Part shown: piece after piece, positions 1 to 64,000 of the stretch
How the letters are laid out: every line of letters starts with the position of its first letter
Position numbering within the stretch: the first letter of the stretch is position 1
NCBI GenBank assembly: GCA_947626145.1
Contig: CANQRB010000004.1
Location: 29,250-93,249 of the forward strand
Origin: an uncultured Clostridia bacterium
GTDB taxonomy: Bacteria; Bacillota; Clostridia; UMGS1883
Direction: 5' to 3'
Length of the DNA: 64,000 bases
Made by a program: the position numbers and the translations under genes
The notes under the pieces: model-generated
Told to the model about the DNA's origin: nothing
Databases searched by the model: none
Seen by the model: the letters and a program-made list of their open reading frames with translations, nothing else

Positions 1-1929
1 GCCCGTGGTGTTAAGAAGGCCGAGGCCGCCTTTAATATAGAGAACCTTTCCGACCCCGAGAACATGAAGCTCAGCCACCACATCAATCAGGCCATCCGTG
101 CCCACGGCATCATGAAGCGGGACGTTGACTACGTTGTGAAGGACGGCGAAGTACTCATCGTTGACGAGTTCACCGGCCGTATCATGGTGGGACGGCGTTA
201 CAGCGACGGCCTCCATCAGGCCATTGAGGCCAAGGAGGGCGTGGAGGTCGCCCGTGAGAACAAGACCCTTGCCTCCATCACTTTCCAGAATTATTTCCGT
301 CTGTACGAAAAGCTCAGCGGCATGACCGGTACGGCCAAGACCGAGGAAGAGGAATTCCGTGGCATTTACGGCCTTGACGTTGTGGAAATTCCCACAAACA
401 AGCCCATCGCCCGCATAGACCAAAACGATCAGGTGTACAAAAACGTCACCGCCAAGTACAACGCCGTTGTCCGTGAGATCGAGGCGGCTCACTCTACTGG
501 CCAGCCTGTGCTGGTTGGCACCGTGTCCATTGACAAGTCTGAAATACTCAGCCGCATGCTGAAGGCCAAGGGCATAAAGCATCAGGTTCTGAACGCCAAG
601 CAGCACGAAAAAGAGGCTCAGATAATCGCTCAGGCCGGCAAGCTTGGGGCAGTTACCATTGCCACTAACATGGCGGGCCGCGGTACCGATATTTCTCTGG
701 GCGGCAACGCCGAGTATCTTGCCAAGAACGAGATGCTCCGCCGTGGCTATACCGACGAGATAATCGCCGAGGCCACAGGCTACGCCGAAACGGACAATCA
801 GGAAATACTTGACGCCCGCAAGGTCTATAACGATTTGTATAAGGAATATAGGGTGGAGGTCGAAAAGGAAGCCGAGCAGGTTCGGGCTCTCGGCGGCCTG
901 TATATCATAGGCACCGAGCGCCACGAGGCCCGGCGTATCGACAACCAGCTCCGGGGCCGAAGCGGCCGTCAGGGCGACCCGGGCAAGAGCACCTTCTTCA
1001 TCGGTCTGGACGACGACCTGATGAGGCTTTTCGGCGGCGAACGCATTGAAAAAATGGTCAGCTCCATGGGCCTGCCCGACGACGAGCCCATCGAGCAGAA
1101 GATACTCACCTCCGCCATTGAAAACGCCCAGAAAAAGGTGGAGGGCCGCAACTACAGCACCCGTAAATACGTGCTCCAATACGACGACGTTATGAACCAG
1201 CAGCGTGAGATAATCTACGGTCAGCGCCAGAAGGTGCTGGACGGCGAGGATCTGCGCGACACCATTCAGGGCATGATAGACGAGATAATCAAGTCCGCCG
1301 TGGACACCTACTGCAACGCCCCGTACCCGGACGACTGGGATCTCAACGGCTTCTACGACTATGTGGAAAAGCTCTTTGTGCCCCAGGGCGCCCTGCGCTA
1401 TACAAAGGATCAGTTCAACGACCTGACAAAGGAAAAGGTGCTTGAGGACCTTCACGACTTTGCCGACCGGCGGTACGCCGAACAGGAGGCCCTCTTCGGC
1501 CCCAATATGCGGGAGGTGGAGCGTGTCATCGTTCTCCGCGCCGTCGACACCCACTGGATGGATCACATAGATGAGATGGATCAGCTCAAGAACGGTATCA
1601 ATCTTCGGGCCTACGGCCAACACAATCCCGTGGACGAGTATAAGTTCCTTGGCTTCGATATGTTTGAGGAAATGGTGGCCGGCATCCGTGAGGACACCGT
1701 TAGATATGTAATGAACGTAAAGCCCAGAATACAGCAGATCCAGCGGGTACAGGTGGCCAAGCCCACCATGGCCGTCCACGGCGACGGCAGCCAGAGCGTT
1801 AAGCCCCGTCCTGCCCAGCGCAAGGCCGTCAAGGTGGGCCGCAACGACCCCTGTCCCTGCGGCAGCGGCAAAAAGTACAAGAATTGTTGTATGGCGAAGG
1901 ACGAGCAACAGGAGGCGGCAAATAAATGA
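1..1929 (+). CDS. secA: Preprotein translocase subunit SecA (5'-truncated at window edge; C-terminal ~640 aa)
   Basis: Frame 1 is open from nt 1. The translation has SecA motor/scaffold-domain features and the C-terminal zinc-binding tail [13 protein letters not shown]. The stop overlaps the prfB ATG (ATGA). Confidence 0.92.
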
Positions 1930-3050
1930 TAGTTGAATACGAACAGTTCAAGCAGGAGCTTGCCGGTCAGGAGGGGCCGATAAAAGAGCTGGGTTCGGCC
2001 CTGAACATCGACGGCGCCCGTGAGGAGGCCGCCGCGCTGGAAAAAAAGACCCTCGAGCCCGATTTCTATTCCGATCCGGACAAGAGCCAGAAGGTGCTTC
2101 AAAAAATAAAGCAGCTTGGCGCGAAGATAAAGCGCTACGACGACATGGTTTCCCTCTGGGAGGACACCACAACCCTTCTGGAGCTGGCTATTGCCGAGGA
2201 GGACGCCAGCGTCATGGAGGAAATTTCCTCCGGCTGTCAGCGTCTTCGGGAGACCGTGGAGGCCACCCGTCTTGAAACCCTGCTCTCCGGCCCCTACGAC
2301 AGGAGCAACGCCATCATCACCCTTCACGCCGGAGCGGGCGGCACCGAGGCTCAGGACTGGTGCAGTATGCTTTACCGTATGTACCAGATGTGGGCCGAGC
2401 GCCGTGGCTATGCCGTGTCCACCCTTGACTTCCTTGACGGGGACGAGGCCGGAATAAAAAGCATAACCATTCTTGTGGAGGGGCTCAACGCCTACGGCTA
2501 CGCCAAGTGCGAGAAGGGCGTCCACCGTCTGGTGCGCATTTCTCCCTTCGACGCGGCGGGCCGCCGGCATACCTCCTTCGCCTCGGTCGAGGTCATGCCC
2601 GACATTGAGGACGACATAGAGATAAACATCAACCCCGACGACCTTAAGATAGACACCTACCGCTCCAGCGGAGCCGGCGGCCAGCACGTCAACAAGACCA
2701 GCTCCGCCATCCGCATAACCCACATTCCCACCGGCGTTGTGGTCGCCTGTCAGAACGAGCGCAGCCAGTTCCAGAACAAGGACACCGCCATGAAGATGCT
2801 TAAGGCCAAGCTCATGGAGATTGCCGAGGCCGAGCACAAAGAAAAAATCGAGGACATCAAGGGCGTGCAAAAGGAAATAGCCTGGGGCAGCCAGATACGC
2901 TCCTATGTTTTCCACCCCTACACCATGGTCAAGGATCACCGCACCGGCTACGAGGTGGGCAACATAAGCGCCGTCATGGACGGAGATCTGGACGGCTTCA
3001 TCAACGAGTACCTGCGCAAGGCCAGTCTGGGCCAGCTGGAGCTGAAATAA
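1926..3050 (+). CDS. prfB: Peptide chain release factor 2 (RF2)
   Basis: 374 aa with the SPF tripeptide ([15 protein letters not shown]) and the GGQ motif ([12 protein letters not shown]). It is encoded in one uninterrupted frame with no CTTTGAC-type +1 frameshift site. The secA-prfB order is the usual Firmicutes arrangement. Confidence 0.92.
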
Positions 3051-3069
3051 AACCTTTGCCGACTGTTTT

Positions 3070-3609
3070 ATGAGTGAACTTAAGCGAAAAATCAAAGCAT
3101 GGCTTGACGACTTCCAATTCCGCCACAATTTCAATCTGGCATGGTTCATACGCTACGCCCTCGGCGGCACCGCCACGGTGATTTTGGAGTACACGGTAAT
3201 GTACCTGCTGCTGTGGTGGACCCTGCCATGGGACGTGATAGTGGCCCTCCTGCCGGAAAGGCTGCAGGCCGCCGCCGCAGGCGAGCTCAGCACCTGGGCG
3301 CTGGTTGTCAGCAACGTCATGAGCTATGTTTTCAACTATTTTGTCTCAAAATACTGGGTGTTCCGCAGCCCCGACACCAAACACAGCCGTGACGCGGCGC
3401 TGTTTTTCCTGTCCTGCGTGGTGAATTTGATCCTCGTTTCGGTCACCGGCAGGCTCGCCCTTGCGGGGCTGGAGCTTCTGCCCCTCGCCGGAAAGACGTG
3501 GGAGATGCTGAAGCCCGCCGTGGCCAAGACCGTGTCCAACATAGTAGCCTATATCTCGGTGCTGCTGTTCAAGCGGTTCATAATCTGGAACGATACCAGC
3601 AAATATTGA
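3070..3609 (+). CDS. GtrA-family small polytopic membrane protein
   Basis: 179 aa with 4 predicted TM helices. The N-terminal FIRYALGGTATVILEYTVMYLL resembles the GtrA family signature. Confidence 0.5.
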   Translation: MSELKRKIKAWLDDFQFRHNFNLAWFIRYALGGTATVILEYTVMYLLLWWTLPWDVIVALLPERLQAAAAGELSTWALVVSNVMSYVFNYFVSKYWVFRSPDTKHSRDAALFFLSCVVNLILVSVTGRLALAGLELLPLAGKTWEMLKPAVAKTVSNIVAYISVLLFKRFIIWNDTSKY

Positions 3610-3613
3610 TATT

Positions 3614-4198
3614 ATGTTAATAGACGAAGCCGCGAATTTGATAATGGAAAAGGCCGCCTCTCTCCGGCGCGGGGAGGGGCCGCTTGTTATTGCTCTGGAC
3701 GGCCGCTGCGCCTCGGGCAAGACCACGCTGGCCGGTAGGCTCGGGGAGCTGATGGGCTGCGCGGTTTTTCACATGGACGACTATTTCCCCCGGCCCGAAC
3801 AGCGGACGGAGCGCCGCCTTTCGGCCCCCGGCGGCAACGTGGATCACGAGCGCTTCCTGTCGGAGGTGCTTATTCCCCTGCGCTCTGGAGCGGAGGAGAT
3901 ATGCTTTCGTCCCTTTGACTGCCATAAAATGGAGCTGGCCCCGCCCGTTAAGGCGCGGGTCACGCCCACCGTGGTGGTGGAGGGCTCATATAGCTGTCAT
4001 CCGGCCCTGTGGGATTGCTATGACTTGCGGGTGTTCCTCACGGTAACTCCGGAGGAACAGCTCCGGCGCATAGCCCTGCGCAACGGCCCCGACGGGCTGA
4101 AAAGCTTCCGTGAGCGGTGGATACCCATGGAGGAGCGGTATTTTTCCGCCTTTCGGATAATGGAGCGATGTGATATTGTGGTCGGAGATCGGGAGTAA
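3614..4198 (+). CDS. P-loop nucleoside/uridine-kinase-like ATPase
   Basis: Walker A IALDGRCASGKTTLA near the N-terminus, followed by MDDYF. This resembles the uridine kinase/AAA-ATPase family. About 194 aa. Confidence 0.5.
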   Translation: MLIDEAANLIMEKAASLRRGEGPLVIALDGRCASGKTTLAGRLGELMGCAVFHMDDYFPRPEQRTERRLSAPGGNVDHERFLSEVLIPLRSGAEEICFRPFDCHKMELAPPVKARVTPTVVVEGSYSCHPALWDCYDLRVFLTVTPEEQLRRIALRNGPDGLKSFRERWIPMEERYFSAFRIMERCDIVVGDRE

Positions 4199-4231
4199 TA
4201 GAAAATCGGCAGTAATAACTTTTCACACGAC

Positions 4232-4262
4232 AAAAACGGAACCTTTCGGTTCCGTTTTTGTT
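4232..4262 (+). terminator. Rho-independent terminator after the kinase-like gene
   Basis: aaaaacggaacc-tttc-ggttccgttttt: a perfect 10-bp stem followed by a T-run, 34 nt after the stop codon. Confidence 0.7.
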
Positions 4263-4532
4263 TGGCTCGGGCCGCCCTGTGGTCGAGGCAGGGCGGCCTT
4301 GTGCCTGTAATTTAAGGAAGAATTATAACCACGCTTTCTTTCAGCTCGGTTTTCCGGGCGGCAGCTTCCTCGCGCGCGCCGCCTTTTTTCTGTCCGGCTC
4401 CGCTGCAGACGGGCGGATCAGGGATGGCCTCGCCTTTGGAAAGCGGCGGTTAACTTGGGTCGGGGTGGCCGGTCTGTTGCGGCCACGGTGTGAGTGGAAT
4501 CAGTTTGCAAAAATCTGTTAACACAAAATAGT

Positions 4533-4706
4533 TTATTGTTTCTGCTTCCAAACCTTATAATCGTCAACAACAGATTTTGTATCTGTGATAACTTTTGCCC
4601 CGGTTATGCCTAAACTGGTCGCTTGGAACAGAACCCCGTCCATAACGGCCTTATCGGGAGACAGGTCTTTAATATCTATTGCGGGATTTTCAAATGCTTT
4701 TCTCAT
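4533..4706 (-). CDS. Small hypothetical protein (57 aa) directly downstream of the large surface-protein gene
   Basis: Not in the ORF track (<60 aa). ATG at 4706..4704 is preceded by GGAGG with a 9-nt spacer. Translation: MRKAFENPAIDIKDLSPDKAVMDGVLFQATSLGITGAKVITDTKSVVDDYKVWKQKQ. It begins 15 nt after the stop of the 1034-aa gene. Confidence 0.4.
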   Translation of the reverse strand: MRKAFENPAIDIKDLSPDKAVMDGVLFQATSLGITGAKVITDTKSVVDDYKVWKQKQ

Positions 4707-4720
4707 TTTAATCTACCTCC

Positions 4721-7700
4721 TTACAGCTCGGGAATGAAGTCGACTTCCGCACCAGCGGAATCAGCTTCGGTCTCGGCGATTTCGGTACTTACAAACTCAA
4801 TCTCAACACTGTCTAGGCTGAAGATCATAGCACCATCAACGCCTTCACAAGTAACATCATTGCCATTGATAGTTATCTTATAGAACAAGCCCTCAGTTTG
4901 AGTTGCTGTTTTATCTGTGCCGTTTACATCAACAATGGTAGATACCTTGAAGCCTATACCATTATCGTAAAGGGCTTTATCCAGTTCTATCGTTGTTCCT
5001 GCTTCACTGCTTGTAACTTTAATGAATTCTTTACGAACATCGTTAATAGCGTTCTTGTCATCAAGAACAACACCGCCGGTGCTGAGAATAGCAATGGCCT
5101 GTTCAAGCTTTTTTGCATCAAATTTTTCACGATTCAAAGTATCTTTGTAGTCGCTAAGGTTGGTTTTGATATCGTTAGCAAGCAACTCATAAAGAGATGC
5201 TTCAGCTTGAGCGATGAGATAACCGCTATTTGTGTCAACAAGCCTTGCCATATAGTAAATATTGCTTCCATTGTCTTTTTTCGGAATAACAAGTACAGAC
5301 GGAGCCCCGTTACTGAGGACAGAAGTGTCTATAGTCGTATTGTCTACTCCTTTACCGCCTTTTTCATTTGTTGTTTCGTGAAGATCAATAGCTGTAACCT
5401 TTAGCGTCTGTCCATCATAAGCACCATCGGCAGTAAAAGTTATGCCCAAAGTATCCGCACTGTCTCCATCAGCAGCAAAGCCAAGTCCAGCGGTGAGTGT
5501 AGCCGTCGCAGGAACGTCCACGCCACCTGCATATACGGCAAACTTGCTGATCTCAAGGTCTCCTTCACTTGAGGGATTGTTTCCAAAGAAGGAAACACCG
5601 TCAATTCCTCCATTGTTACGGAATGGTATGCCCATCAACATTTTACCTTCACCGGATGATTCATTCCGCACGGAAAGATTATATGTGTTATTTGTAACAT
5701 CAACATCTACGATAAAAGCATATGACTGATTAAGCTCCATTGTCATAAATTCTTTCTTGGCGGCGTTGTCTCTGTAGTAAATTTTGTCGCCACCGATAGG
5801 CAAATGAATACGAAGATTTGTGCCATACGCATCTGTCCCTTTTGCGTCGTACTTAAAAAATCCGATAGCGTTGTCGCCGTTTTGTTTGGCAACAAGAGTA
5901 AATGCGACGGTAAATTTGTCTGATATTTCTTTAGGGAAACGATACATTTCACTAAATGTCCTACCCTGATTGTTGATTACTGAGTTAGAACCAACGGTCA
6001 TGCCGGCTGTAGGATCAAATGTCTTTTCATGAGTCACAACATTTGCCGTCAAGGTAAGGCCTGTATCGGCGATAGTGCCGGTAGTATCCTCCCATGTTAC
6101 GGGCAATTCCTCGGCTGTCACTGCATCACTGTCAACAGTGGTCTTAATTGCGGTGGGAAGAACATAGTTATATCCTTCGAGAGTATTAATGTCAATGCTG
6201 TCGGGGCCGGTGATGGTGGCAGTTAACTCGGCCTCAACCTCAATTTCCTTAGTAGTGGTTGCGATAATAGTATCCTGATCAGACGCCTTATTGGTATAAT
6301 ATTTATCTGCTATGCGACGATTAGTAATAATCTTGCCATCACTGGCGGCACGGCCTTGATCAACGACCTGGTTTTCTGCAACTTTTACCGTTTCGCCTAC
6401 CTTGCCGGTCTGTTTCTCGATAGTGGCTACAGTTTGACCCTTGTATTTGGCATTTATGACGTAATCCACATCGTCGTTTTCAAGATTGCTAAGTTTGGTT
6501 ATTTTGAAGTTGTCGATGATGGGCTGAGTATCGTTACCGACCCAAGCGGTCTTAAAGCCCAGTTTTGTCTGCTTGGAACCGGTCCATACAATAAACTGCT
6601 TCGTCTCAAATTGATTGAGAGTGTGCAGGGTCATCTGCTGAAGCTTTTGGCTGGTATTGTCATTTTTGTCGGCATACCAATCAGCGCAGGGGTCGTCGGC
6701 CTCGCCGGTGCCATTGGCATCGGTTACGTAAAGCCACATATACTGATCCTTTGCCTGCTTGGTTGGCATGACGTCAAAGCTCACGAGATAACGGGTATTG
6801 GGGTCAACATTCCAAGTGCCGCCGAAAACAGTTCCGGCCGCACCGGCAACGCCCTTGAGCCAAAGAGCCTGGCTTCCTTCGGTCTTTTGGTTCTCACCCT
6901 TGACTATCTCATATTCTTCATTGGGTATATTAGTCCAACCATTAATACCATTTTCAAAGCCGTCGTTGGTGCCGGTAACAGTTCCCTCGACATTTTTTAC
7001 ATGTTTGGCGGTAATGTCGTAGTTGTTATTACCTTCACTCAAAGTGATCTCTTTGATTTCGGGGAGAGCAAGTTCATAAAGCTTTTCATTTTTAACAAGG
7101 TACTTGTTGCAACTGTTGAGAGAAAACTTATCTCCGGCAAAGTATTCCTTTTTATTTCCGTTTGGATTAGACTCCTCCAAAACATTTCCGCCGTCCATTA
7201 TGCGAACATTGACAGCAGCGTCGGGAGACAAAACCTTAACATCAGCAAGGTAAGCATCCTTAAGAGAAGCTACACCCCCAGTGGCATCTCCGCCGTGGAT
7301 ATTGGAGAGCAGAAAAGCGACCTTACCACCAACTATCTTATCGGCAGGAATACGGAGCTGAGACGTCACCTCAGTCCATGAATTAGATACATTTGATGTA
7401 CTCAGTGTTCCGACAAGAACTCTGCCCTCAACAGCAGTATCGAGCAGAGCGTTGTTCTCAGCTTCAACAGCTGCAGGGTCAACAGCAAAAATGGCAGCTT
7501 TAGATATACGGTCGTTAGCACCATTGTTAGACCATGCCTGAACCTTAAAGGTAGCCCGAAGAATTTGACCGGCAGCAACATTAGTGTCTTCTGGCAGTGT
7601 GAATTCAGCAAAACCCGCACGGTTATTTGAGAAAGACACTATGGCAGACTGAGCGTCTTGAACTTTGTATTCGTCAAATGTTTGCGGACGCTTAGCATCG

Positions 7701-7825
7701 GAATTAAAATTCCAACCATAAAGCTTATCTGCGGCGATATCTCCATCAGCCGCAAAAGCTACGGGCACTACTGTCAATACCATGGCCAAAACCACAGCCA
7801 ATGACAGAACTTTTTTGATTCTCAT
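4721..7825 (-). CDS. Large secreted multidomain protein (1034 aa) with CBM4/9-like and Ig-like modules; function unknown
   Basis: Signal peptide MRIKKVLSLAVVLAMVLTVVPVAFAADG. GGAGG RBS 8 nt upstream of the ATG. Internal stretch GFENGINGWTN...ALWLKG...RYLVSFDV looks like CBM_4_9, with beta-rich repeats elsewhere. Acidic C-terminus, no LPXTG or SLH motif. Lower GC than flanking DNA. Confidence 0.8.
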   Translation of the reverse strand: MRIKKVLSLAVVLAMVLTVVPVAFAADGDIAADKLYGWNFNSDAKRPQTFDEYKVQDAQSAIVSFSNNRAGFAEFTLPEDTNVAAGQILRATFKVQAWSNNGANDRISKAAIFAVDPAAVEAENNALLDTAVEGRVLVGTLSTSNVSNSWTEVTSQLRIPADKIVGGKVAFLLSNIHGGDATGGVASLKDAYLADVKVLSPDAAVNVRIMDGGNVLEESNPNGNKKEYFAGDKFSLNSCNKYLVKNEKLYELALPEIKEITLSEGNNNYDITAKHVKNVEGTVTGTNDGFENGINGWTNIPNEEYEIVKGENQKTEGSQALWLKGVAGAAGTVFGGTWNVDPNTRYLVSFDVMPTKQAKDQYMWLYVTDANGTGEADDPCADWYADKNDNTSQKLQQMTLHTLNQFETKQFIVWTGSKQTKLGFKTAWVGNDTQPIIDNFKITKLSNLENDDVDYVINAKYKGQTVATIEKQTGKVGETVKVAENQVVDQGRAASDGKIITNRRIADKYYTNKASDQDTIIATTTKEIEVEAELTATITGPDSIDINTLEGYNYVLPTAIKTTVDSDAVTAEELPVTWEDTTGTIADTGLTLTANVVTHEKTFDPTAGMTVGSNSVINNQGRTFSEMYRFPKEISDKFTVAFTLVAKQNGDNAIGFFKYDAKGTDAYGTNLRIHLPIGGDKIYYRDNAAKKEFMTMELNQSYAFIVDVDVTNNTYNLSVRNESSGEGKMLMGIPFRNNGGIDGVSFFGNNPSSEGDLEISKFAVYAGGVDVPATATLTAGLGFAADGDSADTLGITFTADGAYDGQTLKVTAIDLHETTNEKGGKGVDNTTIDTSVLSNGAPSVLVIPKKDNGSNIYYMARLVDTNSGYLIAQAEASLYELLANDIKTNLSDYKDTLNREKFDAKKLEQAIAILSTGGVVLDDKNAINDVRKEFIKVTSSEAGTTIELDKALYDNGIGFKVSTIVDVNGTDKTATQTEGLFYKITINGNDVTCEGVDGAMIFSLDSVEIEFVSTEIAETEADSAGAEVDFIPEL

Positions 7826-7879
7826 TTTTGTTACCTCCTTAAAATTTTGCTAAAAAATAAATCCTCGATTTCATGCGCA

Positions 7880-7905
7880 CTTCCTATAAGAAATGCTATC
7901 GGAAG
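7880..7905. promoter_or_regulatory. 26-nt hairpin/palindrome in the 5' UTR of the large surface-protein gene (copy 1)
   Basis: cttcctataagaaatgctatcggaag is the near-reverse complement of the perfect palindrome at 8188-8213. It lies 55-80 nt upstream of the ATG at 7825. Confidence 0.45.
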
Positions 7906-8022
7906 TAAATTTATGCCGTTTTACGGCAATATTTACAACATAAAAATGAAAATTAGAAATTATTTGTTGAAATTGCACAATTACTCACAACAATTTTGTA
8001 CATTATGGATAAGGGAAAGATA

Positions 8023-8052
8023 TTGACTTTTTTATGGCAAAAGTAGTATAAT
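8023..8052 (+). promoter_or_regulatory. Near-consensus sigma-A promoter (TTGACT-18-TATAAT) with no adjacent coding gene
   Basis: -35 TTGACT at 8023-8028 and -10 TATAAT at 8047-8052. The next convincing plus-strand CDS starts 420 nt away. Confidence 0.5.
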
Positions 8053-8059
8053 TAGATTA

Positions 8060-8283
8060 TAAAATTTCATGTGCCGATCATAGGAAAGCCTCGGAAAAAG
8101 GCCGTGTTAAGCCGGATTTGCCCGGTTGACGGCGCAGAGGTCGACTGCAAAGCCAGCCTTGGAGCGATGAATGGCCGCTCGGTTTTACTTCCGATAGCAT
8201 TTCTTATCGGAAGTTCGATGAAATCATACAAAAAAGCACCTGTGACAAGCTCTTTATCGTGAGCTTGCCGCAGGTGTTTTTTT
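8060..8283 (+). ncRNA. Candidate ~220-nt structured transcript (sRNA or cis-regulatory leader) between the orphan promoter and a strong terminator
   Basis: Several internal stems, including the perfect palindrome cttccgatagcatttcttatcggaag (8188-8213). It ends in a 16-bp hairpin + T7 at 8237-8283. The only ORF (8071-8262) has no RBS and a non-protein-like composition. Confidence 0.3.
8237..8283 (+). terminator. Strong Rho-independent terminator
   Basis: cacctgtgacaagctc-tttatcgt-gagcttgccgcaggtg followed by ttttttt. Confidence 0.7.
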
Positions 8284-8318
8284 AATGTGATGCCGTTATT
8301 TTCGATATAACGCAAAAA

Positions 8319-8343
8319 GCAGCCGATTTCGGCCGCTTTTTTT
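8319..8343 (+). terminator. Second tandem terminator
   Basis: gcagccga-ttt-cggccgc followed by ttttttt. Confidence 0.55.
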
Positions 8344-8425
8344 ATTATACGCCTACGTCGCAATCCGTTCTTTGGTATCATAGTTGTATAGGCTTGTATT
8401 TCGCATAAAAAATTTAAAATTTTCC

Positions 8426-8454
8426 TGCAACTTTTCGATCCTTTGCAACGAATA
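8426..8454 (+). promoter_or_regulatory. Putative ECF-type (autoregulated) promoter for the sigma operon
   Basis: TGCAAC-N17-CGAATA, with the AAC -35 core and CGA -10 core typical of ECF sigma promoters. It sits ~20 nt upstream of the TTG start. A second GCAAC direct repeat follows. Confidence 0.35.
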
Positions 8455-8471
8455 TATTAAGTGGAAGGAGG

Positions 8472-9041
8472 TTGAGCGGATTGGCGGCGGAGCACGAGGA
8501 ACTTAAATGGATAAGGAAAATCAAGCTGTTCGGTTCAAAAAAAGACGCCGACAGTCTGGTTCGGTCTTATTACGATGAGATTTACAGATATGTATCCCGA
8601 CAGCTTCCCGACAGCGGGGACGCCTGGGATCTTACTCAGGAAATCTTTATATCCATGCTGCGCTCCATAAAGTCGTACAAAAAAGAACGGTCGTCCTTCC
8701 GCACATGGCTGTACCGCATCGCCACAAACAAAATTATAGACTGCCGCCGGAAAAAGGTTCCGACGACTGCCGCGCCCGACGAAGTCAATACAGCCGACGA
8801 TGCCGATTTTATAAGTCAAATCGCCCAGGCCGAGCTGCTGAAAAAAATCGAGGGCTATGTCAACCGCTTTTCGCCCGCCGTGCAGCAGATATACAGACTG
8901 CACATTTACGGGGATTTTACCTTCGCAAGCATCGCTTCAGCCCTGGACATCCCTGAGGCCACCGTAAAATCCCACTATTACAGATTGCAGAAAAAAATAA
9001 GAGAGGAGTTTGGCGATGAGTACAGAGACGTTGTCGAATGA
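8472..9041 (+). CDS. ECF-family RNA polymerase sigma factor (sigma-70 region 2/4)
   Basis: TTG start with GGAAGGAGG RBS. Region 2 DLTQEIFISMLRSIKSYK..FRTWLYRIATNKIID and region 4 HTH EATVKSHYYRLQKKIREEF. 189 aa. Confidence 0.85.
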   Translation: MSGLAAEHEELKWIRKIKLFGSKKDADSLVRSYYDEIYRYVSRQLPDSGDAWDLTQEIFISMLRSIKSYKKERSSFRTWLYRIATNKIIDCRRKKVPTTAAPDEVNTADDADFISQIAQAELLKKIEGYVNRFSPAVQQIYRLHIYGDFTFASIASALDIPEATVKSHYYRLQKKIREEFGDEYRDVVE

Positions 9042-9759
9042 CGAAAAGGATATTGCCATAAAAAAAATTTTGGACGCGGGCGTCGTTACCCCTTGGGACA
9101 GGGTGAAAAAAAACTTGCTGGCGCTCCGTTTCTGCGCGCCGAAGCACATATTTTTCGACATGGGCGACTGCCTGTTTTTGGGACTGCTGGCGGCAGCGGC
9201 AGGTTGGATATTGCTTTTGAATATAAACGGCGGCTTTGTCTGCTGTTCCCTGCTGCTCGCCTCCCCTTTTGCATATATGATAACCTGCCTTCTGACGGCG
9301 TGGAAGGAGCGTCAACGGCGGATGTATGAAATAAAAATGACCTGCTATTTTAATCTGCATCAGGTGACGGCCCTCCGGATGCTGTATTTCAGCGGCCTTA
9401 ATTTAATTGTAAATTTTGTCATGATTCTGCTCGAACGCCGAATTTCTATTTTGGGAGCTTTGTTCTGGCGGCTTTTGGGCATTTCCTTTTCCGGCATATT
9501 TATTTACGGAGTTTTGCTAATAGCTTTCCAAATAAAAGTCCATGGCAGAATGTCCGTTATCTTACCGCCTGTTTTTTGGCTGATGATAAACAGCGTGATA
9601 TTCATTGTATGGAACGAAAGAATAGAATTTATAATATTAAATTTATCCGTTTATATAGTATATCTTGTGACGGCGGGACTGCTCATGCTGTATATTGCGA
9701 TGCTATACACCTATATGACGAATTGGAGAGGAGAAACAGACTATGCTTTCAGTGAATAA
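9016..9759 (+). CDS. Polytopic membrane protein co-transcribed with the ECF sigma (candidate anti-sigma/sensor)
   Basis: ATG at 9016 with GAGAGGAG RBS (the track start 9010 is TTG). ~70-aa soluble N-terminus followed by ~6 TM helices. Overlaps the sigma gene's 3' end. Confidence 0.6.
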   Translation: MSTETLSNDEKDIAIKKILDAGVVTPWDRVKKNLLALRFCAPKHIFFDMGDCLFLGLLAAAAGWILLLNINGGFVCCSLLLASPFAYMITCLLTAWKERQRRMYEIKMTCYFNLHQVTALRMLYFSGLNLIVNFVMILLERRISILGALFWRLLGISFSGIFIYGVLLIAFQIKVHGRMSVILPPVFWLMINSVIFIVWNERIEFIILNLSVYIVYLVTAGLLMLYIAMLYTYMTNWRGETDYAFSE

Positions 9760-10600
9760 CGTCACAAAAAAATACGGTGATTTCACTGCGCTTCAAGACA
9801 TAAACATTGAGTTTGACCGAGGAGTTTACGGACTGCTGGCGCCCAACGGAGCCGGAAAAACCACTCTGATGAAAATGCTGGCCACCCTTTCCTTCCCAAC
9901 AAAGGGGGAGATTTTGTGGAACGGCACGGATATATTTCAACTGGACGAGGAATACCGTGATATTCTGGGCTTTTTGCCGCAGAAGTTCGGCTATTACAGG
10001 AATTATTCCCCGCGCAGGTTCTTGGGCTACATGGCGGCGTTAAAAGGCATAGAAAAAAACGGGGCGGAGGAAAAAATCGACTCACTTCTTAAAAAGGTCT
10101 TTCTCGAAGAATTTGCGGATAAAAAAATGAAGCAGTTTTCAGGGGGTATGCTCCAACGGGTAGGCATCGCTCAGGCTCTGCTCAACGACCCCGAGCTGCT
10201 TATTCTGGACGAGCCCACCGCCGGACTTGACCCAAAGGAGCGGGTTCGCTTTCGCTCCATGCTCCACTCTTTGGCCGGTGAACGCATAGTTATTCTGTCA
10301 ACTCATATCGTTTCCGACATTGAAACAATAGCTGATAAAATAATTTTGCTTAAGGATCATAAACTGCTTTGCTGTGCCGCGCCCACAAGGCTGTGCTCCG
10401 CGTTGCAGGGCAAAATTTTTGAGATACCCGCCGACAGGCATATTGACGCGCCCTGTGAAATTCTGTATGAGCGCCAGACCGGAACAGGGACCGTCCTGCG
10501 TATTTACAGCGAGTCACGCCCTGACGGAGCAACGGAAACGGCCGCGAACCTTGAGGACGTGTTCCTGACGGTTTACCGTGACGAAAGGAGACAAAAATGA
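9743..10600 (+). CDS. ABC transporter ATP-binding protein
   Basis: Walker A LLAPNGAGKTT, ABC signature FSGGMLQRVGIAQAL, Walker B LLILDEPTAGLD. GGAGAGGAG RBS. Confidence 0.9.
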   Translation: MLSVNNVTKKYGDFTALQDINIEFDRGVYGLLAPNGAGKTTLMKMLATLSFPTKGEILWNGTDIFQLDEEYRDILGFLPQKFGYYRNYSPRRFLGYMAALKGIEKNGAEEKIDSLLKKVFLEEFADKKMKQFSGGMLQRVGIAQALLNDPELLILDEPTAGLDPKERVRFRSMLHSLAGERIVILSTHIVSDIETIADKIILLKDHKLLCCAAPTRLCSALQGKIFEIPADRHIDAPCEILYERQTGTGTVLRIYSESRPDGATETAANLEDVFLTVYRDERRQK

Positions 10601-11751
10601 AACTGATAAAATCGGAAATTAAGAAGCTTGTATTTAACAAAAGCCTGTATTTTTTTCTGGCCATTTGCCTGACGTTAAATCTTGCGCTGATCGCTGTGAC
10701 GGGCGGCGAACGTTCTTATATAAAATATATTGGAGAAATCACGGCGAACGCCGGAGACAGGATCAACCGTTCTTTTCTTAATTATGTCAGCGCTTTGCCG
10801 GACAGCGAGTTCATCGACCGCCTCACAGCCGCCTGTGCCGGTGCGGGAAAAATCTTCGACAGCTTTGACGCGGCGGCATTGGGCAGAAACTGGTATTATG
10901 ATGAATACTATATAAAGTCCTCTTTCCTTCATAGAATGTTATATGAGAAATACGAAAAATTAAACAATTCAGTGAAATTGCTGAATTCCGAAAACGCCGA
11001 TCTGTCCGTTTACGGGGCCGACGCCACGGGGAATTTCCATGAGGCTCTGTTTACATATACACTCAAAGCGCTGATGATAGAGGGATTTATACTTATTTCT
11101 CTCCTTACGATCCACATAATGGGCATTGAACGTCAAAGCCTTACCGAGTCCATAATATATTCCAGCCGAAGAGGTCGGGCCCTTGTCAAAGACAAAATGT
11201 GCGCCGCCTGGATAGTGAATACCGGCTGCATCTTGCTGCTGTACGGGTCAACGCTGGCGTTTTTCTTTTCGGTATGGGATATCGGCGGCCTTTGGGAAGC
11301 CAACGTGTCAAGCTGCTTCCACCTTGTGACGGACGTTGATCTGCCGTTTCTGAAGCCTTTCCTCACTTGGACAAGCTTCACGGTAAGAGAGTATTTCACC
11401 GCGACTCTGCTTTTGGAAGCCGCATTGCTGTTGGTGTGGCAGCTCATATCCTCCTGCATCGGAATTTTGTGCGGCAGTTCCGCCAAAGGATTTCTGACGG
11501 CGGCGGCCTGCCTTACGGGTCCGTATTTTCTGCCGTTTGTTTTTAAATCGCTGAGCTGTGGGTGGTCATTTTATATTAACACCTTTTCCATCTCAATGTT
11601 AACGCTTAATCAGCATTTGTGGTTTACGGACATGGGTGTTTACGAGCTGCTGCCGTGGCAGGAAACCTTGTCGGCCGGAATACATTTATCCGTGTGTGTT
11701 CCGCTCTTTTTTACGGCAATTAAAATATTCAAAAGAAGGGAGCTGATGTAA
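10597..11751 (+). CDS. Polytopic membrane protein (ABC-2-type permease-like), function unknown
   Basis: 384 aa with multiple TM segments. Its start overlaps the ATPase stop (ATGA). Confidence 0.6.
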   Translation: MKLIKSEIKKLVFNKSLYFFLAICLTLNLALIAVTGGERSYIKYIGEITANAGDRINRSFLNYVSALPDSEFIDRLTAACAGAGKIFDSFDAAALGRNWYYDEYYIKSSFLHRMLYEKYEKLNNSVKLLNSENADLSVYGADATGNFHEALFTYTLKALMIEGFILISLLTIHIMGIERQSLTESIIYSSRRGRALVKDKMCAAWIVNTGCILLLYGSTLAFFFSVWDIGGLWEANVSSCFHLVTDVDLPFLKPFLTWTSFTVREYFTATLLLEAALLLVWQLISSCIGILCGSSAKGFLTAAACLTGPYFLPFVFKSLSCGWSFYINTFSISMLTLNQHLWFTDMGVYELLPWQETLSAGIHLSVCVPLFFTAIKIFKRRELM

Positions 11752-12933
11752 ATGTTTGTCTGGGAGCTCAGAAAAGTTTGGACAAAGGAGCATATCTTAC
11801 TCATCGCCGCGGTCACGCTTCTTTTTTCTCTGACCTTTCTTGTACCGCCAATAAGGTCGGTGACTGTGACAGAAGAGGGCGAGGAAATCTTCTCCGCGAG
11901 GATGGGGATAATCAAGGAGTGGCTCAATAAATATGACACACAAATTACGCCTCAGGAATTTGAAGAGATAAAAAGGATCTATGATGAACGCCTTTCCGAC
12001 GGACAGGCTGTCATTTCAACGCAGCCCTATTTCGCGGAGAATAATGTGTTTACTTATGACGACTATCTTTCTTACGGTAATAACGCCCTGAACGGCGCGG
12101 AAGGCTACTCCTACGACAGCTTCCGCAAAATGCGTGAGTTCATATCCGAAGGCACCGATTATTCCGCCATGTATTATCAGGAGTATGAAGATCTCATACA
12201 TAAATATGTTGACGGCAGCTCGCGAAAAGCTCGTTATATTGAAACGCTCCTGTCCGGCAAAGCCGAAAAGGCCGCAATATCCGAGCTCGACACGCTTCGC
12301 CGAACCAAAGGCGTCGGCAGTCTGCTGCCCGGCGAACTTGTGTACGCCGCAAACCGTTACTATGTCAACCTCTCAATTTTGCTCATTATATTGGCGATGT
12401 TCATTTCCGGGCCTGTCATGGTCAACGATAATGCCAATAACATTCGGCCGGGGCAATACAGCAGCAAAATCGGTCTCAAAATATATCAGCGTCAGTATGC
12501 GGCCATGGCGGTTTCTCTTTCCGCACTTACGGCACTCATGCTCATCGGCAGCTTGACGCTTTGGCTTGCAGTCGGGGCCGGCCGCTTTTTCCAATGCGGC
12601 ATCTTTGCTTTTCAAATGATGGAAACGCCGGTGACGGGCGATCTATCGTTTGGCGTGTATTTGGTTTTGATTTCGGCGCTGATTTTTATTCTTGTAAACG
12701 GTGTTGGCGGGCTTATGTTTTATCTTTCCGGCACGAGCCGCAATTTTATCGAGATGCTGATGAAATCGATACCCGCCGCGGTTTTTGGGATAATGCTGTC
12801 GCTTTCTTTAAATGACCTGTTTCTCAATACAAACTTTCTTTTCCGTATGACAGGGATAAGAGGTGTGGAGATTTTTCCGGTTATTTTGATTTTCATATTT
12901 GGATTATTGATAAATTTAAAAGGGATACGTTAG
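11752..12933 (+). CDS. Polytopic membrane protein with a large extracytoplasmic loop, function unknown
   Basis: 393 aa. N-terminal TM, a ~180-aa soluble loop, then 5-6 C-terminal TM helices. Starts 1 nt after the previous stop. Confidence 0.6.
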   Translation: MFVWELRKVWTKEHILLIAAVTLLFSLTFLVPPIRSVTVTEEGEEIFSARMGIIKEWLNKYDTQITPQEFEEIKRIYDERLSDGQAVISTQPYFAENNVFTYDDYLSYGNNALNGAEGYSYDSFRKMREFISEGTDYSAMYYQEYEDLIHKYVDGSSRKARYIETLLSGKAEKAAISELDTLRRTKGVGSLLPGELVYAANRYYVNLSILLIILAMFISGPVMVNDNANNIRPGQYSSKIGLKIYQRQYAAMAVSLSALTALMLIGSLTLWLAVGAGRFFQCGIFAFQMMETPVTGDLSFGVYLVLISALIFILVNGVGGLMFYLSGTSRNFIEMLMKSIPAAVFGIMLSLSLNDLFLNTNFLFRMTGIRGVEIFPVILIFIFGLLINLKGIR

Positions 12934-12995
12934 TAATGCGGTATGGAGAAGCTGTCTGTTGGGCTTGGCGAAGTTAGCATGGTATCACCTCAAAA

Positions 12996-13030
12996 CGAAA
13001 CGGACGCTCCGCTTGGAACGTCCGTTTGAT
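12996..13030. terminator. Bidirectional terminator between convergent operons
   Basis: aaacggacg-ctccgcttggaa-cgtccgttt, flanked by A/T runs on both sides. Confidence 0.55.
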
Positions 13031-13092
13031 TATCTTTTTACTCTACCATTTTAACACATATATAACTCTCATTCAATCACATTTACTCTCAT

Positions 13093-13404
13093 CTATTCTA
13101 ACTTTTTTTGATAATCGCTTTTAGCATAAACGACTCTCGTAACAGTTATCAGCTTCTCGCGCTCATCCACACGATAAAACATAATATAATTCTTAATCAG
13201 CAGTTTACGGTACTCATATTTTAAAGTTTGGAGTGGGCGATAAACAGGCATGGAATACGGAAAAACTCTGATTTTTTCCGCTTCGGTTATAAACTCCTCA
13301 GCTAACCGTCCGGCCGCAATGGGATTTGATAATGTTTTGCCGATATATGTCACAATGTTAATCATATCCTGTTGGGCGATAGGCTGAAACTCCAAATCAT
13401 ACAT
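13093..13404 (-). CDS. Type II toxin, RelE/ParE family
   Basis: ~103 aa. MYDLEFQPIAQQDMINIVTYI...YRKLLIKNYIMFYRVDEREKLITVTRVVYAKSDY matches the ParE/RelE fold pattern. Its start overlaps the antitoxin stop (ATGTATGA). Confidence 0.8.
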   Translation of the reverse strand: MYDLEFQPIAQQDMINIVTYIGKTLSNPIAAGRLAEEFITEAEKIRVFPYSMPVYRPLQTLKYEYRKLLIKNYIMFYRVDEREKLITVTRVVYAKSDYQKKLE

Positions 13405-13675
13405 TTTCGGTTTCTCCAATCGCCTCGCGCATATTTTTCAAGACTTCTTTTGGTGAAAACCGCTTGTTTGTCATTTCCGCCTCATACTCCGCCTCCTTAA
13501 GCTTAAAGTACACTTCGCTTTCAAACTGAAGATTTTCATAAGCTTCCATACTCATAACAACCATGTCGCCAAAACCGTTTTTTGTTAAGAAAACGGGCTG
13601 CTTTGTTTCGTGGACTGTCTTGGAAATATCCGCAAATTTATTTCTTAAGTCCGAAACGGGTCTTATTAAATTCAT
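13397..13675 (-). CDS. Type II antitoxin, Phd/YefM family
   Basis: Start at MNLIRPVSDLRNKFADISKTVHETKQPVFLTKNGFGDMVVMSMEAYENL, a classic Phd/YefM N-terminus. AGGAGG RBS 7 nt upstream. Confidence 0.8.
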   Translation of the reverse strand: MNLIRPVSDLRNKFADISKTVHETKQPVFLTKNGFGDMVVMSMEAYENLQFESEVYFKLKEAEYEAEMTNKRFSPKEVLKNMREAIGETENV

Positions 13676-13705
13676 AAAAATTCCTCCTATCATATTATGA
13701 TTGTA

Positions 13706-13727
13706 TTTTAGCACAATTATGCTAAAA
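13706..13727. promoter_or_regulatory. Perfect inverted repeat (candidate Phd/ParE operator)
   Basis: ttttagca-caatta-tgctaaaa, 30 nt upstream of the antitoxin start. TA promoters are typically autoregulated through such palindromes. Confidence 0.45.
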
Positions 13728-13778
13728 TTGCAAGAGGAAATTTTTATTTTTATAAAGTGATTTCCTTGCTAAAGCTAC

Positions 13779-13813
13779 AAAAAATGAGCTATGGAGGGTT
13801 GGCTCCATAGCTC
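13779..13813 (-). terminator. Rho-independent terminator of the M4 protease gene
   Basis: On the minus strand gagctatggag-ccaacc-ctccatagctc is followed by tttttt. Confidence 0.6.
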
Positions 13814-13927
13814 GATAACTTACGTAGTGCCTATATTGTACAGTCTTGCGCCTGACGCACCGCGGTCGCAAAGCTTCCTATTCGAGGGCAAATGACCTGA
13901 TAAGTGATAGCCTATTGCAAATCTAAA

Positions 13928-16900
13928 TTATAAGGCTATCATACCATCAGTTTCATCATTACCATTAAGTTCTTCGTCCTTTTTGCCTGTGTTTTTATTC
14001 TCAGATATATCTCCTTCGAAAGCTGTTTCGACGGACTCTTCATTTTTAAGTTCTTTGCCTCCAAACTCATTACTGATATCCTTTATTGGCACTTTGTCTG
14101 GCAAGGATTCAATAGAAACTAGTGACTCTTCATCATGATAATTTATTAATATGCCATTAGATATTTTGAATACAGGCCAAGAGTTTCCTGATTGGTTAGA
14201 AGAAACTTTGTACACCTCAACTAAGTTATTTCCATTATATAACTCTACCTGTGCACCCGAAGTCGCCCAAGTACCTTCACCGTAGAACCAGTATACATAA
14301 TATTCATATGTGCTATTTATGTCCACTTCAAATGTAACGGTTTCCGGCCCTTCTCCATCGGTATCATCCACATCCAAATTGGCCACCAAATCTCCTGATG
14401 CATTATATCCGTTTCTGTTAGAAAAATATACATGAAAGTTTCTATGGTCTGAAAGGCTTCCAACCAAATGAGAGTCTAAGTCGCTGGGATTCATGTTCCA
14501 ACGAAGAACTGCCCTATATTGATTGCTAGTCATCGAAGGAGAAATGCTTCCATTTTGATTGGCAACTTCTCTTCCCCCAATTATTGTGACGTTGAAATAT
14601 CCGGTGGTGTATCCGTACTTTTCCATTTCTATTGTATAATACCCAGAGGATGCAGTTAGTGAATATTCACCACTACCGTTAGTTATTGTTGAAGATATTT
14701 CCTCACCTTTACTACTATTCCACCCGTTTCTCAACCTGACTATTACGCCATCAATAGGATATCCGGTTGTTGCGCTTGTAATAACGCCGCTTATTTTTCC
14801 TTCACCAGACTTTACAAGTTTAACAAGTTCTTCTGTTTGGTTGTCTTTTGTTACTGTCGCAAGCCCGTAGAAAGGCATATAACCGTCTTTTTCAATAACA
14901 ACAGAATATGTTCCCACATCAAGAGACAGTTCTTTTGCTCCCTCTGCGCCTATTTGAACTTTCCCAATCAAGAAATCATCATCAAGTATAGATATAGTTG
15001 CATCTTTTATAAATGTTTCATCTTCCGCATCAACAATTTGTATATAAAGAGTACCTCTATCCCCATATATACCAACATCATCAAATGCACGTTTTATAGT
15101 CATTTTTTCCGCTTTAGACAATCCCTGAGTATCAGCTTGAAGCAGTACATTTCTCCTTACGGTTTTAAAGTTAGAATTTGCACTGAAGCCCTTGCCCAAC
15201 GAACCATACCATAGGTCTATAAGCTTAGACATTGAAATGGCCGGAAGACTATAAGAGGGATAGCCTTGTGACATTAAATATGCAGCATGAGAAATTACTG
15301 ATGAATTCGTGTGAGCAAATACTGATTTATTACCAGTATTAGTGCACCAATTAGTTCCACCAACTTTACTGGGCTTATGGCAGGAAGATGGATCCTTAAC
15401 ATTTCTTAATGGTCGCCAGTCCTCCCCTATGGTATAGTTATTATCATCAACGAACCATCCAAAGATATCTGCGTATGCTTCGTTGATTGCATAAGATATA
15501 TGACCATTACTGTGATCGTGACTAAGTCCATTCCCTGTCTTAAACTGAACTACTCCATGAGTGTACTCATGAGCAATAATATCAAGTCCGCTGGCCGTAG
15601 TAGTTTGGAGATTACTGTCGTTATTACTATTATCATAAAAATAGAATTCTTTGTTGCCGCCTGTCCAACACGCATTACTACTGCCTCCAAATTTATGAAC
15701 AGTTACTTTAATAGGATATCCATTCCCGTCCACAGAGCGTCTGCCCAAAGTGTCCGCATACCAATTATATACATCTATCATATTGGTGTATGCAGAAATA
15801 GCCGTTTTATCTCGCCATACATTAAATTCACTGCCAACTCTACTATTAACAAGTCCCCCATCATACATTTTAATGTTTCTCTCTGAATCTTCCATATAGT
15901 AGAATAACCAATCCCATTGTTTAAATTGTACGGGGAATGACACTTCGGTATTTTTTTCATTTTCACCGCTACCAGTTACTCTTTTGTCGCCCCAGTCTAA
16001 AATATTGCTTCCAGAATAAATTACGGAACCAGTATATCCATTTATGATTACAGTTTCGTCAATATTGTCGCCAGACAAACAAATTACATATGCTACAACA
16101 GGACTTTGCTCATATTCATCAAGAGAATATATAACTACCTCTGTTGATACAACATCTACTGATTCTTGCGGGTACTGACTTTTAGCAATATTTATTGCTT
16201 CACTTTCTGATATCACGGGGTCGGTATTTACATCAACTAAGTTTGCAGATGCAACTACATCGGATGTTAATGAAGTAGATGTTCCATTATTATCTACAGA
16301 CACGGTTAAATTTCTATCATAAACGTCAAGCCCATTATATTGTTGACTAAAAGTATAATCAGTTCCGTATTTGCCAGAATTTGTCACAGATATATTTAAT
16401 TCTTTTATTGGATCGTTCATGCCAAGAATTGTTCGAACTCCGTATATTGCATAAAGAGCATCGTCTGGGGAGTTTATATCAATATCACTTATTTTACCAC
16501 TTATCGCTGTTACTTGGGATCCCTCTTCATTGTATTCTATATAAGTATCAAAATCTGCATCCTTATTCATTTGCTCTATATCGACAACTGAATTATTAGG
16601 AGACTCATTAATATTAAAGTTACTTTCTTTTATAACCGTAACTTCAAAAGATTTTGTTAAATTATAGTCTCCTTTCGATATGCTAGCGTTGAGTCTAACA
16701 TTTTTATTCTCATTTATCGGACGTGAGACGGAACCGCTTTCTGAAACTACATTAATATTGTTACTTTCCCATGATATATCTACTGTTTCAATCATTGTTG
16801 GTAAAATCAAATCATGAGTAACAGATTCTTTACAGTCACCTTTACTATATGTAATTTCAAGAGTATCATATGCATATTGAACTATCGCTTTATTAAATTC

Positions 16901-18244
16901 ATTCTCATCATATTCTACCCACCTTGCATACAAAGTTAATTTATTGTTAACGGCCAATTTAAAATCATAGATATTTTCGCAATCCCTATCAGTATACCAG
17001 CCACCAAACAAATAATCTTTACGTTCAGGGTCTTTGGGAATTGTAACATTATTTCCAGCTAAAATCTCTTGACTTTCAGGCGCATCCTCTGCCCCTTCAT
17101 AATTCAAATCAAAGGTGACAGTGTAAACGCCGTCCTCCTCAATTTCTTCTTCCCAACCAGCATACAGAGTCAAGCGCTCGGTAATTTCCGTGTTCTCAAA
17201 ATCAAACTCATAAACGCATTCCTCATCTGTGTACCAGCCCGTGAAGATATAGCCCTCTCTTTCGGGATCATCGGGACGCTCTGCATAATCGTTCTTCTTT
17301 ACTTTCTGGGTAGCCGGAGGATTTTTCGCTCCTGAATAATTCAGGTCAAATTTTACATTGTATCTCGTGGTGCCGCCGGAGCTTCCGCCACCACCGCCAC
17401 CACCGGTGGAACGACTTATCGTATATTCAACGCTCATCACATCGCTGACAAGAACATCATCTTTTACCGCGATTGCCTTCAGTGTCGCGGTAGACAGTAT
17501 ATTTATATTGCCACCTGTGTATTCCTCGCTGTCAACTGTGGGCTCTGTTCCATCGGTCGTATAGTAAATCTTAACGCCCTCGGTGTCGCTCTTAAGCGTT
17601 ACAAGCTGATTTACATAATATGTGCCCGCCTCAACGGACGCGACAGGGGCGGCTACCGTTGTGCGGAGACCGTTATAAACCATTACGGCAATGTCCCCAC
17701 GGGTAGAGGCTGATCCCTTTCTGCCCTTGAGGTTATCCGTTATACCGTTATCCTCAGCCGCTTTAATATAGCCGGCAGACCAATCATCAGGGTCGGATTC
17801 AACATCGTCGCCAAGACCGACGCCGCAAACCACCATCTTTATGGCCTCTTCATATTTGACGTCGTCATCCGGCATAAATCCGCCGCTACCGTTGCCGTTT
17901 ATTATCTCCTCTTTCGCGGCGACATTGATGTAGCCGCTGGCCCAGTGGTCGGCGGGAACATCGTCAAACTTTGTGGCGCCCTTGGAATTGCGGGCATCGT
18001 TCTCCTTGCCTATCATGCGGCATACTACCGCCGCCATTTCGGACCTTGTGATAGATTTATCCGCCCCAAATGTACCGTCGGCGTAGCCGGTGAAAATGTC
18101 GAGCTTTTCCAGAGCGAGAGCCGCCTCGGCGTAATACTCATTCCCCGTAACATCGGAAAAGACCGTGCCTGCGGCAAAAGCACCGATCGGCGCAAGCGAC
18201 AGTGTCATTGCCAAAACTAAAATGATGCTTAAAAATTTTTTCAC
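13928..18244 (-). CDS. SLH-domain cell-surface M4 (thermolysin-like) zinc metalloprotease, ~1438 aa
   Basis: Likely GTG start (MKKFLSIILVLAMTLSLAPIGAFA signal peptide) with a GGAGG RBS. Three SLH repeats sit at the N-terminus. A chitobiase/Fn3-like domain and a Gly/Ser linker follow, then two Listeria-Bacteroides (Flg_new) repeats (YIFTGWYTDEEC, YLFGGWYTDRDC) and a PepSY/FTP-like propeptide. The M4 catalytic core has HEYTH (HExxH) and the third zinc ligand in AINEAYADIFG. Carboxypeptidase-regulatory-like beta domains are at the C-terminus. Low GC. Confidence 0.85.
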   Translation of the reverse strand: MKKFLSIILVLAMTLSLAPIGAFAAGTVFSDVTGNEYYAEAALALEKLDIFTGYADGTFGADKSITRSEMAAVVCRMIGKENDARNSKGATKFDDVPADHWASGYINVAAKEEIINGNGSGGFMPDDDVKYEEAIKMVVCGVGLGDDVESDPDDWSAGYIKAAEDNGITDNLKGRKGSASTRGDIAVMVYNGLRTTVAAPVASVEAGTYYVNQLVTLKSDTEGVKIYYTTDGTEPTVDSEEYTGGNINILSTATLKAIAVKDDVLVSDVMSVEYTISRSTGGGGGGGSSGGTTRYNVKFDLNYSGAKNPPATQKVKKNDYAERPDDPEREGYIFTGWYTDEECVYEFDFENTEITERLTLYAGWEEEIEEDGVYTVTFDLNYEGAEDAPESQEILAGNNVTIPKDPERKDYLFGGWYTDRDCENIYDFKLAVNNKLTLYARWVEYDENEFNKAIVQYAYDTLEITYSKGDCKESVTHDLILPTMIETVDISWESNNINVVSESGSVSRPINENKNVRLNASISKGDYNLTKSFEVTVIKESNFNINESPNNSVVDIEQMNKDADFDTYIEYNEEGSQVTAISGKISDIDINSPDDALYAIYGVRTILGMNDPIKELNISVTNSGKYGTDYTFSQQYNGLDVYDRNLTVSVDNNGTSTSLTSDVVASANLVDVNTDPVISESEAINIAKSQYPQESVDVVSTEVVIYSLDEYEQSPVVAYVICLSGDNIDETVIINGYTGSVIYSGSNILDWGDKRVTGSGENEKNTEVSFPVQFKQWDWLFYYMEDSERNIKMYDGGLVNSRVGSEFNVWRDKTAISAYTNMIDVYNWYADTLGRRSVDGNGYPIKVTVHKFGGSSNACWTGGNKEFYFYDNSNNDSNLQTTTASGLDIIAHEYTHGVVQFKTGNGLSHDHSNGHISYAINEAYADIFGWFVDDNNYTIGEDWRPLRNVKDPSSCHKPSKVGGTNWCTNTGNKSVFAHTNSSVISHAAYLMSQGYPSYSLPAISMSKLIDLWYGSLGKGFSANSNFKTVRRNVLLQADTQGLSKAEKMTIKRAFDDVGIYGDRGTLYIQIVDAEDETFIKDATISILDDDFLIGKVQIGAEGAKELSLDVGTYSVVIEKDGYMPFYGLATVTKDNQTEELVKLVKSGEGKISGVITSATTGYPIDGVIVRLRNGWNSSKGEEISSTITNGSGEYSLTASSGYYTIEMEKYGYTTGYFNVTIIGGREVANQNGSISPSMTSNQYRAVLRWNMNPSDLDSHLVGSLSDHRNFHVYFSNRNGYNASGDLVANLDVDDTDGEGPETVTFEVDINSTYEYYVYWFYGEGTWATSGAQVELYNGNNLVEVYKVSSNQSGNSWPVFKISNGILINYHDEESLVSIESLPDKVPIKDISNEFGGKELKNEESVETAFEGDISENKNTGKKDEELNGNDETDGMIAL

Positions 18245-20366
18245 GATTGTAACCTCCAATTTTATTTATTCACTTTCTAATTGCAGGAAAACACCGCCAC
18301 TGTATGTCACGCCCCCTTTTGGGCGAATTTGTCCTCCGTACAATAAAAAATGCGCAGCTCATCGGAGCCGCGCACGAAAAATGCTTAGCTCCGAATTTAC
18401 TGCGACATAAATTAATATAACACAAAAGAAACGCATTTTTGGCACTCGCTCATTAAAAATGCAACCAGAGCGTTACAGGAGCAGCATTTTTACCAATGCT
18501 AATGTTGCTCCGGTTAGCACTTTTATACGTTAGAATGTTAAAACAATGATAGAAAATATAGGTACTCAAAAAAGAGCGCAAAAAGCGAACTTAATAAGCG
18601 TTTCTATATTAATCTATGTCGCAAATAAAGTATACCACACATTTTTCCGGTTGTAAAGTGTTTTTTTTTCGTAAATGAATAATTTTTTATAACATATTCG
18701 CCGCGAAACCCATCTAGGCGCTTATCTTGCTGCTGAACGGCTCCCCGACTGTTTTACAAAAGAGTCGAACATTGCACAAATTCGTTCTTCGTAGGAAGGA
18801 GCTGCCACAACATTTCCCTCCTTTTGCTAAAAATTGTTCTTGGTCGGTTTTCCCCCCCTTTGTAATACCGGAACAATTTAAGTTATACAAAATCGGAAAT
18901 TTTTTTAAATTATCTGAAAAAGTCAAAATAAAAAGGACAGATTAATATCTATCATTCTCAGTATTCAATTACATCGCCTTTAAAAATCCCCTCCGGCGCA
19001 TGAGGGGGTTTACGCCGGAGAAAATTTTATATATCAAAGAGGCCCGTGCCTCTTAATTTTTGCGGCCGGTTATGCCTGAGTCGCGGCGTCCGTCTTGACT
19101 CTGCGGAAGCGCACCAGACCCGTACGGTGAAGGGCAACCATTATTGCCGGGATAAGCACAAGTTGAAGTATTATTCCGGGGATGGCGTTAAGCACCGCAG
19201 TCTGCGCAGGACAAAAAACCTGAAAAGATGTCGATTTCGCCTGACTTTGTTGGTCTATGTTGCATGGCGATCCGCTTCTGTGCAAGCTCAAAGATTTCTT
19301 CGTCAATTAACGGCTCATGCGTATTAGGTAAGAAATAGCGTTGTTCTGCCTCTTTTTCGACTTATACGAAACCTTGTGTGTTTTCTCAGTGATGATATGC
19401 CCTAAATACTTTTACCGTGTCAGGATGTCAAACAGCGTTTTCTCCGGCCATGTGTAAGGAGCGATCAAGGCTTTCTGATGTCGCGCATTCCTCGTCCGCT
19501 CATAACGTAATGCACCGATTGTCAAAACCTTGTTGTCGTCAAGCCATCGCTGAATATCGCACATCTGAGTATCCTTCACATACATGACGAAAATCTGCTT
19601 GACTATGAGATGTATCCGTATGGATATTCCCCGTTGACGTGCTCGCCCTTTTGAGTCCGCGCCTGCTTTGCGGCTCGGTGGTTGTCGCTCGGCATATTCT
19701 CTCGGATATGTGTCATGGCACACCCGCCGTATGGCTCGGCGCAAAAGGGATGTGTCCTTTGTTGCTGTTATGATGCCTCGCTGTTATCTTGCGGGCAAAT
19801 TTGTCGAGGTTCGTACAGATGGGGAGTATCGGAAAGGGGGATTTATGCGCCGCTCCAGGTCGTCGGGTCAGTTCACCTGAAAAGTCAGAATTTTTGTAAT
19901 GAGCTTCGTTTCCAGTCTGCTGATCTTCGTCTACGCACAAATGAGGATTGCCATACTCGTCGTTTTCGATGTACACTGTATGATCCAGAATACCGAAAGC
20001 CCTGTCCTCTTTGAAATAACTGTCTCAGACTGAAAGCTGATTCATTACTTCAACAGGAAATTCGACAAAGAAAATCGCCTGCCTGCACATGGCAGGCGGG
20101 CGAAACGGAACTAACAGAAGTATTTACGTGATTTATGTGTTCATCTTCCTCGGCAGGGTATCCCGCTTGCTGGGTCAGACTTCTTTTGAGCGAAGAACCA
20201 TTGCCGGAATTTGTCGATATGGAATAGGCTTCATGGCGGCTACCTCCTGTTAGCCGCCATACCTGTTAGCCTGCAGTTTCTTCCCTTGTATCAAGAGAAA
20301 TGGCAGCCTATGAAAAACAAGCATATAACCAAGAGCAGCAGTATATAGGCTCTGCGTCTATGCGTC

Positions 20367-20530
20367 TTACTCTTTTACAACCTCGATCCGTAGGTGTTCC
20401 TCGTTAATCAGCGTTTTGCGTTTGCATTTGGGACAATACAACGGAAAGTTCTCCAGAATGGTATCTTCCAGTATTTTAATTCGTGTTTTGCTTTTACAAA
20501 CAGGACACAACACCAAAACGCTTTTATTTA
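20367..20530 (-). CDS. Cysteine-rich KTR-domain small protein (~50 aa), likely from a mobile-element backbone
   Basis: Minus-strand translation LCPVCKSKTRIKILEDTILENFPLYCPKCKRKTLINEEHLRIEVVKE matches the Cys_rich_KTR family (two CxxC pairs). The start is probably GTG/TTG. Not in the ORF track (short). Confidence 0.4.
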
Positions 20531-20716
20531 CTCCGATTCGAACTACTCCCTGCGAATTGCAATAAGTGTTTTAAACTATTACCCTCAACAAAGCACAACA
20601 ACCAGATATTTCCTGACGGCAATTTTTTGCGAAATGATTCCCGTAATTATCGTCGATGCATTGCTGTGAGCAGGTATTTATTTTGTAAAAAGTCGTTGCT
20701 GCCCGTATTTTAATTT

Positions 20717-21340
20717 TTACGATTTTTTGAACTTCGTTTTAAGCGCCTCAAAGTTTGCTTTCAGCTTGGCACGCTCAGCTTCCATTTTCTGCTTGCGTTC
20801 TGCGCTACGCTCAGCGTGCATCTTACGGCGAGCTTCGTCGGCAAGTTCTTTTTCTACGCGCATTGCTTCTTCTACCTCGTCCTGTACCAATGTAGCATCG
20901 CGTCGAAGAATCGTCGTTTGAAACTTATCGAACCGAAAATCCAGTGCATGATCTGTTTCCTCCTGCGCAAGGAGAAGAATCGCGACCTCACCGTCCTCCA
21001 GCTTTGATCCAACCGTTTCCAGCATTGTGTTGTTCCGATCCACATCATCAATGTCTTTGGCGCTTCCAATCAGATGACCTGTCATACCACCCAAAAGGAT
21101 GCCGAGAGGACCACCGAGAATTCCGATCAGACCGCCAATCAGACCGCCCGCGAGGGCGTCATCGCTGCTGTCCATGCCGCTTGTGAATGAGTCTATGGTG
21201 GAAATTATATTACCGTTTTTCTTTACAAGCGCCCCTTGCAATACGGTATATTGCGGCATAATTGGCTGCTTTTTGATTCCCATGTAGGCTTGATAGCCCT
21301 CGCTTTCCACATTGAACAAAATAGTTAAGACATTTTCCAT
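20717..21340 (-). CDS. Hypothetical protein with a glycine-zipper core and Lys/Glu-rich coiled-coil tail
   Basis: 207 aa. GGLIGGLIGILGGPLGILLGGMTGHLIGS glycine-zipper motif, and a C-terminal ERSAERKQKMEAERAKLKANFEALKTKFKK. GAAAGGAAG RBS. Confidence 0.7.
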   Translation of the reverse strand: MENVLTILFNVESEGYQAYMGIKKQPIMPQYTVLQGALVKKNGNIISTIDSFTSGMDSSDDALAGGLIGGLIGILGGPLGILLGGMTGHLIGSAKDIDDVDRNNTMLETVGSKLEDGEVAILLLAQEETDHALDFRFDKFQTTILRRDATLVQDEVEEAMRVEKELADEARRKMHAERSAERKQKMEAERAKLKANFEALKTKFKKS

Positions 21341-21538
21341 TCGTGAAACTTCCTTTCTTTTGTTGTTATTTTAATCACTAAATTGCTTTTGCCAATCTAT
21401 ACACGAAATCAATTATATTGCGCCTAAAAACTTTGTATATCGGTGTTTCGGGCAATAGGGGTAACCATTAACGGACGCCGCGTCATCTCGTATTTAATCG
21501 CAAGTTTTCCTCGATCAAAGAGAAACGTAATTGCCTTT

Positions 21539-21988
21539 TTATCTCCTGTTTGCTTTTTTCAGTTCCTTTTGGGCGGCTTTGATTTCCCGTTGCAGTTCGT
21601 CAAGTTCCTGTTCCAGTGCGTCGGCAATATAATCTCCGGTAATCACAGCGGCACGAATCATACAGGCGGTGCTTACAATGGCATCCTCCACCTCTTTTCC
21701 GAGTCCGAGGAGTTCCAGAGAACCTGTGCCGTTTTCATCGTACAGCACCACGTCCGGAATCCCGTTTTTATCCGTGTCTCCGAAGTACAGATTGAATTCT
21801 CCGTCGCCGGTGAGATCCACCGCCAGCGTGTCAATATCTCCGTCGCCGGTGGTATCAAGCAAAGCCAAATCCGCTTCTTTATCTCCGTCAATATCGATCA
21901 AAATCTCGTCTTTTCCACTGCGAAGCAGTGTCTTGTGCCAGTCGCGGTCAAATTTCATTTTAGTTTTCAATTTTCTGAGGGTTCCCAT
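21539..21988 (-). CDS. Hypothetical protein with tandem DxDxDG (EF-hand/dockerin-like) calcium-binding repeats
   Basis: 149 aa. DIDGDKEAD, DTTGDGDID, DLTGDGEFN and DTDKNGIPD loops. C-terminal amphipathic helix LEQELDELQREIKAAQKELKK. AAAGGAG RBS. The overlapping plus ORF 21443-22039 is rejected. Confidence 0.7.
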   Translation of the reverse strand: MGTLRKLKTKMKFDRDWHKTLLRSGKDEILIDIDGDKEADLALLDTTGDGDIDTLAVDLTGDGEFNLYFGDTDKNGIPDVVLYDENGTGSLELLGLGKEVEDAIVSTACMIRAAVITGDYIADALEQELDELQREIKAAQKELKKANRR

Positions 21989-22039
21989 AGGTCATTGCTC
22001 CTTTTCTTTTATTTTGGGCTTTTTCAGCCTTTTTTATAG

Positions 22040-22330
22040 GGTTATTCTGTCCGCAACACAAACAGGGGCTCTCTTTGCGGCATTTCTGGAGGGGATGATG
22101 CCGGCAATTTCTGACGCAACAAGCACCCCACCCCTGTGGTGGCCGGGTAGTGTTTAACTTCGAAATAAATCAATGAAATCATTAGTAATCTTATAACTTC
22201 TCCCTTGATTTATTCCGTTTCATCCGATCCCATTTTTGCAGCAGCCTCTTTATAGAAACATCCAAATATCCAATATAATTTTGCCACCGTAAAATCCGCT
22301 TATGATAGGGGCCTTCCTTTCCAAAAAACT
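22040..22330 (-). pseudogene. Rearrangement scar: relic SAS leader fused to a GT8 3' end fragment and a pgsA-like 5' fragment
   Basis: 22040-22140 parallels the first ~35 codons of the PgsA-like gene (22987..). 22140-22260 parallels the last 15 codons of the GT8 gene (FYKEAAAKMGSDETE vs FYKEAVAKMRSDETE) plus the intergenic spacer. 22290-22330 repeats the SAS gene leader/RBS (ttttttggaaaggaagg). No intact ORF. Confidence 0.6.
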
Positions 22331-22368
22331 TGTTGGATTGATACCGTCTCTGCCGCTTCTCACAAATC

Positions 22369-22403
22369 ATGATAGCAGAGAAATCTAAACTGAAACGAAA
22401 CTG
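22369..22403 (-). promoter_or_regulatory. Conserved promoter module, copy 1 (TTTCAGTTTAGATT box + TGC-TATCAT)
   Basis: Minus-sense GTTTCGTTTCAGTTTAGATTTCTCTGCTATCATGA. It lies upstream of the scar and of the 21988/21340 genes. Confidence 0.55.
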
Positions 22404-22414
22404 TCTTTTTTCTT

Positions 22415-22987
22415 TTATTTGTGCGGAACAGGATTGTTTTTACTCAAAATATGCTTATAGTATCGGATATAAAGGATGAGAGACATAATCATCAAACATC
22501 CGCTTATTAGAATTAGACCATTTGCTATTTTCAATGGGATATCGGGGAAAAGGATAAGCACAGATATAACAATATACAAAAAAACTGTGTTCAACTTTCC
22601 ATACCATTTTGCGCTGTTGACAGTATCTTTTCGTTTCAAAGCAAGATATCCAAGCGTGGCCATGCAGATTTCTTTTCCGATAAACAATACGATCAGAACA
22701 GACATCCACTTATACCGACTCGAAAGGCAGACAATAAGTACACATTGCGTCAATTTATCCGCTATGGGGTCTAATATCTTGCCAAGATCGGATACCATAT
22801 GGAACTTCCGTGCAATGATACCATCAGCAATGTCCGTAATTGCTGACGCGACAAGCACTCCTGTGGCTGCTTGGTAGTGTTTGACCCCGATATAAAGCCA
22901 TACGATCAGCGGGATCATCAGTAATCTTATAACGCTAAGCAAATTCGGTATGGTCAGGATTTGGTCTTTTTTGAATATCCTGTGCAT
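22415..22987 (-). CDS. CDP-alcohol phosphatidyltransferase (PgsA-like)
   Basis: 190 aa, polytopic. Signature DIADGIIARKFHMVSDLGKILDPIADK (D-G-x2-A-R...G...D...D). Confidence 0.8.
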   Translation of the reverse strand: MHRIFKKDQILTIPNLLSVIRLLMIPLIVWLYIGVKHYQAATGVLVASAITDIADGIIARKFHMVSDLGKILDPIADKLTQCVLIVCLSSRYKWMSVLIVLFIGKEICMATLGYLALKRKDTVNSAKWYGKLNTVFLYIVISVLILFPDIPLKIANGLILISGCLMIMSLILYIRYYKHILSKNNPVPHK

Positions 22988-23005
22988 TGAATATCCTCCC
23001 TTAAT

Positions 23006-23851
23006 CTATTCCGTTTCATCTGATCTCATTTTTGCAACAGCCTCTTTATAGAACACATCCAAATCTCCGATATAATTTTCTTTCCACGGTTTATTCCTTC
23101 CGCAGTAGTGAATTATAATGGAGTGCTTTCGTACCCAATTCAAATCAAGACTTTTTTCAAATGGACTGTGCACCCGATAAAGCCACTCTGTCATGTTATA
23201 TCGAAATGGGTCCAGCGTATAGATTTTGCTGCCATACAGGCTGCTGATAATGTCCTGATCCGGAAAGACAAGATGAGATTTTCTCTTTTCGATGAAGTGA
23301 AACACATCCGCATAGTCCTGCTCTTTCCGTAAAAGCGAGAGGTTCATGAGCAACACGCCGGAATTAATATATGGGCTGTTGTCATCCATATCCAGACGCA
23401 GTTCATTGAACTTATGGAGAAACCCAAGACTGTCAATGTGTGACGCTGCCGCATAATAGTATTCTTCCATCGAGGTCTGATACAGTGGAAGAATCGAACC
23501 ATTGAGAACAAGATCGGGGTCAAGATAGAGCACGCGGTCGAGAGTCTCCGGCAGATAGCGTGCAGCAAAAATACGGTAATAAATCTCTTGTGGATAGCGC
23601 GAAGTTGTTGGGGCCTCGTCAAGCGCCAAATAATCAGCCTTTATTGGGATCAGACATCCTCCTGCCTTAAAAAGCATTTTTTCGGTTGCTTTAAGCGCCT
23701 GCTTTGAAATTGAGGAATGAAGAAGATACACATGGAATACGCAGCCTGGGTTGGAGCGAATCAAGGTTGAAAGCATCACATTCAAATAGGGGATGTAGTT
23801 TTCATCCAAAGTAACAAGAATATTAATCGGATTTATCAATCCAGGATTCAT
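23006..23851 (-). CDS. Family 8 glycosyltransferase (GspA/LPS glucosyltransferase-like)
   Basis: Start at MNPGLINPINILVTLDENYIPYL (GGAGGG RBS; the track's upstream extension is rejected). YLDPDLV DxD motif and a GT8 core. Confidence 0.8.
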   Translation of the reverse strand: MNPGLINPINILVTLDENYIPYLNVMLSTLIRSNPGCVFHVYLLHSSISKQALKATEKMLFKAGGCLIPIKADYLALDEAPTTSRYPQEIYYRIFAARYLPETLDRVLYLDPDLVLNGSILPLYQTSMEEYYYAAASHIDSLGFLHKFNELRLDMDDNSPYINSGVLLMNLSLLRKEQDYADVFHFIEKRKSHLVFPDQDIISSLYGSKIYTLDPFRYNMTEWLYRVHSPFEKSLDLNWVRKHSIIIHYCGRNKPWKENYIGDLDVFYKEAVAKMRSDETE

Positions 23852-23917
23852 TTTAATCCCTCCCTGTTTCTTATGTTGTATATAGTCTTCTTCACCCATT
23901 CACAAATCCTACCATTT

Positions 23918-24625
23918 CTATCGTGGTTTCAGAGTATTTTTATTTTGTTGGGTCTTTTTTAAGAGGTTATCCATTCTCCGATCAAGTTCCGCGCTGAGGT
24001 TTGCGCACTGATAAAGTTCCTCAGCCATTTCCGGGGTAAATGCAGAATCCTTTTTATAACGAAGCTGATGTTCAAGGCTGGCCCAGAAATCCATCGCTAT
24101 CGTGCGCAGCTGAATTTCTACTTTCATCATCCGTTTTTCATGTGCCAAAAAGATCGGAATTGCTACAATCAGATGCAGACTTCTATATCCGTTGGGTTTC
24201 GGGTTTTTTATGTAGTCCTTTTTTTCAATCAGGGTAATGTCATCCTGTATGAGCAATGCCTCTGACAGCGCATAAACATCGTCCGGAAATGAGCAGATTA
24301 CTCGAACACCGGCAATATCGTTTAGATTTTCTTCTATAGAGGAAAGTGTGGGCGGGATGCCCCGCCGCTCCAATTTTTCTTTTATGCTGCGGGGATTTTT
24401 CAGTCTGGTTTTGATACTGCTTATCGGATTACGGTCGAATTCCAAAGAATATTCTTCATTCAACACATTGAATTTTGTTTCAATCTCCATCATGGCACAT
24501 TTGTAATAGGACATCAGGCGGATAAAAGGTACAGATTTTCTCTGCATCCAGTCGATTGTCTGATCGTCCACAATAGAGAGCATTCGTGTTTTTATATTTT
24601 CATCCTCTTGATTCCATTCAGACAT
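23918..24625 (-). CDS. Small alarmone synthetase (RelA/SpoT-domain GTP pyrophosphokinase, RelQ/RelP-like)
   Basis: Start at MSEWNQ with GGAAAGGAAG RBS. Synthetase motifs GYRSLHLIV, EIQLRT, DFWASLEH.LRYK. ~235 aa with no hydrolase domain. Confidence 0.8.
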   Translation of the reverse strand: MSEWNQEDENIKTRMLSIVDDQTIDWMQRKSVPFIRLMSYYKCAMMEIETKFNVLNEEYSLEFDRNPISSIKTRLKNPRSIKEKLERRGIPPTLSSIEENLNDIAGVRVICSFPDDVYALSEALLIQDDITLIEKKDYIKNPKPNGYRSLHLIVAIPIFLAHEKRMMKVEIQLRTIAMDFWASLEHQLRYKKDSAFTPEMAEELYQCANLSAELDRRMDNLLKKTQQNKNTLKPR

Positions 24626-24692
24626 TCTGATCTTCCTTTCCAAAAAACAAAGCTTGTTGGATCAATACCGGCTCTGCCGCTTTTCGCAGGTA

Positions 24693-24724
24693 ATGATAGC
24701 AGAGAAAACTAAACTGAAACAAAA
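24693..24724 (-). promoter_or_regulatory. Conserved promoter module, copy 2 (upstream of the SAS-GT8-pgsA operon)
   Basis: Minus-sense GTTTTGTTTCAGTTTAGTTTTCTCTGCTATCATTA. The -10 is ~70 nt from the start codon. Confidence 0.55.
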
Positions 24725-24818
24725 CAACGACGGACCCTTCGAAAAAGAAGAATCCGTCTGACCGCTTTACGGCGGAAGTAATAAACTAATTTTATAACCA
24801 TTTCGCAAGTTGACTGTA

Positions 24819-26588
24819 TCAAGCTGCAAGGCAGCGAGCGTTGGCGCTGGATTGCTCCAGCCGGTCAGATGCTGCTTTGATTGCAGCCATCTCACTTTCA
24901 GTTACGGTTTCCGGTTTATATTTGCCAAGCAACTTTCGTAATGCAGAACAGTCTTCTTTAATCTGCTTTTTTTCTTCTTTTTCAAGCTGCTTCCCAACTT
25001 TGTGCAATGCCTGTTCAGCTTCTGATAATACCTTCCCTGCGCGATTAACCATTTCTAAAGAGTTACGGCGAACACCATCCTGTGCCGCATACTGTTCCGC
25101 ATCGCGAATCGCCTGTTCAATCTCCGCATCGGACATTTTATCATTGTTCGAAATGGTAATAGACTGTGCTTTCCCCGTATCCAAATCTCTTGCGGACACT
25201 TTTAAAATTCCATTGGCATCAATGTCGAAAGTAACTTCAATCTGCGGCACTCCTGCGGGGGCTTTCTTAATTCCGTTAAGTTTGAATTTGCCGATGGTCT
25301 TATTATCGCGTGCCATTGGCCGTTCTCCTTGTAGAACATGAATTTCCACACTGCTTTGAAACGGTGCCGCGGTTGAAAAAATCTGTGAATAGTGAATGGG
25401 CAAAGTGGAATTTCTCTCCACAAGACGTGTTGCGACACCGCCTACTGTTTCAATAGAAAGGCTGAGAGGGGTAACATCCAAAAGAAGGATACCGTTTTCC
25501 GAACCGGCAATCTGCAGCGAACCGCCAGAAAGCGTGTCTCCCTGAATGGCGGCGCCCTGAGCAACACACTCATCCGGATTGATATTCTTTGACGGTATAA
25601 TACCGGTCAATTGACGCACTTTTTCCTGAACAGCGGGAATACGGGTTGCGCCTCCGACAAGGATGACCTTGCCAAGTTCGGATGGCGCAATACCAGCATC
25701 ATTCAAGGCGTTCTGTACCGGAATTGCTGTTCGATCCACAAGATCGCGGGTCAGCTCGTTGAATTTGGCACGGGTGAGGATAGTATCAAAGTGTATTATG
25801 CCGTCCTTTTCCTGGGCCAGGTACGGCAGGCTTATCATAGCGTTCTCTGAGCCGGACAGTTCCTTTTTTGCCTGTTCAGCCGCTTCACGCACACGCTGCA
25901 ATGCTACATAATCTTTTTTTACATCTGTATGATACTGCCTCTGAATTTCCGAAATCAAATACTCAGTGATACGCTCATCAAAGTCATCGCCGCCCAAATG
26001 GTTATCACCATTTGTTGCCAGAACTTCTATAACGCCGTCTCCAATCTCAATGATGGAAACATCAAAAGTACCGCCGCCAAGGTCATATACCATGACCTTT
26101 TGCTGTGTTCCGTTATCCAGCCCGTAAGCAAGCGCGGCGCTGGTTGGCTCATTAATAATCCGTTTTACATTTAAGCCTGCAATTCGCCCGGCATCTTTTG
26201 TGGCCTGTCGCTGAATATCGTTAAAATAAGCGGGTACAGTGATGACCGCGTCCGTCACTTCCTCTCCAAGAAAGGCTTCTGCATCCTTGCGCAGTTTTCG
26301 TAGAATCATTGCACTGATCTCCTGCGGCGTAAATCTTTTACCGTCAATATTGATAGTCCAATCCGTCCCCATGTGACGTTTCACAGACGAAACGGTTCGG
26401 GACGCATTAGTAACCGCCTGTCGTCTTGCCGTTTCACCCACTAACCGTTCACCGGATGCGGTAAAAGCAACAATGCTGGGAGTGGTTCTTCCGCCTTGTT
26501 CGCTTGGAATGATAACGGGTTTGCCGCCCTCTACAAAAGCGACGCAGCTATTCGTTGTTCCAAGATCAATACCGATTGTTTTTCCCAC
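24819..26588 (-). CDS. Hsp70-family chaperone paralog (DnaK-like, not in a canonical hrcA-grpE-dnaK-dnaJ context)
   Basis: Probable GTG start at [14 protein letters not shown] (GGAAAGGATGG RBS). Complete actin-like NBD ([24 protein letters not shown]) and substrate-binding domain. Neither grpE nor a full dnaJ is adjacent. Confidence 0.85.
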
Positions 26589-26605
26589 AGTAATTCCATC
26601 CTTTC

Positions 26606-27406
26606 CTACATACATCTAAGGCAGCCAAATGGGCCGCATAGGAATTGCATGGCTAAAAAGCCAAAACATATTTTTTGTATATTAGTGGCTTCCATATCGA
26701 AGCCTTTTGCATTTTGTTCATAGGTTTGCTCTGAACGGCGAAATTTTTGCAAAAGCAGATGATAGGTGCGATTATTCGGCTCCATTTGTGATGCTCTCTG
26801 CATATGGTCGATTGCCTGAACGGTGTTACCAAGACCATGATTGGCAAGAGCGCTTAAATAATACCACCTTGCACCTCGTCCTACGCTCGGTATACGGGTC
26901 AAAATCCAAATTGCCTCTTGATAGCGATGGTTATTGATTTCAGTAATGGCCTGCCTGATTTCCATATTGTCGCCCGGCTCAGGCTGCGGATTCATAAAAA
27001 CGGCATCATCATTGCCGTTCCGTTCAAATCCAAATCCAAAAATATTCCCAAAGTCAAAGCCGCCAAAATCGCTCGACCAGCCACCCGGACCTCGATAACC
27101 GCCAGAGCCGCCCTGCCTTTCATATCCGGTTCCACTATAACCGCCGTTTTGATTTTCCGTATATCCCCCATATTGCCTACTCTGTCCGTAAGATTGGCGC
27201 TGCTGTGCTCGCCTTGCCTCATACTTCTGCGGATTCATCAACATATCGTAGGCTTCATTCACCGCATTCATTTTTTGGCTCGCGGTCGGATCATCGGGAT
27301 GCAAGTCAGGATGATATTGCTTTGCCTTTTGACGATATGCTTTTTTTATTTCTTCTTTAGTCGCTCCTTTAGGAACGCCCAGAGTTTGATAAGGGTCATT
27401 GACCAT
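26606..27406 (-). CDS. J-domain protein (DnaJ N-terminal domain only) with a Gly/Tyr-rich linker and a helical C-terminal domain
   Basis: YQTLGV...[15 protein letters not shown] contains the HPD motif. It lacks the CxxCxGxG zinc-finger and the client-binding domains of true DnaJ. Confidence 0.8.
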
Positions 27407-27409
27407 GGC

Positions 27410-28228
27410 TCACTTTTTCCTTTCCGTCTGCATTTGCCGGTTATATTTGATCCAAACGCCAGAATAAAGAATGTTCCTTAAAATGTGGGCGTCCTGGACA
27501 AGCGGCAGCGATTCAAAGGCTTCAGCAGCTTCTCCGAGAATGGTCTTCAGCATGGAGCGGATTTCTTCCTGACTCAGAGTGACAGAAGAAAAAGGATTAT
27601 AACTTCCTTTTTTCTGGTCATGCCTTAAATCAATCGCGGCATCGGCAAGATAGATATACTTTCCGATATGATAACCAAACTTCTGCAAACGCGGCATCCA
27701 GTGATCCGGCTCAACCACAAAAATCGTTGACATCAATCTGCCAAAGCTGTTGGCTGCCGCATCTGGAGAGGCGAAGCAGGATTTCTCAATTTCAGAGATT
27801 TCATTTATTTCCTTTTCGATGATCGAACACTGATCTTTTCTTGCTGCTCTGACTTCTTCATAAGCCTTTTTAAGCAGAGTGGCATAGCACTTGTGGGAGA
27901 TATTTCGATCATCGTTCCAGTCGTCAAGACATTTGAAGTATGTCAAGGCTATTGTCATATCGGCGGCATAGTCTATATATTTACCGGACAGATAATTATG
28001 TTTCTTGCATGGATGCACGGCACATCGCACCGCTTTGCTGGTTTCCTCCGGTTCATACAAGGATGATAAAAACATAGCCAAGAATGTCAGATCGTATGTC
28101 AGTCCCAATCGCGACCTAAATCCATACCTTTCCCCCAACGCATGACACAATCCGCAATAAAAGGCACGATACCGTTCTTTTTCTTCATCAGTAAGACCGG
28201 ATAAATTGGCCTGTATGATTCCAAACAT
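27410..28228 (-). CDS. Uncharacterized Cys-rich cytoplasmic protein co-operonic with the J-domain/Hsp70 pair
   Basis: 272 aa; N-terminus MFGIIQANLSGLTDEEKERYRAFYCGLCHALGERYGF. From memory it resembles DUF5685-type proteins that accompany Hsp70/J pairs in Clostridia; this is not verified here. Confidence 0.6.
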   Translation of the reverse strand: MFGIIQANLSGLTDEEKERYRAFYCGLCHALGERYGFRSRLGLTYDLTFLAMFLSSLYEPEETSKAVRCAVHPCKKHNYLSGKYIDYAADMTIALTYFKCLDDWNDDRNISHKCYATLLKKAYEEVRAARKDQCSIIEKEINEISEIEKSCFASPDAAANSFGRLMSTIFVVEPDHWMPRLQKFGYHIGKYIYLADAAIDLRHDQKKGSYNPFSSVTLSQEEIRSMLKTILGEAAEAFESLPLVQDAHILRNILYSGVWIKYNRQMQTERKK

Positions 28229-28237
28229 AGTGCCACC

Positions 28238-28648
28238 TCATGTTTTGCGGGTTATTTTGCCTTTACATACCGGACAAGTGATTTCAATTTGCCCTTTTCC
28301 TTTCGGAACTCGTAGCCAACTTTTGCAGTTCGGACATTTATAATACCGATGCGTCTTTCGATCTCGCCACATATTTTTCCGACGTTTGAAACTCTGCTTC
28401 ACTTTGTCTGTATATTTCAAGAAAGTTTCCCGCTCCTTCTGTCGTTTTTCAAGATTGCGGGAAAAGCTGCGAAACATCGACCAAATCAACAGAATCATCG
28501 CAATCGGATATAGCAGAGGGACGAGCGGGGAAATGAGTACGAAAACCAGCACCGCAATCAATAGAAATTTGGAAAGCTCGTCATAGCCGTATCTTCCGTA
28601 CATCCATGCCTGCATTTTTTCTCCGAGCCTTTGCAACCATCGTTTCAT
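28238..28648 (-). CDS. Small membrane protein with a C-terminal zinc ribbon
   Basis: 136 aa; one or two TM helices, then CPNC...CPVC near the C-terminus. First gene after promoter module copy 3. Confidence 0.65.
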   Translation of the reverse strand: MKRWLQRLGEKMQAWMYGRYGYDELSKFLLIAVLVFVLISPLVPLLYPIAMILLIWSMFRSFSRNLEKRQKERETFLKYTDKVKQSFKRRKNMWRDRKTHRYYKCPNCKSWLRVPKGKGQIEITCPVCKGKITRKT

Positions 28649-28688
28649 TTTCCGTTTCTCCTTTATCGGCTTACTCTTTTTACACCAA

Positions 28689-28722
28689 ATTTTACAGCAA
28701 GAATCTAAACTGAAACGAAACT
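28689..28722 (-). promoter_or_regulatory. Conserved promoter module, copy 3 (upstream of the zinc-ribbon/DUF/J-domain/Hsp70 operon)
   Basis: Minus-sense GTTTCGTTTCAGTTTAGATTCTTGCTGTAAAATTT. The -10 TAAAAT is ~40 nt from the ATG. Confidence 0.55.
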
Positions 28723-28928
28723 AAGGAAGAGCTTTCTTCCAGACTATTTTTTCGGTAAGTTCAGTTCTGATAGATTTACTGAATAGCCGCAGAAGTCATA
28801 GACCTACATAAAAAAGAACCTCCACAACGAAGGCTCTCACGGTAAATCTCATATTGGAAGCGGCAGTATGCCTCACAGCACACTGCCACTTTACGCTTCT
28901 CATGCTTAATTAAATGTCCCGCACTATT

Positions 28929-29714
28929 TTATCCAATGCCTCTGAAAGCATTAACGGAAAGAATCGCCACGCCTAAAACCGTCAGCACCACACCAACAGC
29001 CCTGTTGAGCGTTTTGGCGCTGGCCTTGTTTGCGAACAATGCGGCGATCCTTGCCCACAACAGAGTAAACGCCACGCAGAGAGCGAGACACCATAGGTCG
29101 GGCATATCGCCAATGGCAAAATGACTGACGGCGCCGGTCAGCGCGGTAAAGGTCATAATAAAGACACTGGTACCCACAGCGGTTTTTAATTCATATCCCA
29201 AAATGCTGGTCAACAGAAGCAGCATCATCATTCCACCGCCTGCGCCCACAAAACCACAAATGAAGCCGACGACCATTCCGCAGACAATCGACTGAATCGT
29301 CCGCTTTTTTGCGCTTACGACAGCCATCGCCTCCTTTGTGGTCATGACAGGTTTTACAATAAATTTGATGCCCAAAAGCATCGTCATGAAGACGGAGAAG
29401 CTGCCCATAGTGGCGTTGGAGACCAGACTGGCTACCCAACTGCCTACTAAGGTGAAAAGCAAGACGGCCACCATCATAACAAGCCCGTTGCGAATGTCGA
29501 TGTTTTTGTTTTTTCCATAGGTATAGGCGCTGACCGCACTTGCCAGCACGTCACTTGCCAGAGCGATGCCTACCGCTTCATAAGCCGGCATACCCATAAA
29601 TGTGATCAGCATTGGGCTGATGACTGCGGCGGCGCTCATTCCGGCAAAACCGGTTCCCAAACCCGCTCCGATACCTGCTATAAAACAAACTAAAACTTTT
29701 ACCCACAGATTCAT
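28929..29714 (-). CDS. TauE/SafE-family (sulfite exporter-like) membrane protein
   Basis: Start at MNLWVKVLVCFIAGIGAGLGTGFAGMSAAAV with GGAGAAAAA RBS. Two repeated 4-TM halves with G-rich motifs, typical of TauE. The track's 5' extension is rejected. Confidence 0.75.
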   Translation of the reverse strand: MNLWVKVLVCFIAGIGAGLGTGFAGMSAAAVISPMLITFMGMPAYEAVGIALASDVLASAVSAYTYGKNKNIDIRNGLVMMVAVLLFTLVGSWVASLVSNATMGSFSVFMTMLLGIKFIVKPVMTTKEAMAVVSAKKRTIQSIVCGMVVGFICGFVGAGGGMMMLLLLTSILGYELKTAVGTSVFIMTFTALTGAVSHFAIGDMPDLWCLALCVAFTLLWARIAALFANKASAKTLNRAVGVVLTVLGVAILSVNAFRGIG

Positions 29715-29845
29715 TTTGCGTTTTTCTCCATATATTTTTTTATATTCTTTTCCACCCGCGTTATGTAGGACTGAAACTGCCGCTGACCTCTTTGTCAAGA
29801 TCGTCTGCGATGATATCCGCAAAATCGAAGCACTCTGATAAAAAA

Positions 29846-30940
29846 TCAGTTTTTCTGGCTTTCTTCTTCTGCATTTAGCTTTGATTTCGGCAATGTAACC
29901 GTAAACATGGTAAGATTGTTTTCGCTTTGAACCGAAACCGTTCCGTTGTGCAATTCCACCACTTTTTTGACAATTGCAAGCCCGATTCCGTTTCCCTCAC
30001 CGGAGTGTGAACTGTCAGCCTGATAAAATTTCTGAAAGATTCGTGATATACTTTCCGCAGGAATTTCCTCTCCCGAATTGATGATATCCACGGACAGGGA
30101 AGACGGTTGATTTTTAATATTGACTTCAATGACTCCTCCAGCGGGAGAAAATTTGATCGCGTTATCCAGCAGATTGATCCACACCTGTTTCAAAAGCTCC
30201 TCATTGGCAGAAATCCTGTATTCACCGAAATCCACTTTAAAGTCCAGTTGCTTTTTTTCCCACTTGTCGGCAAGCAACAGGATGGAAGACCGGATTTGTT
30301 CTGAAAGGTTAAACTTTACAACATCCGTTAAAATCGTTTGATTTTCTACCCGCGTCAGATTCAACACGTTTGTCGCCATATCAGAAAGCCGCAGAGATTC
30401 TTCTTCGATAACCGCCAAATATTCCCCTTTTTGTTCTTCTGTCAGGTTGCCTCGGCGAAGCAGCTTTGCAAAGCCGGCAATAGATACGATGGGCGTTTTG
30501 AATTCATGCGAAAAATTATTTACAAAATCCCCACGAAGCATCTCTGTATTTTTGAGTTCAGAAGCCATTCGATTGAAGCTGTGCGAAAGCTGCGAAAAAG
30601 TAGGATGTTTGGATATGGGCCATCCGAAATCCAATCGGGCACTGAAATCACCGGATGCCAGCCGATCGATTTGATAAATTACATTCCGCAGGGGGCGGGC
30701 GGATATTTTACTGGATAAATAGGCAACAATGACACCGACAATATTACTGATGACGATCATGTAGAGGATGATAATACCGATGTTTGATCGGATATCGGTA
30801 TCAAGCGTGACAACTTGAAAATGTACCAGCATATAAATAATAGAAGCGGTTATTGAAGTAATAATAAATTGAATGAAAAAAATAAGTGTCGATATTAAAA
30901 ACGTGAGCGCAAAATAATGTTTTCGATTTTGTTTGTTCAT
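29846..30940 (-). CDS. Sensor histidine kinase (two N-terminal TM helices, HisKA, HATPase_c)
   Basis: H-box FSHEFKTPIVSIAGF, N-box LLDNAIKFSPAGG, G-boxes GEGNGIGLAIVKK. Overlaps the regulator gene stop. Confidence 0.9.
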   Translation of the reverse strand: MNKQNRKHYFALTFLISTLIFFIQFIITSITASIIYMLVHFQVVTLDTDIRSNIGIIILYMIVISNIVGVIVAYLSSKISARPLRNVIYQIDRLASGDFSARLDFGWPISKHPTFSQLSHSFNRMASELKNTEMLRGDFVNNFSHEFKTPIVSIAGFAKLLRRGNLTEEQKGEYLAVIEEESLRLSDMATNVLNLTRVENQTILTDVVKFNLSEQIRSSILLLADKWEKKQLDFKVDFGEYRISANEELLKQVWINLLDNAIKFSPAGGVIEVNIKNQPSSLSVDIINSGEEIPAESISRIFQKFYQADSSHSGEGNGIGLAIVKKVVELHNGTVSVQSENNLTMFTVTLPKSKLNAEEESQKN

Positions 30941-31611
30941 ACTTTTTTCACCGCCTTATATCCGAGCCCGCGCACGGATTCGATATCAAATTCTTCCCAA
31001 CCCTCGAACCGTTTGCGGAGCCTGCCGATGTGAACCGTCACAGTTTCCCACCCGGTATCGCTCTCAGCGCCCCAGATTTCATCCATCAGTTGAATCCGTG
31101 TAAAAATCTTTCCGGGGTATGACAGCAATTTATAAAGTAACAAAAATTCCTTTTGCGGGAGTTCTTGTGTCTCGCCGTTTTTGGTCACGGTAAAGGAATC
31201 GTAATCCAAAATTACATTTCCAATCGTCATTTTACGTTCGTTGGCAATTTGAGCGCGGCGTAGAAGTGCTTTGATTCGCCAGAGCATTTCTTCCTCATCA
31301 ATCGGTTTTGTCATGTAGTCGTCAATCCCTAATGAAAAACCTTTATGTTTATCTTCGGGGAGCTGTTTTGCCGAAACCATAAGAATGGGAAGATTGTTCT
31401 TGCTTTCGCGGAGGATTTTTGTAAATTCATATCCGTCCATTTTCGGCATCATTATGTCGAGAATCACAAGGTCAATATACTCTTTATCCATTACATCGAG
31501 GGCGTCTTCACCGTTTTCCGCAGTAAATACAGAATAGTGCTCCGTTTCAAGCACGGCTTTGAGCAGCCGGCGTGTATTTTTATCGTCGTCTACAACAAGA
31601 ATTTGGAACAT
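30937..31611 (-). CDS. OmpR-family response regulator
   Basis: Receiver domain VVDDDKN...DLVILDIMMPKMDG plus a winged-helix C-terminus (GYEFTK...RGLGYKAV). Confidence 0.9.
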   Translation of the reverse strand: MFQILVVDDDKNTRRLLKAVLETEHYSVFTAENGEDALDVMDKEYIDLVILDIMMPKMDGYEFTKILRESKNNLPILMVSAKQLPEDKHKGFSLGIDDYMTKPIDEEEMLWRIKALLRRAQIANERKMTIGNVILDYDSFTVTKNGETQELPQKEFLLLYKLLSYPGKIFTRIQLMDEIWGAESDTGWETVTVHIGRLRKRFEGWEEFDIESVRGLGYKAVKKV

Positions 31612-31642
31612 TGTTTACACCTCCTAATAATCAATATAAGAT

Positions 31643-31675
31643 AAGATAACATACAAATCTAAACTGAAAAGAAAG
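31643..31675 (-). promoter_or_regulatory. Conserved promoter module, copy 4 (upstream of the response-regulator/kinase/TauE operon)
   Basis: Minus-sense CTTTCTTTTCAGTTTAGATTTGTATGTTATCTTAT. The -10 TATCTT with TGT is ~30 nt from the ATG. Confidence 0.55.
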
Positions 31676-32096
31676 TGTGCGAGTTTAATCCCCAAAATTT
31701 ATTATTTCGTTCAGCAGGCTTTTTCGCGTCTTTGAGCAACAGCCACATCTTTCCCATTTTATCGACTCCTGCAATACGTCCGGCAAAACAGTAATAATTT
31801 AATCATGCGGGGAGAGATACCCCATTTTTCGCTGCCTATTTGAACGTCATGTAATTAAAATATCGCACCTCCACATATAAAATTATATTTCGTTATCTTG
31901 AAGAAAGCAAGTGCATTTGATGAACATTAGATGAATTATTTACCCTCGCTACTGAAACTGTAAAGACATATCCAAATAAAGAAAGGGACTGTAAAATGGA
32001 TCAATTTCAATAAAGCGGACAGAAAAACATAAGATGGCAGGAAATTATGTAAAATATTCAATATCCATATTTCTCATAAAGTATATCACATAAAAA

Positions 32097-32318
32097 TCAT
32101 AAAAGATATTTGTCTTGATTTTCGATTACATATTGAAGCCATTCCTCTGGAGTAGGAATGTCGTTTGAAGATGGTATTTTTTTCCACTGTGCTCTAATTT
32201 CAGGATTTGAACTGGTCATTCCAAATTTTATTCGCTCTGAAATTATAACTTTAATTTCGTCAACCGTCATATTCCTTTTCTCAGCTATTTCGGCTAATGT
32301 TATTTTTATCTGTTTCAT
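32097..32318 (-). CDS. Small hypothetical protein (73 aa), divergent from the XRE regulator
   Basis: AGGAGG RBS 6 nt upstream. MKQIKITLAEIAEKRNMTVDEIKVIISERIKFG. Confidence 0.55.
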   Translation of the reverse strand: MKQIKITLAEIAEKRNMTVDEIKVIISERIKFGMTSSNPEIRAQWKKIPSSNDIPTPEEWLQYVIENQDKYLL

Positions 32319-32472
32319 GGACCGCCTCCTATTAATTTATTGTTTGTATTATTCCATAATATAACCGTATGCCCTTTGCGGGGCGTATATAATCTACTGA
32401 TTATGACTATTATATCACATTTTTGTGATTTAGAATAGTATTAATAGAAATTATTTTTAGAAGGTTATCTTT

Positions 32473-32787
32473 ATGGATGTACAAAAGCGCATCAGGTAGT
32501 TGATGGCGGAAAGAGGCTGGTCAGACTATAGGCTTGCAAAGGAGTCCAACCTCTCTCACTCAACTATAACGAATATATTCAACAGAAATAACGCCCCAAC
32601 GCTGCCAACATTGGAGTCCGTATGTTCCGCTTTGGGGGTAACCATGTCACAGTTTTTCACTGAAGGCGACGAACCCGTTGTGTTGAGCAGCGAACAAAAA
32701 ATAATACTTGATAGGTTCAACACGTTATCACCGACTCAGAGAAAAGTCATTATTGAACTGCCTGGCAATATGAACAAAGGCACATGA
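32473..32787 (+). CDS. XRE-family HTH transcriptional regulator interrupted by an in-frame TAG at codon 9 (alternative start TTG/ATG at 32500/32503)
   Basis: MDVQKRIR-TAG-LMAERGWSDYRLAKESNLSHSTITNIFNRNNAPTLPTLESVCSALGVTMSQFF is a canonical HTH_3. The TAG at 32497-32499 would be CAG in an intact IRQLMAERG helix 1. Confidence 0.6.
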
Positions 32788-32837
32788 TGTCATAACAAGA
32801 CAGAGACCGGTCGATGAGCTTTTTTCGACATTGCTAA

Positions 32838-32871
32838 AAAACCTGCATACATTTCTGTGTGCAGGTTTTTC
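32838..32871 (+). terminator. Rho-independent terminator after the XRE gene
   Basis: aaaaacctgcatac-atttctgt-gtgcaggttttt. Confidence 0.6.
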
Positions 32872-32879
32872 AAATATAA

Positions 32880-32995
32880 AAATCTAACGATTACTCAATA
32901 ATCCAACGATTACCCCAAAAAACTAACGATTTCCCATAAAACCAACGATTTCCCATAAATCCAACGATTTCCCATAAATCCAACGATTACACGGC
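32880..32995. repeat. Iteron-like tandem array: six copies of a 19-20-bp unit (consensus tCCAACGATTtcCCATAAA)
   Basis: AACGATT cores at 32886, 32905, 32925, 32944, 32963 and 32982. The last three units are near-identical. There are no spacers, so it is not a CRISPR array. It lies between the XRE terminator and tRNA-Ser. Confidence 0.7.
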
Positions 32996-33153
32996 GGCGA
33001 GTTAGGATGGATAATTTCCGAAAAGCAAAAACTGCATTTATTGCCTCCGTAAGGTGCGGAAAAATTATGCCGACCATACAAAAAAGCCGATAATATCGGC
33101 TTTTTTGCACAAAGAAAGAACCTTGACTTTGTATCAAAATCAAGGTTCTTATT

Positions 33154-33244
33154 TGGCGGAGAGAAAGGGATTCGAACCCTTGATCGGGGTTAACCGATAC
33201 ACGATTTCCAGTCGTGCGCCTTAGACCAGCTCAGCCATCTCTCC
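33154..33244 (-). tRNA. tRNA-Ser (anticodon GGA)
   Basis: Minus-strand GGAGAGATGGCTGAGCTGGTCTAAGGCGCACGACTGGAAATCGTG...long variable arm...GGGTTCGAATCCCTTTCTCTCCGCCA. 7-bp acceptor stem, CTGGAAA anticodon loop, class II variable arm, encoded CCA. Confidence 0.85.
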
Positions 33245-33368
33245 GCGCTGACAAACGGTATTATAGCACATATTTTGCCGTTTGTCAAGGACTTTTTTCA
33301 ATTCTTATATCAAAAATTTATATCTTATATCAAAAATTTAAACAAAATTTAGAAAAGAATTAGGAAAA

Positions 33369-34067
33369 TCATTTACAGGCCTCAACGAAGCTGAGAAGGA
33401 TCTTAAACTGATCCTCATCACCGCGCCAGGAAAATTCCGGGTGCCACTGTACCGCCTGAACAAAGCGTTTCTCCGGACAGTATACGGCTTCGATCAGGCC
33501 GTCGGGAGCGGCGGCCATCGCCTTCAGCCCCGGCGCAAGAGCCTTTATGCCCTGATGATGATAGCTGTTCACACTCAGGATATCCTTCTGCAAAAGATGC
33601 CGCAGCGGTGAACCGGGCACGAGACAGACCTCGTGCCAGCCGCGGTCATAGGGCGGCACCATTTTATGACAGACGGCATCCTCCTTTTGAGACGGGATAT
33701 CCTGATACAGCGTACCGCCCAAGACCGCGTTGATAAACTGTATTCCACGGCATATGCCGAAAACAGGCCTGTCCAGCTCAAAGGCCTGACGGAACAGCTC
33801 CGTTTCCAACCGGTCACGGGGCGGATAGGGAGCGCCGCAGGAGCGCAGCCTTTTCTCACCGTAAAGCGCCGGATCCACGTCCTGACCTCCGGTAAACAGG
33901 AAGCCGGAGCACAGCTCCGCCATCTCCCCCACGCTGTCGGGGTCAAAGGGCAGGATCACGGGCAGCGCTCCGCAGGCCGTCAAGGCGTCCACATACCCCG
34001 GCAGCATCCAGATACTGTCTTTTTCCGTATCAAAAAGGGGCACAACGCCGATAACAGGTTTTTTCAC
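33369..34067 (-). CDS. Class I glutamine amidotransferase-like gamma-glutamyl hydrolase (peptidase C26, PuuD-like)
   Basis: Catalytic Cys in CRGIQFINAVLGGTL and the His/Glu pair near the C-terminus (WHPEF). 232 aa. Confidence 0.75.
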   Translation of the reverse strand: MKKPVIGVVPLFDTEKDSIWMLPGYVDALTACGALPVILPFDPDSVGEMAELCSGFLFTGGQDVDPALYGEKRLRSCGAPYPPRDRLETELFRQAFELDRPVFGICRGIQFINAVLGGTLYQDIPSQKEDAVCHKMVPPYDRGWHEVCLVPGSPLRHLLQKDILSVNSYHHQGIKALAPGLKAMAAAPDGLIEAVYCPEKRFVQAVQWHPEFSWRGDEDQFKILLSFVEACK

Positions 34068-34146
34068 ATAAATTACCTCGTTTCGTCGCCGCCCCTTTGC
34101 GGTCGGTATTCAGAAATTTGTATTAAATATCCATAGCGCCGGCAGG

Positions 34147-35244
34147 TCAGCCCAGCTTCTTATAGTTGCCCAGGAACCGATAGCTGGGGGCGTAGGCCTT
34201 GAGCTTGTCCAGCGTGGCGCTGACATCCATCTTGCCCACGTTGCCCTCAAGGTCCACAAAGAACAGGTACTCGCCCAGCTTGTCGGGAATGGGGCGGCTC
34301 TCTATCTTAGCCAGATTCAGGCCGGACTCCTTGAAAAAGCCCAGAGCCTCGAAAAGGGCTCCGCTGACGTGCGGCGTGGAAAACATGATGGAAATTTTGT
34401 TGTTTTGCTCATCTGTGATTGGATTTTTACTTATTATGATGAAGCGGGTGCGGTTGTTGTCGGCAAAATTGATATTTGTCTGAAGTATCTTCAGGCCGTA
34501 TATCTCGGCGGCCCGGGCGGAGCATATCGCCGCCTTGGAGGGGTCGTTCATCTCGGCCACCATGTTGGCGGCCACGGCGGTGTTCACCACCTTGGTCTGT
34601 ATCCACTCCTTGTCGGAGAGGTATTCCTTGCTCTGATAAAAGCCCTGCTCGTGGGAGTAAACCTGCTCAATGCCGTCTATTTCCGCGTCCTGAGTGCCCG
34701 CCAGACAGTGGCGCACCTCCACGTAGGTCTCGCCGGCGATATAGACCTCGTACTTTTTCAGCAGGTCAAAGACCTCCATAATGGAGCCGGTGGAGTAATT
34801 TTCCACCGGAAGCACGCCGTAGTCGGCCCGGCCGCTCTCCACCTCGCGGAACACATCTTCAAATGTAAGGACGTTGTAAATGCTGTCGCCGAACACCGCC
34901 GCCGCAGCCTCGCTGCCATAGCTGCCGTTAAGGCCCTGATAAGCCGCCGTGCCGCTGAGACGGCCCTTTTCGTAGGTGCGCATTATGCTCCGCTGGAGCT
35001 TGCGGCTCTGGGATAATATGCACTTGAATATTTCCTCAATGTGCCTGTGGTAAGCGGGGTTTTCGGCACGGGAAACACGGTCGGCCAGGATGAGCCGCTC
35101 CCGCTCGGGGTCAAGGATTTTCATGCCGTTGAGCATTTTAATGTTGCCGACCTCCTCGCTGGCGGCCATACGCTTCTCAAAAAGAGCCACCAGCTGGGTG
35201 TCCACCTCGTCGATTATTTTGCGCTGTTGTTCCAGTTCAGTCAT
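34147..35244 (-). CDS. pheA: Bifunctional chorismate mutase / prephenate dehydratase
   Basis: N-terminal chorismate mutase helix bundle (RKIIDEVDTQLVALFEKRMAASEEVGNIK). PDT domain (AYQGLNGSYGSEAA...TRF) and a C-terminal ACT domain. Confidence 0.85.
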   Translation of the reverse strand: MTELEQQRKIIDEVDTQLVALFEKRMAASEEVGNIKMLNGMKILDPERERLILADRVSRAENPAYHRHIEEIFKCILSQSRKLQRSIMRTYEKGRLSGTAAYQGLNGSYGSEAAAAVFGDSIYNVLTFEDVFREVESGRADYGVLPVENYSTGSIMEVFDLLKKYEVYIAGETYVEVRHCLAGTQDAEIDGIEQVYSHEQGFYQSKEYLSDKEWIQTKVVNTAVAANMVAEMNDPSKAAICSARAAEIYGLKILQTNINFADNNRTRFIIISKNPITDEQNNKISIMFSTPHVSGALFEALGFFKESGLNLAKIESRPIPDKLGEYLFFVDLEGNVGKMDVSATLDKLKAYAPSYRFLGNYKKLG

Positions 35245-36331
35245 TTATCTTCTTTCCTCCCAGTAAAAAATCCATGGCGCACAGAGCGGCGCAGCTCTCG
35301 ATGACCGGCACGGCCCGGGGCACGATGCAGGCGTCGTGACGGCCCTTTATCACCAATTCGGTATCTGTGGCGGTTTTAAAATTGACGGTGCTCTGGGGCC
35401 TTGAAATGGACGGAGTGGGCTTGACGGCCACACGGAAAACAACGGGCATGCCGTTGGTTATGCCGCCGTTTATACCGCCGTTATTGTTGGTTTTGGTTCT
35501 CACTCTGCCGCCGTCCATGTAAAACTCATCGTTGGCGGCGCTGCCGGTCATTTTCGTTATGCCGAAGCCCGCGCCGAACTCCACGCCCTTTACCGCCGGA
35601 ACGGCGTACAAAAGCTCCGCGAGGCGGCTTTCAAAGGCGCCGAAGATCGGATCACCCAGACCGGCTGGCAGACCGGCAATACTGCATTCGATCACTCCGC
35701 CAACGCTGTCGAGGCTGTTTTTTGCCTCCATGGCACGGTCGTACATCAGCCTGCCTTTTTCGTCGCTGAAGGTGGGAAAGAGCTTGTCCTTGACGGCCTT
35801 CGCCTGTTCATAGGTCAGGGTTTCGATGTCCGGCCCCTCGTCCTCTATATCCATTATGCTTTTGATGTGTACGGCACAGTAAATGCCCCGCCCCTCCAAA
35901 AAGCCCGTGGCAAGCCCGCCGGCGAACACAATCGGAGCCGTGAGCCGTCCGGAGAAGTGGCCGCCGCCCCGATAATCGTTATTGCCGCCGTAGCGCACAA
36001 AGCCCGAATAGTCGGCGTGACCGGGACGGGCGTTCTCGGCAAGATTGGAATAGTCGGCGCTGTGCTGATCGCTGTTGTATATGACAAAGGCCAGCGGCGT
36101 ACCGGTGGTTTTGCCGTTAAAAACTCCGCTGAGTATCTCGGGCCTGTCCGGCTCCTTCCGGGCGGTGGTGATGGCGCTCATACCGGTGGCGCGGCGGGCC
36201 AGCATACGTTCTATCCCTTCCGTATCCACGGGGATGCCGGCGGGCAGGTCGTCAATGACGCCGCCGATGCCGCGGCTGTGGGACTCGCCGAAAACCGTCA
36301 GCTTAAAGTTCTTTCCCCAATACGAGCTCAT
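35237..36331 (-). CDS. aroC: Chorismate synthase
   Basis: FGESHSRGIGGVIDDLPAGI N-terminal signature and a conserved C-terminal half. Confidence 0.9.
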   Translation of the reverse strand: MSSYWGKNFKLTVFGESHSRGIGGVIDDLPAGIPVDTEGIERMLARRATGMSAITTARKEPDRPEILSGVFNGKTTGTPLAFVIYNSDQHSADYSNLAENARPGHADYSGFVRYGGNNDYRGGGHFSGRLTAPIVFAGGLATGFLEGRGIYCAVHIKSIMDIEDEGPDIETLTYEQAKAVKDKLFPTFSDEKGRLMYDRAMEAKNSLDSVGGVIECSIAGLPAGLGDPIFGAFESRLAELLYAVPAVKGVEFGAGFGITKMTGSAANDEFYMDGGRVRTKTNNNGGINGGITNGMPVVFRVAVKPTPSISRPQSTVNFKTATDTELVIKGRHDACIVPRAVPVIESCAALCAMDFLLGGKKIND

Positions 36332-37500
36332 CTTATTTTACCTCCAAGCCTTTCAAATCTTTCCCAGAAATCGGGCATACTCTTGTTCACGCACTCGGCC
36401 CCGTCTATGACCAATTCGCCCTCCACATGGGGCGAAAGCGCGGCCAGAGCCATGGCGATGCGGTGGTCGTTGTGGGAGCCGCACACCGCTCCGCGCAGAG
36501 GTCTGCCGCCGCGAATGACAAGGCAGTCCTCCCCCTCTTCCACGTCCGCCCCAAGGCGGCGCAGCTCCTGAGTTATGGCGGCGAGGCGGTCGCTTTCCTT
36601 GATGCGCAGGCGGCCGGCGTTGACTATTCGGCTTTCGCCGGGGACGGTCGCCATTACGCAGGCCAGAACCGGCACAAAGTCGGGTATCTGGCCCACATCG
36701 ACCACGGCGGGAACAGCGGCGGTACCGTTTGTTGAATATCCGCCGTCAATCTCGTTTATCTCCATGCCCATCCGGCGGTATACCTCCACCGTGGCTCTGT
36801 CCCCCTGAATTGAGGCGGAGTTCAGGCCAAGGCAGTTTATCCGGCCCATAGCCATAAAAAAGCCCGCCTGAGAAAAGTCGCCCTCAACAGTGTATTCGGC
36901 GGGGCGATATTTTTGCCCCCCGCTTACGTAATATCCGTATTCCGTATTTTCTATTTTTATCCCGAATTTCTCAAGGACCTCTATCGTCATATCCACATAG
37001 CCTTTGGACTGGAGTCCGGTGGTAAGGATTATGCGGCTGTCCCCCTCAAGCAGCGGCAGGGCCAGCAACAGGCCGGTGATAAACTGGCTGCTTACGTCCC
37101 CCCGAAGCCTGTAATCCCCGGGCCTGAGCCTACCCTCGGCCCTGAGGACGGAATTTTCCGTTTTGTATTTTATGTTCTGTTCCTCAAAAATGCGGAAATA
37201 GTCGTCCAGCGGCCGCTCCATGAGCCGCCGGGAGCCCTTTATCTCCAGCCTGCCGTTGAGGGCCAGAGCGAGAGGTATCATAAAGCGCAGGGTGGAGCCG
37301 GACTCGTTCGCGTCCATGACGGCCCCTGTTTTTAGGGCTTCCATGCACTGCTTTGTTGCCCTGATGTCATCGCTGTCGCCAAGGTTCAGAGCCTGTCCGC
37401 CGCCCAGCCCGGCGCAGATAAGCGCCCGATGACTGTAGCTCTTCGACGGAGGCATGACCATCGTGCCGGACAGGGGCGAGGGGGTTATTGTGACCTTCAT
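36328..37500 (-). CDS. aroA: 3-phosphoshikimate 1-carboxyvinyltransferase (EPSP synthase)
   Basis: PPSKSYSHRALICAGL and the EPSPS fold signature. Overlaps aroC by 4 nt. Confidence 0.85.
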   Translation of the reverse strand: MKVTITPSPLSGTMVMPPSKSYSHRALICAGLGGGQALNLGDSDDIRATKQCMEALKTGAVMDANESGSTLRFMIPLALALNGRLEIKGSRRLMERPLDDYFRIFEEQNIKYKTENSVLRAEGRLRPGDYRLRGDVSSQFITGLLLALPLLEGDSRIILTTGLQSKGYVDMTIEVLEKFGIKIENTEYGYYVSGGQKYRPAEYTVEGDFSQAGFFMAMGRINCLGLNSASIQGDRATVEVYRRMGMEINEIDGGYSTNGTAAVPAVVDVGQIPDFVPVLACVMATVPGESRIVNAGRLRIKESDRLAAITQELRRLGADVEEGEDCLVIRGGRPLRGAVCGSHNDHRIAMALAALSPHVEGELVIDGAECVNKSMPDFWERFERLGGKIR

Positions 37501-38549
37501 GCCCCATCCCCCCTGACTATGTCATTAAGAACGGATTTGTGTACCTTCATGTAATAGCCCTCTCCCATCTCGTGAACCAGCACGATGCTCAGACTGTCGC
37601 CCTTGCGCTTTTTGTCGTGAACGGCAGCGGAGGCCAGCTCGGCCCGGTGTTCGCAGTCGGTGGGAAGGCCGTATTTTTTGTTAAGGGCTTTTATGATGTC
37701 GAGGGTTCCGGCCTTGGTGTACCCCATCTTTTCGGCGTACTCGGTCATGATGCACATACCGATGGCCACGGCGGCCCCGTGGCTAAGGGTTCCGTAACCG
37801 TAGTAATTTTCCACGGCGTGGCCTATCGTGTGTCCGAAATTGAGGAGCATACGTTCGCCGGTGTCCCGCTCGTCATTCATCACTATTTCGGCCTTTATCT
37901 CGCAGCACCGGGCCACGACATCGGCCAGATCATAATCGCCGGAAAGGAGGGCCTCGCCCATCTTCTTATCCCTGATGGCGGCGTATTTGATTATTTCCGC
38001 CATGCCGCAGGCCACCTCGCGTTCGGGCAGGGTTTTGAGGGTGTCCATATCAATTATGACCGCGGAGGGCTGATAAAACGTGCCCACAAGGTTCTTGCCT
38101 ACAGGGAGATTGACGGCGGTCTTGCCGCCGACGGAGCTGTCCACCTGACTCAGCAGCGTTGTAGGCACCTGCACAAGGGTCACGCCCCGGAGCACCGTGG
38201 AAGCCACGAAGCCCGCCAAGTCCCCCACAACTCCGCCGCCAAGGGCGATAACGCAGTCCGTGCGGGAAAAGTCGTTTTCCAGTATCTCGCCGCAGACCCG
38301 CTCAAAGACGGAGATGCTCTTGCTGTTCTCCCCAGCCTCCACCACTACCTTAAACGGATTTGCTCCGGCGGCGGTGAGCTGGGCCTCCAGCGCGGAATAA
38401 TAAAGGGGCTCCACATTGGTGTCGGTTATCACGGCGGCTTTTCTGCCCTTTACTATCGGCTCGAGGATTGAGGCGCAGCCCTTCAGCAGCCCGCTCTCAA
38501 TATAGATTTTATATTCCCTGCCGGGAATGTTAACGTCAATGGTACGCAT
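37497..38549 (-). CDS. aroB: 3-dehydroquinate synthase
   Basis: GGGVVGDLAGFVA Rossmann motif plus metal-binding His residues (NFGHTIGHAVE). 350 aa. Confidence 0.9.
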   Translation of the reverse strand: MRTIDVNIPGREYKIYIESGLLKGCASILEPIVKGRKAAVITDTNVEPLYYSALEAQLTAAGANPFKVVVEAGENSKSISVFERVCGEILENDFSRTDCVIALGGGVVGDLAGFVASTVLRGVTLVQVPTTLLSQVDSSVGGKTAVNLPVGKNLVGTFYQPSAVIIDMDTLKTLPEREVACGMAEIIKYAAIRDKKMGEALLSGDYDLADVVARCCEIKAEIVMNDERDTGERMLLNFGHTIGHAVENYYGYGTLSHGAAVAIGMCIMTEYAEKMGYTKAGTLDIIKALNKKYGLPTDCEHRAELASAAVHDKKRKGDSLSIVLVHEMGEGYYMKVHKSVLNDIVRGDGA

Positions 38550-38578
38550 TACATCAGATCCTTACAGTATGATATACT

Positions 38579-38607
38579 ATTTTACTATAATTTTGGTTTT
38601 TTGTCAA
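38579..38607 (-). promoter_or_regulatory. Consensus sigma-A promoter of the aroB-aroA-aroC-pheA operon (TTGACA-17-TAAAAT)
   Basis: Minus-sense TTGACAaaaaaccaaaattatagTAAAAT, ~30 nt upstream of the aroB ATG. No T-box/attenuator-length leader. Confidence 0.6.
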
Positions 38608-38709
38608 TAGAAAAAGGGGCCGCAATTCTGCGACAAAAAAATCTATTGCATTTTTCGGAAATATGTGATAGAATGTTAATGTACTGATTTTTCCAAAGGT
38701 GGCGGATGC

Positions 38710-39612
38710 GTGAAAACTCTGAGAGCTTTAAGAGATATAATACTCAGCGGGGCCAACAAGCTGGCCCACGACAGCATAGGGGCCTACTCGGCGCAGGCGG
38801 CCTTCTTTCTGCTTACCTCTCTTTTCCCGTTCATAATGCTGCTGCTGTCCCTTTTGCAGTTCTTCCCCTTCGAAATGGAGGATCTGATAAGCGCCGCCAC
38901 CGGCGTCATGCCCGACGCCATAAAGGGCTTTCTTGTGCCGGTAATAACCGAAATATACGAAAAGGGCACTCCCGCCCTCATTTCAGTGGCCGCCATTACC
39001 ACCCTGTGGTCCGCGTCCACGGGGGTAAACGCTGTCGTCCGCGGCCTGAGCCGTATCTTCGACACCGACAAAACCGAAACATGGATAAGGCTGAGGCTGG
39101 AATCCATAGTCTATATGCTCTGCCTCATCATAGTTATCATTCTGTCCCTGGGCCTGTCGGTGTTCGGCAGCTCCTTCATGGGGAAAATACTGGAGTTTTT
39201 CCCCGCCCTGAACAAGCTCGGCTTTCTCTCCCAGGGGGTGCGGCTGGTGTGCAGCTTTTCACTGCTTACGCTGATTTTTGACCTTGTGTACATCTTCGCC
39301 CCGCTGCGCAAGAGCCGGTTCACGGCCCAGCTCCCCGGAGCCATCGTGGCCGCCGTGGGCTGGATGGGATTTTCCTTTCTTTACTCCTTCTATGTTGACA
39401 ATCTGGCCAACTTCAGCGTTTACGGCAGCCTTGCGGCGGTAGTTTTCTTTATGCTGTGGATGTACGTATGCTTCTACATACTCTTTATCGGGGCGGAGAT
39501 CAACGTGTTCATCAACGTCCTGCTAAACCGGCTCAAAGCCCTGCGCCGCCCCGAATCCGAAAGCAAAAATTCCGTCAAAAAGAAAGCAGAAGAGTCTGAA
39601 GCTCGTCCATAG
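38710..39612 (+). CDS. YihY/BrkB-family membrane protein
   Basis: GTG start. The N-terminus ...DSIGAYSAQAAFFLLTSLFPFIMLLLSL is the YihY signature. 6 TM helices. TTGCAT-17-TAGAAT promoter with TG at 38648-38676. Confidence 0.8.
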   Translation: MKTLRALRDIILSGANKLAHDSIGAYSAQAAFFLLTSLFPFIMLLLSLLQFFPFEMEDLISAATGVMPDAIKGFLVPVITEIYEKGTPALISVAAITTLWSASTGVNAVVRGLSRIFDTDKTETWIRLRLESIVYMLCLIIVIILSLGLSVFGSSFMGKILEFFPALNKLGFLSQGVRLVCSFSLLTLIFDLVYIFAPLRKSRFTAQLPGAIVAAVGWMGFSFLYSFYVDNLANFSVYGSLAAVVFFMLWMYVCFYILFIGAEINVFINVLLNRLKALRRPESESKNSVKKKAEESEARP

Positions 39613-40219
39613 TGCCGACCGTCCACCGGGCGCCGGCGGCCTCCAGCTCGCCCTCGGCGGCGTAGCCGAAGCCCACGCCCACGGCGCTCACTCCGTTGGC
39701 GGCCGCGCCCAGCACGTCGTGCTCCCGATCTCCTATCATGACGGCCTGCTCCGGAGCGGCCCCCAGCCTTTTCAGAACCTCGGCCACCACCTGAGCCTTG
39801 TCGGTCAGCCGGCCGTCCAGCTCGCTGCCCACTATCAAATCAAGGTACGGCGCAAGGCCGTACTTTTTTACTATCCGCTCGGCGAAGACCTGGGGCTTGC
39901 TGGTGGCGAGGGCAAGGGTTTTTCCGACGGCCTTCAGCTCCCTCAGCAGCTCAACGGCCCCGTCGTAGACCCGATTTTCGAATATGCCGACAGGCGCGAA
40001 GCGCTCCCGGTAGACCGTCACCGCCTCCTCCGCCTGCTCAGGGGTGAAGCCGCAGTAACGCATGAACTGCTCCTTGAGCGGCGGGCCGATAAAGCACACC
40101 AGCTCACCGCAGTCCCGTTCGATGCCGAAGCGGCGCAGGGCGTACTGAACGCATTTGGTTATGCCTTCTTTCGGGTCGGTGAGGGTGCCGTCAAGGTCGA
40201 AAAGAAAATATTTTATCAT
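39575..40219 (-). CDS. HAD-IA family hydrolase (phosphoglycolate phosphatase-like)
   Basis: Motif I FDLDGTLTD, motif II T.K, motif IV GDREHDVLGAAANG. Confidence 0.85.
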   Translation of the reverse strand: MIKYFLFDLDGTLTDPKEGITKCVQYALRRFGIERDCGELVCFIGPPLKEQFMRYCGFTPEQAEEAVTVYRERFAPVGIFENRVYDGAVELLRELKAVGKTLALATSKPQVFAERIVKKYGLAPYLDLIVGSELDGRLTDKAQVVAEVLKRLGAAPEQAVMIGDREHDVLGAAANGVSAVGVGFGYAAEGELEAAGARWTVGTMDELQTLLLSF

Positions 40220-40560
40220 TTGCAGCCACCGCAGGGCTTAAAAAACTCTTTAATGTTGACCGCAAGCCCGTTTTCTCCGTCCTTAAAGCCCAGCAGATAA
40301 AGGGCGGGGAACATGGTCTCATTTTTGCAGAAGCCGGTCTCAACGCCATTCAGATCAAGATGGTTCAGAGCCGCGCGGATCAAAAGCTCAAAAACGCCGT
40401 CCCTGTCCACAACGTACAGCAGCTCGCCGGTCTCCTTAAAGGCGCACCAACCCTTACAGTCCGGCCCCTCCTGAGCCCAGGCCACGCGCATATCCTCATC
40501 CGGATCGGGGTGAATGGACGCTATTACCTGTTTATTGTCAAAAATTACTACCTTTATCAC
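40216..40560 (-). CDS. Small Cys-containing hypothetical protein (~114 aa), translationally coupled to rluB
   Basis: GTG start overlaps the rluB stop (GTGA). The track's longer N-terminal extension would overlap rluB by 57 nt and is rejected. C-terminal CGGCK. Confidence 0.55.
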   Translation of the reverse strand: MIKVVIFDNKQVIASIHPDPDEDMRVAWAQEGPDCKGWCAFKETGELLYVVDRDGVFELLIRAALNHLDLNGVETGFCKNETMFPALYLLGFKDGENGLAVNIKEFFKPCGGCK

Positions 40561-41264
40561 TTTTTCCGCCGTCCCTTCAGCTTGTTTATCTCGGCGTCGT
40601 TGAGGTGCCGCCACTTGCCCTCGGGCAGATTGCCGAGGGTCACGCCGCCCACGGCTATGCGCTTAAGGCTCAGAACCTCAGCGCCCACGGCCTCCAGCAT
40701 CTTGCGAACCTGACGGTTGCGGCCCTCGTGAATGGTTATTTTTACCTCGGGGAGCCTGCCGTGGAGCTGTTCCACTCCGGCCGGCGCGGTAAGGCGGCCG
40801 TCGATTTCCACTCCCTTGCGGAGCGCGGCCTCCTCGCTCTTGTCCAAAGGACGGTTGACACGGGCGATATAGACCTTGTCCACCGAATGGCTGGGGTGTG
40901 TGACCTGATTGGCAAAGGCCCCGTCGTTTGTCATGATCAGCAGACCCGAGGTGTCGAAGTCCAGCCGTCCCACCGGGTAAATGCGGGCGTCAATGTCCCC
41001 GACCAGCTCCATCACGGTGGGGCGGCCAAGGTCGTCGCTGACCGTGGTGACGTAATTTTTTGGCTTATTCAGGGCTATATAGTACAGCTTTTTCTCGGGG
41101 GTTATGACCTTGCCGTCAACGCTGACCTCGTCTCCCTCCCCCACCTCGCAGCCCATATAGTCCACCAGACTGCCGTTGACCTGCACCCGTCCGCTTTCGA
41201 TGAGCCGTTCCGCCGCTCTGCGGGAGGCCACGCCGCACATGGCGATATATTTTTGCAAACGCAT
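40557..41264 (-). CDS. rluB: Pseudouridine synthase, RsuA/RluB family
   Basis: S4 domain (QKYIAMCGVASRRAAERLIESGRVQVNG) and catalytic motif GRLDFDTSGLLIMTNDG. Confidence 0.85.
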   Translation of the reverse strand: MRLQKYIAMCGVASRRAAERLIESGRVQVNGSLVDYMGCEVGEGDEVSVDGKVITPEKKLYYIALNKPKNYVTTVSDDLGRPTVMELVGDIDARIYPVGRLDFDTSGLLIMTNDGAFANQVTHPSHSVDKVYIARVNRPLDKSEEAALRKGVEIDGRLTAPAGVEQLHGRLPEVKITIHEGRNRQVRKMLEAVGAEVLSLKRIAVGGVTLGNLPEGKWRHLNDAEINKLKGRRKK

Positions 41265-42365
41265 TTACATCAGTTCCTTCGCTATTTTTATCAGATTGTC
41301 CAGGAAGCCCTCTTCCTCCTCAATGTCACGGTCGGCCAGCAGATCCACCCCGCCCAGGAACTCTCCCTCGCAGAACATATAGAGCCGGGCCAGCTTTTGG
41401 CCTTTTTTTATGGGCAGTGTCATGTCGCCGGCCTCGGTGCGGTACTCCACGGCCCAAAGCTCGGCTCCGGTCAGTGAGGTGACAAAATCCCCGGCGCATA
41501 CCAGCCCCAGCTCGGAGCTGTCGAGGGTCACCGTCTCCCAAAGCTGGCCCGCCTTGGTGAGGGCGGCCGTTTCATAGTCGCCGAAGCCGTAATCCAGCAG
41601 CCGGGCATGATCCTGCCAGTCGTCGGGGGCGTTGAGAGTCACGGCCACAAGCTCGCGTCCGTCCCGAAGGGCCGAGGAAACAAGGCATCGGCCCGCCTTT
41701 TTGGTGAAGCCGGTCTTGACGCCGGTGCAGCCCTCGTACTGCCAAAGCAGCTTGTTATGATTTTTCAGGCTCCTGTCCCACTCGTGGCCGCTCCAAGGTA
41801 TATTTTTCTGCTTTGTGCCCGCTATTTCTCTGAATTTCGGCAACGTCATGGCATGGCGGGCCAGAACCGCCATATCATAGGCGGTGGTGTAATGGCCGTC
41901 GCCGTCCAGACCGTTCGGCGTCTCGAAGCCGGTGTTATACATTCCCAGCTCCTTCGCCTGGGCGTTCATCAAAGCGACAAAGGCGTCGACGCTTCCGGCG
42001 GTGTGCTCGGCAAGGGCAACGGCGGCGTCGTTGCCGCTGTTCAGCATAAGGCCGTACAGCAGCTGCTCCACCGTGAGCTGCTCACCGGCGGCAAGCCATA
42101 TCGACGAGCCCTCAACTCCCGAGGCCACGGGACTGACCGTGACAACGTCGGCCATGGAGCAGTTTTCTATGGCGAGGACGGCCGTCATGATTTTTGTGGT
42201 GCTGGCCATAGGCAGACGCTCGAAGCCGTTTTTCTCGTACAACAGCCGGCCCGAGGCGGCGTCCATGAGCACGGCACTGCGGGCGGAAAGGCCCTCCGGC
42301 GCCTGAGCGTGAGCCGCGGCCGTAAGAAATATTACCGTAAAGATAATTGCCGTCAGTTTTTTCAT
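41265..42365 (-). CDS. D-alanyl-D-alanine carboxypeptidase (peptidase S11, low-MW PBP)
   Basis: Signal peptide from MKKLTAIIF (AGGGGATAAGGG RBS). SxxK (ASTTK), SxN (NSGND), KTG (VKTGFT). Confidence 0.85.
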   Translation of the reverse strand: MKKLTAIIFTVIFLTAAAHAQAPEGLSARSAVLMDAASGRLLYEKNGFERLPMASTTKIMTAVLAIENCSMADVVTVSPVASGVEGSSIWLAAGEQLTVEQLLYGLMLNSGNDAAVALAEHTAGSVDAFVALMNAQAKELGMYNTGFETPNGLDGDGHYTTAYDMAVLARHAMTLPKFREIAGTKQKNIPWSGHEWDRSLKNHNKLLWQYEGCTGVKTGFTKKAGRCLVSSALRDGRELVAVTLNAPDDWQDHARLLDYGFGDYETAALTKAGQLWETVTLDSSELGLVCAGDFVTSLTGAELWAVEYRTEAGDMTLPIKKGQKLARLYMFCEGEFLGGVDLLADRDIEEEEGFLDNLIKIAKELM

Positions 42366-42419
42366 ACCCTTATCCCCTTCACAAAATGCTACTATCATTT
42401 TATGAGGGCTTGTTCGGTT

Positions 42420-43799
42420 TTATTTAAGATTTTCCAGAGTCTCCTTCGCCGCCGCGATGGATTTTGCCACAGCCGACGGAGCCGGCCCGCCGGTGACGGT
42501 GCGGCCGTTCACACAGGTCTCAAGGCTTATTTCCCCGTAAATGTCCTCGCCGATGAGGGGGCTGCACTCCCTCAGCTCCTCAAGGCTCAGCTCATCGATG
42601 CCGACGCCCTTCTTTTCGGCGACAAGCACCATATGTCCCACCACGGCGTGGGCCTCACGGAAGGGCAGGCCGTGCTTCACAAGGTAGTCGGCCACATCGG
42701 TGGCGTTGGTAAAGCCGCCGTTGGCGCCCCTGTACATATTTTCGCCGTTTATCTTCATTGTCGCCACCATGCGGGTGAACACCGGCAGGCAGAGCTTAAC
42801 CGTGTCTATGGCGTCGAACAGAGCTTCCTTGTCCTCCTGCATATCCTTGTTATAAGCCAGAGGCAGACCCTTCATCACCGTGAGCAGGGCCGTCAGATCC
42901 CCGTAGACCCGTCCGGTCTTGCCACGTATCAGCTCGGCAAAATCCGGATTTTTCTTCTGGGGCATGATGGAGCTGCCGGTGCTGTAGGCGTCGTCCATGG
43001 TGACGAAGCGGAACTCGTTGCTGCTCCAAAGTATAAGCTCCTCGCAGAACCGTGAAAGGTGCATCATTATCACCGAGCAGTCAAACATGGTCTCCAGAGC
43101 AAAGTCCCTGTCGGACACTCCGTCCAGAGAGTTCATGGTTATCGCCGAAAAGCCCAGCTTCTCCGCCACAAATTCCCTGTCAAGGGGGTAAGTAGTGCCG
43201 GCCAGAGCCCCGCTGCCAAGAGGCATAACGTCGGTGCGTTCATAGCAGTCGCCCAGCCTGTCCATATCCCGCAGGAACATATTCACATAGGCCATGAGGT
43301 GGTGGGCCAGGGTGATGGGCTGAGCCTTTTGAAGGTGGGTATAGCCGGGCATAATAGTGCTGAGGTTTTCCCCGGCCAACTTGATAAGCGTTTCGACAAG
43401 CTCCGCCAGCATGGCTTTGATTTCGTTTATAGCGTCCTTGGTGTACATTCTCACGTCCAGCGCCACCTGATCGTTACGGCTGCGGCCGGTGTGGAGGCGT
43501 TTGCCCGCCTCGCCTATACGGTCGGTGAGGATTTTCTCTATATTCATATGGATGTCCTCGGCGTCAACGAGGAACTCCACCTTTCCGGCCTCGATGTCCT
43601 CAAGTATACCGCCGAGGGCCTCGACTATCCGGCGGCTGTCCTCCCCGGGGATTATACCCTGACGGCCCAGCATCTCGGCGTGGGCCATGGAACCCATTAT
43701 ATCCTGACGGTACATCCTTTGGTCAAAGCGTATTGACGACTGAAAGTCGTTGGCCTGAGCGTCGGTGGCCTTTTCAAAGCGTCCGCCCCAAAGCTTCAT
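42420..43799 (-). CDS. argH: Argininosuccinate lyase
   Basis: Start at [10 protein letters not shown]. Fumarate-lyase signature [11 protein letters not shown]. 459 aa. Confidence 0.9.
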
Positions 43800-43864
43800 A
43801 AAAATTTCCCCTTTGCTGCAACTCCCCGGCACGTGTGCGCCGGGGAGTGATGATATTTATTTGT

Positions 43865-45082
43865 TTATTTGTTTTCCTGATTTTGCTTCATGAGCGCGCG
43901 AACCTTGAGGGGCAGGCCGAACAGGTTGATGAAGCCCTCGGAATCCTTATGGCTGTAAAGCTCGTGGCTGTCGCCGAAGCTGGCGATGGTCTCGTTATAA
44001 AGAGAATAGGGGCTCCTGGCGCCGGCGGAGGAAATGCCGCCCTTATAAAGCTTGAGGCGCACCTCGCCGGTGACGGTCTCCTGAGTGCTGTCCACAAAGG
44101 CGGAAATAGCCTCACGGAGAGGGGTGTACCATTTGCCGTCGTAAACCAGCTCGGCAAGCTTGATGGCCACATGACGCTTGAAGGCCTGAGTGTCACGGTC
44201 AAGGCAGAGGTACTCCAGCTCGTTGTGAGCGTAGTAAAGTATCGTGCCGCCGGGGGTCTCGTAGACGCCGCGGCTCTTCATGCCCACAAGACGGTCCTCA
44301 ACTATGTCGGCTATGCCGATGCCGTAGGCGCCGCCTATCTCGTTGAGCTTTTCCACAAGAGCTCTGGGGGCCATTTTTTCACCGTCAAGGGAAACGGCCT
44401 CGCCCTTTTCAAAGCCTATGGTGATATACTTGGGCTCGTCAGGGGTCTTCTCCGGCGGAACGGTGAGCTTGAGCAGATTGTCAAGCTGAGGCTCGTTGGC
44501 GGGATCCTCAAGATCCATGCCCTCGTGGCTGATGTGCCAGATGTTGCGGTCGCGGGAGTAGAGATCCTTCTTGGTAACGGGAACCTGAATGTGATGGGCC
44601 TCGGCGTAGTCCACCGCGTCCTCACGGGACTTGATGTCCCAAATTCTCCAGGGAGCGATTATCTTCAGCTGAGGAGCGAGGGCCTTGATGGTCAGCTCAA
44701 AGCGAACCTGATCGTTGCCCTTTCCGGTGGCGCCATGGCAGATAGCCGTGGCTCCCTCCGCCAGAGCTATCTCAACAAGTCTCTTGGCGATGATGGGGCG
44801 GGCGTGGCTGGTGCCAAGCAGGTACTTGCCCTCATAAACGGCCCCGGCCTTGACCACGGGATAAATGAAGTCCTCAACGTATTCGTCTCTCAGATCCTCA
44901 AGGTAGAGCTTGGAAGCGCCGGCCGCCTTGGCCCGCTGTTCAAGGCCCTCGGTCTCCTTGCCCTGTCCCACGTCGCCGCAGACGGCAATAACCTCGCAGC
45001 CCTCATAGTTCTCCTTGAGCCAGCTTATAATGATGGAGGTGTCAAGACCGCCGGAATAAGCCAGTACGATTTTTTCTGCCAT
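43865..45082 (-). CDS. argG: Argininosuccinate synthase
   Basis: [11 protein letters not shown]-loop and a conserved ArgG body. 405 aa. Confidence 0.9.
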
Positions 45083-45169
45083 TGAAATTCCTCCTAAACA
45101 GTTTTTACGATGTAGTAATTATACATCAAAATGCAAAATTATGCAATACCTTTTTATAAAATTTTTCGG

Positions 45170-45766
45170 CTATTTTAACAGCCCTTTTTGTATACCCTGA
45201 CATATTATCCAGTCGGCAAGGGCAGCGGTCTCGTCGTCCATGGCCGCCTTTACGGGTTCCATGCGCCTGTACACCTGCTCGGCACGGACGTTTCCCTTCT
45301 TCCATGTGTGGTAGTTGGTGAGGTGGTTGTTTATCAGGGGCTGGAGCCGGTCGATGGCGGCGGCGTAGGCCGCGTCGGGAGTGGCTTTTTCGTCAAATTC
45401 CTCCCACAGCAGGCGGTACTCCCGTCCCTGCTCCTCGGGCAAAAGGCCAAAGAGCCGGTCGGCGGCGGCCTTTTCACGGGCGACCTTGTCCCTGCCGGCC
45501 TCCTCGTCGTAGCAGAAGGTATCGCCGGCGTAGACCTCCACAAGGTCGTGTACAAGGGCCATTCTTATCACCATGTCAAGATCGATCTTATCCTTGTCCC
45601 GGGCGTGGTCAAAGAGGGTCAGGGCCATGAGGGCGAAATGCCAGGAATGCTCGGCGTCGGTCTCCTGACGGGAACCGTCGGCAATCAGGGTCTGACGCAG
45701 GACGTTTTTCATTTTGTCCGCCTCGACGAGGAAGCGGAGCTGCTTTTCATAATCCCCGCTTATCAC
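45170..45766 (-). CDS. HD-domain phosphohydrolase (YfbR-like 5'-deoxynucleotidase family)
   Basis: GTG start overlapping the pepP stop (GTGA). HD motif ...AEHSWHFALMA...VHDLVEVYAGD. Confidence 0.75.
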   Translation of the reverse strand: MISGDYEKQLRFLVEADKMKNVLRQTLIADGSRQETDAEHSWHFALMALTLFDHARDKDKIDLDMVIRMALVHDLVEVYAGDTFCYDEEAGRDKVAREKAAADRLFGLLPEEQGREYRLLWEEFDEKATPDAAYAAAIDRLQPLINNHLTNYHTWKKGNVRAEQVYRRMEPVKAAMDDETAALADWIICQGIQKGLLK

Positions 45767-47544
45767 CGGCACACCTCCCGGGTATACCGTGTCAGCCAGT
45801 CCTGCTCCTCCTGAGAGAGCCGGGGCATGAGGCGCTTGCGGCACTCAAGGTGATAGCGGTTTATCCATTCTATCTCCTCGTCGGTGAGCAGAGAGGGATC
45901 AATGCCGTTTACGTCAATAGGCACGAAGGACAGCAGTCCGAAGCCGTAAAACTCGCCGTGCCCGGTGGTCTTCCACGGCACGACGACAACGTCGTTCTCG
46001 GTGCGGATGCCGTATTTGCCCTCTATGTAAACGCCTGGCTCGATAGTGATGTTCATGCCCGGCTCAAAGGGGATGGAGCGCAGGTTCTGGCTCATGTTCT
46101 GGGGACCTTCGTGTACGTTGAGATAGAAGCCCACACCGTGACCGGTGCCGCACTTGTAGTCGATGCCCTCCCTCCACAGGGGCTCACGGGCCAGAATATC
46201 CAGATTTGCGCCCGCGGCGCCCTTAAGGAAGCGGGCGGAGATAAGGGCTATGCTGGACTTGAGCACAAGGGTGAAATTGCGGCGCTCCTCCTCGGTTATG
46301 GGGCCAAGAACCAAAGTTCTTGTTATATCGGTGCTTCCGTTCAGGTAGTGGCCGCCGGAGTCGATGAGGAGCATACCCTCGGCCTTAAGAACGGCGTTGT
46401 TTTCGGGAGTGGGACTGTAGTGCATCATGGCCGCGTTGCCCCTGTAAGCGGCAATGGTCTCAAAGCTGGGCCCCATGTTGTAGGGCTGCTGAGCCCGAAG
46501 CTCCAGCAGCTTTTCGCACACGTCAAGCTCGGTAATTGGACGGCCGCCGCTGAGGCAGTCATAAATATAGTAAAAGCCCTTGACCAGCGCCACGGCGTCG
46601 TTTTCGTAGCACTCCACAAGATTTTGATTTTCGGTCTTGTTTTTCACGGCCTTGAAGGGCGTCACTATGTCCCAGATGTACTTAAGGCTGCACTTTTGGG
46701 CGGCGGCCGCGAGAGCGCTGTTGTTTATGTCGAAATCCATGCCAAGGGTGCAGTCCTCGCCCAGGGCGGCAATATCGCCGTAAATACCGCCGTATTCATA
46801 CAGGCTGATGCCCTGCTGCTCAAGAGCGTAGCGCTCGTTCTCGCCCACCTTGGCGGGGTCGATATAGAGACGGACGCCGCCGGGGCCGACGAGCAGATAG
46901 CTGAGAGCGAAGGGGCAGCAGTGGATGTCGGAGCCGCGTATATTGCAGAGCCACATGATGCAGTCCAGCTTGCCAACGGCGTAATGGGTGAGGCCGAGCT
47001 TGCTCATCTCCTCGCGGACACGGGCGATCTTGCTCGAGGCGCTCTCCCCGCACCACTTTTCGTCGTGGAGGATTATTTTTCCGTCGGGAATGGGAGGCCG
47101 GTCCTGCCAGATGACTGACAAATCCACGGAGCTGTCCAAAACCAGCTTTTTCTCCCCGAATTTTTTCTTCATATCATTTATCGACGACTGGGAAAACAGC
47201 TTTCCGTTTACGCCTATTTTCGCGCCCTCGGGCAGCTCGTCGCAAAGGAACTGAACGTAGCTCTTCACGCCGGGGTCATAGGCCCGGAACAGCGCTATCT
47301 CGCTGCCGGAGAGCTGGTTTTCCGCCTGAATGTAGTAGCGTCCGTCTGTCCAAAGGCCGCTCCTGTCCTTTGTGACGGCCACGGTTCCGGCGCTGCCGGT
47401 GAAGCCCGAAAGCCAGCGGCGGAACTGATAGTGCTCCGGCACATACTCGCTCAGGTGCGGATCCGCCGAGGGCACAATGCAGGCGTCAAGGCCGTTTTTC
47501 TCCATTTCCTGCCGCAGGAGGGCAAGCTTTTCGTTAACTGTCAT
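45763..47544 (-). CDS. Xaa-Pro aminopeptidase (M24B, aminopeptidase P family)
   Basis: Creatinase-like N-domains and an M24 pita-bread C-domain with metal ligands (D..D..H..E..E pattern; HGVGFYLNVHE). Confidence 0.85.
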   Translation of the reverse strand: MTVNEKLALLRQEMEKNGLDACIVPSADPHLSEYVPEHYQFRRWLSGFTGSAGTVAVTKDRSGLWTDGRYYIQAENQLSGSEIALFRAYDPGVKSYVQFLCDELPEGAKIGVNGKLFSQSSINDMKKKFGEKKLVLDSSVDLSVIWQDRPPIPDGKIILHDEKWCGESASSKIARVREEMSKLGLTHYAVGKLDCIMWLCNIRGSDIHCCPFALSYLLVGPGGVRLYIDPAKVGENERYALEQQGISLYEYGGIYGDIAALGEDCTLGMDFDINNSALAAAAQKCSLKYIWDIVTPFKAVKNKTENQNLVECYENDAVALVKGFYYIYDCLSGGRPITELDVCEKLLELRAQQPYNMGPSFETIAAYRGNAAMMHYSPTPENNAVLKAEGMLLIDSGGHYLNGSTDITRTLVLGPITEEERRNFTLVLKSSIALISARFLKGAAGANLDILAREPLWREGIDYKCGTGHGVGFYLNVHEGPQNMSQNLRSIPFEPGMNITIEPGVYIEGKYGIRTENDVVVVPWKTTGHGEFYGFGLLSFVPIDVNGIDPSLLTDEEIEWINRYHLECRKRLMPRLSQEEQDWLTRYTREVCR

Positions 47545-47578
47545 ATTAAATTACCCCTTTCCTCTGTCTAATCTTTAT

Positions 47579-48577
47579 TTATTCCAGTCTCAGCTGAGGC
47601 TCGGCGTTCAGTGTCAGGTCGGCCCGCATACCGGCGGCGTAGTTCAGGTACCCGGCGCAGGAGATCATGGCTCCGTTGTCGGTACACAGGTCTATGGGCG
47701 GGCAGTACATTTTCATGCCCGCGGCCCTGGCGGCGGCTTCAAGGGCCGAGCGCAGGGCGGTGTTGGCGGCCACTCCGCCGGCAAGGCAAACGGTTTTGCA
47801 GCCCGCCTGCTTTGCGGCGCCTACGGTGTTCTCCACCAGCACGTCCACGACCGCCTGCTGGAAGGAGGCGGCAATATCCGCCCGATTGAATTCCTCCCCC
47901 TTCTGTTCGGCGGTGTGAACATAGTTTATCACCGCCGTCTTCAGGCCGCTGAAGCTGAAGTCAAAGCCGTGATGGGGCCGGGGGAAGGCTATGGCGTTGG
48001 GGTCACCCTCCTTCGCCAGAGCGTTGACCTTCGGCCCGCCGGGATAGCCAAGTCCCAGCACACGGGCCACCTTGTCAAAAGCCTCGCCGGCGGCGTCGTC
48101 GGTGGTGGCGCCCAGCACCTCAAACTCGTGATAGTCCTTCACATGGAGGATGTGGCTGTGCCCGCCGGAGGCCACAAGGCAGACAAAGGGCGGTTCAAGC
48201 TCCGGATGGGCGATGTAGTTGGCGGCGATATGGCCCTGAATGTGGTTCACGGGCACGAGGGGCCTGTTTATGCCGTAGGCGAAGGCCTTTGCCACGCTTA
48301 CCCCAACCAGCAGGGCCCCCACAAGGCCGGGATTGTAGGTCACGGCCACGGCGTCCAGCTCTTTTTTGTCTATGCCGGCCTCCTTCAGAGCGGCGTCAAT
48401 TACGTATATAATCTTGTCGATATGCCTGCGGGAGGCTATCTCCGGCACAACGCCGCCGTAGACCTCGTGCAGGGCTATCTGAGTATATATAACGTTGGAG
48501 AGGACCTCCCGCCCGTCACGGGTGACGGAGGCCGCGGTCTCGTCGCAGGAAGTTTCGATGCCTAAAACCAATGCCAT
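47579..48577 (-). CDS. tsaD: tRNA N6-adenosine threonylcarbamoyltransferase
   Basis: [13 protein letters not shown]-terminus and metal-binding His pair (HIQGH). 332 aa. Confidence 0.9.
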
Positions 48578-48578
48578 A

Positions 48579-48989
48579 CTATCTTCTCCATTTCATAACT
48601 ACCGCGTCCTCGCCGCCGCCATAGTAGTTTTTTCTTATGCCGATCTTTTCAAAGCCCAGCTCCGTATAAAGGGCCATGGCGGGCAGATTGCTGACGCGCA
48701 CGTCCAGAAAGGCCTCGTCGGCGTCCTTTAACGCCTCGCAAACGAGGGCGCGGCCGATCCCCCTGCGGCGCCCGTCGGGAGCGACGGCGATGTTGTATAT
48801 CTCCGCCTCGCCGCAGATACAGGAAAAAATCACGTAGCCGCCGACCTTTCCCCCGTCCCACACAAGAAAGCTCACCCCCGGATGCTCCAGAAAGCTCCGG
48901 AAATCCTCCTCGATCCATGGGTCGTCAAAGGATGCGGCTTCAATACGTACTATTTCGTCCAAGTCGCTGTCATTTGCGGCACGTATCAT
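48579..48989 (-). CDS. rimI: Ribosomal-protein-alanine N-acetyltransferase (GNAT)
   Basis: GNAT motif A ([10 protein letters not shown]). Its position between tsaC and tsaD is typical for rimI. Confidence 0.8.
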
Positions 48990-49960
48990 ATAACCTTACC
49001 TCCGGCGGATTTCAAAAGCCTGTTGCGCACCGCGACTCCGATGCCCTTATTTTCCGGCAGACGTGCATAAAGGGTATCTATCCCGTCCTCGTCGGCCTTG
49101 CGGAGGAAGTAAAAGAGCTTGGCGGCATAGTCCTCCACCGTCCCGCCGGCGTCGTACACCGGACGGTCGAAGCTGCCCCCGCCGTAAGTGAGTATGGCGG
49201 AATTTTCCGCAAAGGGTATCTTTGTCATGTCGCTGACGGCCCAGACCTTGGCTTTTGGACTGTAATGGGTGTACTTCATGCCGGGGCACTTGGGGGCGTT
49301 GGCGTAATCCCCGCCGTAAACGCAGTCCCCGGCCACGGCGGCAATATCCTCGGCGGTTATTGCGCCGGGCCGCAGCACCGTTGGCACGTCAAGGGTCATA
49401 TCCACCACAGTGGACTCCACCCCTATGAAGCTGTCGCCCCCGTCGATTATCATATCCACCCTGCCGTCCATGTCGTCTATGGCGTGGCGGGCGGCGGTGG
49501 GACTGGGACTGCCGCTGAGGTTGGCGCTGGGGGCGGCGATGGGCACGCCGGCGCGCCGTATCAGCTCATAGGCCACGGCGTGGCTGGGGAAACGTATGCT
49601 CACCGTGTCCAGTCCGGCGGAAACTATGTCCGGCACCTCGGGCCGGCGCTTAAGTATCACCGTCAGCGGCCCGCCCCAGAAGTGCTCCATGAGCCTCCGT
49701 GCCCGGTCGGGTATCTCCGAGGCCAGTTCCTCCGCCTGCTCAAGAGAGCAGATGTGGGAAATCAGGGGGTTGTCGGCGGGGCGGCCCTTGGCGGCGTAAA
49801 TTTTCGCCACAGCCGCCGGGTCAAAGGTGTTTGCCCCAAGCCCGTAAACCGTCTCGGTGGGGAAAACCACCAGTCCGCCCCGCAAAATAACCTCCGCCGC
49901 CCTGTCCATGAGCGCCGCGTCAATATTTTTCGGGTCTGTTTTTATGATCTCGGTGTTCAA
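48986..49960 (-). CDS. tsaC: L-threonylcarbamoyladenylate synthase (Sua5/YwlC type: YrdC domain + Sua5 C-domain)
   Basis: YrdC fold with PTETVYGLGAN and KGRPADNPLI. 324 aa with the C-terminal Sua5 domain. Confidence 0.85.
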   Translation of the reverse strand: MNTEIIKTDPKNIDAALMDRAAEVILRGGLVVFPTETVYGLGANTFDPAAVAKIYAAKGRPADNPLISHICSLEQAEELASEIPDRARRLMEHFWGGPLTVILKRRPEVPDIVSAGLDTVSIRFPSHAVAYELIRRAGVPIAAPSANLSGSPSPTAARHAIDDMDGRVDMIIDGGDSFIGVESTVVDMTLDVPTVLRPGAITAEDIAAVAGDCVYGGDYANAPKCPGMKYTHYSPKAKVWAVSDMTKIPFAENSAILTYGGGSFDRPVYDAGGTVEDYAAKLFYFLRKADEDGIDTLYARLPENKGIGVAVRNRLLKSAGGKVI

Positions 49961-49972
49961 GCTATCACTCTC

Positions 49973-51571
49973 TCAGATGACAAAATAAAATTCCACTCCG
50001 CCGTCCCGGTTCTCGAAGCCGCAGCTGCCCCCGTGGAGCTCCACGCACTTCTTCACTATAGTGAGGCCCAGACCGCTGCCGCCGTAGGCCCTTGTCCGGG
50101 CCTTGTCCAGCTTGCCGAAGCTCTCCCAGATCTGATCCGCCCCGCTGTCCGGTATGGGCGCGCCGCTGTTGTACACACCAAAACGCGCCCTCTCCCCTTC
50201 ACGGCGAAGGCTGACCCTGATAAGGCCCCTTTCGTCCACGTGATGGAGGGCGTTGGTTATGTAATTGTCTATCGCCTGGGTCACGGCGTTCTCATCGGCG
50301 GTTATTTCGATTTTTTCCGGGCAGTCCAGCTCAACGGAAGCACCCTGGCGCCTGGCAAGAATGTCAAAGCCCCGAACCTCTCTTTCCACCAGAGCGGAAA
50401 GGTCGAGAGCCGTCCTCTCGGGCTCGCCGCCCTCGGCGGCCTCCAGCTCGGCGACTGTCAGCATCTGCCGTATTATCTTATCCATACGCCCGGCCTCGTC
50501 GATGATAACGTCGCAGTAATAGTTTCTGTCCTCGGCGCTGGCGGCTATATTTTCCTTCAGGCCCTCGGCGTAACCGCCGATTAGGGCTACCGGCGTCTTA
50601 AGCTCGTGGGAGGCGGCGGCGATGAACTCCTTGCGCATACGGTCGATGGAGTTCTTGAGCTCGATGTCCTTTTCCAGACGGGCGTTTTTCTCCCGCAGCT
50701 CGTTGATGTTTTCCTCAAGGCGGGCGCTCATTATGTTGACGCTGCGGCCAAGATCGCCCACCTCGTCACCGGACTTGCCCTCGTATTTTCGGCTGAAATC
50801 CAGAGCGGACACGGCACCGGCTATTTCCGTAAGCTGACGGATGGGACGGGTGGCGGCGCCGGAGGCCGCAAAAACAATGGCGATGCCAAGCACAAGGGCC
50901 ACAACGCCGATAAACATCAGCAGTTCGTTGGCGGTACGCGCCGCCTCGTCCACCGGAGCCATGGCTGTCTGTAAAAACAGATAGTTTCCGTTGTCAAGAC
51001 GTGCGGTAAGACTGAGTACGGCGCCGCCCAGCCGCTCGTCATGGCGGGGGCTGAGGACGTATTTTTCATCGCCGAGGATCCTTCCGGCAATTTCGGCAAC
51101 GGGGATTTTTTTCTCCCAGCCGTGCCGGTCGCCCTCGGGAGGCGGGCCGCCGCCGCTTTCGTCCTCTCCGTCAGCCGGAGCCGGAGGCTCCGGAGGGCGG
51201 CGCCAGTCTTCGCCGCCCTCCTCCCAGGGATTTATGCCCTCACGGTCAAAAAGGCCCTCACGCAGCATGAAGAAAATATTCTGGGCGTTACGGACGGAGG
51301 CGAAGATCTCCTCGCCGTTCCCGTCACAGATAAATATGTCTATCCCCTCAACGGAGGAAATTTTGTCCAGCTCCAGCTCGTTCTCGACGGAGGACAGGGA
51401 GTTGACGGTGTTGTAGGCGTCCGTCAGGGCCACGCGCTTGTCCCGCTCGTAAAGCCGGGACAGCAGGATACGGTTGGCCACCGCTATCCCGCCGATGGTG
51501 ATAAGCAGTATCGCCGCAAAAATCAGCACAAATTTGGCCCTGAGGGTAACGCGGAATTTTTTATTTTTCAA
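49973..51571 (-). CDS. Sensor histidine kinase (TM-sensor-TM, HAMP, HisKA, HATPase_c)
   Basis: H-box ASHELKTPVALIGGYAEGL, N-box DNYITNALHH, G2 box GGSGLGLTIVKK. A Pro/Gly/Glu-rich extracytoplasmic segment. Confidence 0.9.
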   Translation of the reverse strand: MKNKKFRVTLRAKFVLIFAAILLITIGGIAVANRILLSRLYERDKRVALTDAYNTVNSLSSVENELELDKISSVEGIDIFICDGNGEEIFASVRNAQNIFFMLREGLFDREGINPWEEGGEDWRRPPEPPAPADGEDESGGGPPPEGDRHGWEKKIPVAEIAGRILGDEKYVLSPRHDERLGGAVLSLTARLDNGNYLFLQTAMAPVDEAARTANELLMFIGVVALVLGIAIVFAASGAATRPIRQLTEIAGAVSALDFSRKYEGKSGDEVGDLGRSVNIMSARLEENINELREKNARLEKDIELKNSIDRMRKEFIAAASHELKTPVALIGGYAEGLKENIAASAEDRNYYCDVIIDEAGRMDKIIRQMLTVAELEAAEGGEPERTALDLSALVEREVRGFDILARRQGASVELDCPEKIEITADENAVTQAIDNYITNALHHVDERGLIRVSLRREGERARFGVYNSGAPIPDSGADQIWESFGKLDKARTRAYGGSGLGLTIVKKCVELHGGSCGFENRDGGVEFYFVI

Positions 51572-52241
51572 ACCTGTATCCCACTCCCCTCACCGTTTGC
51601 AGCATATCCCCCCACTGACCCAGCTTTTTCCTCAGCTTGGTCACATGGGTGTCAATGGTGCGGGCGTCGCCGAAGTAGTCATAGTTCCAAACGTTGTCAA
51701 GAATTTTCTCACGGGTCAGGGTGGAGCCCCGATTCTCCATGAGGTACAGGAGCAGGTCATACTCCTTCAGGCTCATATATATCTCCTCGCCGTCCACATA
51801 GACGGTGTGGGCCTCCCTGTCCACCCTTATCCCGCCGACGGTAAGCTCGCTGCCCCCGTCGGAAGAGGCCGTGCGCCGGAGCATGGCCTCGACCCGGGCC
51901 ACAAAGACCTTGGGCGAAAAGGGCTTGGTCACATAATCGTCCGCCCCGGCCTCGAAGCCCTCCACCTCGTCGCTCTCCTGCGAAAGGGCGGTGAGCATGA
52001 TAACGGGTACGTCCGAGGTTTTGCGCACCTCGCGGCAGACCTCCCAGCCGCTCAGCCCGGGCATCATCACGTCAAGGATCAGCAGCTTTATTTCCTTTGG
52101 CTGGGCGTTGTACAGCTCCAGCGCCCGGCTGCCGTTCTCCGCCTCGACAACGCTGTAGCCCGCCGCCTCAAGGAAGTCCCTGATAAGCCGCCGCATCCTG
52201 TCCTCGTCGTCGGCGACGAGAATTTTGATTTTAGAGCTCAT
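51561..52241 (-). CDS. OmpR-family response regulator
   Basis: Receiver domain LVADDEDRMRRLI...LLILDVMMPGLSG plus a winged helix. GGGAGG RBS. Confidence 0.9.
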   Translation of the reverse strand: MSSKIKILVADDEDRMRRLIRDFLEAAGYSVVEAENGSRALELYNAQPKEIKLLILDVMMPGLSGWEVCREVRKTSDVPVIMLTALSQESDEVEGFEAGADDYVTKPFSPKVFVARVEAMLRRTASSDGGSELTVGGIRVDREAHTVYVDGEEIYMSLKEYDLLLYLMENRGSTLTREKILDNVWNYDYFGDARTIDTHVTKLRKKLGQWGDMLQTVRGVGYRFEK

Positions 52242-52253
52242 GCTTTACCTCCC

Positions 52254-53000
52254 TCAGTCCAGATCACCCGAAGCCTTGGCGGCGTTGTAGCTGTTGGCGG
52301 TCTCGTTGACCGTTTCGTTTATTTCATTGGCGGCGTTCTGAATATCGCCCAGCATGGCGTTGAGCAGCTCGGGAGTCAGGGCCGGACGAAGGACGCCGTC
52401 GCTGCCGGTATCCAGCCGAATATACACGTCCGTGGAAGTGTTGTTTATCTCGCCCGACTCCAGCACCTCCACAAGAGCCCGGTCGTTGAACTCGGCGGCC
52501 TCCTCGCTGGTGGCAACCTCTCCGTTCATCATGGCGTCGTTCATGCGTATGAACACCTGACCGTAGACCTCGCGCATGGAAGGGGCCGATATTTTGGCGC
52601 TGATATAATTGACGCCGTTTTCGGTAAGGCTCTCGCCCAGCTCGTAGCTCATACGGGGCAGCAGAGCGGCATAGGCCACATTGTTACGCGCGCTTTCCAC
52701 GTCCATCAACTGACGGTCCTCCTCACGGGCGTTGGCAAGAGCGCCCTCATAGTCCAGCTTTTGGAAGCAGTCCAGCATAGCCGAGGCGGCGGCGCGGTTG
52801 GCGGCGATAACCTCCTCGTCCGTCACCGGCTGAAATTCGTGTTCCTCCTCTTCCGGCAGGGCGTCCTCAGTCCCGGTCTGCTGTGCCGCACTGCCGTTAT
52901 AGCTGTTGCTGATTTGTTCGTCGGGCTTGTCGGCCTGCTTCCTCCCGCATCCGGCGAGGGCAAGGACGAGCACAAGGGCGATGATCACATTCTTTTTCAT
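52254..53000 (-). CDS. Lipoprotein of unknown function, upstream of the TCS
   Basis: Lipobox LVLALAGC-G. The mature protein starts with an acidic low-complexity linker followed by a globular domain. 12 nt from the regulator start. Confidence 0.75.
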   Translation of the reverse strand: MKKNVIIALVLVLALAGCGRKQADKPDEQISNSYNGSAAQQTGTEDALPEEEEHEFQPVTDEEVIAANRAAASAMLDCFQKLDYEGALANAREEDRQLMDVESARNNVAYAALLPRMSYELGESLTENGVNYISAKISAPSMREVYGQVFIRMNDAMMNGEVATSEEAAEFNDRALVEVLESGEINNTSTDVYIRLDTGSDGVLRPALTPELLNAMLGDIQNAANEINETVNETANSYNAAKASGDLD

Positions 53001-53153
53001 AAAAATCCTTCCTTTTACTGTTCAACATTACACACAAAAAGCCCTGAATGGGCTTTTCGGAGCGGGGCCGCGCTCCCGTAACAGACGGCCGGCCCCGCCT
53101 CACATTATCCCCGCAGGAGCCTTGTAATTTTCAAATACTGACATATGACAAAT

Positions 53154-53423
53154 TTAACCCTTATTTTCTCCGTGTACATCCTCAAACGGTTTGGGGCAGT
53201 CAGGGTCAAGGTCACAACAGAACAGAAGAAATTCCGAAGAACTGGGTGAGTTTTCTTTTATAAACTCTATCATTTTTTGTGCCGTGCCAAGCCTTTTTGC
53301 GTCTATGCACGCACCTATTTCAAGGCCCTCATAACATCTCGGTATTGTCCTGACCCATTTTAACAGCTCCTGAAATTCTTCCCGCTCAAGCAGCGGGACT
53401 TTTTTCGTTTCTTTATTTTTCAT
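53154..53423 (-). CDS. Small Cys-containing hypothetical protein, paralog A (89 aa)
   Basis: Start at MKNKETKKVPLLEREEFQELLKWVRTIP. ~70% identical to the upstream paralog. The track's N-terminal extension is rejected. Confidence 0.6.
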   Translation of the reverse strand: MKNKETKKVPLLEREEFQELLKWVRTIPRCYEGLEIGACIDAKRLGTAQKMIEFIKENSPSSSEFLLFCCDLDPDCPKPFEDVHGENKG

Positions 53424-53676
53424 TTTGTATATCCTCGAACGGTTTGGGGCGTTTGGGGTCAAGGCCATAACAGAACAAAACGAGTTCTGAAGAGCTGGGG
53501 GAGTTTTCCTTGATGTAGTCAACGATTTCCTTCGTCTTGCCAAATTTTTTTGCTTCTATGCAAGTACCTATTTCAAGATCCACGTAACAGTCCGGTATCG
53601 TTCTGACCCACTTTAACAGCTCCTGAAATTCTTCCTGCTCAAGCAGCGGTATTTTTTTCGTTTCTTTATTTTTCAT
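53413..53676 (-). CDS. Small Cys-containing hypothetical protein, paralog B (87 aa)
   Basis: MKNKETKKIPLLEQEEFQELLKWVRTIPDCYVDLEIGTCIEAKKFG...SSSELVLFCYGLDPKRPKPFEDI. No signal peptide. Overlaps paralog A's start by 11 nt. Confidence 0.6.
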   Translation of the reverse strand: MKNKETKKIPLLEQEEFQELLKWVRTIPDCYVDLEIGTCIEAKKFGKTKEIVDYIKENSPSSSELVLFCYGLDPKRPKPFEDIQNEK

Positions 53677-53730
53677 TATTTATCATCCATTCTTAAACAT
53701 TTTCAATGCGGCAAATCGGGCCTTACCGGC

Positions 53731-55209
53731 CTATTCCGTAACGGGCTCATACCTGTCCGCCGGGCAAAGAGGTTCGAGTTTGTCCATCATCCAGACCATG
53801 TGAGTCACCGGATCAAGGGACATATAATCCTTCGTGGTGACCGAGCTGCGCGGGGCAAGGGTTACGGCGGAGGTTTTCTGATTATACTGAACGCCGTTAT
53901 TGCTCGCCGCCCATATATCCGTCACGGTATAGCTGTCAAAGCCGCTGTTGGTTATGGTCGCGGATGCGGTGAAGCTGTCGCTGTCAAAGCTTATGCCGCT
54001 GACGGTTATTTTCCTGCCCAGAAGGGTATCCATCATCCTGCCGACGTCCACGATGCCGAAGCCGTAAAAGGTGTCCCAGCCGGGAGCCCCCATATCACGG
54101 GACGTGGCCTGAATAAGGGAGCGGAACCGGTTCACGTCCGCCTCGGGCTCGATCTGCTTGACAAGAGCCGCCACGGAGGCTATGTATGGCGAGGAAAACG
54201 ACGTGCCGCTGTTTTGCCCGAAGCCCATATTCGACAGGTCTTTGAAATTGAGGACGGAGACGCTTCCGCCGCAGGCGGCCACATCCACCTGACTGTTATG
54301 GTACGAAAAGCTGGAATAGTTGCCGTTGCTGTCCACCGAGGCCACGCTTATCACGTTGTTAAAAGCGCCGGGGTACATAAAGGGGCTGTCCTTATTCAGA
54401 TCGTTTTTGTTGTTGGTCGTACTGTCGTGATTGCCCGCGGCGGCCACCACTATGATGCCCCTGTTGGCGGCGTTGTCAATAATTTCCTTCATGGACTTTA
54501 TGGCGGCGGCATTGTTGGCGTCTTCCTTCGCGCCAACACTCATATTTATAACGTCGCAGCCCTGCCTTACGGCGTAGTCCAAGCCGAGGATGAGGTTGCT
54601 GACGGCGGTGGTGTTTGAGTTGCCGGGGAAGGCCTTTATCACCACGAGATCAACGCCGTCGGCCAGGCTGGAAAGTCCCCTGCTGTTGTTGGTCGCGGCG
54701 CATATCATCCCGGCCACAGAGGTGCCGTGGCCCTGATAATCGGTGACATCCTCCGCCTTGGGGTCAGTCTCCTTGACGGTCACATCCCGCCGTCCGACGA
54801 CCTTGGCGTAGTTGATATCCGGATGGCCGTTGGCGATGCCCGTATCAATGATACCCACCTTGACGCCGGAGCCGTTATACGTTCCGTTGTTAACCACGCC
54901 GATAGCGTTTGTGAGCCGGAACTCATAGCTCCGCTGGCGCTCGTAGCCCGTGTCGTCGGCGGCATCCATGAGCTCCACCGAGGCGTCGGGGCCGTAATAT
55001 TCAATTATGCCCGCCTCATACAGGCGCTGAAGCTCCTCAAGGTCGTCGCTGAGATAGATGGCCCCGCTTAGGTGGTTCTGCTCCATCTCAAGGCTCATTG
55101 GCATAACAAGGCCGTCCCTGTACCGGAATATGTAGTCCTGGGCATACGCGGCAGAGCAGAACAGCAGCGCCATCAGCCCGGTCAGAAAAAAACTTTTGAC
55201 AAATTTCAT
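53731..55209 (-). CDS. Secreted subtilisin-like serine protease (peptidase S8)
   Basis: Signal peptide MKFVKSFFLTGLMALLFCSAAYA. Catalytic triad D (VGIIDTGI), H (HGTSVAG), S (GTSFSSPY). A C-terminal beta-rich domain. Confidence 0.9.
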   Translation of the reverse strand: MKFVKSFFLTGLMALLFCSAAYAQDYIFRYRDGLVMPMSLEMEQNHLSGAIYLSDDLEELQRLYEAGIIEYYGPDASVELMDAADDTGYERQRSYEFRLTNAIGVVNNGTYNGSGVKVGIIDTGIANGHPDINYAKVVGRRDVTVKETDPKAEDVTDYQGHGTSVAGMICAATNNSRGLSSLADGVDLVVIKAFPGNSNTTAVSNLILGLDYAVRQGCDVINMSVGAKEDANNAAAIKSMKEIIDNAANRGIIVVAAAGNHDSTTNNKNDLNKDSPFMYPGAFNNVISVASVDSNGNYSSFSYHNSQVDVAACGGSVSVLNFKDLSNMGFGQNSGTSFSSPYIASVAALVKQIEPEADVNRFRSLIQATSRDMGAPGWDTFYGFGIVDVGRMMDTLLGRKITVSGISFDSDSFTASATITNSGFDSYTVTDIWAASNNGVQYNQKTSAVTLAPRSSVTTKDYMSLDPVTHMVWMMDKLEPLCPADRYEPVTE

Positions 55210-55253
55210 AGCTTTATCCCCTGAAATCAACAATCAATAATATTACATTTTCT

Positions 55254-55282
55254 ATTGTACAATAAAAAAGGAAATTTGTCAA
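55254..55282 (-). promoter_or_regulatory. Strong sigma-A promoter of the S8 protease gene (TTGACA-17-TGtTACAAT)
   Basis: Minus-sense TTGACAaatttccttttttatTGTACAAT, ~45 nt upstream of the ATG. Confidence 0.6.
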
Positions 55283-55365
55283 ATGAATTTTTTGTTATTT
55301 TTATTTTAAACTAATCCCAAATTAAAATCATAAATATGTGAGTTCATTATGGTAACAATGACAGA

Positions 55366-55530
55366 TTAAAAAGGCTTCCCCTCGAGGGGAAGCTGTCAGC
55401 GACAGCTGACTGATGAGGTGTAGCCGCTGTGCGGCGTTAGCATAGCCGTAAACGTATAACGGATGCTTCGCATCCTACACCTCATCCGGCACTTCGTGCC
55501 ACCTTCCCCTCAAAGGGGAAGGCTTTATTA
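55366..55530 (-). ncRNA. Structured GC-rich element in the mazF 3' region / S8 upstream region (terminator + multi-stem domain)
   Basis: Nearly identical palindromic hairpins at both ends (gcttcccctcgaggggaagc; ccttcccctcaaaggggaagg). A 12-bp long-range stem gatgaggtgtag/ctacacctcatc encloses the hairpins gatgcgaagcatc and ggcacttcgtgcc. The first hairpin plus an A-run forms the minus-strand terminator. Confidence 0.35.
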
Positions 55531-55708
55531 TCTGCTATATTTAATACTACTTTCTAATTAAAATCATCAATTCACGGCAGTCTTTTTGGTCTCTTCCTTG
55601 TCTGACACGAAAAATCCTCGCCACTCGGTGTCTGCTTTTAATAGATTAGTATTAAATAAATAAGGGGACAGGCTTTCAGATCAAACCGAAAACCCGTCCC
55701 CGCTCCGC

Positions 55709-56059
55709 TCACCTTCCGCTCAGCCCGAAGCTGACGGATATGGCGTCGTTGACCTTTACCATCTGCAATTCATCCAAACGGCCTATCTTTTCACGAAGGC
55801 GCTTTTTATCTATGGTCCGTATCTGCTCCAGAAGGACGACGCTGTCCTTTTGGAGGCCGTACTGGGCCGCCTCTATCTCAATGTGCGTGGGGAGCTTGGC
55901 CTTGTTGATGCGGCTGGTTATGGCGGCGGCTATGACCGTGGGGCTGTACTTGTTGCCCACGTCGTTCTGCACCACCAGCACCGGCCTGACGCCGCCCTGC
56001 TCTGAACCCACCACCGGACTAAGATCCGCGTAAAAAATGTCGCCTCGCTTGACAATCAC
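55709..56059 (-). CDS. mazF: Type II toxin, MazF/PemK (EndoA/NdoA) endoribonuclease
   Basis: [33 protein letters not shown]... is the canonical MazF/EndoA sequence. 116 aa. Confidence 0.9.
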
Positions 56060-56065
56060 TAAACT

Positions 56066-56341
56066 TCACTCTCCGATAAAATTTTCGTAGGCGTACAACG
56101 CGATTTCATCAGTTGGAAGGGCTTCATTAGCGATTTTCAGATTTATCTCGGCCATCTCGAGATACCCCGACCGCATAAGGGACTTAAGCTCCAGCCGCCG
56201 CTTTTCCCTCAGGTAAGAGCGGACGATCTGGACGATAAAGTCGCTGCGGCTGTTGCGTCCGGGACCGGCGAGAAGGTCTATCTCGGACAGCATGGAATCG
56301 GGTATACTCAGTGAGATCTCCTTTTCACAGCGCTGTGGCAT
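56066..56341 (-). CDS. mazE: Type II antitoxin, ribbon-helix-helix (EndoAI/NdoAI, MazE-like)
   Basis: ISLSIPDSMLSEIDLLAGPGRNSRSDFIVQIVRSYLRE...MRSGYLEMAEINL matches B. subtilis NdoAI. The alr-mazE-mazF order is conserved. Confidence 0.85.
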   Translation of the reverse strand: MPQRCEKEISLSIPDSMLSEIDLLAGPGRNSRSDFIVQIVRSYLREKRRLELKSLMRSGYLEMAEINLKIANEALPTDEIALYAYENFIGE

Positions 56342-56443
56342 ATCTGTTCCTCCTTCACATACGGGAGCTGACCCCTATTATATATGAATATTATACAACA
56401 AATATGCCCGGGCGTCAAACCACAAACTCCGGAAAACGTGCCG

Positions 56444-57571
56444 CTATATGTAAATTCGGGGAACGCGCTTTCCGACGGTACAGATGACCTCATAGTTTAT
56501 TGTGCCCATAATTTCCGCAAGCTCTTCCACCGGCACGGTCTGTCCTCCGTCGCTGCCGAACAGAACCACACTGTCGCCTACAGAAATATTTTGGACATTT
56601 CTCAGGTCAATCATACATTGATCCATACAAATTCTGCCCAGGACGGCCTTTTTTTCTCCGCCGACAATGACCCGGGCTCTGCCGCTGAGGGCGCGGGAGT
56701 AGCCGTCGGCGTAGCCGGCGCTGACCGTGCCGATTTTCATATCCTCGGGAGTGGTGTAAGCTCCGCCGTAGCTGACGAGGCTGCCCTCTGGCACGGTCTT
56801 TATTTCGGAAATGCGGGCCCTCATGCTCATGACGGGCCTCAGCGGCAGGCGGCTCCTGTCCACCTCATCCGAGGGATACAGGCCGTAAAGCACTATCCCC
56901 GCCCGCACCATGTCAAGGTGCATCTCCGGAGCGTTCATTATGGCCGCGCTGTTGCAGCAGTGCCGAACCTTTATATGCACTCCGGCGGCCTCTATCCTGT
57001 CCAGACAGTCCATGAAGCGCCGGAACTGCAGCTTTTGATACGTGTTGTCCCGCTCGTCCGCCTTGGAAAAATGGGTGAAGGCTCCCTCCACCTCTATGCC
57101 GGGCAGATCGGCTATTTCCCTGACCCTGGCGGCAAGCTCCGGATCGGAATAGTACAGGCCCAGCCGGTTCATGCCGGTGTCCAGCTTGATATGCACCTTC
57201 ACGCTCTTATCCTGTGCGGCGGCCTCACGGCTCAGCACCCGGGCAAGGGCGAGGTCAAATACCGCCGGTATCACATCCAGCCGCACAATGTCGGCGGCGT
57301 TTTCCTCGTCGGCCCCGCTGAGCATGTGTATCGGGGTCTCGGGGAAGCGCGCCCGCAGCTGAGCGGCCTCGTCCACGGTGGCCACCGCAAGCCGGTCGGC
57401 CCCGTTTTTAAGCAGCACCTTTGACACCTCAACCGCGCCGTGGCCGTAGCCGTCGGCCTTGACCACGCCCATGACCATGGCCCGGGGGTCGGTTATGCTC
57501 CGCACGTTCCTCATATTTTCGGCAAGGGCGCCCAAATCTATCTCAGTCCAGACTCTTCCGTGACCGCTCAC
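56444..57571 (-). CDS. alr: Alanine racemase
   Basis: PLP-lysine motif VVKADGYGHG, TIM barrel plus C-terminal beta domain. Probable GTG start with GGAGG RBS; it overlaps the nnr 3' end by 29 nt. Confidence 0.9.
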   Translation of the reverse strand: MSGHGRVWTEIDLGALAENMRNVRSITDPRAMVMGVVKADGYGHGAVEVSKVLLKNGADRLAVATVDEAAQLRARFPETPIHMLSGADEENAADIVRLDVIPAVFDLALARVLSREAAAQDKSVKVHIKLDTGMNRLGLYYSDPELAARVREIADLPGIEVEGAFTHFSKADERDNTYQKLQFRRFMDCLDRIEAAGVHIKVRHCCNSAAIMNAPEMHLDMVRAGIVLYGLYPSDEVDRSRLPLRPVMSMRARISEIKTVPEGSLVSYGGAYTTPEDMKIGTVSAGYADGYSRALSGRARVIVGGEKKAVLGRICMDQCMIDLRNVQNISVGDSVVLFGSDGGQTVPVEELAEIMGTINYEVICTVGKRVPRIYI

Positions 57572-59054
57572 TGTTATCAACCTCCATAAATGCGTATTTA
57601 AGATTATCTATGATGTCGTCGGCGGTGACGGAATACGCACCGATGCTTTTCTCGCAGAACATTCCGCTCCGTCCGTGGAGCCAGACCGCGAGAACAGCCG
57701 CCCGGTCAGCCGGTATGCCCTGGGCGCAGAGGGAGCCTACAAGCCCCGCCAGAATGTCGCCGCTGCCGCCCCGTGCCAGAGCCGAGGTGGCCGACAGCGA
57801 GACCCAGGCCTCCCCATCGGGCCGGGCGACAACCGTCCTCGCCCCCTTCAGCAGCACCGTGACGCCGTATTCGGAGGCAAAGCTCCGGGCGGCGCCCAGC
57901 CGGTCGGCCTCTATATCCTCAACACTATGCCCCGTAAGGCGGGAAAATTCCATTGGGTGGGGCGTTATCAGCACTTTCCCTCCGCGCAGAAGCTCCGGAC
58001 GCCCCTTCAGTGCGTTGAGGGCGTCGGCGTCCAGTATCACCGGCCCGCCGGCGGCCTTTATCACACCGGAAATAAAGCCCGGCGCCAGGGTACCGCCGCT
58101 GCCGCAGCCCATTACCGCGGCGGAGGCCGACCTCACGGCCTTTTCCAGCCTTTCGTCGCTAAAATCGTATTTTTTCACCGGCAGCGCCACGGCCTGGGGG
58201 GCCATGAGGTTCATAAAATTCTCCGTTCCGTCGGGGCAGGCCGCCGTCACCAGTCCGCAGCCGCCGCGGAGCGCGGCCCGTGCCGCCATGGACGCGGCTC
58301 CCATCATGCCGTGACTGCCTGTGACCAGCAGCAGACGCCCGAAGGTTCCCTTGTGGGAAAACCGGGGACGCCGCGGGAGTATCTCCGCAGCAAGGCCGGG
58401 AGTTATGGGTATGGGCTGCTCCGCCGGAACCTCGCCCCAGTCCACCGGTATGCCGGCGTCACGGACAACCGTTTCGCCGCAGGGCTCCACGCTTTCACTG
58501 TTTAAAAATCCGGTCTTCGGCGCCGTAAAGGTGACGGTCTTATCCGCCATGACGCAGACCCCGCAGGGCCGTCCGCCGTCGGCGTCCAGTCCGCTGGGTA
58601 TATCCGCCGACAGGACGTAAGCGTCCATGGAATTTATGTAGTCGATGGCCTCCCGTGCCGGGCCGACCACCCCTCCCCTGATGCCGATGCCGAAAATGGC
58701 GTCAACGACAGCGTCACAGATGGGCTTTTCCATATTTTTGTCAAATGACTTTATGGCAATGCCGGCTCTGCGGCACTCCTCCGCCAGCGTCCTGCACTCC
58801 GGAGTGAAGGGCTCGGCCACGCTGACGACGCCCACTCTTTTTCCCATGTCCGCCAACAGCTTCGCCGTCCTGTAGCCGTCGGCGCCGTTGTTGCCCTTGC
58901 CGCAAAAAACGCAAACCGCGTCAAAGAGCCTCAGCTCCCTGACGCAGGCGCGGGCGGCGTTGTCTATGAGCTCAAGGGAGGCCTCGGGGCCGGTTATGAC
59001 CCGGCTCTCGAAATCCCTTATCTGACCTGAAGTCAAAAAACGCATAACAAACAC
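57543..59054 (-). CDS. nnr: Bifunctional NAD(P)H-hydrate epimerase / ADP-dependent dehydratase (YjeF_N + YjeF_C)
   Basis: N-domain CGKGNNGADG, and a C-terminal carbohydrate-kinase-like domain with the GxGD motif (GGSGDILAG). Confidence 0.85.
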   Translation of the reverse strand: MFVMRFLTSGQIRDFESRVITGPEASLELIDNAARACVRELRLFDAVCVFCGKGNNGADGYRTAKLLADMGKRVGVVSVAEPFTPECRTLAEECRRAGIAIKSFDKNMEKPICDAVVDAIFGIGIRGGVVGPAREAIDYINSMDAYVLSADIPSGLDADGGRPCGVCVMADKTVTFTAPKTGFLNSESVEPCGETVVRDAGIPVDWGEVPAEQPIPITPGLAAEILPRRPRFSHKGTFGRLLLVTGSHGMMGAASMAARAALRGGCGLVTAACPDGTENFMNLMAPQAVALPVKKYDFSDERLEKAVRSASAAVMGCGSGGTLAPGFISGVIKAAGGPVILDADALNALKGRPELLRGGKVLITPHPMEFSRLTGHSVEDIEADRLGAARSFASEYGVTVLLKGARTVVARPDGEAWVSLSATSALARGGSGDILAGLVGSLCAQGIPADRAAVLAVWLHGRSGMFCEKSIGAYSVTADDIIDNLKYAFMEVDNSERSRKSLD

Positions 59055-59059
59055 CTTAT

Positions 59060-59566
59060 TTATCTGAAAATTCTGCTCCTCACATAAACCGACATTCCGT
59101 CCAGTATTTTGTCGTTGGGCTCGAACACCAGCATACAGCTGCCGCCCTCGCCGGCAAACACGGCGAACATAGCGCCGGAAGCATCGGGAGCGGACGCCGC
59201 CTGTATCACCTTGGCGAAGCTCCGCTTCATCTCCCCCTTTTTGTCCGGATCGTCAACCCGGGCGCAGAGCTCCATGGCCTCCATATCGAAGCCGCAGAGC
59301 CGCCGGCGGTTCCTGCCGCCGATTATCACGTCCACGTCCAGATGGTCGTTGGTGAGGATATATTCAAATTCTCTTTTTATGCCGGAGGCCAGCCACCAGG
59401 CCCCATAGCCTCCCAGCACCAGAAGCACCAAAGCGCTGGCAAAGCCCAGCCACAGTCCGGCTCCGCCGCATATCACGAACAGAGCCAGGATTATGAGACA
59501 GTATTTGAGCATATCGCTTCGGTCGAATTTTTTCTTTACAAGATATTCAGTATAGTTTTCCATCAA
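59060..59566 (-). CDS. Small membrane protein of unknown function
   Basis: 168 aa. Two N-terminal TM helices followed by a soluble domain. Sits between the PBP1A and nnr genes. Confidence 0.6.
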   Translation of the reverse strand: MMENYTEYLVKKKFDRSDMLKYCLIILALFVICGGAGLWLGFASALVLLVLGGYGAWWLASGIKREFEYILTNDHLDVDVIIGGRNRRRLCGFDMEAMELCARVDDPDKKGEMKRSFAKVIQAASAPDASGAMFAVFAGEGGSCMLVFEPNDKILDGMSVYVRSRIFR

Positions 59567-62235
59567 AAGCCTCCGTCGCTTACGACCTCGCCGCCGGAAG
59601 GAGCGGTTCCGCCGCCGTCACCGCCGCCGGAGGGAGCCACGCTGCCGCCGCCACCGCCGGAGGGCGTTACACTGCCGCCGCCCGAAGGCGTTACGCTGCC
59701 GCCACCGCCGCCGGAAGGTGTTACGCTGCCGCTGTCGCCGCCGCCGGAAGGCGTTACGCTGCCGCTGTCACCACCGCCGGAAGGCGTTACGCTGCCGCTG
59801 TCGCCGCCGCCCGAAGGCGTTACGCTGCCGCCACCGCCGGAGGGTGTTGTGCTGCCGCTGTCGCTGCCGCCGGAGGGCGTTGTGCTGCCGCTGCCGTCGC
59901 CGCCGCCGGAGCCATCACCGCCCGCGGGCTCGGCGGAAACCGTTTCGCCGCCTTCGCCCGAGGTCGTTTCGCCTGAGCCGGAGCCGGAGCTTCCGGAATC
60001 GTCATCATCGTCGGAGCTGCTGCCGGAACTCGTATTACGCCTTGACGACGAGCCGCTGCTGCTTGTCGCCTTGCCCTCGCTGAGGACATTCTTGCTGCCG
60101 GTCACAAGGGGATGGAGCTTGCAGCGCGTAGTGGGGATGCTGCCGCTCTTGAAAATCTGACTCTCCACACGGTCACAGCCCGGATTGGCCCGCTGTCCGC
60201 TGTCGGAGCAGATCATCACCGAGACCTCCTTGCCGGGTCTCTCGAAATCCTTATATTTCAGATCCTCGTGAATGGGCATCATCACCTTGCGCCAGGTGAG
60301 GGCCGCCGGGTTGGAAGAAAATCCGCTGAGGTTCCGGGGCTGGTCATAGCCGAACCACACCGCGCCCACATAATAGGGTGTCATACCCACGAACCAGCGG
60401 TCATTGCTGGTGGTGGTGCCGGTGGTGCCGGTCTTGCCGGCTATTTCCATTCCGCTGAAGTTGGCCATCTTGCCGCTGCCGTAGCTGACAACGTCCTTAA
60501 GCATCGAGATCATGTCGGCGGCGGTCTTTTCGCTCATGGCTATCTCATGGGTGGGCTCGCCGCTGAGGATAACGCCGCCGTTGGCGTCCAGCACCCTGGT
60601 GTAAAGGGTGGGCTTGTTGTAAAAGCCGTCGTTGACAAAGGAGCAGTAGGCCGCCGTGAGCTCAAGCACGCTGACGCCGTCGGTAAGGCCGCCGAGGGCC
60701 AGAGGCGCCAGATCCTTATCGGAGAAGGTCTTGCCGTTGCGCTCCTCAAAATCCACAAGGGTGGAAATGTGCATACGCTCGGTCATATAGTCGAAGGAAT
60801 TGTCCACGCCGAGGTAACGGCACACCTTGACGGCGGGCACGTTACGGGAATTGGCAAGGGCGCTGCGAACCGAAACGTTGCCCACAAAGCGGTTGTCCAC
60901 GTTTTTCGGGGACCAGCCGTTATAGGTGACGGGGGCGTCCTTTACCGTGGAGGTGGGCGTTATGAGGCCGTATTCCATGGCCGGACCGTAAACGCCGATG
61001 GGCTTGATCGTGGAACCCGGCTGGCGCAGGGACTGAGTGGCACGGTTAAGTGTGAGGTTGCCCTCCTTATCTCCGCGTCCGCCCACAAGGGCCTTTACCT
61101 GGCCGGTATAGGGATCCATTATGACCATGGCGGACTCGGGCTGTACCTCGCCCCTGCCCTTGGGGAACGCCGACTCGTCGGCGTACACGTCGTCCATGAT
61201 CTGCTGGAGGTTCATATCCTGAGCCAGATATATCTTGAGGCCGCCGTTAAATAGAACGCGCTGGGCTATATCCTTTGTATAGTTATACTGGGTCATAAGA
61301 TCGTCAATGATCTGGTTTATGGCCGCGTCAACATAGTAGCTCTGATAAACTATCTCATCCTGAGTCTTAAGGGGCACAAAATGGAGCTCCTGCGCCACGG
61401 CATCCTCATACTGAGCCTGAGTGATGTGGCCCAGCTCAAGCATTTTTCCAAGGACTACCTCCTGCCGCTCCTTATTGTTTTGGGGATTTGCGTAGGGGTC
61501 GTACTTGGAAGGGGACTGGGTTATGCCGGCTATGCAGGCGCACTCGGCCAGAGACAGCTCCGATACGGGCTTGCCGAAATATACGTTGGCCGCCGAGGAA
61601 ACGCCGTTGCACTGCTGACTCAGGAAAATGGTATTAAGGTAATATTCGAGGATTTCTTCCTTGGACAGCTCATCCTCCAGCTTGAAGGCCCGGTATATCT
61701 CCTGAATTTTTCTTTCAACGCTGTAGCCCTTTTCGCCGGTAATGTTCTTTATGAGCTGCTGTGTCAAGGTGCTTCCGCCGAAGGTACGGTCGCTGGTGCC
61801 CCTGATCTTGCCGTAGACATAGGTTACCGTCGCGCCTATGGTACGCTTGATGTCAACGCCCTTATGGCTCCAGAAGCGCTCGTCCTCAATGTCAATGAAG
61901 GCGTTCTGAAGGTCCTTGGGTATATCGTCAAGGTCCACCCAGATGCGGTTTTCGTTGTCATAGAGCCGCTGCACCTCAACGGTGTTGCCGTCGGGGTCGG
62001 TGCCGTAAACAAAGGACGTCATGTTCAGCTTTATGTTGTTCACGTCGATGGTGTCCACGGTCTCAACATAGCCGAACAGGGCTCCCGCCACTATACCGGC
62101 GCCGATAATGCCGATGAGCAGCACAATGAGCAGCAGCGCCAGAAAGACGTTCCTGAACGACAGGAGAATCGCCATTCCGACGCTTCTCTTCTTTTTGCCG
62201 GAAGAGGTTCCCCTCCGAGTTCTGTCATTTGCCAT
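59563..62235 (-). CDS. Class A penicillin-binding protein (PBP1A: transglycosylase + transpeptidase) with a C-terminal Gly/Ser/Pro-rich repeat tail
   Basis: Start at MANDRTRRG with GGAGGTG RBS. GT51 motifs (EDERFWSHKGVD, GGSTLTQQ). TP motifs SxxK (STIKP), SxN (SRN), KTG (GKTGTT). ~170-aa tail of SGGGDSGSVTP repeats. Confidence 0.9.
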   Translation of the reverse strand: MANDRTRRGTSSGKKKRSVGMAILLSFRNVFLALLLIVLLIGIIGAGIVAGALFGYVETVDTIDVNNIKLNMTSFVYGTDPDGNTVEVQRLYDNENRIWVDLDDIPKDLQNAFIDIEDERFWSHKGVDIKRTIGATVTYVYGKIRGTSDRTFGGSTLTQQLIKNITGEKGYSVERKIQEIYRAFKLEDELSKEEILEYYLNTIFLSQQCNGVSSAANVYFGKPVSELSLAECACIAGITQSPSKYDPYANPQNNKERQEVVLGKMLELGHITQAQYEDAVAQELHFVPLKTQDEIVYQSYYVDAAINQIIDDLMTQYNYTKDIAQRVLFNGGLKIYLAQDMNLQQIMDDVYADESAFPKGRGEVQPESAMVIMDPYTGQVKALVGGRGDKEGNLTLNRATQSLRQPGSTIKPIGVYGPAMEYGLITPTSTVKDAPVTYNGWSPKNVDNRFVGNVSVRSALANSRNVPAVKVCRYLGVDNSFDYMTERMHISTLVDFEERNGKTFSDKDLAPLALGGLTDGVSVLELTAAYCSFVNDGFYNKPTLYTRVLDANGGVILSGEPTHEIAMSEKTAADMISMLKDVVSYGSGKMANFSGMEIAGKTGTTGTTTSNDRWFVGMTPYYVGAVWFGYDQPRNLSGFSSNPAALTWRKVMMPIHEDLKYKDFERPGKEVSVMICSDSGQRANPGCDRVESQIFKSGSIPTTRCKLHPLVTGSKNVLSEGKATSSSGSSSRRNTSSGSSSDDDDDSGSSGSGSGETTSGEGGETVSAEPAGGDGSGGGDGSGSTTPSGGSDSGSTTPSGGGGSVTPSGGGDSGSVTPSGGGDSGSVTPSGGGDSGSVTPSGGGGGSVTPSGGGSVTPSGGGGGSVAPSGGGDGGGTAPSGGEVVSDGGF
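59590..59900. repeat. Tandem ~33-nt coding repeats (GGxDSGSVTPS units) in the PBP1A tail
   Basis: About 9 near-identical units, gaaggcgttacgctgccgc(tg/ca)tcgccgccgccg. A likely slipped-strand/recombination-prone tract. Confidence 0.8.
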
Positions 62236-62433
62236 AAAAAGCGCACCTCCGAAGTTATTTGAGGAGTAGTAATTATAGAAAGACATAATTAACTTATTAT
62301 ATTTTACATCAAAACCGTTAAAAAAGTATTACAAAATCCCCTTTTTCCACTTTTATTTTGCGGGAAATTGCATTTTGAATTTTTACTGCGCATATTGCAC
62401 AAAAACATTGTAAAATTATTGTATAATTCTGAC

Positions 62434-62558
62434 AAAATGCTTCTTGCAAAACCTGAAACCCTGTGGTAAGATATATACGTACTCGATGAGAGTGCAAAAA
62501 CTTTTTTCATTTTCCCTCCTTTTTTAGTGGCAGATACACAGTGTCTGTCATTTTTTTT
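62434..62558 (+). ncRNA. Candidate sRNA unit 1 (extended -10 promoter -> ~125 nt -> hairpin+T8 terminator) with a UUUUCCCUCCUUUUUU anti-SD-like motif
   Basis: TGtATAAT at 62420-62427. Terminator cagatac-aca-gtgtctg + tcattttttttgc at 62531-62558. The 3' 65 nt are duplicated in unit 2. Confidence 0.3.
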
Positions 62559-62669
62559 GCGCTCTGCCGCCGTTATTATAAGTTTTGCACAAAACCTCGC
62601 CGCTTTCTTTATAAAAATTGAATAAAATTACCGTTGATATGGCGCTTTAAAAGCTGATATAATAACAGT

Positions 62670-62748
62670 GCGCCAGTAGAGTGCATAAGTTTTTTTCATT
62701 TTCCCTCCTTTTTTAGTGGCAGATACAACGTGTCTGTCATTTTTTTTG
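62670..62748 (+). ncRNA. Candidate sRNA unit 2 (TTGATA-18-TGaTATAAT promoter -> ~80 nt -> identical terminator)
   Basis: -35 at 62634-62639, -10 at 62658-62663. It shares gagtgcaTAAgtttttttcattttccctccttttttagtggcagatacaacgtgtctgtcattttttttgc with unit 1, and ends 30 nt before the DUF815 gene start. Confidence 0.3.
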
Positions 62749-62778
62749 CAATAATACTACCTTAAAAGAGGTGCCGTC

Positions 62779-63975
62779 ATGAACAGATACGCTTATTTAA
62801 ACTCCCGTCTGGGTACGCTGACCGTATTCCGCAATATCCTCGGCGAGCCCGTGATAGCAAGGCTAAGGGAGCTTCTCTCCTGCGAGGACTGGGACAAGCT
62901 CCGTCTGGCCGAGCTGTACTGCGGCTTTGTACACGAGCTGTACCTCACCGGAGACAGCCTTACCGACTGGGTGCTGCGGTACATATCCGGCGACGAAAAC
63001 CCATACGTGGGCCGCATTATTTCCGGCGGGGTTCCGGGTAAGTTAATGGAAGAGAGCCTGACAAACGAGCTGAAAATTCTTGAAGAGCTGGCCGCGCTGG
63101 ACTGCGGAGAGGTTGCGGAGGCCATTAACTGCGGGCTTGAGCTGCCCCGCTGGGAGAGCCGCCGCGAGGATCTGACCGCCGCCTGCCGCCGGAGAATTGC
63201 CGAGATACCCACCAGGGGCTACGGTATATTTGCCAAATATCATATGTTCACCCTGGACGGCGACGGAAATCTCGTGCCCGTCCGCCATCCCGACCCACAG
63301 ACTCTTGACAGCCTCTACGGCTATCAGCGGGAGAGGGAGACCGTAATGCGCAACACCCTCGCCCTTATCGAGGGCCGGGGCGCCAACAACGTCCTCCTCT
63401 ACGGGGACGCCGGCACCGGTAAGAGCTCCACGGTCAAGGCCATCGCCAACGCCCTTAAGGACAGGGGTCTGCGCCTTATCGAGGTCAGGAAAAACCAGCT
63501 CTACCTGCTGCCGGGGCTGATGGACAGCCTTGAGGGCAGCCCGCTGAAATACATCATATTTATTGACGATCTGAGCTTCGGCGGCGGGGACGCCGACTTT
63601 GCCGCCCTGAAGGCCATACTGGAGGGCAGCGTCAGCAGCCGCGGCACAAACGTGGCCGTTTACGCCACCAGCAACCGCCGCCATCTGCTTAAGGAGAGCA
63701 TGAGCGACCGTGACGGGGACGACATTCACGCCTCCGACACCCGTCAGGAGCAGCTGAGCCTTTCCGCCCGCTTCGGCCTGACGGTGACCTTCCTCCGGCC
63801 GGAGCATGAGCTTTACTGCGAAATAGTGGAAAAGCTGGCCCGTGAGCACGGCATAACCATGGACAGGGATCGGCTTCTGGTCAAGGCTGAGGCCCACGCC
63901 ATCAGGAACGGCGGCCGCAGCCCCCGCACCGCCAAGCAGTTTGTGGAAATGCTCAGTCAGGGAGTTATAGAATAA
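62779..63975 (+). CDS. DUF815-family AAA+ ATPase
   Basis: Walker A LLYGDAGTGKSS, Walker B YIIFIDDLSF. 398 aa. AAAAGAGGTG RBS. Confidence 0.8.
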   Translation: MNRYAYLNSRLGTLTVFRNILGEPVIARLRELLSCEDWDKLRLAELYCGFVHELYLTGDSLTDWVLRYISGDENPYVGRIISGGVPGKLMEESLTNELKILEELAALDCGEVAEAINCGLELPRWESRREDLTAACRRRIAEIPTRGYGIFAKYHMFTLDGDGNLVPVRHPDPQTLDSLYGYQRERETVMRNTLALIEGRGANNVLLYGDAGTGKSSTVKAIANALKDRGLRLIEVRKNQLYLLPGLMDSLEGSPLKYIIFIDDLSFGGGDADFAALKAILEGSVSSRGTNVAVYATSNRRHLLKESMSDRDGDDIHASDTRQEQLSLSARFGLTVTFLRPEHELYCEIVEKLAREHGITMDRDRLLVKAEAHAIRNGGRSPRTAKQFVEMLSQGVIE

Positions 63976-64000
63976 AAAAAGAATAATTTGCGAAAAAGCG

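Follow-up and report, generated by a model that had tools for sequence, protein, structure and literature searches.

In E. coli the pho box, an 18-bp element, is built from two direct repeats of 7 bp, each with 4 bp of A/T-rich sequence behind it, and stands 10 bp ahead of the −10 box as a substitute for the −35 element; there PhoB~P binds head-to-tail and contacts region 4 of sigma, and promoters with this geometry are activated. In Bacillus subtilis the DesKR kinase senses the physical state of the bilayer via its transmembrane segments and has a lipid-modifying enzyme as its output, and in S. aureus SaeR binds GTTAA-N6-GTTAA. The operator of CiaR (CiaRH, Streptococcus) is TTTAAG-N5-TTTAAG with the second hexamer 10 nt from the −10 box, the geometry hexamer-N5-hexamer-N10-(−10) being that used for finding CiaR promoters, and each repeat ends in an invariable G, termed "extremely important" (PMC3091779). 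Two-component systems that sense the envelope, VraSR of S. aureus and WalKR of B. subtilis, turn on a (p)ppGpp synthetase of the RelP/RelQ type (PMC10117726). The SaeRS kinase of S. aureus is called intramembrane-sensing and the system is functionally tied to the fatty-acid kinase and the free fatty acid pool (PMC5539427).

The window considered here, by which is meant the whole 64-kb stretch of DNA analysed, contains exactly four matches to the pattern TTTCAGTTTAG-WTT-N7-TANNNT, all on the minus strand (22369-22395, 24693-24719, 28689-28715 and 31643-31669), and 100 dinucleotide shuffles gave none. Permitting one mismatch in the 11-mer adds just one match, which is the background level, and with a 21-nt weight matrix the four sites score 27.2-32.1 bits, the next best window position reaching 13.7 bits, a value within the shuffle range. 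The four modules had been proposed in a preliminary description of the locus and stand, as do their −10 hexamers (TATCAT, TATCAT, TAAAAT and TATCTT) and the TGn before the −10 box in three of them (sites at 22385, 24709 and 31659). The placing of all copies 30-80 nt 5' of a start codon holds for three (31, 40 and 67 nt from the −10 box) and fails for the copy at 22369-22402 (380 nt), and the upstream GTTTC repeat is present and better read as the distal 7-bp half-site of a direct repeat with an 11-bp period.

The underlying unit is a direct repeat of 18 bp, AGTTTCG-TTTC-AGTTTAG, in which half-sites of 7 bp each (consensus AGTTTCG distal, AGTTTAG proximal) are followed by a T-rich or A/T-rich segment of 3-4 bp to give the 11-bp period. 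Exactly 10 nt separate the end of the proximal half-site from a sigma-A-type −10 box, and a usable −35 element was not found in these promoters. On the minus strand, module 1 (31643-31676) has the operator ACTTTCT-TTTC-AGTTTAG at 31659-31676, a 10-nt spacer with TGn and the −10 box TATCTT at 31643-31648; module 2 (28689-28722) has AGTTTCG-TTTC-AGTTTAG at 28705-28722 and TAAAAT at 28689-28694; module 3 (24693-24726) has TGTTTTG-TTTC-AGTTTAG at 24709-24726, TGn and TATCAT at 24693-24698; and module 4 (22369-22402) has AGTTTCG-TTTC-AGTTTAG at 22385-22402, TGn and TATCAT at 22369-22374. Modules 2 and 4 each score 32.1 bits and module 3 scores 28.9 bits; module 1 scores lowest of the four (27.2 bits), the distal half-site of this promoter, the regulator's own, being degenerate (ACTTTCT). 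If the start is assumed to lie about 7 nt past the −10 box, the 18-bp site would span about −40 to −23 and so would replace the −35 element.

The operon behind module 1, all on the minus strand, encodes an OmpR/PhoB-family response regulator of 224 aa with a predicted phospho-acceptor D52 (30937-31611; Pfam Response_reg and Trans_reg_C), a histidine kinase of 364 aa with two N-terminal hydrophobic blocks, a short loop, HAMP, HisKA (His145) and HATPase (29846-30940; Pfam), and as third gene a TauE/SafE-family membrane protein (28929-29714; Pfam). The OmpR-type regulator, HAMP/HisKA kinase and TauE first named for this unit are borne out by Pfam, the order regulator, kinase, TauE is found also in two other loci (L006 and L038), and a terminator-like hairpin (28814-28838, minus strand) closes the unit just upstream of module 2. 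The mechanical ORF of the TauE/SafE gene extends to 29822, the ATG at 29714 being the likely start.

The regulator scores under every NCBIfam equivalog cut-off. Its best NCBIfam match is PhoB, and the 7+4+7 layout and the 10-nt distance are likewise those of the pho box, but a score of 179 bits against a cut-off of 296 rules it out as a PhoB equivalog, the half-sites here have another sequence, phosphate-related genes are absent from the clostridial regulon and the kinase is without the PAS-containing PhoR architecture. With CiaRH the likeness extends to an OmpR-family regulator, a direct repeat of two T-rich hexamers both ending in G (here GTTTMG ... GTTTAG), the 10 nt to the −10 box, predicted autoregulation and a cell-envelope regulon. 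In contrast, the regulator is just 35% identical to a streptococcal CiaR-type regulator, no nearer than it is to RegX3, DrrD or MtrA, the half-sites differ in sequence, the clostridial kinase of 364 aa has no extracytoplasmic domain whereas the streptococcal partner kinase has 463 aa, and the clostridial regulon consists of lipid synthesis, FtsH and Hsp70 and not of HtrA or small RNAs.

The motif, its geometry and conservation, its co-localisation with the regulator and the downstream gene families are computed results. Through orthologues of the neighbouring kinase, at 51-94% identity and from many families of Clostridia, 80 loci were fetched, of which 75 carry at least one site of at least 18 bits, a score attained at no position of shuffled sequence; the weight matrix finds no site in the remaining five. 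In 1.29 Mb of regulator- or kinase-bearing loci there are 59 exact copies of the 11-mer, against some 0.6 by uniform chance. Sites mostly lie directly 5' of the regulator gene, directly 3' of the kinase gene before the next operon, or divergent from the regulator; those directly before a regulator orthologue number 40 in the kinase-anchored loci plus the window, and 63 among all 311 sites, much as the autoregulation suggested at the outset would predict. Across orthologous loci the autoregulatory operators are the weaker ones (median 25.3 vs 29.3 bits, p = 1e-4). A metagenome scan with the motif alone added 120 further loci, from a sample dominated by a few abundant species, and a cardiolipin-synthase-like gene found in 23 loci there represents only 2 sequence lineages at 80% identity. 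Over all loci, 291 of the 311 sites have a same-strand downstream ORF with a Shine-Dalgarno sequence, at a median distance of 50 nt. The site is kept where the kinases are only 51-60% identical and flanking sequence is unrelated, and it stands beside this regulator in other gut Clostridia too, dozens of them.

In 59 orthologues the DNA-binding domain of the regulator is nearly invariant, which fits the invariant operator, and the membrane part of the kinase is not: identity to the window sequence averages 83% for the DHp, 18% for the loop and 35% for the TM segments. The regulator-motif link is strongly supported by co-localisation and co-conservation, and the earlier proposal that the local OmpR-type regulator controls the set gains from both; the repeat is very probably the operator of the response regulator 30937-31611, built into activator-dependent promoters. 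That the box is a target of some other factor, such as the Xre-type HTH protein at 32500-32787, leaving the two-component system a bystander, seems barely credible, since Xre homologues occur in just 3 of 200 motif-bearing loci, where regulator and kinase are the common neighbours, even if the HTH_3 gene is situated some 800 nt from module 1 and is also seen on same-species contigs. Xre-type proteins typically bind palindromes, and direct repeats of 11-bp period suit winged-helix dimers of the OmpR family.

The promoter geometry was tabulated for 130 sites, 117 of which have TANNNT exactly 10 nt past the repeat. The commonest −10 boxes are TAAAAT and TATAAT, TGn is present in 37, and the best −35 match is at most 4/6 at every site (3/6 at 94). 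In a 58-site consensus the conserved columns outside the selection criteria are the distal half-site, the A/T tail and the TA...T of the −10 box, the invariance of the proximal half-site and spacer being inflated by a weight matrix seeded with sites picked for the exact 11-mer. These features bear on an alternative allowed for at first, in which the box serves a dedicated alternative sigma factor as its −35 element and is not a response-regulator site. The box does occupy the −35 position at a fixed spacing to the −10 box, and the half-site GTTTAG is similar to GTTTAA, the −35 element of sigma-B promoters. However, the −10 box is sigma-A-like rather than GGGTAT-like, the element of 18-21 bp comprises two equal units at an 11-bp interval and extends to about −40, far beyond a hexamer, 10 nt is too short a distance for a −35 hexamer at its 3' end, and the site accompanies the regulator gene at 75 of 80 loci, all of which makes a sigma factor very unlikely. 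A search by Pfam finds no sigma-factor gene in the island within the window.

A response-regulator site need not activate, and the regulator might bind the repeat and repress, occluding the −35 region of otherwise active promoters; OmpR-family regulators are capable of repression, and the site overlaps −35 to −23, where bound proteins often block RNA polymerase. Yet a good −35 element is missing from all 130 promoters (usually 3/6), and at 90% of sites the spacing to the −10 box does not vary by even one nucleotide, as contact with polymerase needs and occlusion does not. The same geometry activates in PhoB promoters. It does so also in CiaR promoters (PMC3091779), and repression is accordingly judged improbable.

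Activator-dependent control by the regulator is the reading preferred, and from the patterns above we infer binding by the regulator, activation over repression, the start sites and the stimulus. The kinase is predicted to be an intramembrane-type sensor, with two membrane helices and a HAMP domain as its sole input. With this short-looped architecture the kinase (29846-30940) would respond to perturbation of the membrane itself and phosphorylate the regulator at D52, which would then bind the two half-sites head-to-tail as a dimer and recruit RNA polymerase holoenzyme to intrinsically weak promoters, as PhoB and CiaR do. One output here would be the regulator's own operon with TauE, a positive autoregulation working via the weakest operator.

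A second output would be unit 2, four genes on the minus strand (24819-28648; Pfam/NCBIfam) for a zinc-ribbon membrane protein (28238-28648), a DUF5685 protein (27410-28228), a J-domain/TPR-like protein (26606-27406) and a DnaK-like Hsp70 paralogue (24819-26615), a set that follows the operator in several independent lineages (L014, L038 and L077). The third would be unit 3 (22415-24625, minus strand; Pfam/NCBIfam), with genes for a RelQ-like small alarmone synthetase (23918-24625; RelA_SpoT-only, ATG start), a GT8 glycosyltransferase (23006-23899; Pfam) and a PgsA-like CDP-alcohol phosphatidyltransferase (22415-22987; Pfam). Operator-driven operons with RelQ-like, GT8 and PgsA-like genes are found in other lineages (L008, L017, L019, L037 and L043), and the gene content first given for units 2 and 3 agrees with Pfam throughout. 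Unit 2 is closed by a strong terminator-like hairpin of 12 pairs (24729-24758, minus strand), and because this hairpin (24758-24729) and that at 28838-28814 lie just 5' of modules 3 and 2, the units are separate. Control of a RelP/RelQ-type synthetase by an envelope-sensing two-component system recalls VraSR and WalKR, the regulators of which are of other families or use other operators, with no reported operon shared with lipid enzymes.

Across Clostridia the regulon proves wider than in the window and centred on membrane lipids, although the Hsp70 and RelQ-like/GT8/PgsA-like operons of the preliminary description do recur. Among 116 distinct site-driven operons (kinase-anchored and metagenome sets together), their members delimited by an ORF and operon rule devised for this analysis and labelled from Pfam alone, 57 hold membrane-lipid genes (Pfam/NCBIfam): DegV/FakB 30, FakA 15, PlsY 12, DagK 8, PgsA-like 8, PlsX 5, PAP2 5, PlsC 4, MGDG synthase 4, cardiolipin-synthase-like 1 and MCRA/oleate-hydratase family 1. 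Proteostasis genes are held by 31 (FtsH 14, zinc-ribbon protein 14, Hsp70 8, DnaJ 7, DUF5685 5), transporters or other membrane proteins by 33, and 22 are without any labelled family. Genes of fatty-acid uptake and incorporation, of phospholipid and glycolipid synthesis, for FtsH and for membrane transporters all follow the operator, and the most fitting reading of the regulon is therefore a homeostasis response for membrane lipids and membrane proteins. The stress regulon marked by this site is apparently undescribed so far, and its mode of action apparently conventional.

The stimulus is a guess drawn from regulon content and kinase architecture. SaeRS is similar in its OmpR-type regulator, intramembrane-sensing kinase and link to the fatty-acid kinase, but there Fak activity acts as a modulator of the kinase, with virulence factors as outputs, whereas here fakA, fakB and plsY are predicted outputs; the operator sequence also differs. 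DesKR offers a parallel for sensing of membrane state by transmembrane segments with a lipid-related output, but DesR belongs to the NarL type, DesK crosses the membrane five times, the regulon consists of one desaturase gene and the sequence relationship is limited to the kinase core.

The four copies could instead stem from recent local duplication or shuffling of promoter cassettes, their similarity being historical and not a sign of common regulation. Cassettes are mobile in this lineage, since in L008 a DedA gene is preceded by the same promoter and 5'UTR and by the first eight codons of relQ, and modules 3 and 4 share some 100 nt including the 5'UTR. Modules 1 and 2, though, share only operator and −10 positions with the others, and for modules 1-3 the conservation at 51-60% kinase identity with unrelated flanks contradicts this history, which as an account of the whole set is very unlikely. 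Module 4, which begins 13 nt past the pgsA-like stop codon, is, judged from the shared stretch, a duplicate of module 3 (the relQ promoter) together with its 5'UTR through the ribosome-binding site.

The unit 4 proposed earlier, DxDxDG and glycine-zipper proteins behind this duplicated relQ promoter, is weak. From module 4 to the next credible start codon (21988) is 380 nt, and in this gene-free leader (21989-22368, minus strand) neither a credible ORF nor an Rfam match nor unusual folding is seen. The DxDxDG-repeat protein beyond it (149 aa, 21539-21988, minus strand) has its own ribosome-binding site, and its place in the regulon is uncertain. The DUF1269 glycine-zipper protein (207 aa, 20717-21340, minus strand) has sigma-70-like promoter matches of its own at 21439-21412 and 21395-21368, so module 4 is probably not its driver; homologues of the two proteins adjoin none of the other ~300 sites. 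A weak terminator-like hairpin lies inside the leader at 22142-22128.

A promoter module does recur four times on the minus strand of the window, as the preliminary description had proposed: the pattern TTTCAGTTTAG-WTT-N7-TANNNT has exactly four matches in the 64 kb (22369-22395, 24693-24719, 28689-28715 and 31643-31669) and none in 100 dinucleotide-preserving shuffles. Allowing one mismatch in the 11-mer adds a single match in the window, which is the background level. The −10-like hexamers (TATCAT, TATCAT, TAAAAT and TATCTT in minus sense) and the extended TGn in three of the four copies are as first described. The seven bases 5' of the 11-mer are part of the element, which reads AGTTTCG-TTTC-AGTTTAG at two of the four sites, TGTTTTG-TTTC-AGTTTAG at a third and, in a degenerate version, ACTTTCT-TTTC-AGTTTAG at the promoter of the OmpR-type response regulator itself. 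A 7-bp half-site is thus repeated directly at a period of 11 bp; TTTC follows the distal half-site and an A/T-rich triplet the proximal one, and the end of the repeat lies exactly 10 nt upstream of the −10 hexamer. For a transcription start some 7 nt past the hexamer, the 18-bp repeat would occupy about −40 to −23. The window modules lack a −35 consensus, and a weight-matrix scan of the window for weaker additional operators gave nothing above background.

With the kinase as query and one genome taken per species, 80 related loci were collected, in which the kinases are 51-94% identical to that of the window and the adjoining regulators 66-97% identical, under record labels that include Lachnospiraceae, Oscillospiraceae, Christensenellales, Ruminococcus, Roseburia, Faecousia, Acetatifactor, Thermoclostridium, Hungateiclostridiaceae and others; the exact window proteins were found solely on gut-metagenome contigs of the same organism. 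The exact 11-mer has 59 copies in 1.29 Mb (the 80 loci plus same-species contigs) against about 0.6 by uniform chance, and nearly all are immediately 5' of the regulator gene, immediately 3' of that for the kinase, or in divergent orientation to the regulator. When 58 sites are aligned, columns that had no role in site selection are strongly conserved as well: the distal half-site reads (A/T)GTTT(C/A)G, an A/T triplet follows the proximal half-site, and TA...T marks a −10 box at fixed distance. Scores of a 21-nt weight matrix are bimodal, with about 130 sites at 18 bits or more in the window and the 80 kinase-anchored loci together, and no position at 18 bits in shuffled sequence. Over these 130 sites TANNNT stands exactly 10 nt past the repeat in 117, the commonest hexamers being TAAAAT and TATAAT, TGn is found at 37, and the best TTGACA match is four of six or fewer at every one. 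At least one operator is present in 75 of the 80 loci.

OmpR-type operators are made of direct repeats spaced by about a helical turn, and AGTTTCG-N4-AGTTTAG with its 11-bp period, kept in the 130 sites, has this form, from which binding by the regulator is predicted. Similarly, PhoB- and CiaR-type promoters have the operator at a fixed 10 nt from a −10 box of the sigma-70 type and lack a −35 consensus, the operator replacing the −35 element; the E. coli pho box is laid out as 7 + 4 + 7 bp, 10 nt from the −10 box and with no −35 element. Because the present promoters share this pho box and CiaR layout, an activator model is the best supported, in which the phosphorylated regulator would bind the two half-sites head-to-tail and the bound regulator would recruit sigma-A holoenzyme to otherwise weak promoters. 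Were the regulator instead to repress by occlusion, a −35 element to be occluded might be expected there and is absent, and the spacing from operator to −10 box would hardly need to be fixed to the nucleotide, and so this alternative is unlikely. It is also unlikely that the box belongs to an alternative sigma factor, given that the −10 box is of the sigma-A type, that the element is a two-unit repeat extending to −40 and that it co-occurs with the regulator gene. A neighbouring Xre-type protein could in principle bind the box, yet it is not co-conserved with it, homologues being found in three of 200 loci among the matches listed.

CiaR-dependent promoters of streptococci have been searched for by the rule TTTAAG, 5 nt, TTTAAG, 10 nt, −10 box, and the geometry hexamer-N5-hexamer-N10-(−10) is common to both systems (PMC3091779). 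The half-sites differ, being NTTAAG for CiaR and GTTTMG and GTTTAG in the window system. Orthology of the regulator to CiaR was rejected at 35% identity to the streptococcal regulator P0123, a protein unnamed in the database that was retrieved with a CiaR query sequence and that we take to be a CiaR-type regulator. P0138, a member of the P0123 search result, is 89% identical to that CiaR query, and a CiaR-type box with one mismatch lies 5' of its operon (locus L215, 1771-1802). PhoB has the same promoter layout as the window system, but the regulator falls below the PhoB equivalog cut-off (TIGR02154, 179.1 against 296.2 bits), and it reaches no other NCBIfam equivalog cut-off. With a shared promoter layout, 35% identity and no equivalog cut-off reached, the system would thus work like CiaR and PhoB at the promoter, and it is an orthologue of neither.

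The regulator (30937-31611, minus) matches the Pfam families Response_reg (1.1e-32) and Trans_reg_C (7.4e-18), both past their cut-offs, and is by its sequence a true member of the OmpR/PhoB family. Among solved structures RegX3, DrrD and MtrA are closest to it, and 59 distinct orthologues have almost the same winged-helix domain. Conservation of the kinase peaks in the DHp domain, with a mean identity to the window sequence of 83%; the transmembrane segments (35%) and the loop (18%) are conserved least. Hydrophobic blocks span residues of about 10-44 and 50-79, HAMP begins at residue 80, and in 19 orthologues with two hydrophobic cores called the gap between them is 17-26 residues. Intramembrane-sensing kinases are, in Mascher's definition, said to have two transmembrane helices and an extracytoplasmic linker under about 25 residues, and the input part of the window kinase consists of only two transmembrane helices and a short loop, which would leave no room for an extracellular domain. 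Since the sequence of the membrane part and loop drifts freely and an extracellular domain appears to be lacking, sensing of a bulk membrane property, or sensing by way of a partner protein, would fit better than that of a specific extracellular ligand. Kinase architecture and regulon content together suggest membrane perturbation as the signal, for which free fatty acids, bile acids, solvents and altered lipid packing or thickness are candidates. A more specific kinase-family name was not found, the best 120 homologues carrying only 'HAMP domain-containing sensor histidine kinase'. SaeS is likewise of the intramembrane type, and SaeRS too has a link to fatty-acid kinase (PMC5539427). There Fak acts on the sensor kinase, whereas here Fak genes are a predicted output.

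Pfam and NCBIfam bear out the gene content first read for units 1-3, all on the minus strand. Unit 1 holds the regulator, a HAMP/HisKA/HATPase kinase (29846-30940) and TauE (28929-29714); unit 2 (28648-24819) a zinc-ribbon protein, a DUF5685 protein, a J-domain protein that weakly matches TPR, and a DnaK-like Hsp70; and unit 3 (24625-22415) a RelA_SpoT-only protein, a GT8 glycosyltransferase and a CDP-alcohol phosphatidyltransferase. Terminator-like hairpins on the same strand (28838-28814 and 24758-24729) stand immediately 5' of the second and third modules, which indicates that the units are transcribed separately. Between the kinase stop and the likely TauE start, an ATG at 29714, there is a gap of 131 nt (29715-29845, minus) in which the scan flagged neither operator nor terminator; in the mechanical ORF list TauE runs to a TTG at 29822.

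Counterparts of units 1-3 are found in other loci. Regulator-kinase(-TauE) genes lie behind the operator, as does the zinc-ribbon/DUF5685/J-domain/Hsp70 module in L014, L038 and L077, three of the loci collected through kinase orthologues or the metagenome motif scan; a fourth, L037, has a variant of this module with RelQ at its head. Operator-driven operons with RelQ-like, GT8 or PgsA-like genes occur in L008, L017, L019, L037 and L043. The RelQ-like protein has RelA_SpoT as its sole domain (Pfam, 3.4e-33) and a length of 235-241 aa, and thereby shows the features of a small alarmone synthetase, a single synthetase domain with no hydrolase or regulatory domains in about 200-240 aa. Its score of 170.8 against the NF053588 equivalog lies below the cut-off of 320, which makes it a member of the small alarmone synthetase family and not a YjbM equivalog. 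VraSR and WalKR are precedents for envelope-sensing two-component systems that control a small alarmone synthetase (PMC10117726). The Hsp70 scores 810 bits against NF001413 (cut-off 648) and 798.6 against TIGR02350 (cut-off 822.55), and its gene lies among zinc-ribbon, DUF5685 and J-domain-only genes with no grpE, unlike the housekeeping order hrcA-grpE-dnaK-dnaJ; this would fit a paralogue of DnaK. The same four genes, again with no grpE, are kept together in the window (24819-28648, minus) and in L014, L038 and L077. The gene set suggests a dedicated, possibly membrane-tethered, chaperone system.

For the wider regulon, sites were taken from the 80 kinase-anchored loci and from at least 120 metagenome-contig loci found by the operator plus −10 pattern alone, downstream genes were called by ribosome-binding sites, and proteins were clustered and the clusters named by Pfam or NCBIfam. 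Among the matches listed, 291 of 311 sites have a co-directional ORF with a ribosome-binding site, at a median distance of 50 nt (interquartile range 44-68 nt), and at least 116 distinct operons remain once first genes are collapsed at 80% identity. Lipid genes occur in 57 of the 116 operons among the matches listed: DegV/FakB in 30, FakA in 15, PlsY in 12, DagK-like and PgsA-like in 8 each, acyltransferases in 6, PlsX and PAP2 in 5 each, PlsC, MGDG-synthase-like and alpha/beta-hydrolase in 4 each, GT8 in 3, and cardiolipin-synthase-like and MCRA/oleate-hydratase family members once each. Proteostasis genes are in 31 of 116 among the same listed matches (FtsH 14, zinc-ribbon protein 14, Hsp70 8, J-domain protein 7, DUF5685 5, Zn-peptidase 2), and transporters or other membrane proteins in 33, from the families of ABC exporters, fused ABC/FtsX proteins, PF06541, AI-2E, TauE, DUF308 and DUF1538. 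Further members, again among the matches listed, are RelQ-like synthetases (7), flavodoxin (8), a radical-SAM protein (8) and, in 7 operons, a protein of some 1400 aa that has two acyl-CoA-dehydratase-activase domains (for example L061, 16880-21049). Its architecture we take to resemble that of the anaerobic plasmalogen synthase PlsA/PlsR; for a plasmalogen-synthase identity, NCBIfam gives names to the activase domains only.

In the kinase-anchored loci and the window, 40 operators lie directly 5' of a regulator orthologue, and these autoregulatory operators are weaker than the target operators (median 25.3 against 29.3 bits, p = 1e-4); the window agrees, its autoregulatory site being the weakest of the four. 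Among the matches listed, several large metagenome contigs each supply two or three separate loci, which indicates that the regulon is dispersed in the genome, beyond the neighbourhood of the two-component genes. In many metagenome loci (L104, L118, L137, L144, L154, L156, L158, L169 and L172) operators are paired back to back, one on each strand and mostly some 15 bp from each other, presumably as divergent promoter pairs with a common regulatory region.

Module 4 is the copy for which an output is least apparent. It starts 13 nt past the PgsA-like stop codon and copies module 3 and the relQ 5'UTR through the ribosome-binding site before diverging (22270-22440 against 24600-24765). Recent duplication would account for this extra similarity of modules 3 and 4, and for that only among the four copies. 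The first ORF with a ribosome-binding site after it is at 21988, 380 nt from the −10 box; no other site that was re-examined individually has so long a distance, and the overall median is 50 nt among the matches listed. Homologues of the DxDxDG and DUF1269 proteins lie near none of the other sites among the matches listed, and the DUF1269 gene has sigma-70-like promoter matches of its own. The claim that one transcription factor, probably the local regulator, governs all four units is supported for units 1-3, which have counterparts behind operators elsewhere, and is uncertain for unit 4. A 380-nt gene-free stretch (21989-22368, minus) lies 3' of a full-strength operator and promoter, with a weak terminator-like hairpin inside it (22142-22128). 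Transcription from module 4 may continue into the DxDxDG gene, or may, by analogy with the small RNAs of CiaR, yield a non-coding RNA of about 230 nt that ends at that hairpin; alternatively, module 4 may be a relic of rearrangement. In the related locus L008 (11330-11500) the same promoter, 5'UTR and first eight relQ codons stand ahead of a DedA/VTT-family gene, which indicates that promoter cassettes are shuffled in this lineage. A structured RNA element in the shared 5'UTR or 380-nt leader was considered and rejected: Rfam at the gathering threshold finds only a tRNA in the window and at E<=1 no family in 21950-22420, and the 380-nt stretch folds no better than shuffles (z = −0.5). The apparent CTCTGC/GCAGAG hairpin spans the −10 box and would not be in the transcript.

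Overall the observation is real and the mechanism conventional. What appears new is the family member, a widely conserved and unnamed clostridial two-component system with a definable operator, whose predicted regulon would unite the synthesis of membrane lipids, the quality control of membrane proteins and an alarmone synthetase. No description of the operator, the regulon or the regulation of the DUF5685/Hsp70 module was found in open-access papers, and an earlier one is possible; nor was two-component control of fakA/fakB/plsXYC, FtsH and an Hsp70 paralogue together found there. Motif-string matches in a C. difficile paper are cloning primers.

To our knowledge the regulation of membrane lipid synthesis in Clostridia, the dominant gut butyrate producers and bile-acid transformers, is poorly known. 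A joint reading, to which we give somewhat less than even weight, is that this would be the master system for membrane homeostasis in Clostridia of the gut and in other anaerobic Clostridia: the kinase would read the state of the bilayer directly by its two membrane helices and act, through one near-invariant operator, on four outputs. These would be fatty-acid scavenging and incorporation (FakA/FakB, PlsX/Y/C); head-group and glycolipid remodelling (PgsA-like, cardiolipin-synthase-like, DagK, MGDG synthase, GT8, PAP2 and possibly plasmalogen synthase); membrane-protein quality control by FtsH and a dedicated membrane-tethered Hsp70/J-domain/DUF5685 machine; and a (p)ppGpp growth brake through the RelQ-like synthetase. 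The length of the operator, its near-invariance and its fixed distance from the −10 box allow it to be used now for regulon prediction in any genome or metagenome bin of the class. The responses of these bacteria to bile, dietary fatty acids, solvents and membrane-active antibiotics become testable, a physiological context is supplied for DUF5685, the zinc-ribbon protein and the second Hsp70 system, and a defined promoter/regulator pair is at hand for genetic tools in anaerobes that are hard to engineer.

The entire regulator cluster lies in a stretch of about 29 kb (about 4000-33000) with 40-46% G+C against 55-60% on both flanks, the end of which adjoins a tRNA-Ser(GGA) gene (33154-33244, minus), and which looks like an acquired or variable region. 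Among the larger ORFs between 1.6 and 18 kb of the window Pfam gave no integrase or other mobility genes. The stretch also encodes a surface protein of 1443 aa (13928-18259, minus) with SLH, Listeria-Bacteroides repeat and Ig-like domains and a thermolysin (M4) protease core. The following 2 kb or so (18260-20366) has short overlapping ORFs only, none of 120 aa or more, and may be decayed or non-coding sequence; adjoining it is a gene for a 49-aa Cys_rich_KTR zinc-ribbon protein (20367-20516, minus).

Follow-up and report, generated by a model that had tools for sequence, protein, structure and literature searches.

Organization of the locus

Four tightly packed open reading frames were found on the minus strand of the window, the whole 64,000-nt stretch of DNA from an uncultured Clostridia bacterium analysed here, in the order ZnR (a membrane zinc-ribbon protein), DUF5685, J-protein, and Hsp70 (a DnaK paralog); the features placed by coordinates below lie on that strand. 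The spacers between them measured 9, 3, and 17 nt, matching the range of 3-17 nt given in an earlier note on this DNA. Two terminator-like hairpins bracketed the set, one at the end of the upstream RR-HK-TauE unit (28838-28814; an 11-pair stem, then a T-run) and one 3' of the Hsp70 gene (24758-24729; a 12-pair stem, then GTTGTTTTGT). Contigs identical to the locus were found again in several metagenome assemblies and the core gene pair of DUF5685 and J-protein was kept across hundreds of species, so the arrangement is not due to chance. The region is a low-GC island adjoining a tRNA gene, and the neighbours outside the module differed between loci.

No grpE, dnaJ, or second Hsp70 gene was found within the window, grpE having been sought with a single query of limited sensitivity. 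With the J-TPR protein and RelQ as its neighbours, the Hsp70 indeed stands outside an hrcA-grpE-dnaK-dnaJ context, as had been stated. The accompanying claim that no nucleotide-exchange factor is encoded held for the window but not for two related loci, in which grpE directly followed the J gene. None of the four proteins matched a PADLOC defence-system model; RelQ alone matched a candidate model.

A 34-nt promoter/operator repeat (minus-strand consensus GTTTCGTTTCAGTTTAGATTTCTCTGCTATCAT) occurred in four copies in the window: upstream of a response regulator gene (31645-31678), just upstream of the ZnR gene (copy 3; 28691..28724), upstream of RelQ (24695-24728), and upstream of the p59/p149 unit (22371-22404). 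Its 12-mer core was exact in three copies and had one mismatch in the fourth. Pfam matches identified the OmpR-type response regulator (RR; 30937..31611) and a histidine kinase (HK) with two transmembrane helices and a short loop (29846..30940), and the shared repeat makes these the likely regulators of the repeat-bearing promoters. The RR-HK-ZnR-DUF5685 order was identical in two other loci (L002 and L006), with response regulators 77-81% identical. The RelQ-type small alarmone synthetase (23918..24643; PF04607, E 3e-33; 170.8 bits on NF053588, short of the 320 required) opens the following unit, RelQ-GT8-CDP-alcohol phosphatidyltransferase. Co-regulation with RelQ, as previously proposed, is plausible in the window, where the repeat precedes RR-HK, ZnR, RelQ, and a fourth unit, but it is not family-wide. 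Lying beside a two-component system of the intramembrane type, the operon would probably be induced jointly with RelQ and the lipid/glycosyl-transferase genes, forming a stress regulon of the envelope type.

The zinc-ribbon protein and the J-protein

The first gene (28238..28648) encodes the 136-aa ZnR, which was characterized by its reading frame, hydropathy, and motif conservation. An N-terminal motif, M.GR.G.D.L, was conserved over 94 sequences. Behind it come a hydrophobic hairpin of 32 residues (28-59), where KD19 peaks at residue 28 with 2.94, then a basic linker and, at the C-terminus, a CPNC...CPVC (CxxC...CxxC) zinc ribbon. The earlier description of a small membrane protein ending in this ribbon was thus borne out, with residues 28-59 as the one strongly hydrophobic stretch. 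A search for relatives returned 292, none of them with a name and none a fusion.

The J-protein (266 aa; 26606..27406) begins with a J-domain (residues 1-73; 27188..27406; PF00226, E 5e-21; pLDDT > 94) with HPD at residues 32-34, continues through a disordered, Gly/Tyr-rich linker (residues 74-133) and a three-repeat TPR module (residues 140-235; 26702..26989), and ends in a cysteine-string tail (residues 240-266; 26609..26689) that holds four Cys, with none in the rest of the protein. A profile search found no DnaJ_C or zinc-finger domain, and only weak TPR matches beyond the J-domain. With HPD present and the DnaJ equivalogs all far below their cut-offs, this is a class C (type III) J-domain protein. 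The earlier note had recognized the J-domain and the linker, but its C-terminal "helical domain" is the TPR module, and the cysteine string behind it had been missed.

Among 160 distinct J tails, most contained 5-7 Cys per about 18 aa (~32% Cys), with CxxC, CxC, and CC spacings, poor conservation of individual Cys positions, and only weak hydrophobicity. The last Cys was terminal or penultimate (Cys or Cys-X end) in 123 of the 160. Three loci (L037, L043, and L069) carried 15-45 further residues beyond the string, so a strictly C-terminal recognition rule fails.

The DnaK paralog

The longest Hsp70 reading frame spans 26615..24819, but a GAAAGGA ribosome-binding site and the match to the canonical N-terminus place the real start at the GTG at 26588, giving a protein of 589 aa (24819..26588). 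It covers the whole PF00012 profile (E 1e-216, residues 14-587) with full NBD, linker, SBD, and lid, consistent with the complete NBD and SBD reported earlier, and its closest solved relative is Geobacillus DnaK (663 bits, 61.5% identity over the aligned region). The protein belongs to a module-linked class (class I) that is shared with Coriobacteriia at about 70% identity. The marks of this class are an insertion (7 aa here) ahead of the interdomain linker, SLSIE in place of SLGIE, and the lack of an acidic C-terminal tail. We counted the sharing of this signature across phyla as support for an Hsp70 that may be dedicated to the module.

Although NF001413 was passed (810 bits against 648), the TIGR02350 equivalog cut-off was missed (798.6 against 822.55), and this shortfall, the gene context, the class insertion, and the absent acidic tail rule against a housekeeping DnaK equivalog. 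HscA was ruled out by scores below cut-off for TIGR01991 (558.9 against 708.55) and NF003520 (556.8 against 620). The overall claim of a J-protein/Hsp70 set that is distinct from the housekeeping one and includes a membrane component is supported.

DUF5685 has a predicted prenyl-enzyme fold

The second gene (27410..28228) encodes a soluble 272-aa protein (MFGIIQ...YCGLCHALGERYGF) that matched Pfam family DUF5685 (PF18937) at 316 bits, against a gathering score of 26.7, over residues 1-263 of 272. A member of the family has been reported in C. difficile R20291. The AF2 model (pLDDT 86, pTM 0.88) has an all-alpha class I fold of the trans-IDS (trans-isoprenyl-diphosphate-synthase) or class I terpenoid-synthase type, with independent support from Foldseek, which ranked the prenyltransferase MoeN5 first at 13% identity. 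Conservation was assessed over 132 distinct sequences 36-58% identical to the window protein. The first Asp-rich motif, D102-D-W-N-D106 (DDxxD; 27911..27925), lies at the C-terminal end of helix 83-107, with D102 and D106 invariant. The second is not a DDxxD but a putative metal-binding motif, D196-x3-D200-x3-D204 (27617..27643), at the end of helix 178-199, with all three residues invariant; their i, i+4, i+8 spacing resembles the NSE/DTE triad of class I terpene synthases. The five invariant Asp residues are thus found where two long helices have their C-terminal ends, the position at which enzymes of this type bind Mg2+-diphosphate, and this supports reading the protein as a prenyl enzyme. 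The earlier view that the 272-aa protein has no recognizable catalytic motif is contradicted by these residues.

At the sequence level, DUF5685 gave no match to PF00348 (polyprenyl_synt) even at E <= 10, no match in a PDB sequence search, and a probability of 0.2% in an hhalign comparison with E. coli IspA, and therefore the enzyme assignment rests on predicted fold and motifs. The protein also carries a Cys3His set (28013..28156), C25 and C28 (YCGLC, helix 1) with C69 and H72 (RCxxHP, beta hairpin 63-81), which forms a putative structural Zn site; conservation was 1.00 for the three Cys and 0.98 for H72. Judging from helix geometry, the site appears to lie at the end of the bundle opposite to the Asp motifs, and so it would probably not activate a substrate thiol in the way Zn does in eukaryotic farnesyltransferase.

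Conservation of the module and covariation of the J tail

Among genome loci at species level, the gene immediately downstream of DUF5685 was the J gene in 80/80. In a reciprocal metagenome survey seeded from the TPR motif of the J-protein, DUF5685 was directly upstream of the J gene in 67 of the 70 loci with room for it. The idea that the four genes travel together as a quartet, and with the two-component system, did not hold: the conserved unit is the pair of DUF5685 and J-protein, found in all 52 loci with room on both sides, whereas ZnR adjoined the module in 35 and Hsp70 in 16 (about a third) of these 52, the exact order of the window recurred in eight, and the links to the two-component system and RelQ occurred only in close relatives and at one distant locus. 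The module was matched in at least 593 species-level genomes, with more than 5000 DUF5685 protein clusters. Its hosts are Clostridia of the gut and rumen (among them Faecalibacterium and Clostridium) and some Coriobacteriia, and this sharing between Firmicutes and Coriobacteriia suggests transfer as a unit. Our search found no literature on the module. The four genes of the window are one instance of a widespread, uncharacterized module of anaerobic Firmicutes.

The composition of the J tail followed the presence of DUF5685. All 145 J-proteins adjoining DUF5685 had at least four tail Cys and essentially none elsewhere, whereas the tails from all eight loci without DUF5685 (L110, L153, L168, L170, L171, L172, L174, and L175/176) had 0-2; these eight were scattered over at least five separate clades of a rough NJ tree. 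One fragment (L151) carried a Cys tail but had no DUF5685. Hydrophobicity was much higher in the Cys-less tails, whose best 19-mer had a Wimley-White dG between -8.5 and -16.2 kcal/mol, the Cys-rich tails having a median of -4.3; this fits a hydrophobic transmembrane anchor in place of a lipid anchor. The loci without DUF5685 kept the J-protein, ZnR, and Hsp70, with the TPR module unchanged, and therefore the system has a DUF5685-independent function. Non-covalent tail binding or joint ligation of a metal would explain the correlation between Cys tail and DUF5685 equally well.

Proposed mechanism and alternatives

Our preferred reading, to which we assign a probability of about 0.4, is that DUF5685 S-prenylates the cysteine string and may thereby anchor the J-protein at the membrane, where it would recruit DnaK or the dedicated paralog. 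The two invariant Asp motifs of DUF5685, together with Mg2+, would bind an allylic prenyl diphosphate (FPP being the likeliest), and the enzyme would move the prenyl group onto the tail cysteines, so that a tail of weak hydrophobicity would become a lipid anchor. The module would in this way set an Hsp70-recruiting J-protein at the cytoplasmic membrane of anaerobic Firmicutes and some Coriobacteriia, and the anchored J-domain would stimulate ATP hydrolysis by DnaK (here the dedicated paralog, elsewhere presumably the housekeeping DnaK), aiming Hsp70 work at a membrane-proximal target. ZnR would sit in the membrane with two helices, keep its zinc ribbon in the cytoplasm, and serve as the membrane partner or client, and the peptide-binding TPR module would probably be what engages it. 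We hold this whole explanation, with its membrane-placed J-protein, prenyl transfer, ZnR partner, and Hsp70 recruitment, at somewhat less than even odds, and it is as tentative as the transfer step itself to regard DUF5685 as the founding member of a bacterial family of protein S-prenyltransferases on a terpenoid-synthase fold, multiply prenylating the cysteine string of its partner.

The gene order at this locus, if read as client-J-Hsp70, mirrors that of iscU-hscB-hscA, and by the same logic DUF5685 could be an isoprenoid-metabolizing enzyme or a metal/cluster carrier that is itself the client of the J-protein, handed to DnaK or the paralog for switching or recycling, with the Cys tail touching it non-covalently or sharing a metal with its Cys3His site. 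Such a role would fit the obligate pairing with the J-protein and two invariant features of DUF5685, its Cys3His set and an exposed loop (L241-P242-L-V-Q-D) that recalls the LPPVK Hsp70-binding motif of IscU, and the tail correlation is also expected if the tail is a docking element. We nevertheless consider it unlikely, given that loci lacking the supposed client still have ZnR, Hsp70, and a J-protein whose TPR module is unaltered, that the tail chemistry alone then changes, towards a membrane anchor, which a client role does not predict, and that the Hsp70 scores as DnaK and not HscA. Somewhat less probable again is that DUF5685 is an inert or differently active helical bundle which shields an aggregation-prone Cys tail until insertion, in the manner of GDI or Get3, or helps to load Zn or Fe-S on a string serving as a metal-binding or redox-sensing element and not as a lipidation site. 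Tails with 5-7 Cys in 18 residues and CxxC, CxC, and CC spacings could bind metals, the hosts are anaerobes, chloroplast J-proteins with Fe-S clusters are reported (10.1101/2025.08.22.671721), and a hydrophobic tunnel in a fold of this type could hold a hydrophobic peptide. The strict invariance of five Asp of the two diphosphate/Mg2+ motifs in 132 diverse sequences is, however, difficult to account for if DUF5685 is an inert escort or a metallochaperone, the Cys positions are poorly conserved, and replacement of the string by a plain hydrophobic, TM-like segment argues that the job of the tail is membrane attachment and not metal chemistry.

The most ordinary interpretation is that a duplicate of a general-stress DnaK/DnaJ-like pair lies on a genomic island and is co-expressed with RelQ and with unrelated neighbours, namely a hypothetical protein and a small membrane protein, without any specific mechanism. 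This interpretation draws on the similarity of the Hsp70 to Geobacillus DnaK, its NF001413 score, the low-GC setting next to a tRNA gene, and the variable neighbours beyond the module. It is already contradicted by the conservation data, namely adjacency in 80/80 and 67/70 loci over hundreds of species, a module common to Firmicutes and Coriobacteriia, a class-specific Hsp70 signature, and a J tail that covaries with the state of DUF5685, and we regard it as very improbable.

Comparison with known systems

We know of no trans-IDS-fold enzyme that prenylates cysteine. The nearest functional precedents for S-prenylation by DUF5685 are ComQ, PalQ, and ChrPC, trans-IDS-fold enzymes that prenylate a peptide encoded by the adjacent gene, in all cases on Trp, and in ComQ-type enzymes this acceptor goes together with a conserved Gln that directly precedes the second Asp motif (PMC13290415). 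DUF5685 was rejected as ComQ-type: the residue before D196 is Ala (LADA), and the J tail is Cys-rich with no conserved Trp. Trp is prenylated in ComQ/ComX, PalQ, the ChrPC P domain, and Ord1, whereas the DUF5685 partner tail offers Cys; the ComQ/ComX kind of substrate is a secreted pheromone or RiPP, whereas the candidate here is a 266-aa cytoplasmic co-chaperone; and no sequence similarity was detectable between ComQ-type enzymes and DUF5685. MoeN5, the moenomycin prenyltransferase, works in the biosynthesis of an antibiotic, placing geranyl on a lipid acceptor, and has no J-protein context.

The eukaryotic J-protein CSP (DNAJC5/CSPalpha) is palmitoylated, and its arrangement of J-domain, linker, and Cys string is closely echoed by the module J-protein. 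CSP and the farnesylated class A J-proteins Ydj1 and DNAJA1/2 share a lipidated-Cys membrane tether on a J-domain protein, and a similar tether is what we infer for the module J-protein. These eukaryotic proteins lack a TPR module, and the likeness outside the J-domain is convergent. Farnesylation is documented for dj2/Ydj1 (PMC2140199). Lipidation of CSP and Ydj1 is carried out by DHHC palmitoyltransferases or an alpha-alpha-barrel CaaX farnesyltransferase, with folds unrelated to DUF5685. A eukaryotic-type CaaX or Rab CC-CXC prenyltransferase was likewise rejected, since the DUF5685 fold is not the alpha-alpha-barrel of the Zn-dependent beta subunit of such enzymes and the acceptor-like ends (123/160 tails) are not universal.

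Among other J-proteins, HscB with HscA (and IscU) resembles the module in pairing a J-protein without DnaJ substrate-binding domains with a dedicated Hsp70 paralog and a specific partner, but HscB has a C-domain where the module J-protein has TPR and Cys string, and the module Hsp70, unlike HscA, scores as DnaK and is dispensable in two thirds of loci. E. coli DjlA is also a type III J-protein that is anchored in the inner membrane and recruits DnaK, but it has an N-terminal transmembrane helix and a C-terminal J-domain, and the J-protein matched it weakly (NF006948, 26 bits against a cut-off of 162). DNAJC7/TPR2 combines a peptide-binding TPR with a J-domain, but is eukaryotic and has the opposite domain order.

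Implications

The analysis assigns DUF5685 a predicted fold and puts forward candidates for its catalytic residues and for a specific substrate, and the form-B loci, with a TM-like tail and no DUF5685, provide a natural control; on this basis, mass spectrometry could put the lipidation hypothesis to a direct test. Should it prove false, the strict covariation of DUF5685 and Cys tail would still define a functional link in need of another mechanism. Should it prove true, cysteine would join the acceptor range of trans-IDS-fold prenyltransferases, which would be of interest for biocatalysis, and the module would be the first native bacterial system of protein cysteine prenylation, widespread in gut Clostridia. 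The obligate pairing of DUF5685 with a Cys-tailed J-protein suggests that bacteria may lipid-anchor a chaperone partner in a eukaryote-like manner; this would be a convergent bacterial counterpart of the lipid-anchored J-proteins CSP and Ydj1, and protein prenylation would then be a native membrane-targeting device of bacteria.

Operon structure and distribution

The four genes lie co-directionally on the minus strand at 28648-24819 of the window and encode a membrane zinc-ribbon protein (ZnR; 28648..28238, 136 AA), a DUF5685 protein (28228..27410, 272 AA), a J-protein (27406..26606, 266 AA), and an Hsp70 of 589 AA, for which the sensible start is a GTG at 26588 with a GAAAGGA ribosome-binding site upstream and a canonical N-terminus. 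The intergenic spacers are 9, 3, and 17 nt, and terminator-like hairpins stand both before ZnR, after the TauE gene (28838-28814), and after the Hsp70 gene (24758-24729), so the quartet looks like one transcription unit. The identical gene string was found on independent metagenome contigs, and what the earlier note had said of the sequence content of the quartet was correct. PADLOC gave no defence-system match for any of the four proteins, and an Rfam search over window positions 20-34 kb revealed no riboswitch or leader, the sole match being a tRNA-Ser.

The J gene was immediately 3' of the DUF5685 gene in all 80 species-level loci that were fetched by DUF5685 patterns from at least 593 matching species. 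These loci were mostly from Clostridia, with a few from Coriobacteriia (Gordonibacter, Eggerthella) and one from Thomasclavelia. Where at least 2.5 kb was available on each side (52 loci), ZnR was adjacent in 35, Hsp70 in 16, and the exact order of the window was found in eight; neighbourhood clustering defined no conserved partner gene besides ZnR and Hsp70. When the search was reversed and 80 metagenome loci were fetched by the TPR motif of the J-protein, DUF5685 was directly upstream in 67, ten loci ended at a contig end with no room for it, and it was absent from three. A link to sporulation was rejected, the module being present in the non-sporulating Faecalibacterium and in Coriobacteriia. 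One protein from the representative library (P0259, 200 AA) matched the C-terminal part of DUF5685 over its first 92 residues and the TPR region and tail of the J-protein over the rest; this is probably a deletion or gene-calling artefact and not a natural fusion.

The DUF5685 protein

The 272 AA protein belongs to Pfam DUF5685 (E 2e-94), a family of more than 5000 protein clusters. The metal signature of class I terpenoid synthases consists of a DDxxD motif and, on the helix facing it, three acidic residues at i, i+4, and i+8. Among 132 distinct DUF5685 sequences with 36-58% identity to the window protein, D102 and D106 (DDxxD) were invariant, as were D196, D200, and D204 with a spacing of i, i+4, i+8; in the structural model the former are placed at the C-terminal end of helix 83-107 and the latter at the end of helix 178-199. 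In view of these candidate metal motifs of the terpenoid-synthase type, the statement in the earlier note that no catalytic motif is recognisable in the protein needs correction. Residues Y24, D46, Y87, E148, and N211 were likewise invariant across the 132 sequences.

An AlphaFold model of the protein was built on 23 sequences (pLDDT 86, pTM 0.88) and set against solved structures. In an independent Foldseek comparison the top match was MoeN5, a non-elongating prenyltransferase (E 2e-4, TM ~0.55), with GGPP and FPP synthases ranking after it. Kinship to prenyl synthases in sequence was found neither by Pfam (E <= 10) nor by a PDB profile search nor by hhalign against E. coli IspA, and NCBIfam yielded no function for DUF5685. 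The likeness to prenyl-diphosphate enzymes is thus visible at the level of the predicted fold only, and the model places DUF5685 structurally within the isoprenoid synthase superfamily, but in no described family of it.

The protein also contains a strictly conserved Cys3His set, with C25 and C28 in helix 1 and C69 and H72 in a β hairpin. Activation of a zinc thiolate by this site was rejected as unlikely, since it seems to lie at the distal end of helix 83-107. An invariant exposed loop, L241-P242-L-V-Q-D (loop 240-246; window 27503-27520, region of residues 237-242), sits between the final two helices and resembles the Hsp70-binding LPPVK motif of IscU; an active-site lid is equally possible.

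The cysteine string of the J-protein and its association with DUF5685

The J-protein contains a genuine, HPD-bearing J-domain and is without the substrate-binding domains of DnaJ. From 74 sequences, AlphaFold predicted the J-domain (residues 1-73) confidently and a helical module (140-235, pLDDT 95-98) very confidently; the Gly/Tyr linker between them (74-133) was modelled as disordered, and the tail (240-256) as a helix. A Cys-rich hydrophobic end was found on every complete J-protein adjoining DUF5685, with a median of six Cys among the final 35 residues and of zero in the rest of the protein. In 160 distinct tails this cysteine string typically held 5-7 Cys per ~18 residues (32% Cys) and was almost wholly devoid of D, E, and K; Cys was the last residue in 93 of these tails and the penultimate one in 30.

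When 1.8 billion representative proteins were searched, a second, Cys-poor flavour of the J-TPR family emerged, with about one third of the best 150 representatives having transmembrane-like tails with 0-2 Cys. The genomic context of proteins of this flavour was looked up, and with two of the three DUF5685-less loci of the reverse search added, eight loci without DUF5685 were obtained; an HMM check covered L168-L173. Their gene orders were ZnR...J-Hsp70 (L110), ZnR-J (L153 and L171), ZnR-J-Hsp70 (L168, L170, and L175/176), MarR-J-Hsp70-RelQ (L172), and J-Hsp70 (L174). The tail held two Cys or fewer in all eight, and four or more in all 145 J-proteins linked to DUF5685, the sole oddity being a fragment without a J-domain (L151) that has a Cys tail and no DUF5685. 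Since the DUF5685-less loci span at least five separate Cys-poor clades in a rough neighbour-joining tree of the J-domain and TPR regions, the co-variation does not reflect one inherited event. The Cys-less tails were also much more hydrophobic on the Wimley-White octanol scale, with free energies for the best 19-mer of -8.5 to -16.2 kcal/mol, compared with a median of -4.3 kcal/mol for the Cys strings and -5.8 kcal/mol for the J-protein of the window.

Because Cys content and hydrophobicity of the tail track the presence of DUF5685, we distinguish two forms of the module: form A, ZnR - DUF5685 - J(Cys string) - [Hsp70], and form B, ZnR - J(TM-like tail) - [Hsp70]. In ZnR, a conserved M.GR.G.D.L motif at the N-terminus is followed by a hydrophobic hairpin of 32 residues, a basic linker, and a CxxC...CxxC ribbon, and the 292 detectable relatives of ZnR included no named protein and no domain fusion. 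A role for ZnR as a DHHC-like acyltransferase was rejected, as the DHHC motif is absent and ZnR is kept where the tail is without Cys. ZnR is present in both forms and would most likely be a membrane partner or client of the J-protein, perhaps one bound by the TPR module.

The associated Hsp70s

The Hsp70 of the window is a complete DnaK-type protein (PF00012, E 1e-216) that passes NF001413, falls just below the TIGR02350 equivalog cut-off, and has Geobacillus DnaK as its nearest solved structure. Module-linked Hsp70s form two classes. Class I, which includes the window protein, is encoded downstream of the J gene, carries a 5-14-residue insertion directly before the interdomain linker relative to Geobacillus DnaK, and has in place of an acidic C-terminal tail a conserved LExSSA (L-E-x-S-S-A-x) motif, found in the window at 24819-24890 and shared by class I proteins in loci L003-L130. 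Class II genes precede DUF5685 in Clostridium and related loci, and their products lack the insertion and are canonical-DnaK-like. Class I proteins of Coriobacteriia were ~70% identical to the window Hsp70, compared with 61.5% between the latter and Geobacillus DnaK, which together with the common insertion suggests that the module has moved between phyla. About two thirds of the loci had no linked Hsp70, and the J-protein of such loci presumably relies on the housekeeping DnaK; the window Hsp70 is thus best described as a putative dedicated paralog.

In two loci grpE (PF01025, E 3e-34) directly follows the gene for the Cys-string J-protein (L056, 10626-11066; L068, 5404-5844), and in L056 the next gene encodes a DnaK of canonical appearance with an acidic tail; in some genomes, then, the module adjoins a possible housekeeping grpE-dnaK pair. 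Some form-B loci contain a shortened Hsp70 of 505 AA with a truncated lid after the J gene (L175/L176, 4828-6345). The three-TPR module of the J-protein is of the type that binds C-terminal peptides of Hsp70/Hsp90 in eukaryotes, and by analogy a contact between it and the C-terminal tail of class I Hsp70s is conceivable.

Regulation and genomic surroundings

A 34-nt element with the minus-strand consensus GTTTCGTTTCAGTTTAGATTTCTCTGCTATCAT occurs four times in the window, each copy on the minus strand just upstream of a transcription unit: the operon of the response regulator (RR), histidine kinase (HK), and TauE (31678-31645), the quartet (28724-28691), the RelQ-GT8-CDP-alcohol phosphatidyltransferase operon (24728-24695), and a short ORF followed by the genes for a 149 AA protein and a DUF1269 protein (22404-22371). 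We regard GTTTCGTTTCAGTTTAG as a candidate RR-binding sequence at these promoters, and the four repeats, that of the RR-HK operon included, suggest that the adjacent two-component system controls a regulon to which its own operon belongs. The HK has two N-terminal TM helices joined by a very short loop, as in the intramembrane-sensing type, which along with the common repeat hints at an envelope-stress regulon. RR-HK precedes ZnR in loci L002 and L006, and a two-component system is nearby in a few others (L010, L044, L050, and L131); a related 11-mer was seen upstream of the RR gene in L002.

Co-regulation of the quartet with an alarmone synthetase, as proposed in the earlier note, is supported within the window by the common repeat and the type of the HK, but the link is local. 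A RelQ-type synthetase was found directly 3' of the module Hsp70 in the close relatives L003 and L006 and in L172, a distant form B (MarR-J-Hsp70-SAS), so that the link between the two genes is recurrent but minor.

Window positions 22129-22404 form a mosaic duplicate in which 77 nt from the leader of RelQ (86% identity with 24649-24725) are joined to copies of the junction between the GT8 end and the CDP-OH start (22200-22257 being 91% identical to 22996-23053); the 59 AA ORF at 22370..22191 probably stems from the decay of a partial copy of the RelQ-GT8-CDP-OH operon. The fourth repeat-bearing unit (21539-21988 and 20717-21340) encodes a 149 AA acidic protein with DxDxDG-like repeats, which is possibly Ca-binding, and a DUF1269 membrane protein, and both may belong to the same regulon. 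The ~30 kb at 4000-34000 have a GC content of 0.38-0.48, with flanks of 0.52-0.63 on both sides, and the right edge is marked by a tRNA-Ser(GGA) at 33154-33244 (-) and a 19-nt tandem repeat in five copies at 32875-32988. This stretch, which has the look of a tRNA-associated genomic island, also encodes an ECF sigma factor, an ABC transporter, and a 1443 AA SLH/M4-peptidase surface protein.

Proposed mechanism and implications

With folds, motifs, adjacency, and co-variation established by the analysis, we infer the chemistry, the prenyl donor, and the localisation of the J-protein as follows, as we do the contact between ZnR and the TPR module. The simplest account of the J tail is that its job is membrane attachment. 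A genuine hydrophobic anchor would attach the J-protein in form B, and in form A attachment would be through the marginally hydrophobic Cys string, for which DUF5685 would be needed. That DUF5685 acts on or with the Cys string of a membrane-directed J-protein is our broader claim, to which we assign a probability of roughly 0.75. The narrower proposal, that DUF5685 S-prenylates the Cys string, is put forward tentatively, at somewhat below even odds; it derives from the predicted fold and from the invariant metal/diphosphate motifs, both as in enzymes that act by ionising allylic prenyl diphosphates, and FPP would be the obvious donor in any bacterium. The J-domain, once anchored, would then recruit DnaK at the membrane.

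The system works like specialised J-protein/Hsp70 pairs such as HscB/HscA and the membrane-anchored DjlA, but is not a member of them. The cysteine string protein is a palmitoylated eukaryotic J-protein, which the system resembles in architecture without being a member of that family. A eukaryotic precedent for a lipid-anchored J-protein is the farnesylated dj2/Ydj1 (PMC2140199). Same-fold enzymes that modify the polypeptide of an adjacent gene are represented by ComQ/ComX, PalQ, and ChrPC (PMC13290415). According to this 2026 review, tryptophan is the target of all characterised members (PMC13290415), and Cys would therefore be a new acceptor for the fold.

Our literature search, which extended to bacterial cysteine-string J-proteins, Cys prenylation in bacteria, and ComQ-like enzymes, found no account of the module, and the only mention of DUF5685 was a list entry for C. 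difficile R20291. Bacterial DnaK derivatives besides HscA and HscC were described in a 2026 review as largely unexplored. If the prenylation reading is true, the module would represent a categorically new bacterial protein-lipidation system.

Follow-up and report, generated by a model that had tools for sequence, protein, structure and literature searches.

A direct-repeat array downstream of tRNA-Ser in a Clostridia genomic island as a putative tRNA-proximal subterminal array of an integrative-island family

The window analyzed here, the whole stretch of 64,000 nucleotides of Clostridia DNA, contains a low-GC block that extends from about 4.2 kb to a tRNA-Ser(GGA) gene at 33.15 kb (Table 1). 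The GC content is approximately 0.36-0.49 within the block vs. approximately 0.58 outside, so that the GC profile agrees with the island limits proposed in an earlier, sequence-only reading of the locus. A direct-repeat array lies at the tRNA end of the block, 93 bp from the end of the XRE ORF, and is enclosed by terminators, with two hairpins on the tRNA side and the terminator of the XRE gene on the opposite side. Because the tRNA-Ser gene is on the minus strand, the array occupies its 3' flank, as the same reading had stated, and the first core is 169 bp from the CCA.

Table 1. Features of the window at and around the repeat array
Feature	Position	Strand	Basis
Decayed classical large serine recombinase (frameshifts, stops)	19090-19750	-	
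Perfect palindrome ATCACA-TTTT-TGTGAT in the divergent promoter region of the XRE gene and a 73-aa ORF	32414-32429	.	direct read
XRE-family HTH gene; neighbor of the array, not a conserved partner	32473-32787	+	
Terminator hairpin of the XRE gene (ACCTGCA...TGCAGGT, then a T run); bounds the tRNA-distal side of the array	32841-32870	.	direct read
Direct-repeat array, six 19-20-bp units	32880-32995	-	sequence read, TRF, motif scans
Spacer between hairpins and array; lineage-specific sequence	32996-33079	-	
Second hairpin, bidirectional-terminator-like, AAAAAAGCCGATAATATCGGCTTTTTT	33080-33106	.	direct read; conserved in L007, L008 and L024
Element start: AATAAG and terminator hairpin with 16-bp stem, immediately past the tRNA CCA	33116-33153	-	terminator scan and comparison with L008
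tRNA-Ser(GGA), integration target; crossover at the CA of the encoded CCA	33154-33244	-	
Promoter of tRNA-Ser, perfect TTGACA-17-TATAAT	33260-33288		

The AACGATT cores of the six units begin on the plus strand at 32886, 32905, 32925, 32944, 32963 and 32982 and together span 32886-32988. The core-to-core steps are 19, 20, 19, 19 and 19 bp, and the units follow one another head-to-tail without spacers. TRF reported a period of 19, 5.8 copies, 86% matches and a score of 136, so both the direct reading and TRF bear out the organization first described. The last units, which had been called near-perfect, contain the 18-mer CCAACGATTTCCCATAAA exactly at 32942 and 32961 and with one mismatch at 32923. 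When up to three mismatches were allowed, all matches to this 18-mer in the window fell inside the array; 0.1 were expected, and none of 100 shuffles reached the observed count. Similarly, the degenerate core YYAACGATTWC had seven matches in the window vs. 0.3 expected, six of them inside the array. The motif is strictly positional, and the dispersed repeat that had been named as a possible counter-case was not found.

Read in the orientation of the element (minus strand), the consensus of the unit is AATCGTTRG-N4-5-TGGGR, and the tRNA-distal unit (32880-32898) is a half unit consisting of the core only. The units are direct repeats without dyad symmetry. Each contains one A/T tract (TTTAT, TTTTTT or AAAATT), but the conserved positions are the CGTT and TGGG blocks and not the A/T tracts. 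There are six copies in the window and in L007 and five in L008, L010, L012 and L024. Among near-identical relatives, substitutions occur outside the AATCGTTRG core and never within it, while the remainder of the unit varies. The assemblies L009 and L024 break at the array. Rfam showed nothing near the array besides the tRNA, and, to our knowledge, none of the cre, Spo0A box and DnaA box consensuses fits the core. A 9-mer, ACGATTTCC, is common to the anticodon arm of tRNA-Ser (33201-33209) and array units 3-5; the match was taken to be a coincidence because the same array family adjoins tRNA-Leu and tRNA-Val genes.

The island junction lies between 33154 and 33153. The left junction reads CCGCCA/AATAAGAACC and is followed by a hairpin, placed by the terminator scan at 33116-33150, in accord with the pattern CCA/N0-2 A(A/T)TAAG plus terminator hairpin that was found at other loci (see below). 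The module was recovered from other assemblies by exact-protein look-ups, and identical mobile DNA was found to begin exactly after the CCA in three host contexts, that of the window and L007, that of L024 and that of L008. In L007 and L024 the module follows tRNA-Ser(GGA), L024 being another host with a different host promoter. In L008 the neighbor of the identical sequence is a different tRNA-like 3' end, which is truncated, and the identity starts from CCA/AATAAGAACC. Since an identical end is joined to differing upstream sequences, the hairpins and the array are mobile DNA, and the edge of the island is established as the CA of the tRNA's CCA. 

When the remainder of the window was searched for a second, att-type copy of tRNA sequence, no shared 12-mer was found, and Rfam gave no match at the far boundary of the window or in the tRNA-like segment of the L068 junction. 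When an empty site was sought by way of the far-side host gene, the sole contig had the same arrangement. An 18-bp duplication at 33304-33338 had been assigned in the sequence-only reading to the same interval as the array. The duplication is real, a perfect 20-bp repeat in 1.9 copies (33303-33340); however, it sits on the promoter (5') side of the tRNA gene, outside the island, and therefore does not belong to the functional interval of the array.

The ORFs of the island were scanned with Pfam, PHROGs and NCBIfam. They encode surface proteins, an ECF sigma factor, an ABC transporter, a ParE/Phd toxin-antitoxin pair, glycosyl- and phosphatidyl-transferases, a RelA/SpoT protein, a DnaK/DnaJ/DUF5685 set, a TauE permease, a two-component system, the 73-aa ORF, the XRE protein and a Cys-rich KTR protein. 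No integrase, replication initiator, primase, relaxase, partition protein or transposase was detected among the island ORFs in these scans. A Recombinase-like fragment at 19412-19744 was considered as the remnant of a small Recombinase-domain protein and rejected, as it is part of the decayed classical large serine recombinase at 19.1-19.75 kb, an enzyme outside the array-linked short-recombinase family described below. The decayed recombinase and the Cys-rich KTR gene indicate that the low-GC block is a mosaic of element remnants.

Genome and metagenome collections were scanned for three AATCGTTRG cores spaced 19-20 bp apart. These refined scans also gave many unrelated repeats of other phyla, which were set aside (L020, L021, L025, L027-L031, L033-L036 and others), and a first pattern scan of viral sequences (AACGATT three times at 19 bp) gave unrelated tandem repeats only. 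The comparison comprised about 30 related loci from about a dozen lineages. The array-bearing related loci are from Oscillospiraceae/Clostridia, and the hosts of the family are Oscillospiraceae, Ruminococcus and other Clostridia.

A common anatomy was apparent in these loci. The tRNA ends in CCA and is followed by A(A/T)TAAG with a terminator hairpin, an unrelated spacer of approximately 160-200 bp, and three to seven units of the form CGTT..N5-6..RTGGG. Past the array there is often a serine recombinase of about 285 aa, with or without a protein of 104-118 aa that consists of the Recombinase domain only, and then cargo, mostly defense genes. The left-junction pattern was seen at 12 loci. In L026, tRNA-Val is followed by a hairpin homologous to that of the window and by seven units. 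In L022, tRNA-Leu(TAG) is followed by CGATAAG, a hairpin and the array; the same hairpin and five units follow tRNA-Leu(CAG) in L037, and a tRNA fragment, CATAAG, a hairpin and three units were found in L052. L032 has five units and L055 has three AATCGTTGGATTATGGG units on the tRNA side, while five 21-bp units, CGTTAAAATTATGGGGGTAAT, follow tRNA-Ser(GGA) in L062 and tRNA-Leu(CAG) in L071. Orphan units persist after loss of an element in L071 (16440-16510).

The units fall into classes. A related unit, AATCGTTGGATT(T)ATGGGG, is present in L022, L037, L026 and L052, and a diverged unit, CGTTAAAATTATGGGGG, in L062 and L071. The element CGTT-N5-6-RTGGG is common to the classes, whereas the other positions differ and the period is 19, 20, 21 or 22 bp. 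The AATCGTTRG core was invariant in every unit compared, although at the several loci that were found with the DNA pattern the invariance is partly due to the mode of discovery, since the pattern fixes the core. L055, L062 and L071, which were fetched through the protein alone, are free of this bias, and they show that CGTT-N5-6-RTGGG is the part common to the classes. Comparison shows homology of the array of the window with the tRNA-side subterminal array of this island family, in the sequence of the units as well as in their orientation and position.

In seven lineages the first core lies 159-200 bp from the junction: +169 bp in the window, L008 and L024, +159 bp in L026, +160 bp in L037 and L052, +177 bp in L055, +184 bp in L022 (+165 bp if a degenerate unit is counted) and +200 bp in L062 and L071. 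The spacers of different lineages are identical only at the level of shuffled sequences. In contrast, the next recombination gene is anywhere from 88 to 429 bp away from the array, and about half of the arrays (those of the window, L026, L032 and L052) have no adjoining recombinase gene. Because the distance to the junction is conserved while the distance to a gene varies or the gene is missing, the array is placed relative to the crossover and not relative to a promoter or gene. Furthermore, the CGTT and RTGGG blocks are about 10 bp apart and the next core follows after 9-11 bp, which puts all blocks on one face of the helix.

Past the array, L022 and L037 have a gene whose product contains Resolvase (PF00239) and Recombinase (PF07508) domains. 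This short-recombinase family has 2893 homologues at E<1e-20, of which the best 120 are mostly 283-302 aa long and conserved over their whole length. The proteins align with the first half only of CcrB-type large serine recombinases (the best NCBIfam match covers CcrB residues 4-269), and the short family is therefore without the zinc-ribbon/coiled-coil part. Seven further lineages were fetched by means of the protein alone. In this protein-first set, most recombinase genes are preceded by an ORF of 104-118 aa that corresponds to the Recombinase domain alone, and the cargo is mostly devoted to defense (type I restriction-modification, NERD and Schlafen-type helicases, TIR, PIN and HD). The left-junction pattern recurs at several of these loci, and a tRNA-side array is present in three of the seven lineages (L055, L062 and L071).

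A profile search of viral contigs provided a control set of 80 relatives, all of them classical large serine recombinases of 400-600 aa; a search of the viral contigs with the single protein P0008 had returned nothing. Arrays were present in five of the seven protein-first lineages vs. two of the 80 classical loci, the latter figure counting 17-24-bp arrays anywhere in 693 kb (Fisher p=1.1e-5). The array density was 4.4 per 100 kb for the short recombinases vs. 0.29 for the classical enzymes, and none of the 80 classical genes had a tandem array of 15-25 bp within 900 bp upstream. The arrays are a property of the short-recombinase elements.

The ends of an intact element can be read from L062 and L071, which harbor one and the same element, each in a different tRNA gene. 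On the left both copies begin CCA/AATTAAGTGGACGG and on the right they stop at ...CCCTTTCACA, where a locus-specific terminator hairpin follows. The ends are precise on both sides and the junctions share the CA only, without duplication. This is what crossover by a serine recombinase predicts, and it implies that the native terminator of the tRNA has been displaced to the far end. Moreover, a second tandem array is located 35-50 bp inside the far junction in L022, L062/L071, L066 and L074-78. In L071 and L062 its unit is GTGAACCCATTTTCTATAAAAA, of 22 bp, in 5-6 copies and four copies, respectively, and the AACCCAT block of this unit is the inverse of the ATGGG block of the tRNA-side units. Six ATTTTAACCAC units precede ...CACACA/ and a terminator in L022, a compact element of about 3.4 kb that has only recombination genes and one helicase-like ORF; six AAAACGACCCCCCTAGGG units precede ...TTACACA/ in L066, and about seven GTTGCATTTnAAAA units precede ...TTGCCA/ in L074-78. 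The sequence of the far-end units is lineage-specific, with the period (21-22 bp) and the position conserved, and within one element there is only a loose resemblance between the units of the two ends. For several elements the fetched DNA does not reach the far end, and the far ends of L059 and L067 could not be located. An array at each end is not obligatory, since four short-recombinase lineages (L059, L066, L067 and L074) have none on the tRNA side and no far-end array was seen in L055 and L067.

In the window, tblastn with six family members as queries detected no short-recombinase homologue, and a far-end array was not found. The island's own recombinase was also sought by way of its Cys-rich KTR protein, which was not on record, and of its DUF1269 protein, for which all contigs were collinear and without a recombinase. 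Since no intact recombinase accompanies the whole island at the two junctions where it is present, one has to assume an enzyme acting in trans. Given the absence of recombinase genes and of a far-end array, the array of the window is most likely a remnant left orphaned, or at best a cis site on which only a related recombinase could act in trans.

We consider the array to be the tRNA-proximal subterminal array of an integrative-island family whose units are putative docking sites for recombination proteins, an interpretation to which we assign a probability of about 0.5. Insertion of these islands is a simple crossover at the CA of the tRNA-encoded CCA, occasionally at other ...CA sites, and the incoming DNA supplies the tRNA with a new terminator hairpin. 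The intact relatives encode the serine recombinase of about 285 aa, with a catalytic and a "Recombinase" DNA-binding domain, usually paired with the 104-118-aa protein that has the Recombinase domain only. In the excised circle both arrays would flank the crossover site (attP). Each unit may dock recombination proteins through its CGTT and RTGGG blocks, which, separated by one helical turn and facing the same side, would be arranged as in cooperative nucleoprotein filaments. Like arm-type or accessory sites, the array might assemble and orient the synaptic complex and possibly contribute to directionality or autoregulation. It would thereby replace the missing zinc-ribbon/coiled-coil, the part that governs site pairing and direction in classical serine integrases. 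The short recombinase, the small Recombinase-domain protein and a host factor are candidate partners of the units.

The sequence-only reading had regarded the array as a binding array for the adjacent XRE protein or as the replication or excision control region of the island. Binding by the XRE regulator is now extremely unlikely. The XRE gene adjoins the array in all window-class copies (the window and L007-L012), but no XRE gene is adjacent to the related arrays of eight other lineages (L022, L026, L032, L037, L052, L055, L062 and L071). An XRE operator would be a dyad-symmetric site in the promoter of the regulated gene, whereas the array is made of direct repeats and lies 3' of the XRE terminator, between terminators. 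The perfect palindrome in the XRE gene's own promoter region overlaps a promoter-like site and is the likelier XRE operator. Additionally, the XRE ORF of the window has an in-frame TAG at 32497-32499, whereas the L010 version is intact with 104 aa. The possibility was also considered that the units are iterons or a centromere-like site, that is, an origin or partition site of the excised circle to which an initiator or a ParR-like protein would bind. Iterons and pSK41-type parC typically consist of head-to-tail direct repeats with a period of about two helical turns, the six units of 19-20 bp conform to the iteron pattern of at least three direct repeats of 17-22 bp, and in the circle the arrays would flank an A/T-rich hairpin region. 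Such a function is nevertheless highly improbable, because neither the window island nor the minimal relative L022 has an initiator, relaxase or partition gene, relaxed DnaA boxes (TTWTNCACA) occur at chance level in the window, with one nearby match inside a terminator T-run, blastn of 32000-33160 gave no match in 72,556 plasmids or 50,697 phages, and the arrays go with element ends and with a recombinase family. Of the proposed control region, the placement of the array at the tRNA-proximal end of an integrative element is supported, most plausibly as part of that element's recombination apparatus; a replication origin is not supported.

A different kind of regulation, in which the array is an operator or roadblock where an element- or host-encoded repressor or activator controls the promoter of the recombinase operon just past the array, or insulates the island from read-through of the strongly transcribed tRNA gene, is unlikely; in the window the array would be a relic of this control. 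The res sites of Tn3/gamma-delta double as operators, the array is 88-146 bp upstream of the recombinase start codon in L022, L037, L055 and L071, and in L074 the core of the far-end unit (TTGCATTT) recurs across the -35 of the recombinase-operon promoter. These placements have to be set against a position that is conserved relative to the crossover and not to the gene, the half of the arrays that have no adjoining recombinase gene, the far-end arrays, which are 3' of the genes and beside the junction, and the enclosure of the window array by terminators. An operator function is possible as an extra role beside recombination. We also regard it as improbable that the array is a functionless minisatellite, born by slippage in the non-coding DNA of the island end and hitch-hiking with it. 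Such an origin is consistent with the copy number of five or six among near-identical relatives, the assembly breaks at the array, the units left behind in L071 and the lack of a cognate recombinase in the window; it does not account for a core that is invariant while other positions drift, for the CGTT..RTGGG kept between otherwise differing classes, including the protein-first loci L062 and L071, for the conserved distance to the junction across unrelated spacers, or for the strong enrichment of arrays at short-recombinase loci over controls. Finally, the single A/T tract in each unit and the period of 19-22 bp raise the possibility of a purely structural array, in which phased tracts confer intrinsic curvature and aid looping near att without a dedicated binder. 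This is very unlikely: with a period that varies from class to class there is no conserved helical phasing, and it is the G/C-containing CGTT and TGGG blocks, not the A/T tracts, that are kept.

With subterminal docking sites as the preferred interpretation, the arrays may be compared with the arm sites of heterobivalent tyrosine integrases (the P and P' arms of lambda attP, Tn916, mv4) and with tandem Xis/RDF sites. In both cases the direct repeats are specific to the element and flank the crossover of attP on its two sides at tens to about 250 bp, so that they are subterminal at both ends once integrated, and tRNA 3' ends are targeted. The repeats of the window are inside the element within a few hundred bp of the crossover (+169 bp); related far-end repeats are present in L022, L062, L071, L066 and L074 but not in the window, and a cognate recombinase is found in the relatives but not in the window. 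However, the array-linked enzyme is a serine recombinase without an arm-binding N-terminal domain, the units are regular 19-22-bp head-to-tail repeats rather than irregular sites of 9-11 bp, and the identity of attL and attR is the CA dinucleotide only rather than a core of 7-50 bp.

Among serine recombinases, res sites II/III of Tn3/gamma-delta resolvase and Sin, and the invertase enhancers, likewise provide extra DNA sites beside the crossover and the recombinase's own gene; by analogy, the arrays may impose topology or direction and autoregulation. The res subsites differ in being inverted-repeat dimer sites on one side that serve resolution, whereas here there are direct repeats on both arms and integration into tRNA genes. 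The large serine integrases (phiC31, Bxb1, TnpX, CcrAB) share the homologous catalytic and "Recombinase" domains and a 2-bp-type crossover without long repeats, but they are 400-600 aa long and have the zinc-ribbon/coiled-coil, while the short family, of about 285 aa, comes with arrays and often with a separate partner protein that has the Recombinase domain only. Serine integrases use sites of <50 bp without accessory DNA (PMC1470463).

Other systems share some traits. Plasmid and phage iterons are also head-to-tail 19-22-bp direct repeats with an invariant core, yet the array has no initiator gene, DnaA boxes or unwinding element and is tied to island ends and a recombinase family. Tn7/Mu-type ends, with transposase-binding sites of about 22 bp, likewise have unequal arrays of about 20-bp units in opposite orientation at the two ends, and insertion is just downstream of a conserved gene; in contrast, there is no DDE transposase, target-site duplication or tRNA-side TGT...ACA terminus here. 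Like CIMEs, which are flanked by att sites and have no recombination genes of their own, the window island keeps the cis sites of one end without a cognate recombinase and is present at two junctions, but no far-end site was identified in the window and its mobilization in trans is putative.

Full-text searches of literature outside the subscription journals gave no account of a short Resolvase-Recombinase family that targets tRNA CCA ends, and none of repeat arrays that adjoin the att sites of serine integrases. Gin-like small serine recombinases have been linked to defense genes in a study in which att sites, tRNAs and repeats were not analyzed (PMC13552941). Accessory and arm sites in site-specific recombination are already known. 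Tentatively, and at less than even odds, the short recombinases, which lack the zinc-ribbon/coiled-coil, and the stand-alone Recombinase-domain protein may constitute a so far uncharacterised integration system that targets the CA of tRNA CCA ends and, in contrast to every characterised serine integrase, depends for synapsis and directionality on arm-like arrays of 19-22-bp units on both sides of attP, the array of the window being one leftover arm of an island now mobile only with the help of a recombinase in trans.

The array marks the true edge of the low-GC island, which on the evidence of the array is a non-autonomous mosaic. In metagenome-assembled genomes, the signature CCA/ATAAG-hairpin with an array at +160-200 can be used to find the limits of such islands, as well as of remnants that have become orphaned. 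The family is widespread, with about 2900 homologues in gut and rumen Firmicutes. Serine integrases are prized for genome engineering because their att sites are short and need no accessory DNA. If the interpretation is correct, a family that has no domain for site selection and directionality and that travels with att-side arrays would represent a different, scaffold-based solution, and would account for the insertion of many tRNA-linked defense islands in Clostridia with the precision of a single dinucleotide.

The low-GC island of the window contains the remains of a classical large serine recombinase, which is broken up by stops and frameshifts. The surrounding 18.3-20.7 kb is non-coding apart from this remnant and the adjoining Cys_rich_KTR gene, and the decayed recombinase is a relic of a different mobile element within the low-GC block.

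Elsewhere in the island, a box, GTTTCGTTTCAGTTTAGATTT, occurs in four copies with 14 contiguous invariant positions. The copies lie upstream of four minus-strand operons, including that of an OmpR-type response regulator gene (30937-31611), and are probably operators of the regulon of this two-component system inside the island. A second candidate control region is the segment enclosed by two inverted repeats, which carries a strong promoter, TTGACT-18-TATAAT (8023-8052, +). Downstream of it lie a gene for a 1034-aa surface protein (start 7825, -), ~50 bp away, and, in the other direction, an ECF sigma operon (8472, +). The segment looks like an invertible promoter switch, at present oriented toward the ECF sigma operon; no invertase gene adjoins the inverted-repeat segment (7876-8217). 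Outside the island, the window also has a tandem repeat of 253 bp x2 with 81% identity (53173-53677) and a GC-rich 33/66-bp repeat block of ~7 copies (59589-59905).

Features of the window and of related loci (L-numbers).
Feature	Locus	Position	Strand	Detail
Inverted repeats	window	7876-7909, 8184-8217		34 nt, 94% complementary; enclose 7910-8183 (274 bp)
Four-copy box	window	22371-22404, 24695-24728, 28691-28724, 31645-31678	-	GTTTCGTTTCAGTTTAGATTT
Decayed large serine recombinase	window	19090-19750	-	motifs HEPLIDEEIFELAQKR and FSGFLSCADCG
Cys_rich_KTR small protein	window	20367-20516	-	adjoins decayed recombinase
Left end abutting truncated tRNA 3' fragment	L008	5090-5185
Left end abutting truncated tRNA 3' fragment	L059	9395-9435
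Left end abutting truncated tRNA 3' fragment	L052	215-263
Left end abutting truncated tRNA 3' fragment	L066	9395-9430
Structured-looking segment	L068	2080-2230		
Structured-looking segment	L067	5600-5725
Structured-looking segment	L066	18010-18130
Two orphan array units	L071	16440-16510		TCGTTCAATTTATGGGGTATCGTTAAATTTGTG

The XRE gene next to the repeat array (32473-32787) has an in-frame TAG at 32497-32499, where two of its window-class copies, L010 and L011, have CAG (Gln). The product called by gene finders is 94 aa long, shortened at the N terminus, in L007-L009 and L012, and 104 aa long in L010. A perfect palindrome, ATCACA-TTTT-TGTGAT (32414-32429), in the divergent promoter region that separates this gene from the 73-aa ORF is a candidate XRE operator.

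The array and the tRNA-Ser(GGA) gene have a 9-mer in common, ACGATTTCC, found in the anticodon arm (33201-33209) and in two repeat units (32946-32954 and 32965-32973). The match was judged to be a coincidence because related arrays adjoin tRNA-Leu and tRNA-Val genes too.

The left end of the element meets a truncated tRNA 3' fragment, not an intact tRNA, in 5 of 12 loci. This suggests either that islands accreted in tandem at tRNA genes or that tRNA-3'-like remnants of other integrative elements were targeted. A conserved, structured-looking segment (...GCAACAGTCCGGTGGACTGTTGC...GACGGCTYGACGGAG...) that terminates in a tRNA-3'-like ...GTACCA or ...CCCCTGC abuts or neighbours the element junctions in three loci; an Rfam search of the L068 copy returned no family. 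At the far end of the element in L071, a host terminator follows, and just past it stand two orphan units of the type found in the tRNA-side array. These units are probably the leftover of an earlier tandem element, and as such a remnant they would indicate that arrays of this kind persist after the element itself has been lost.
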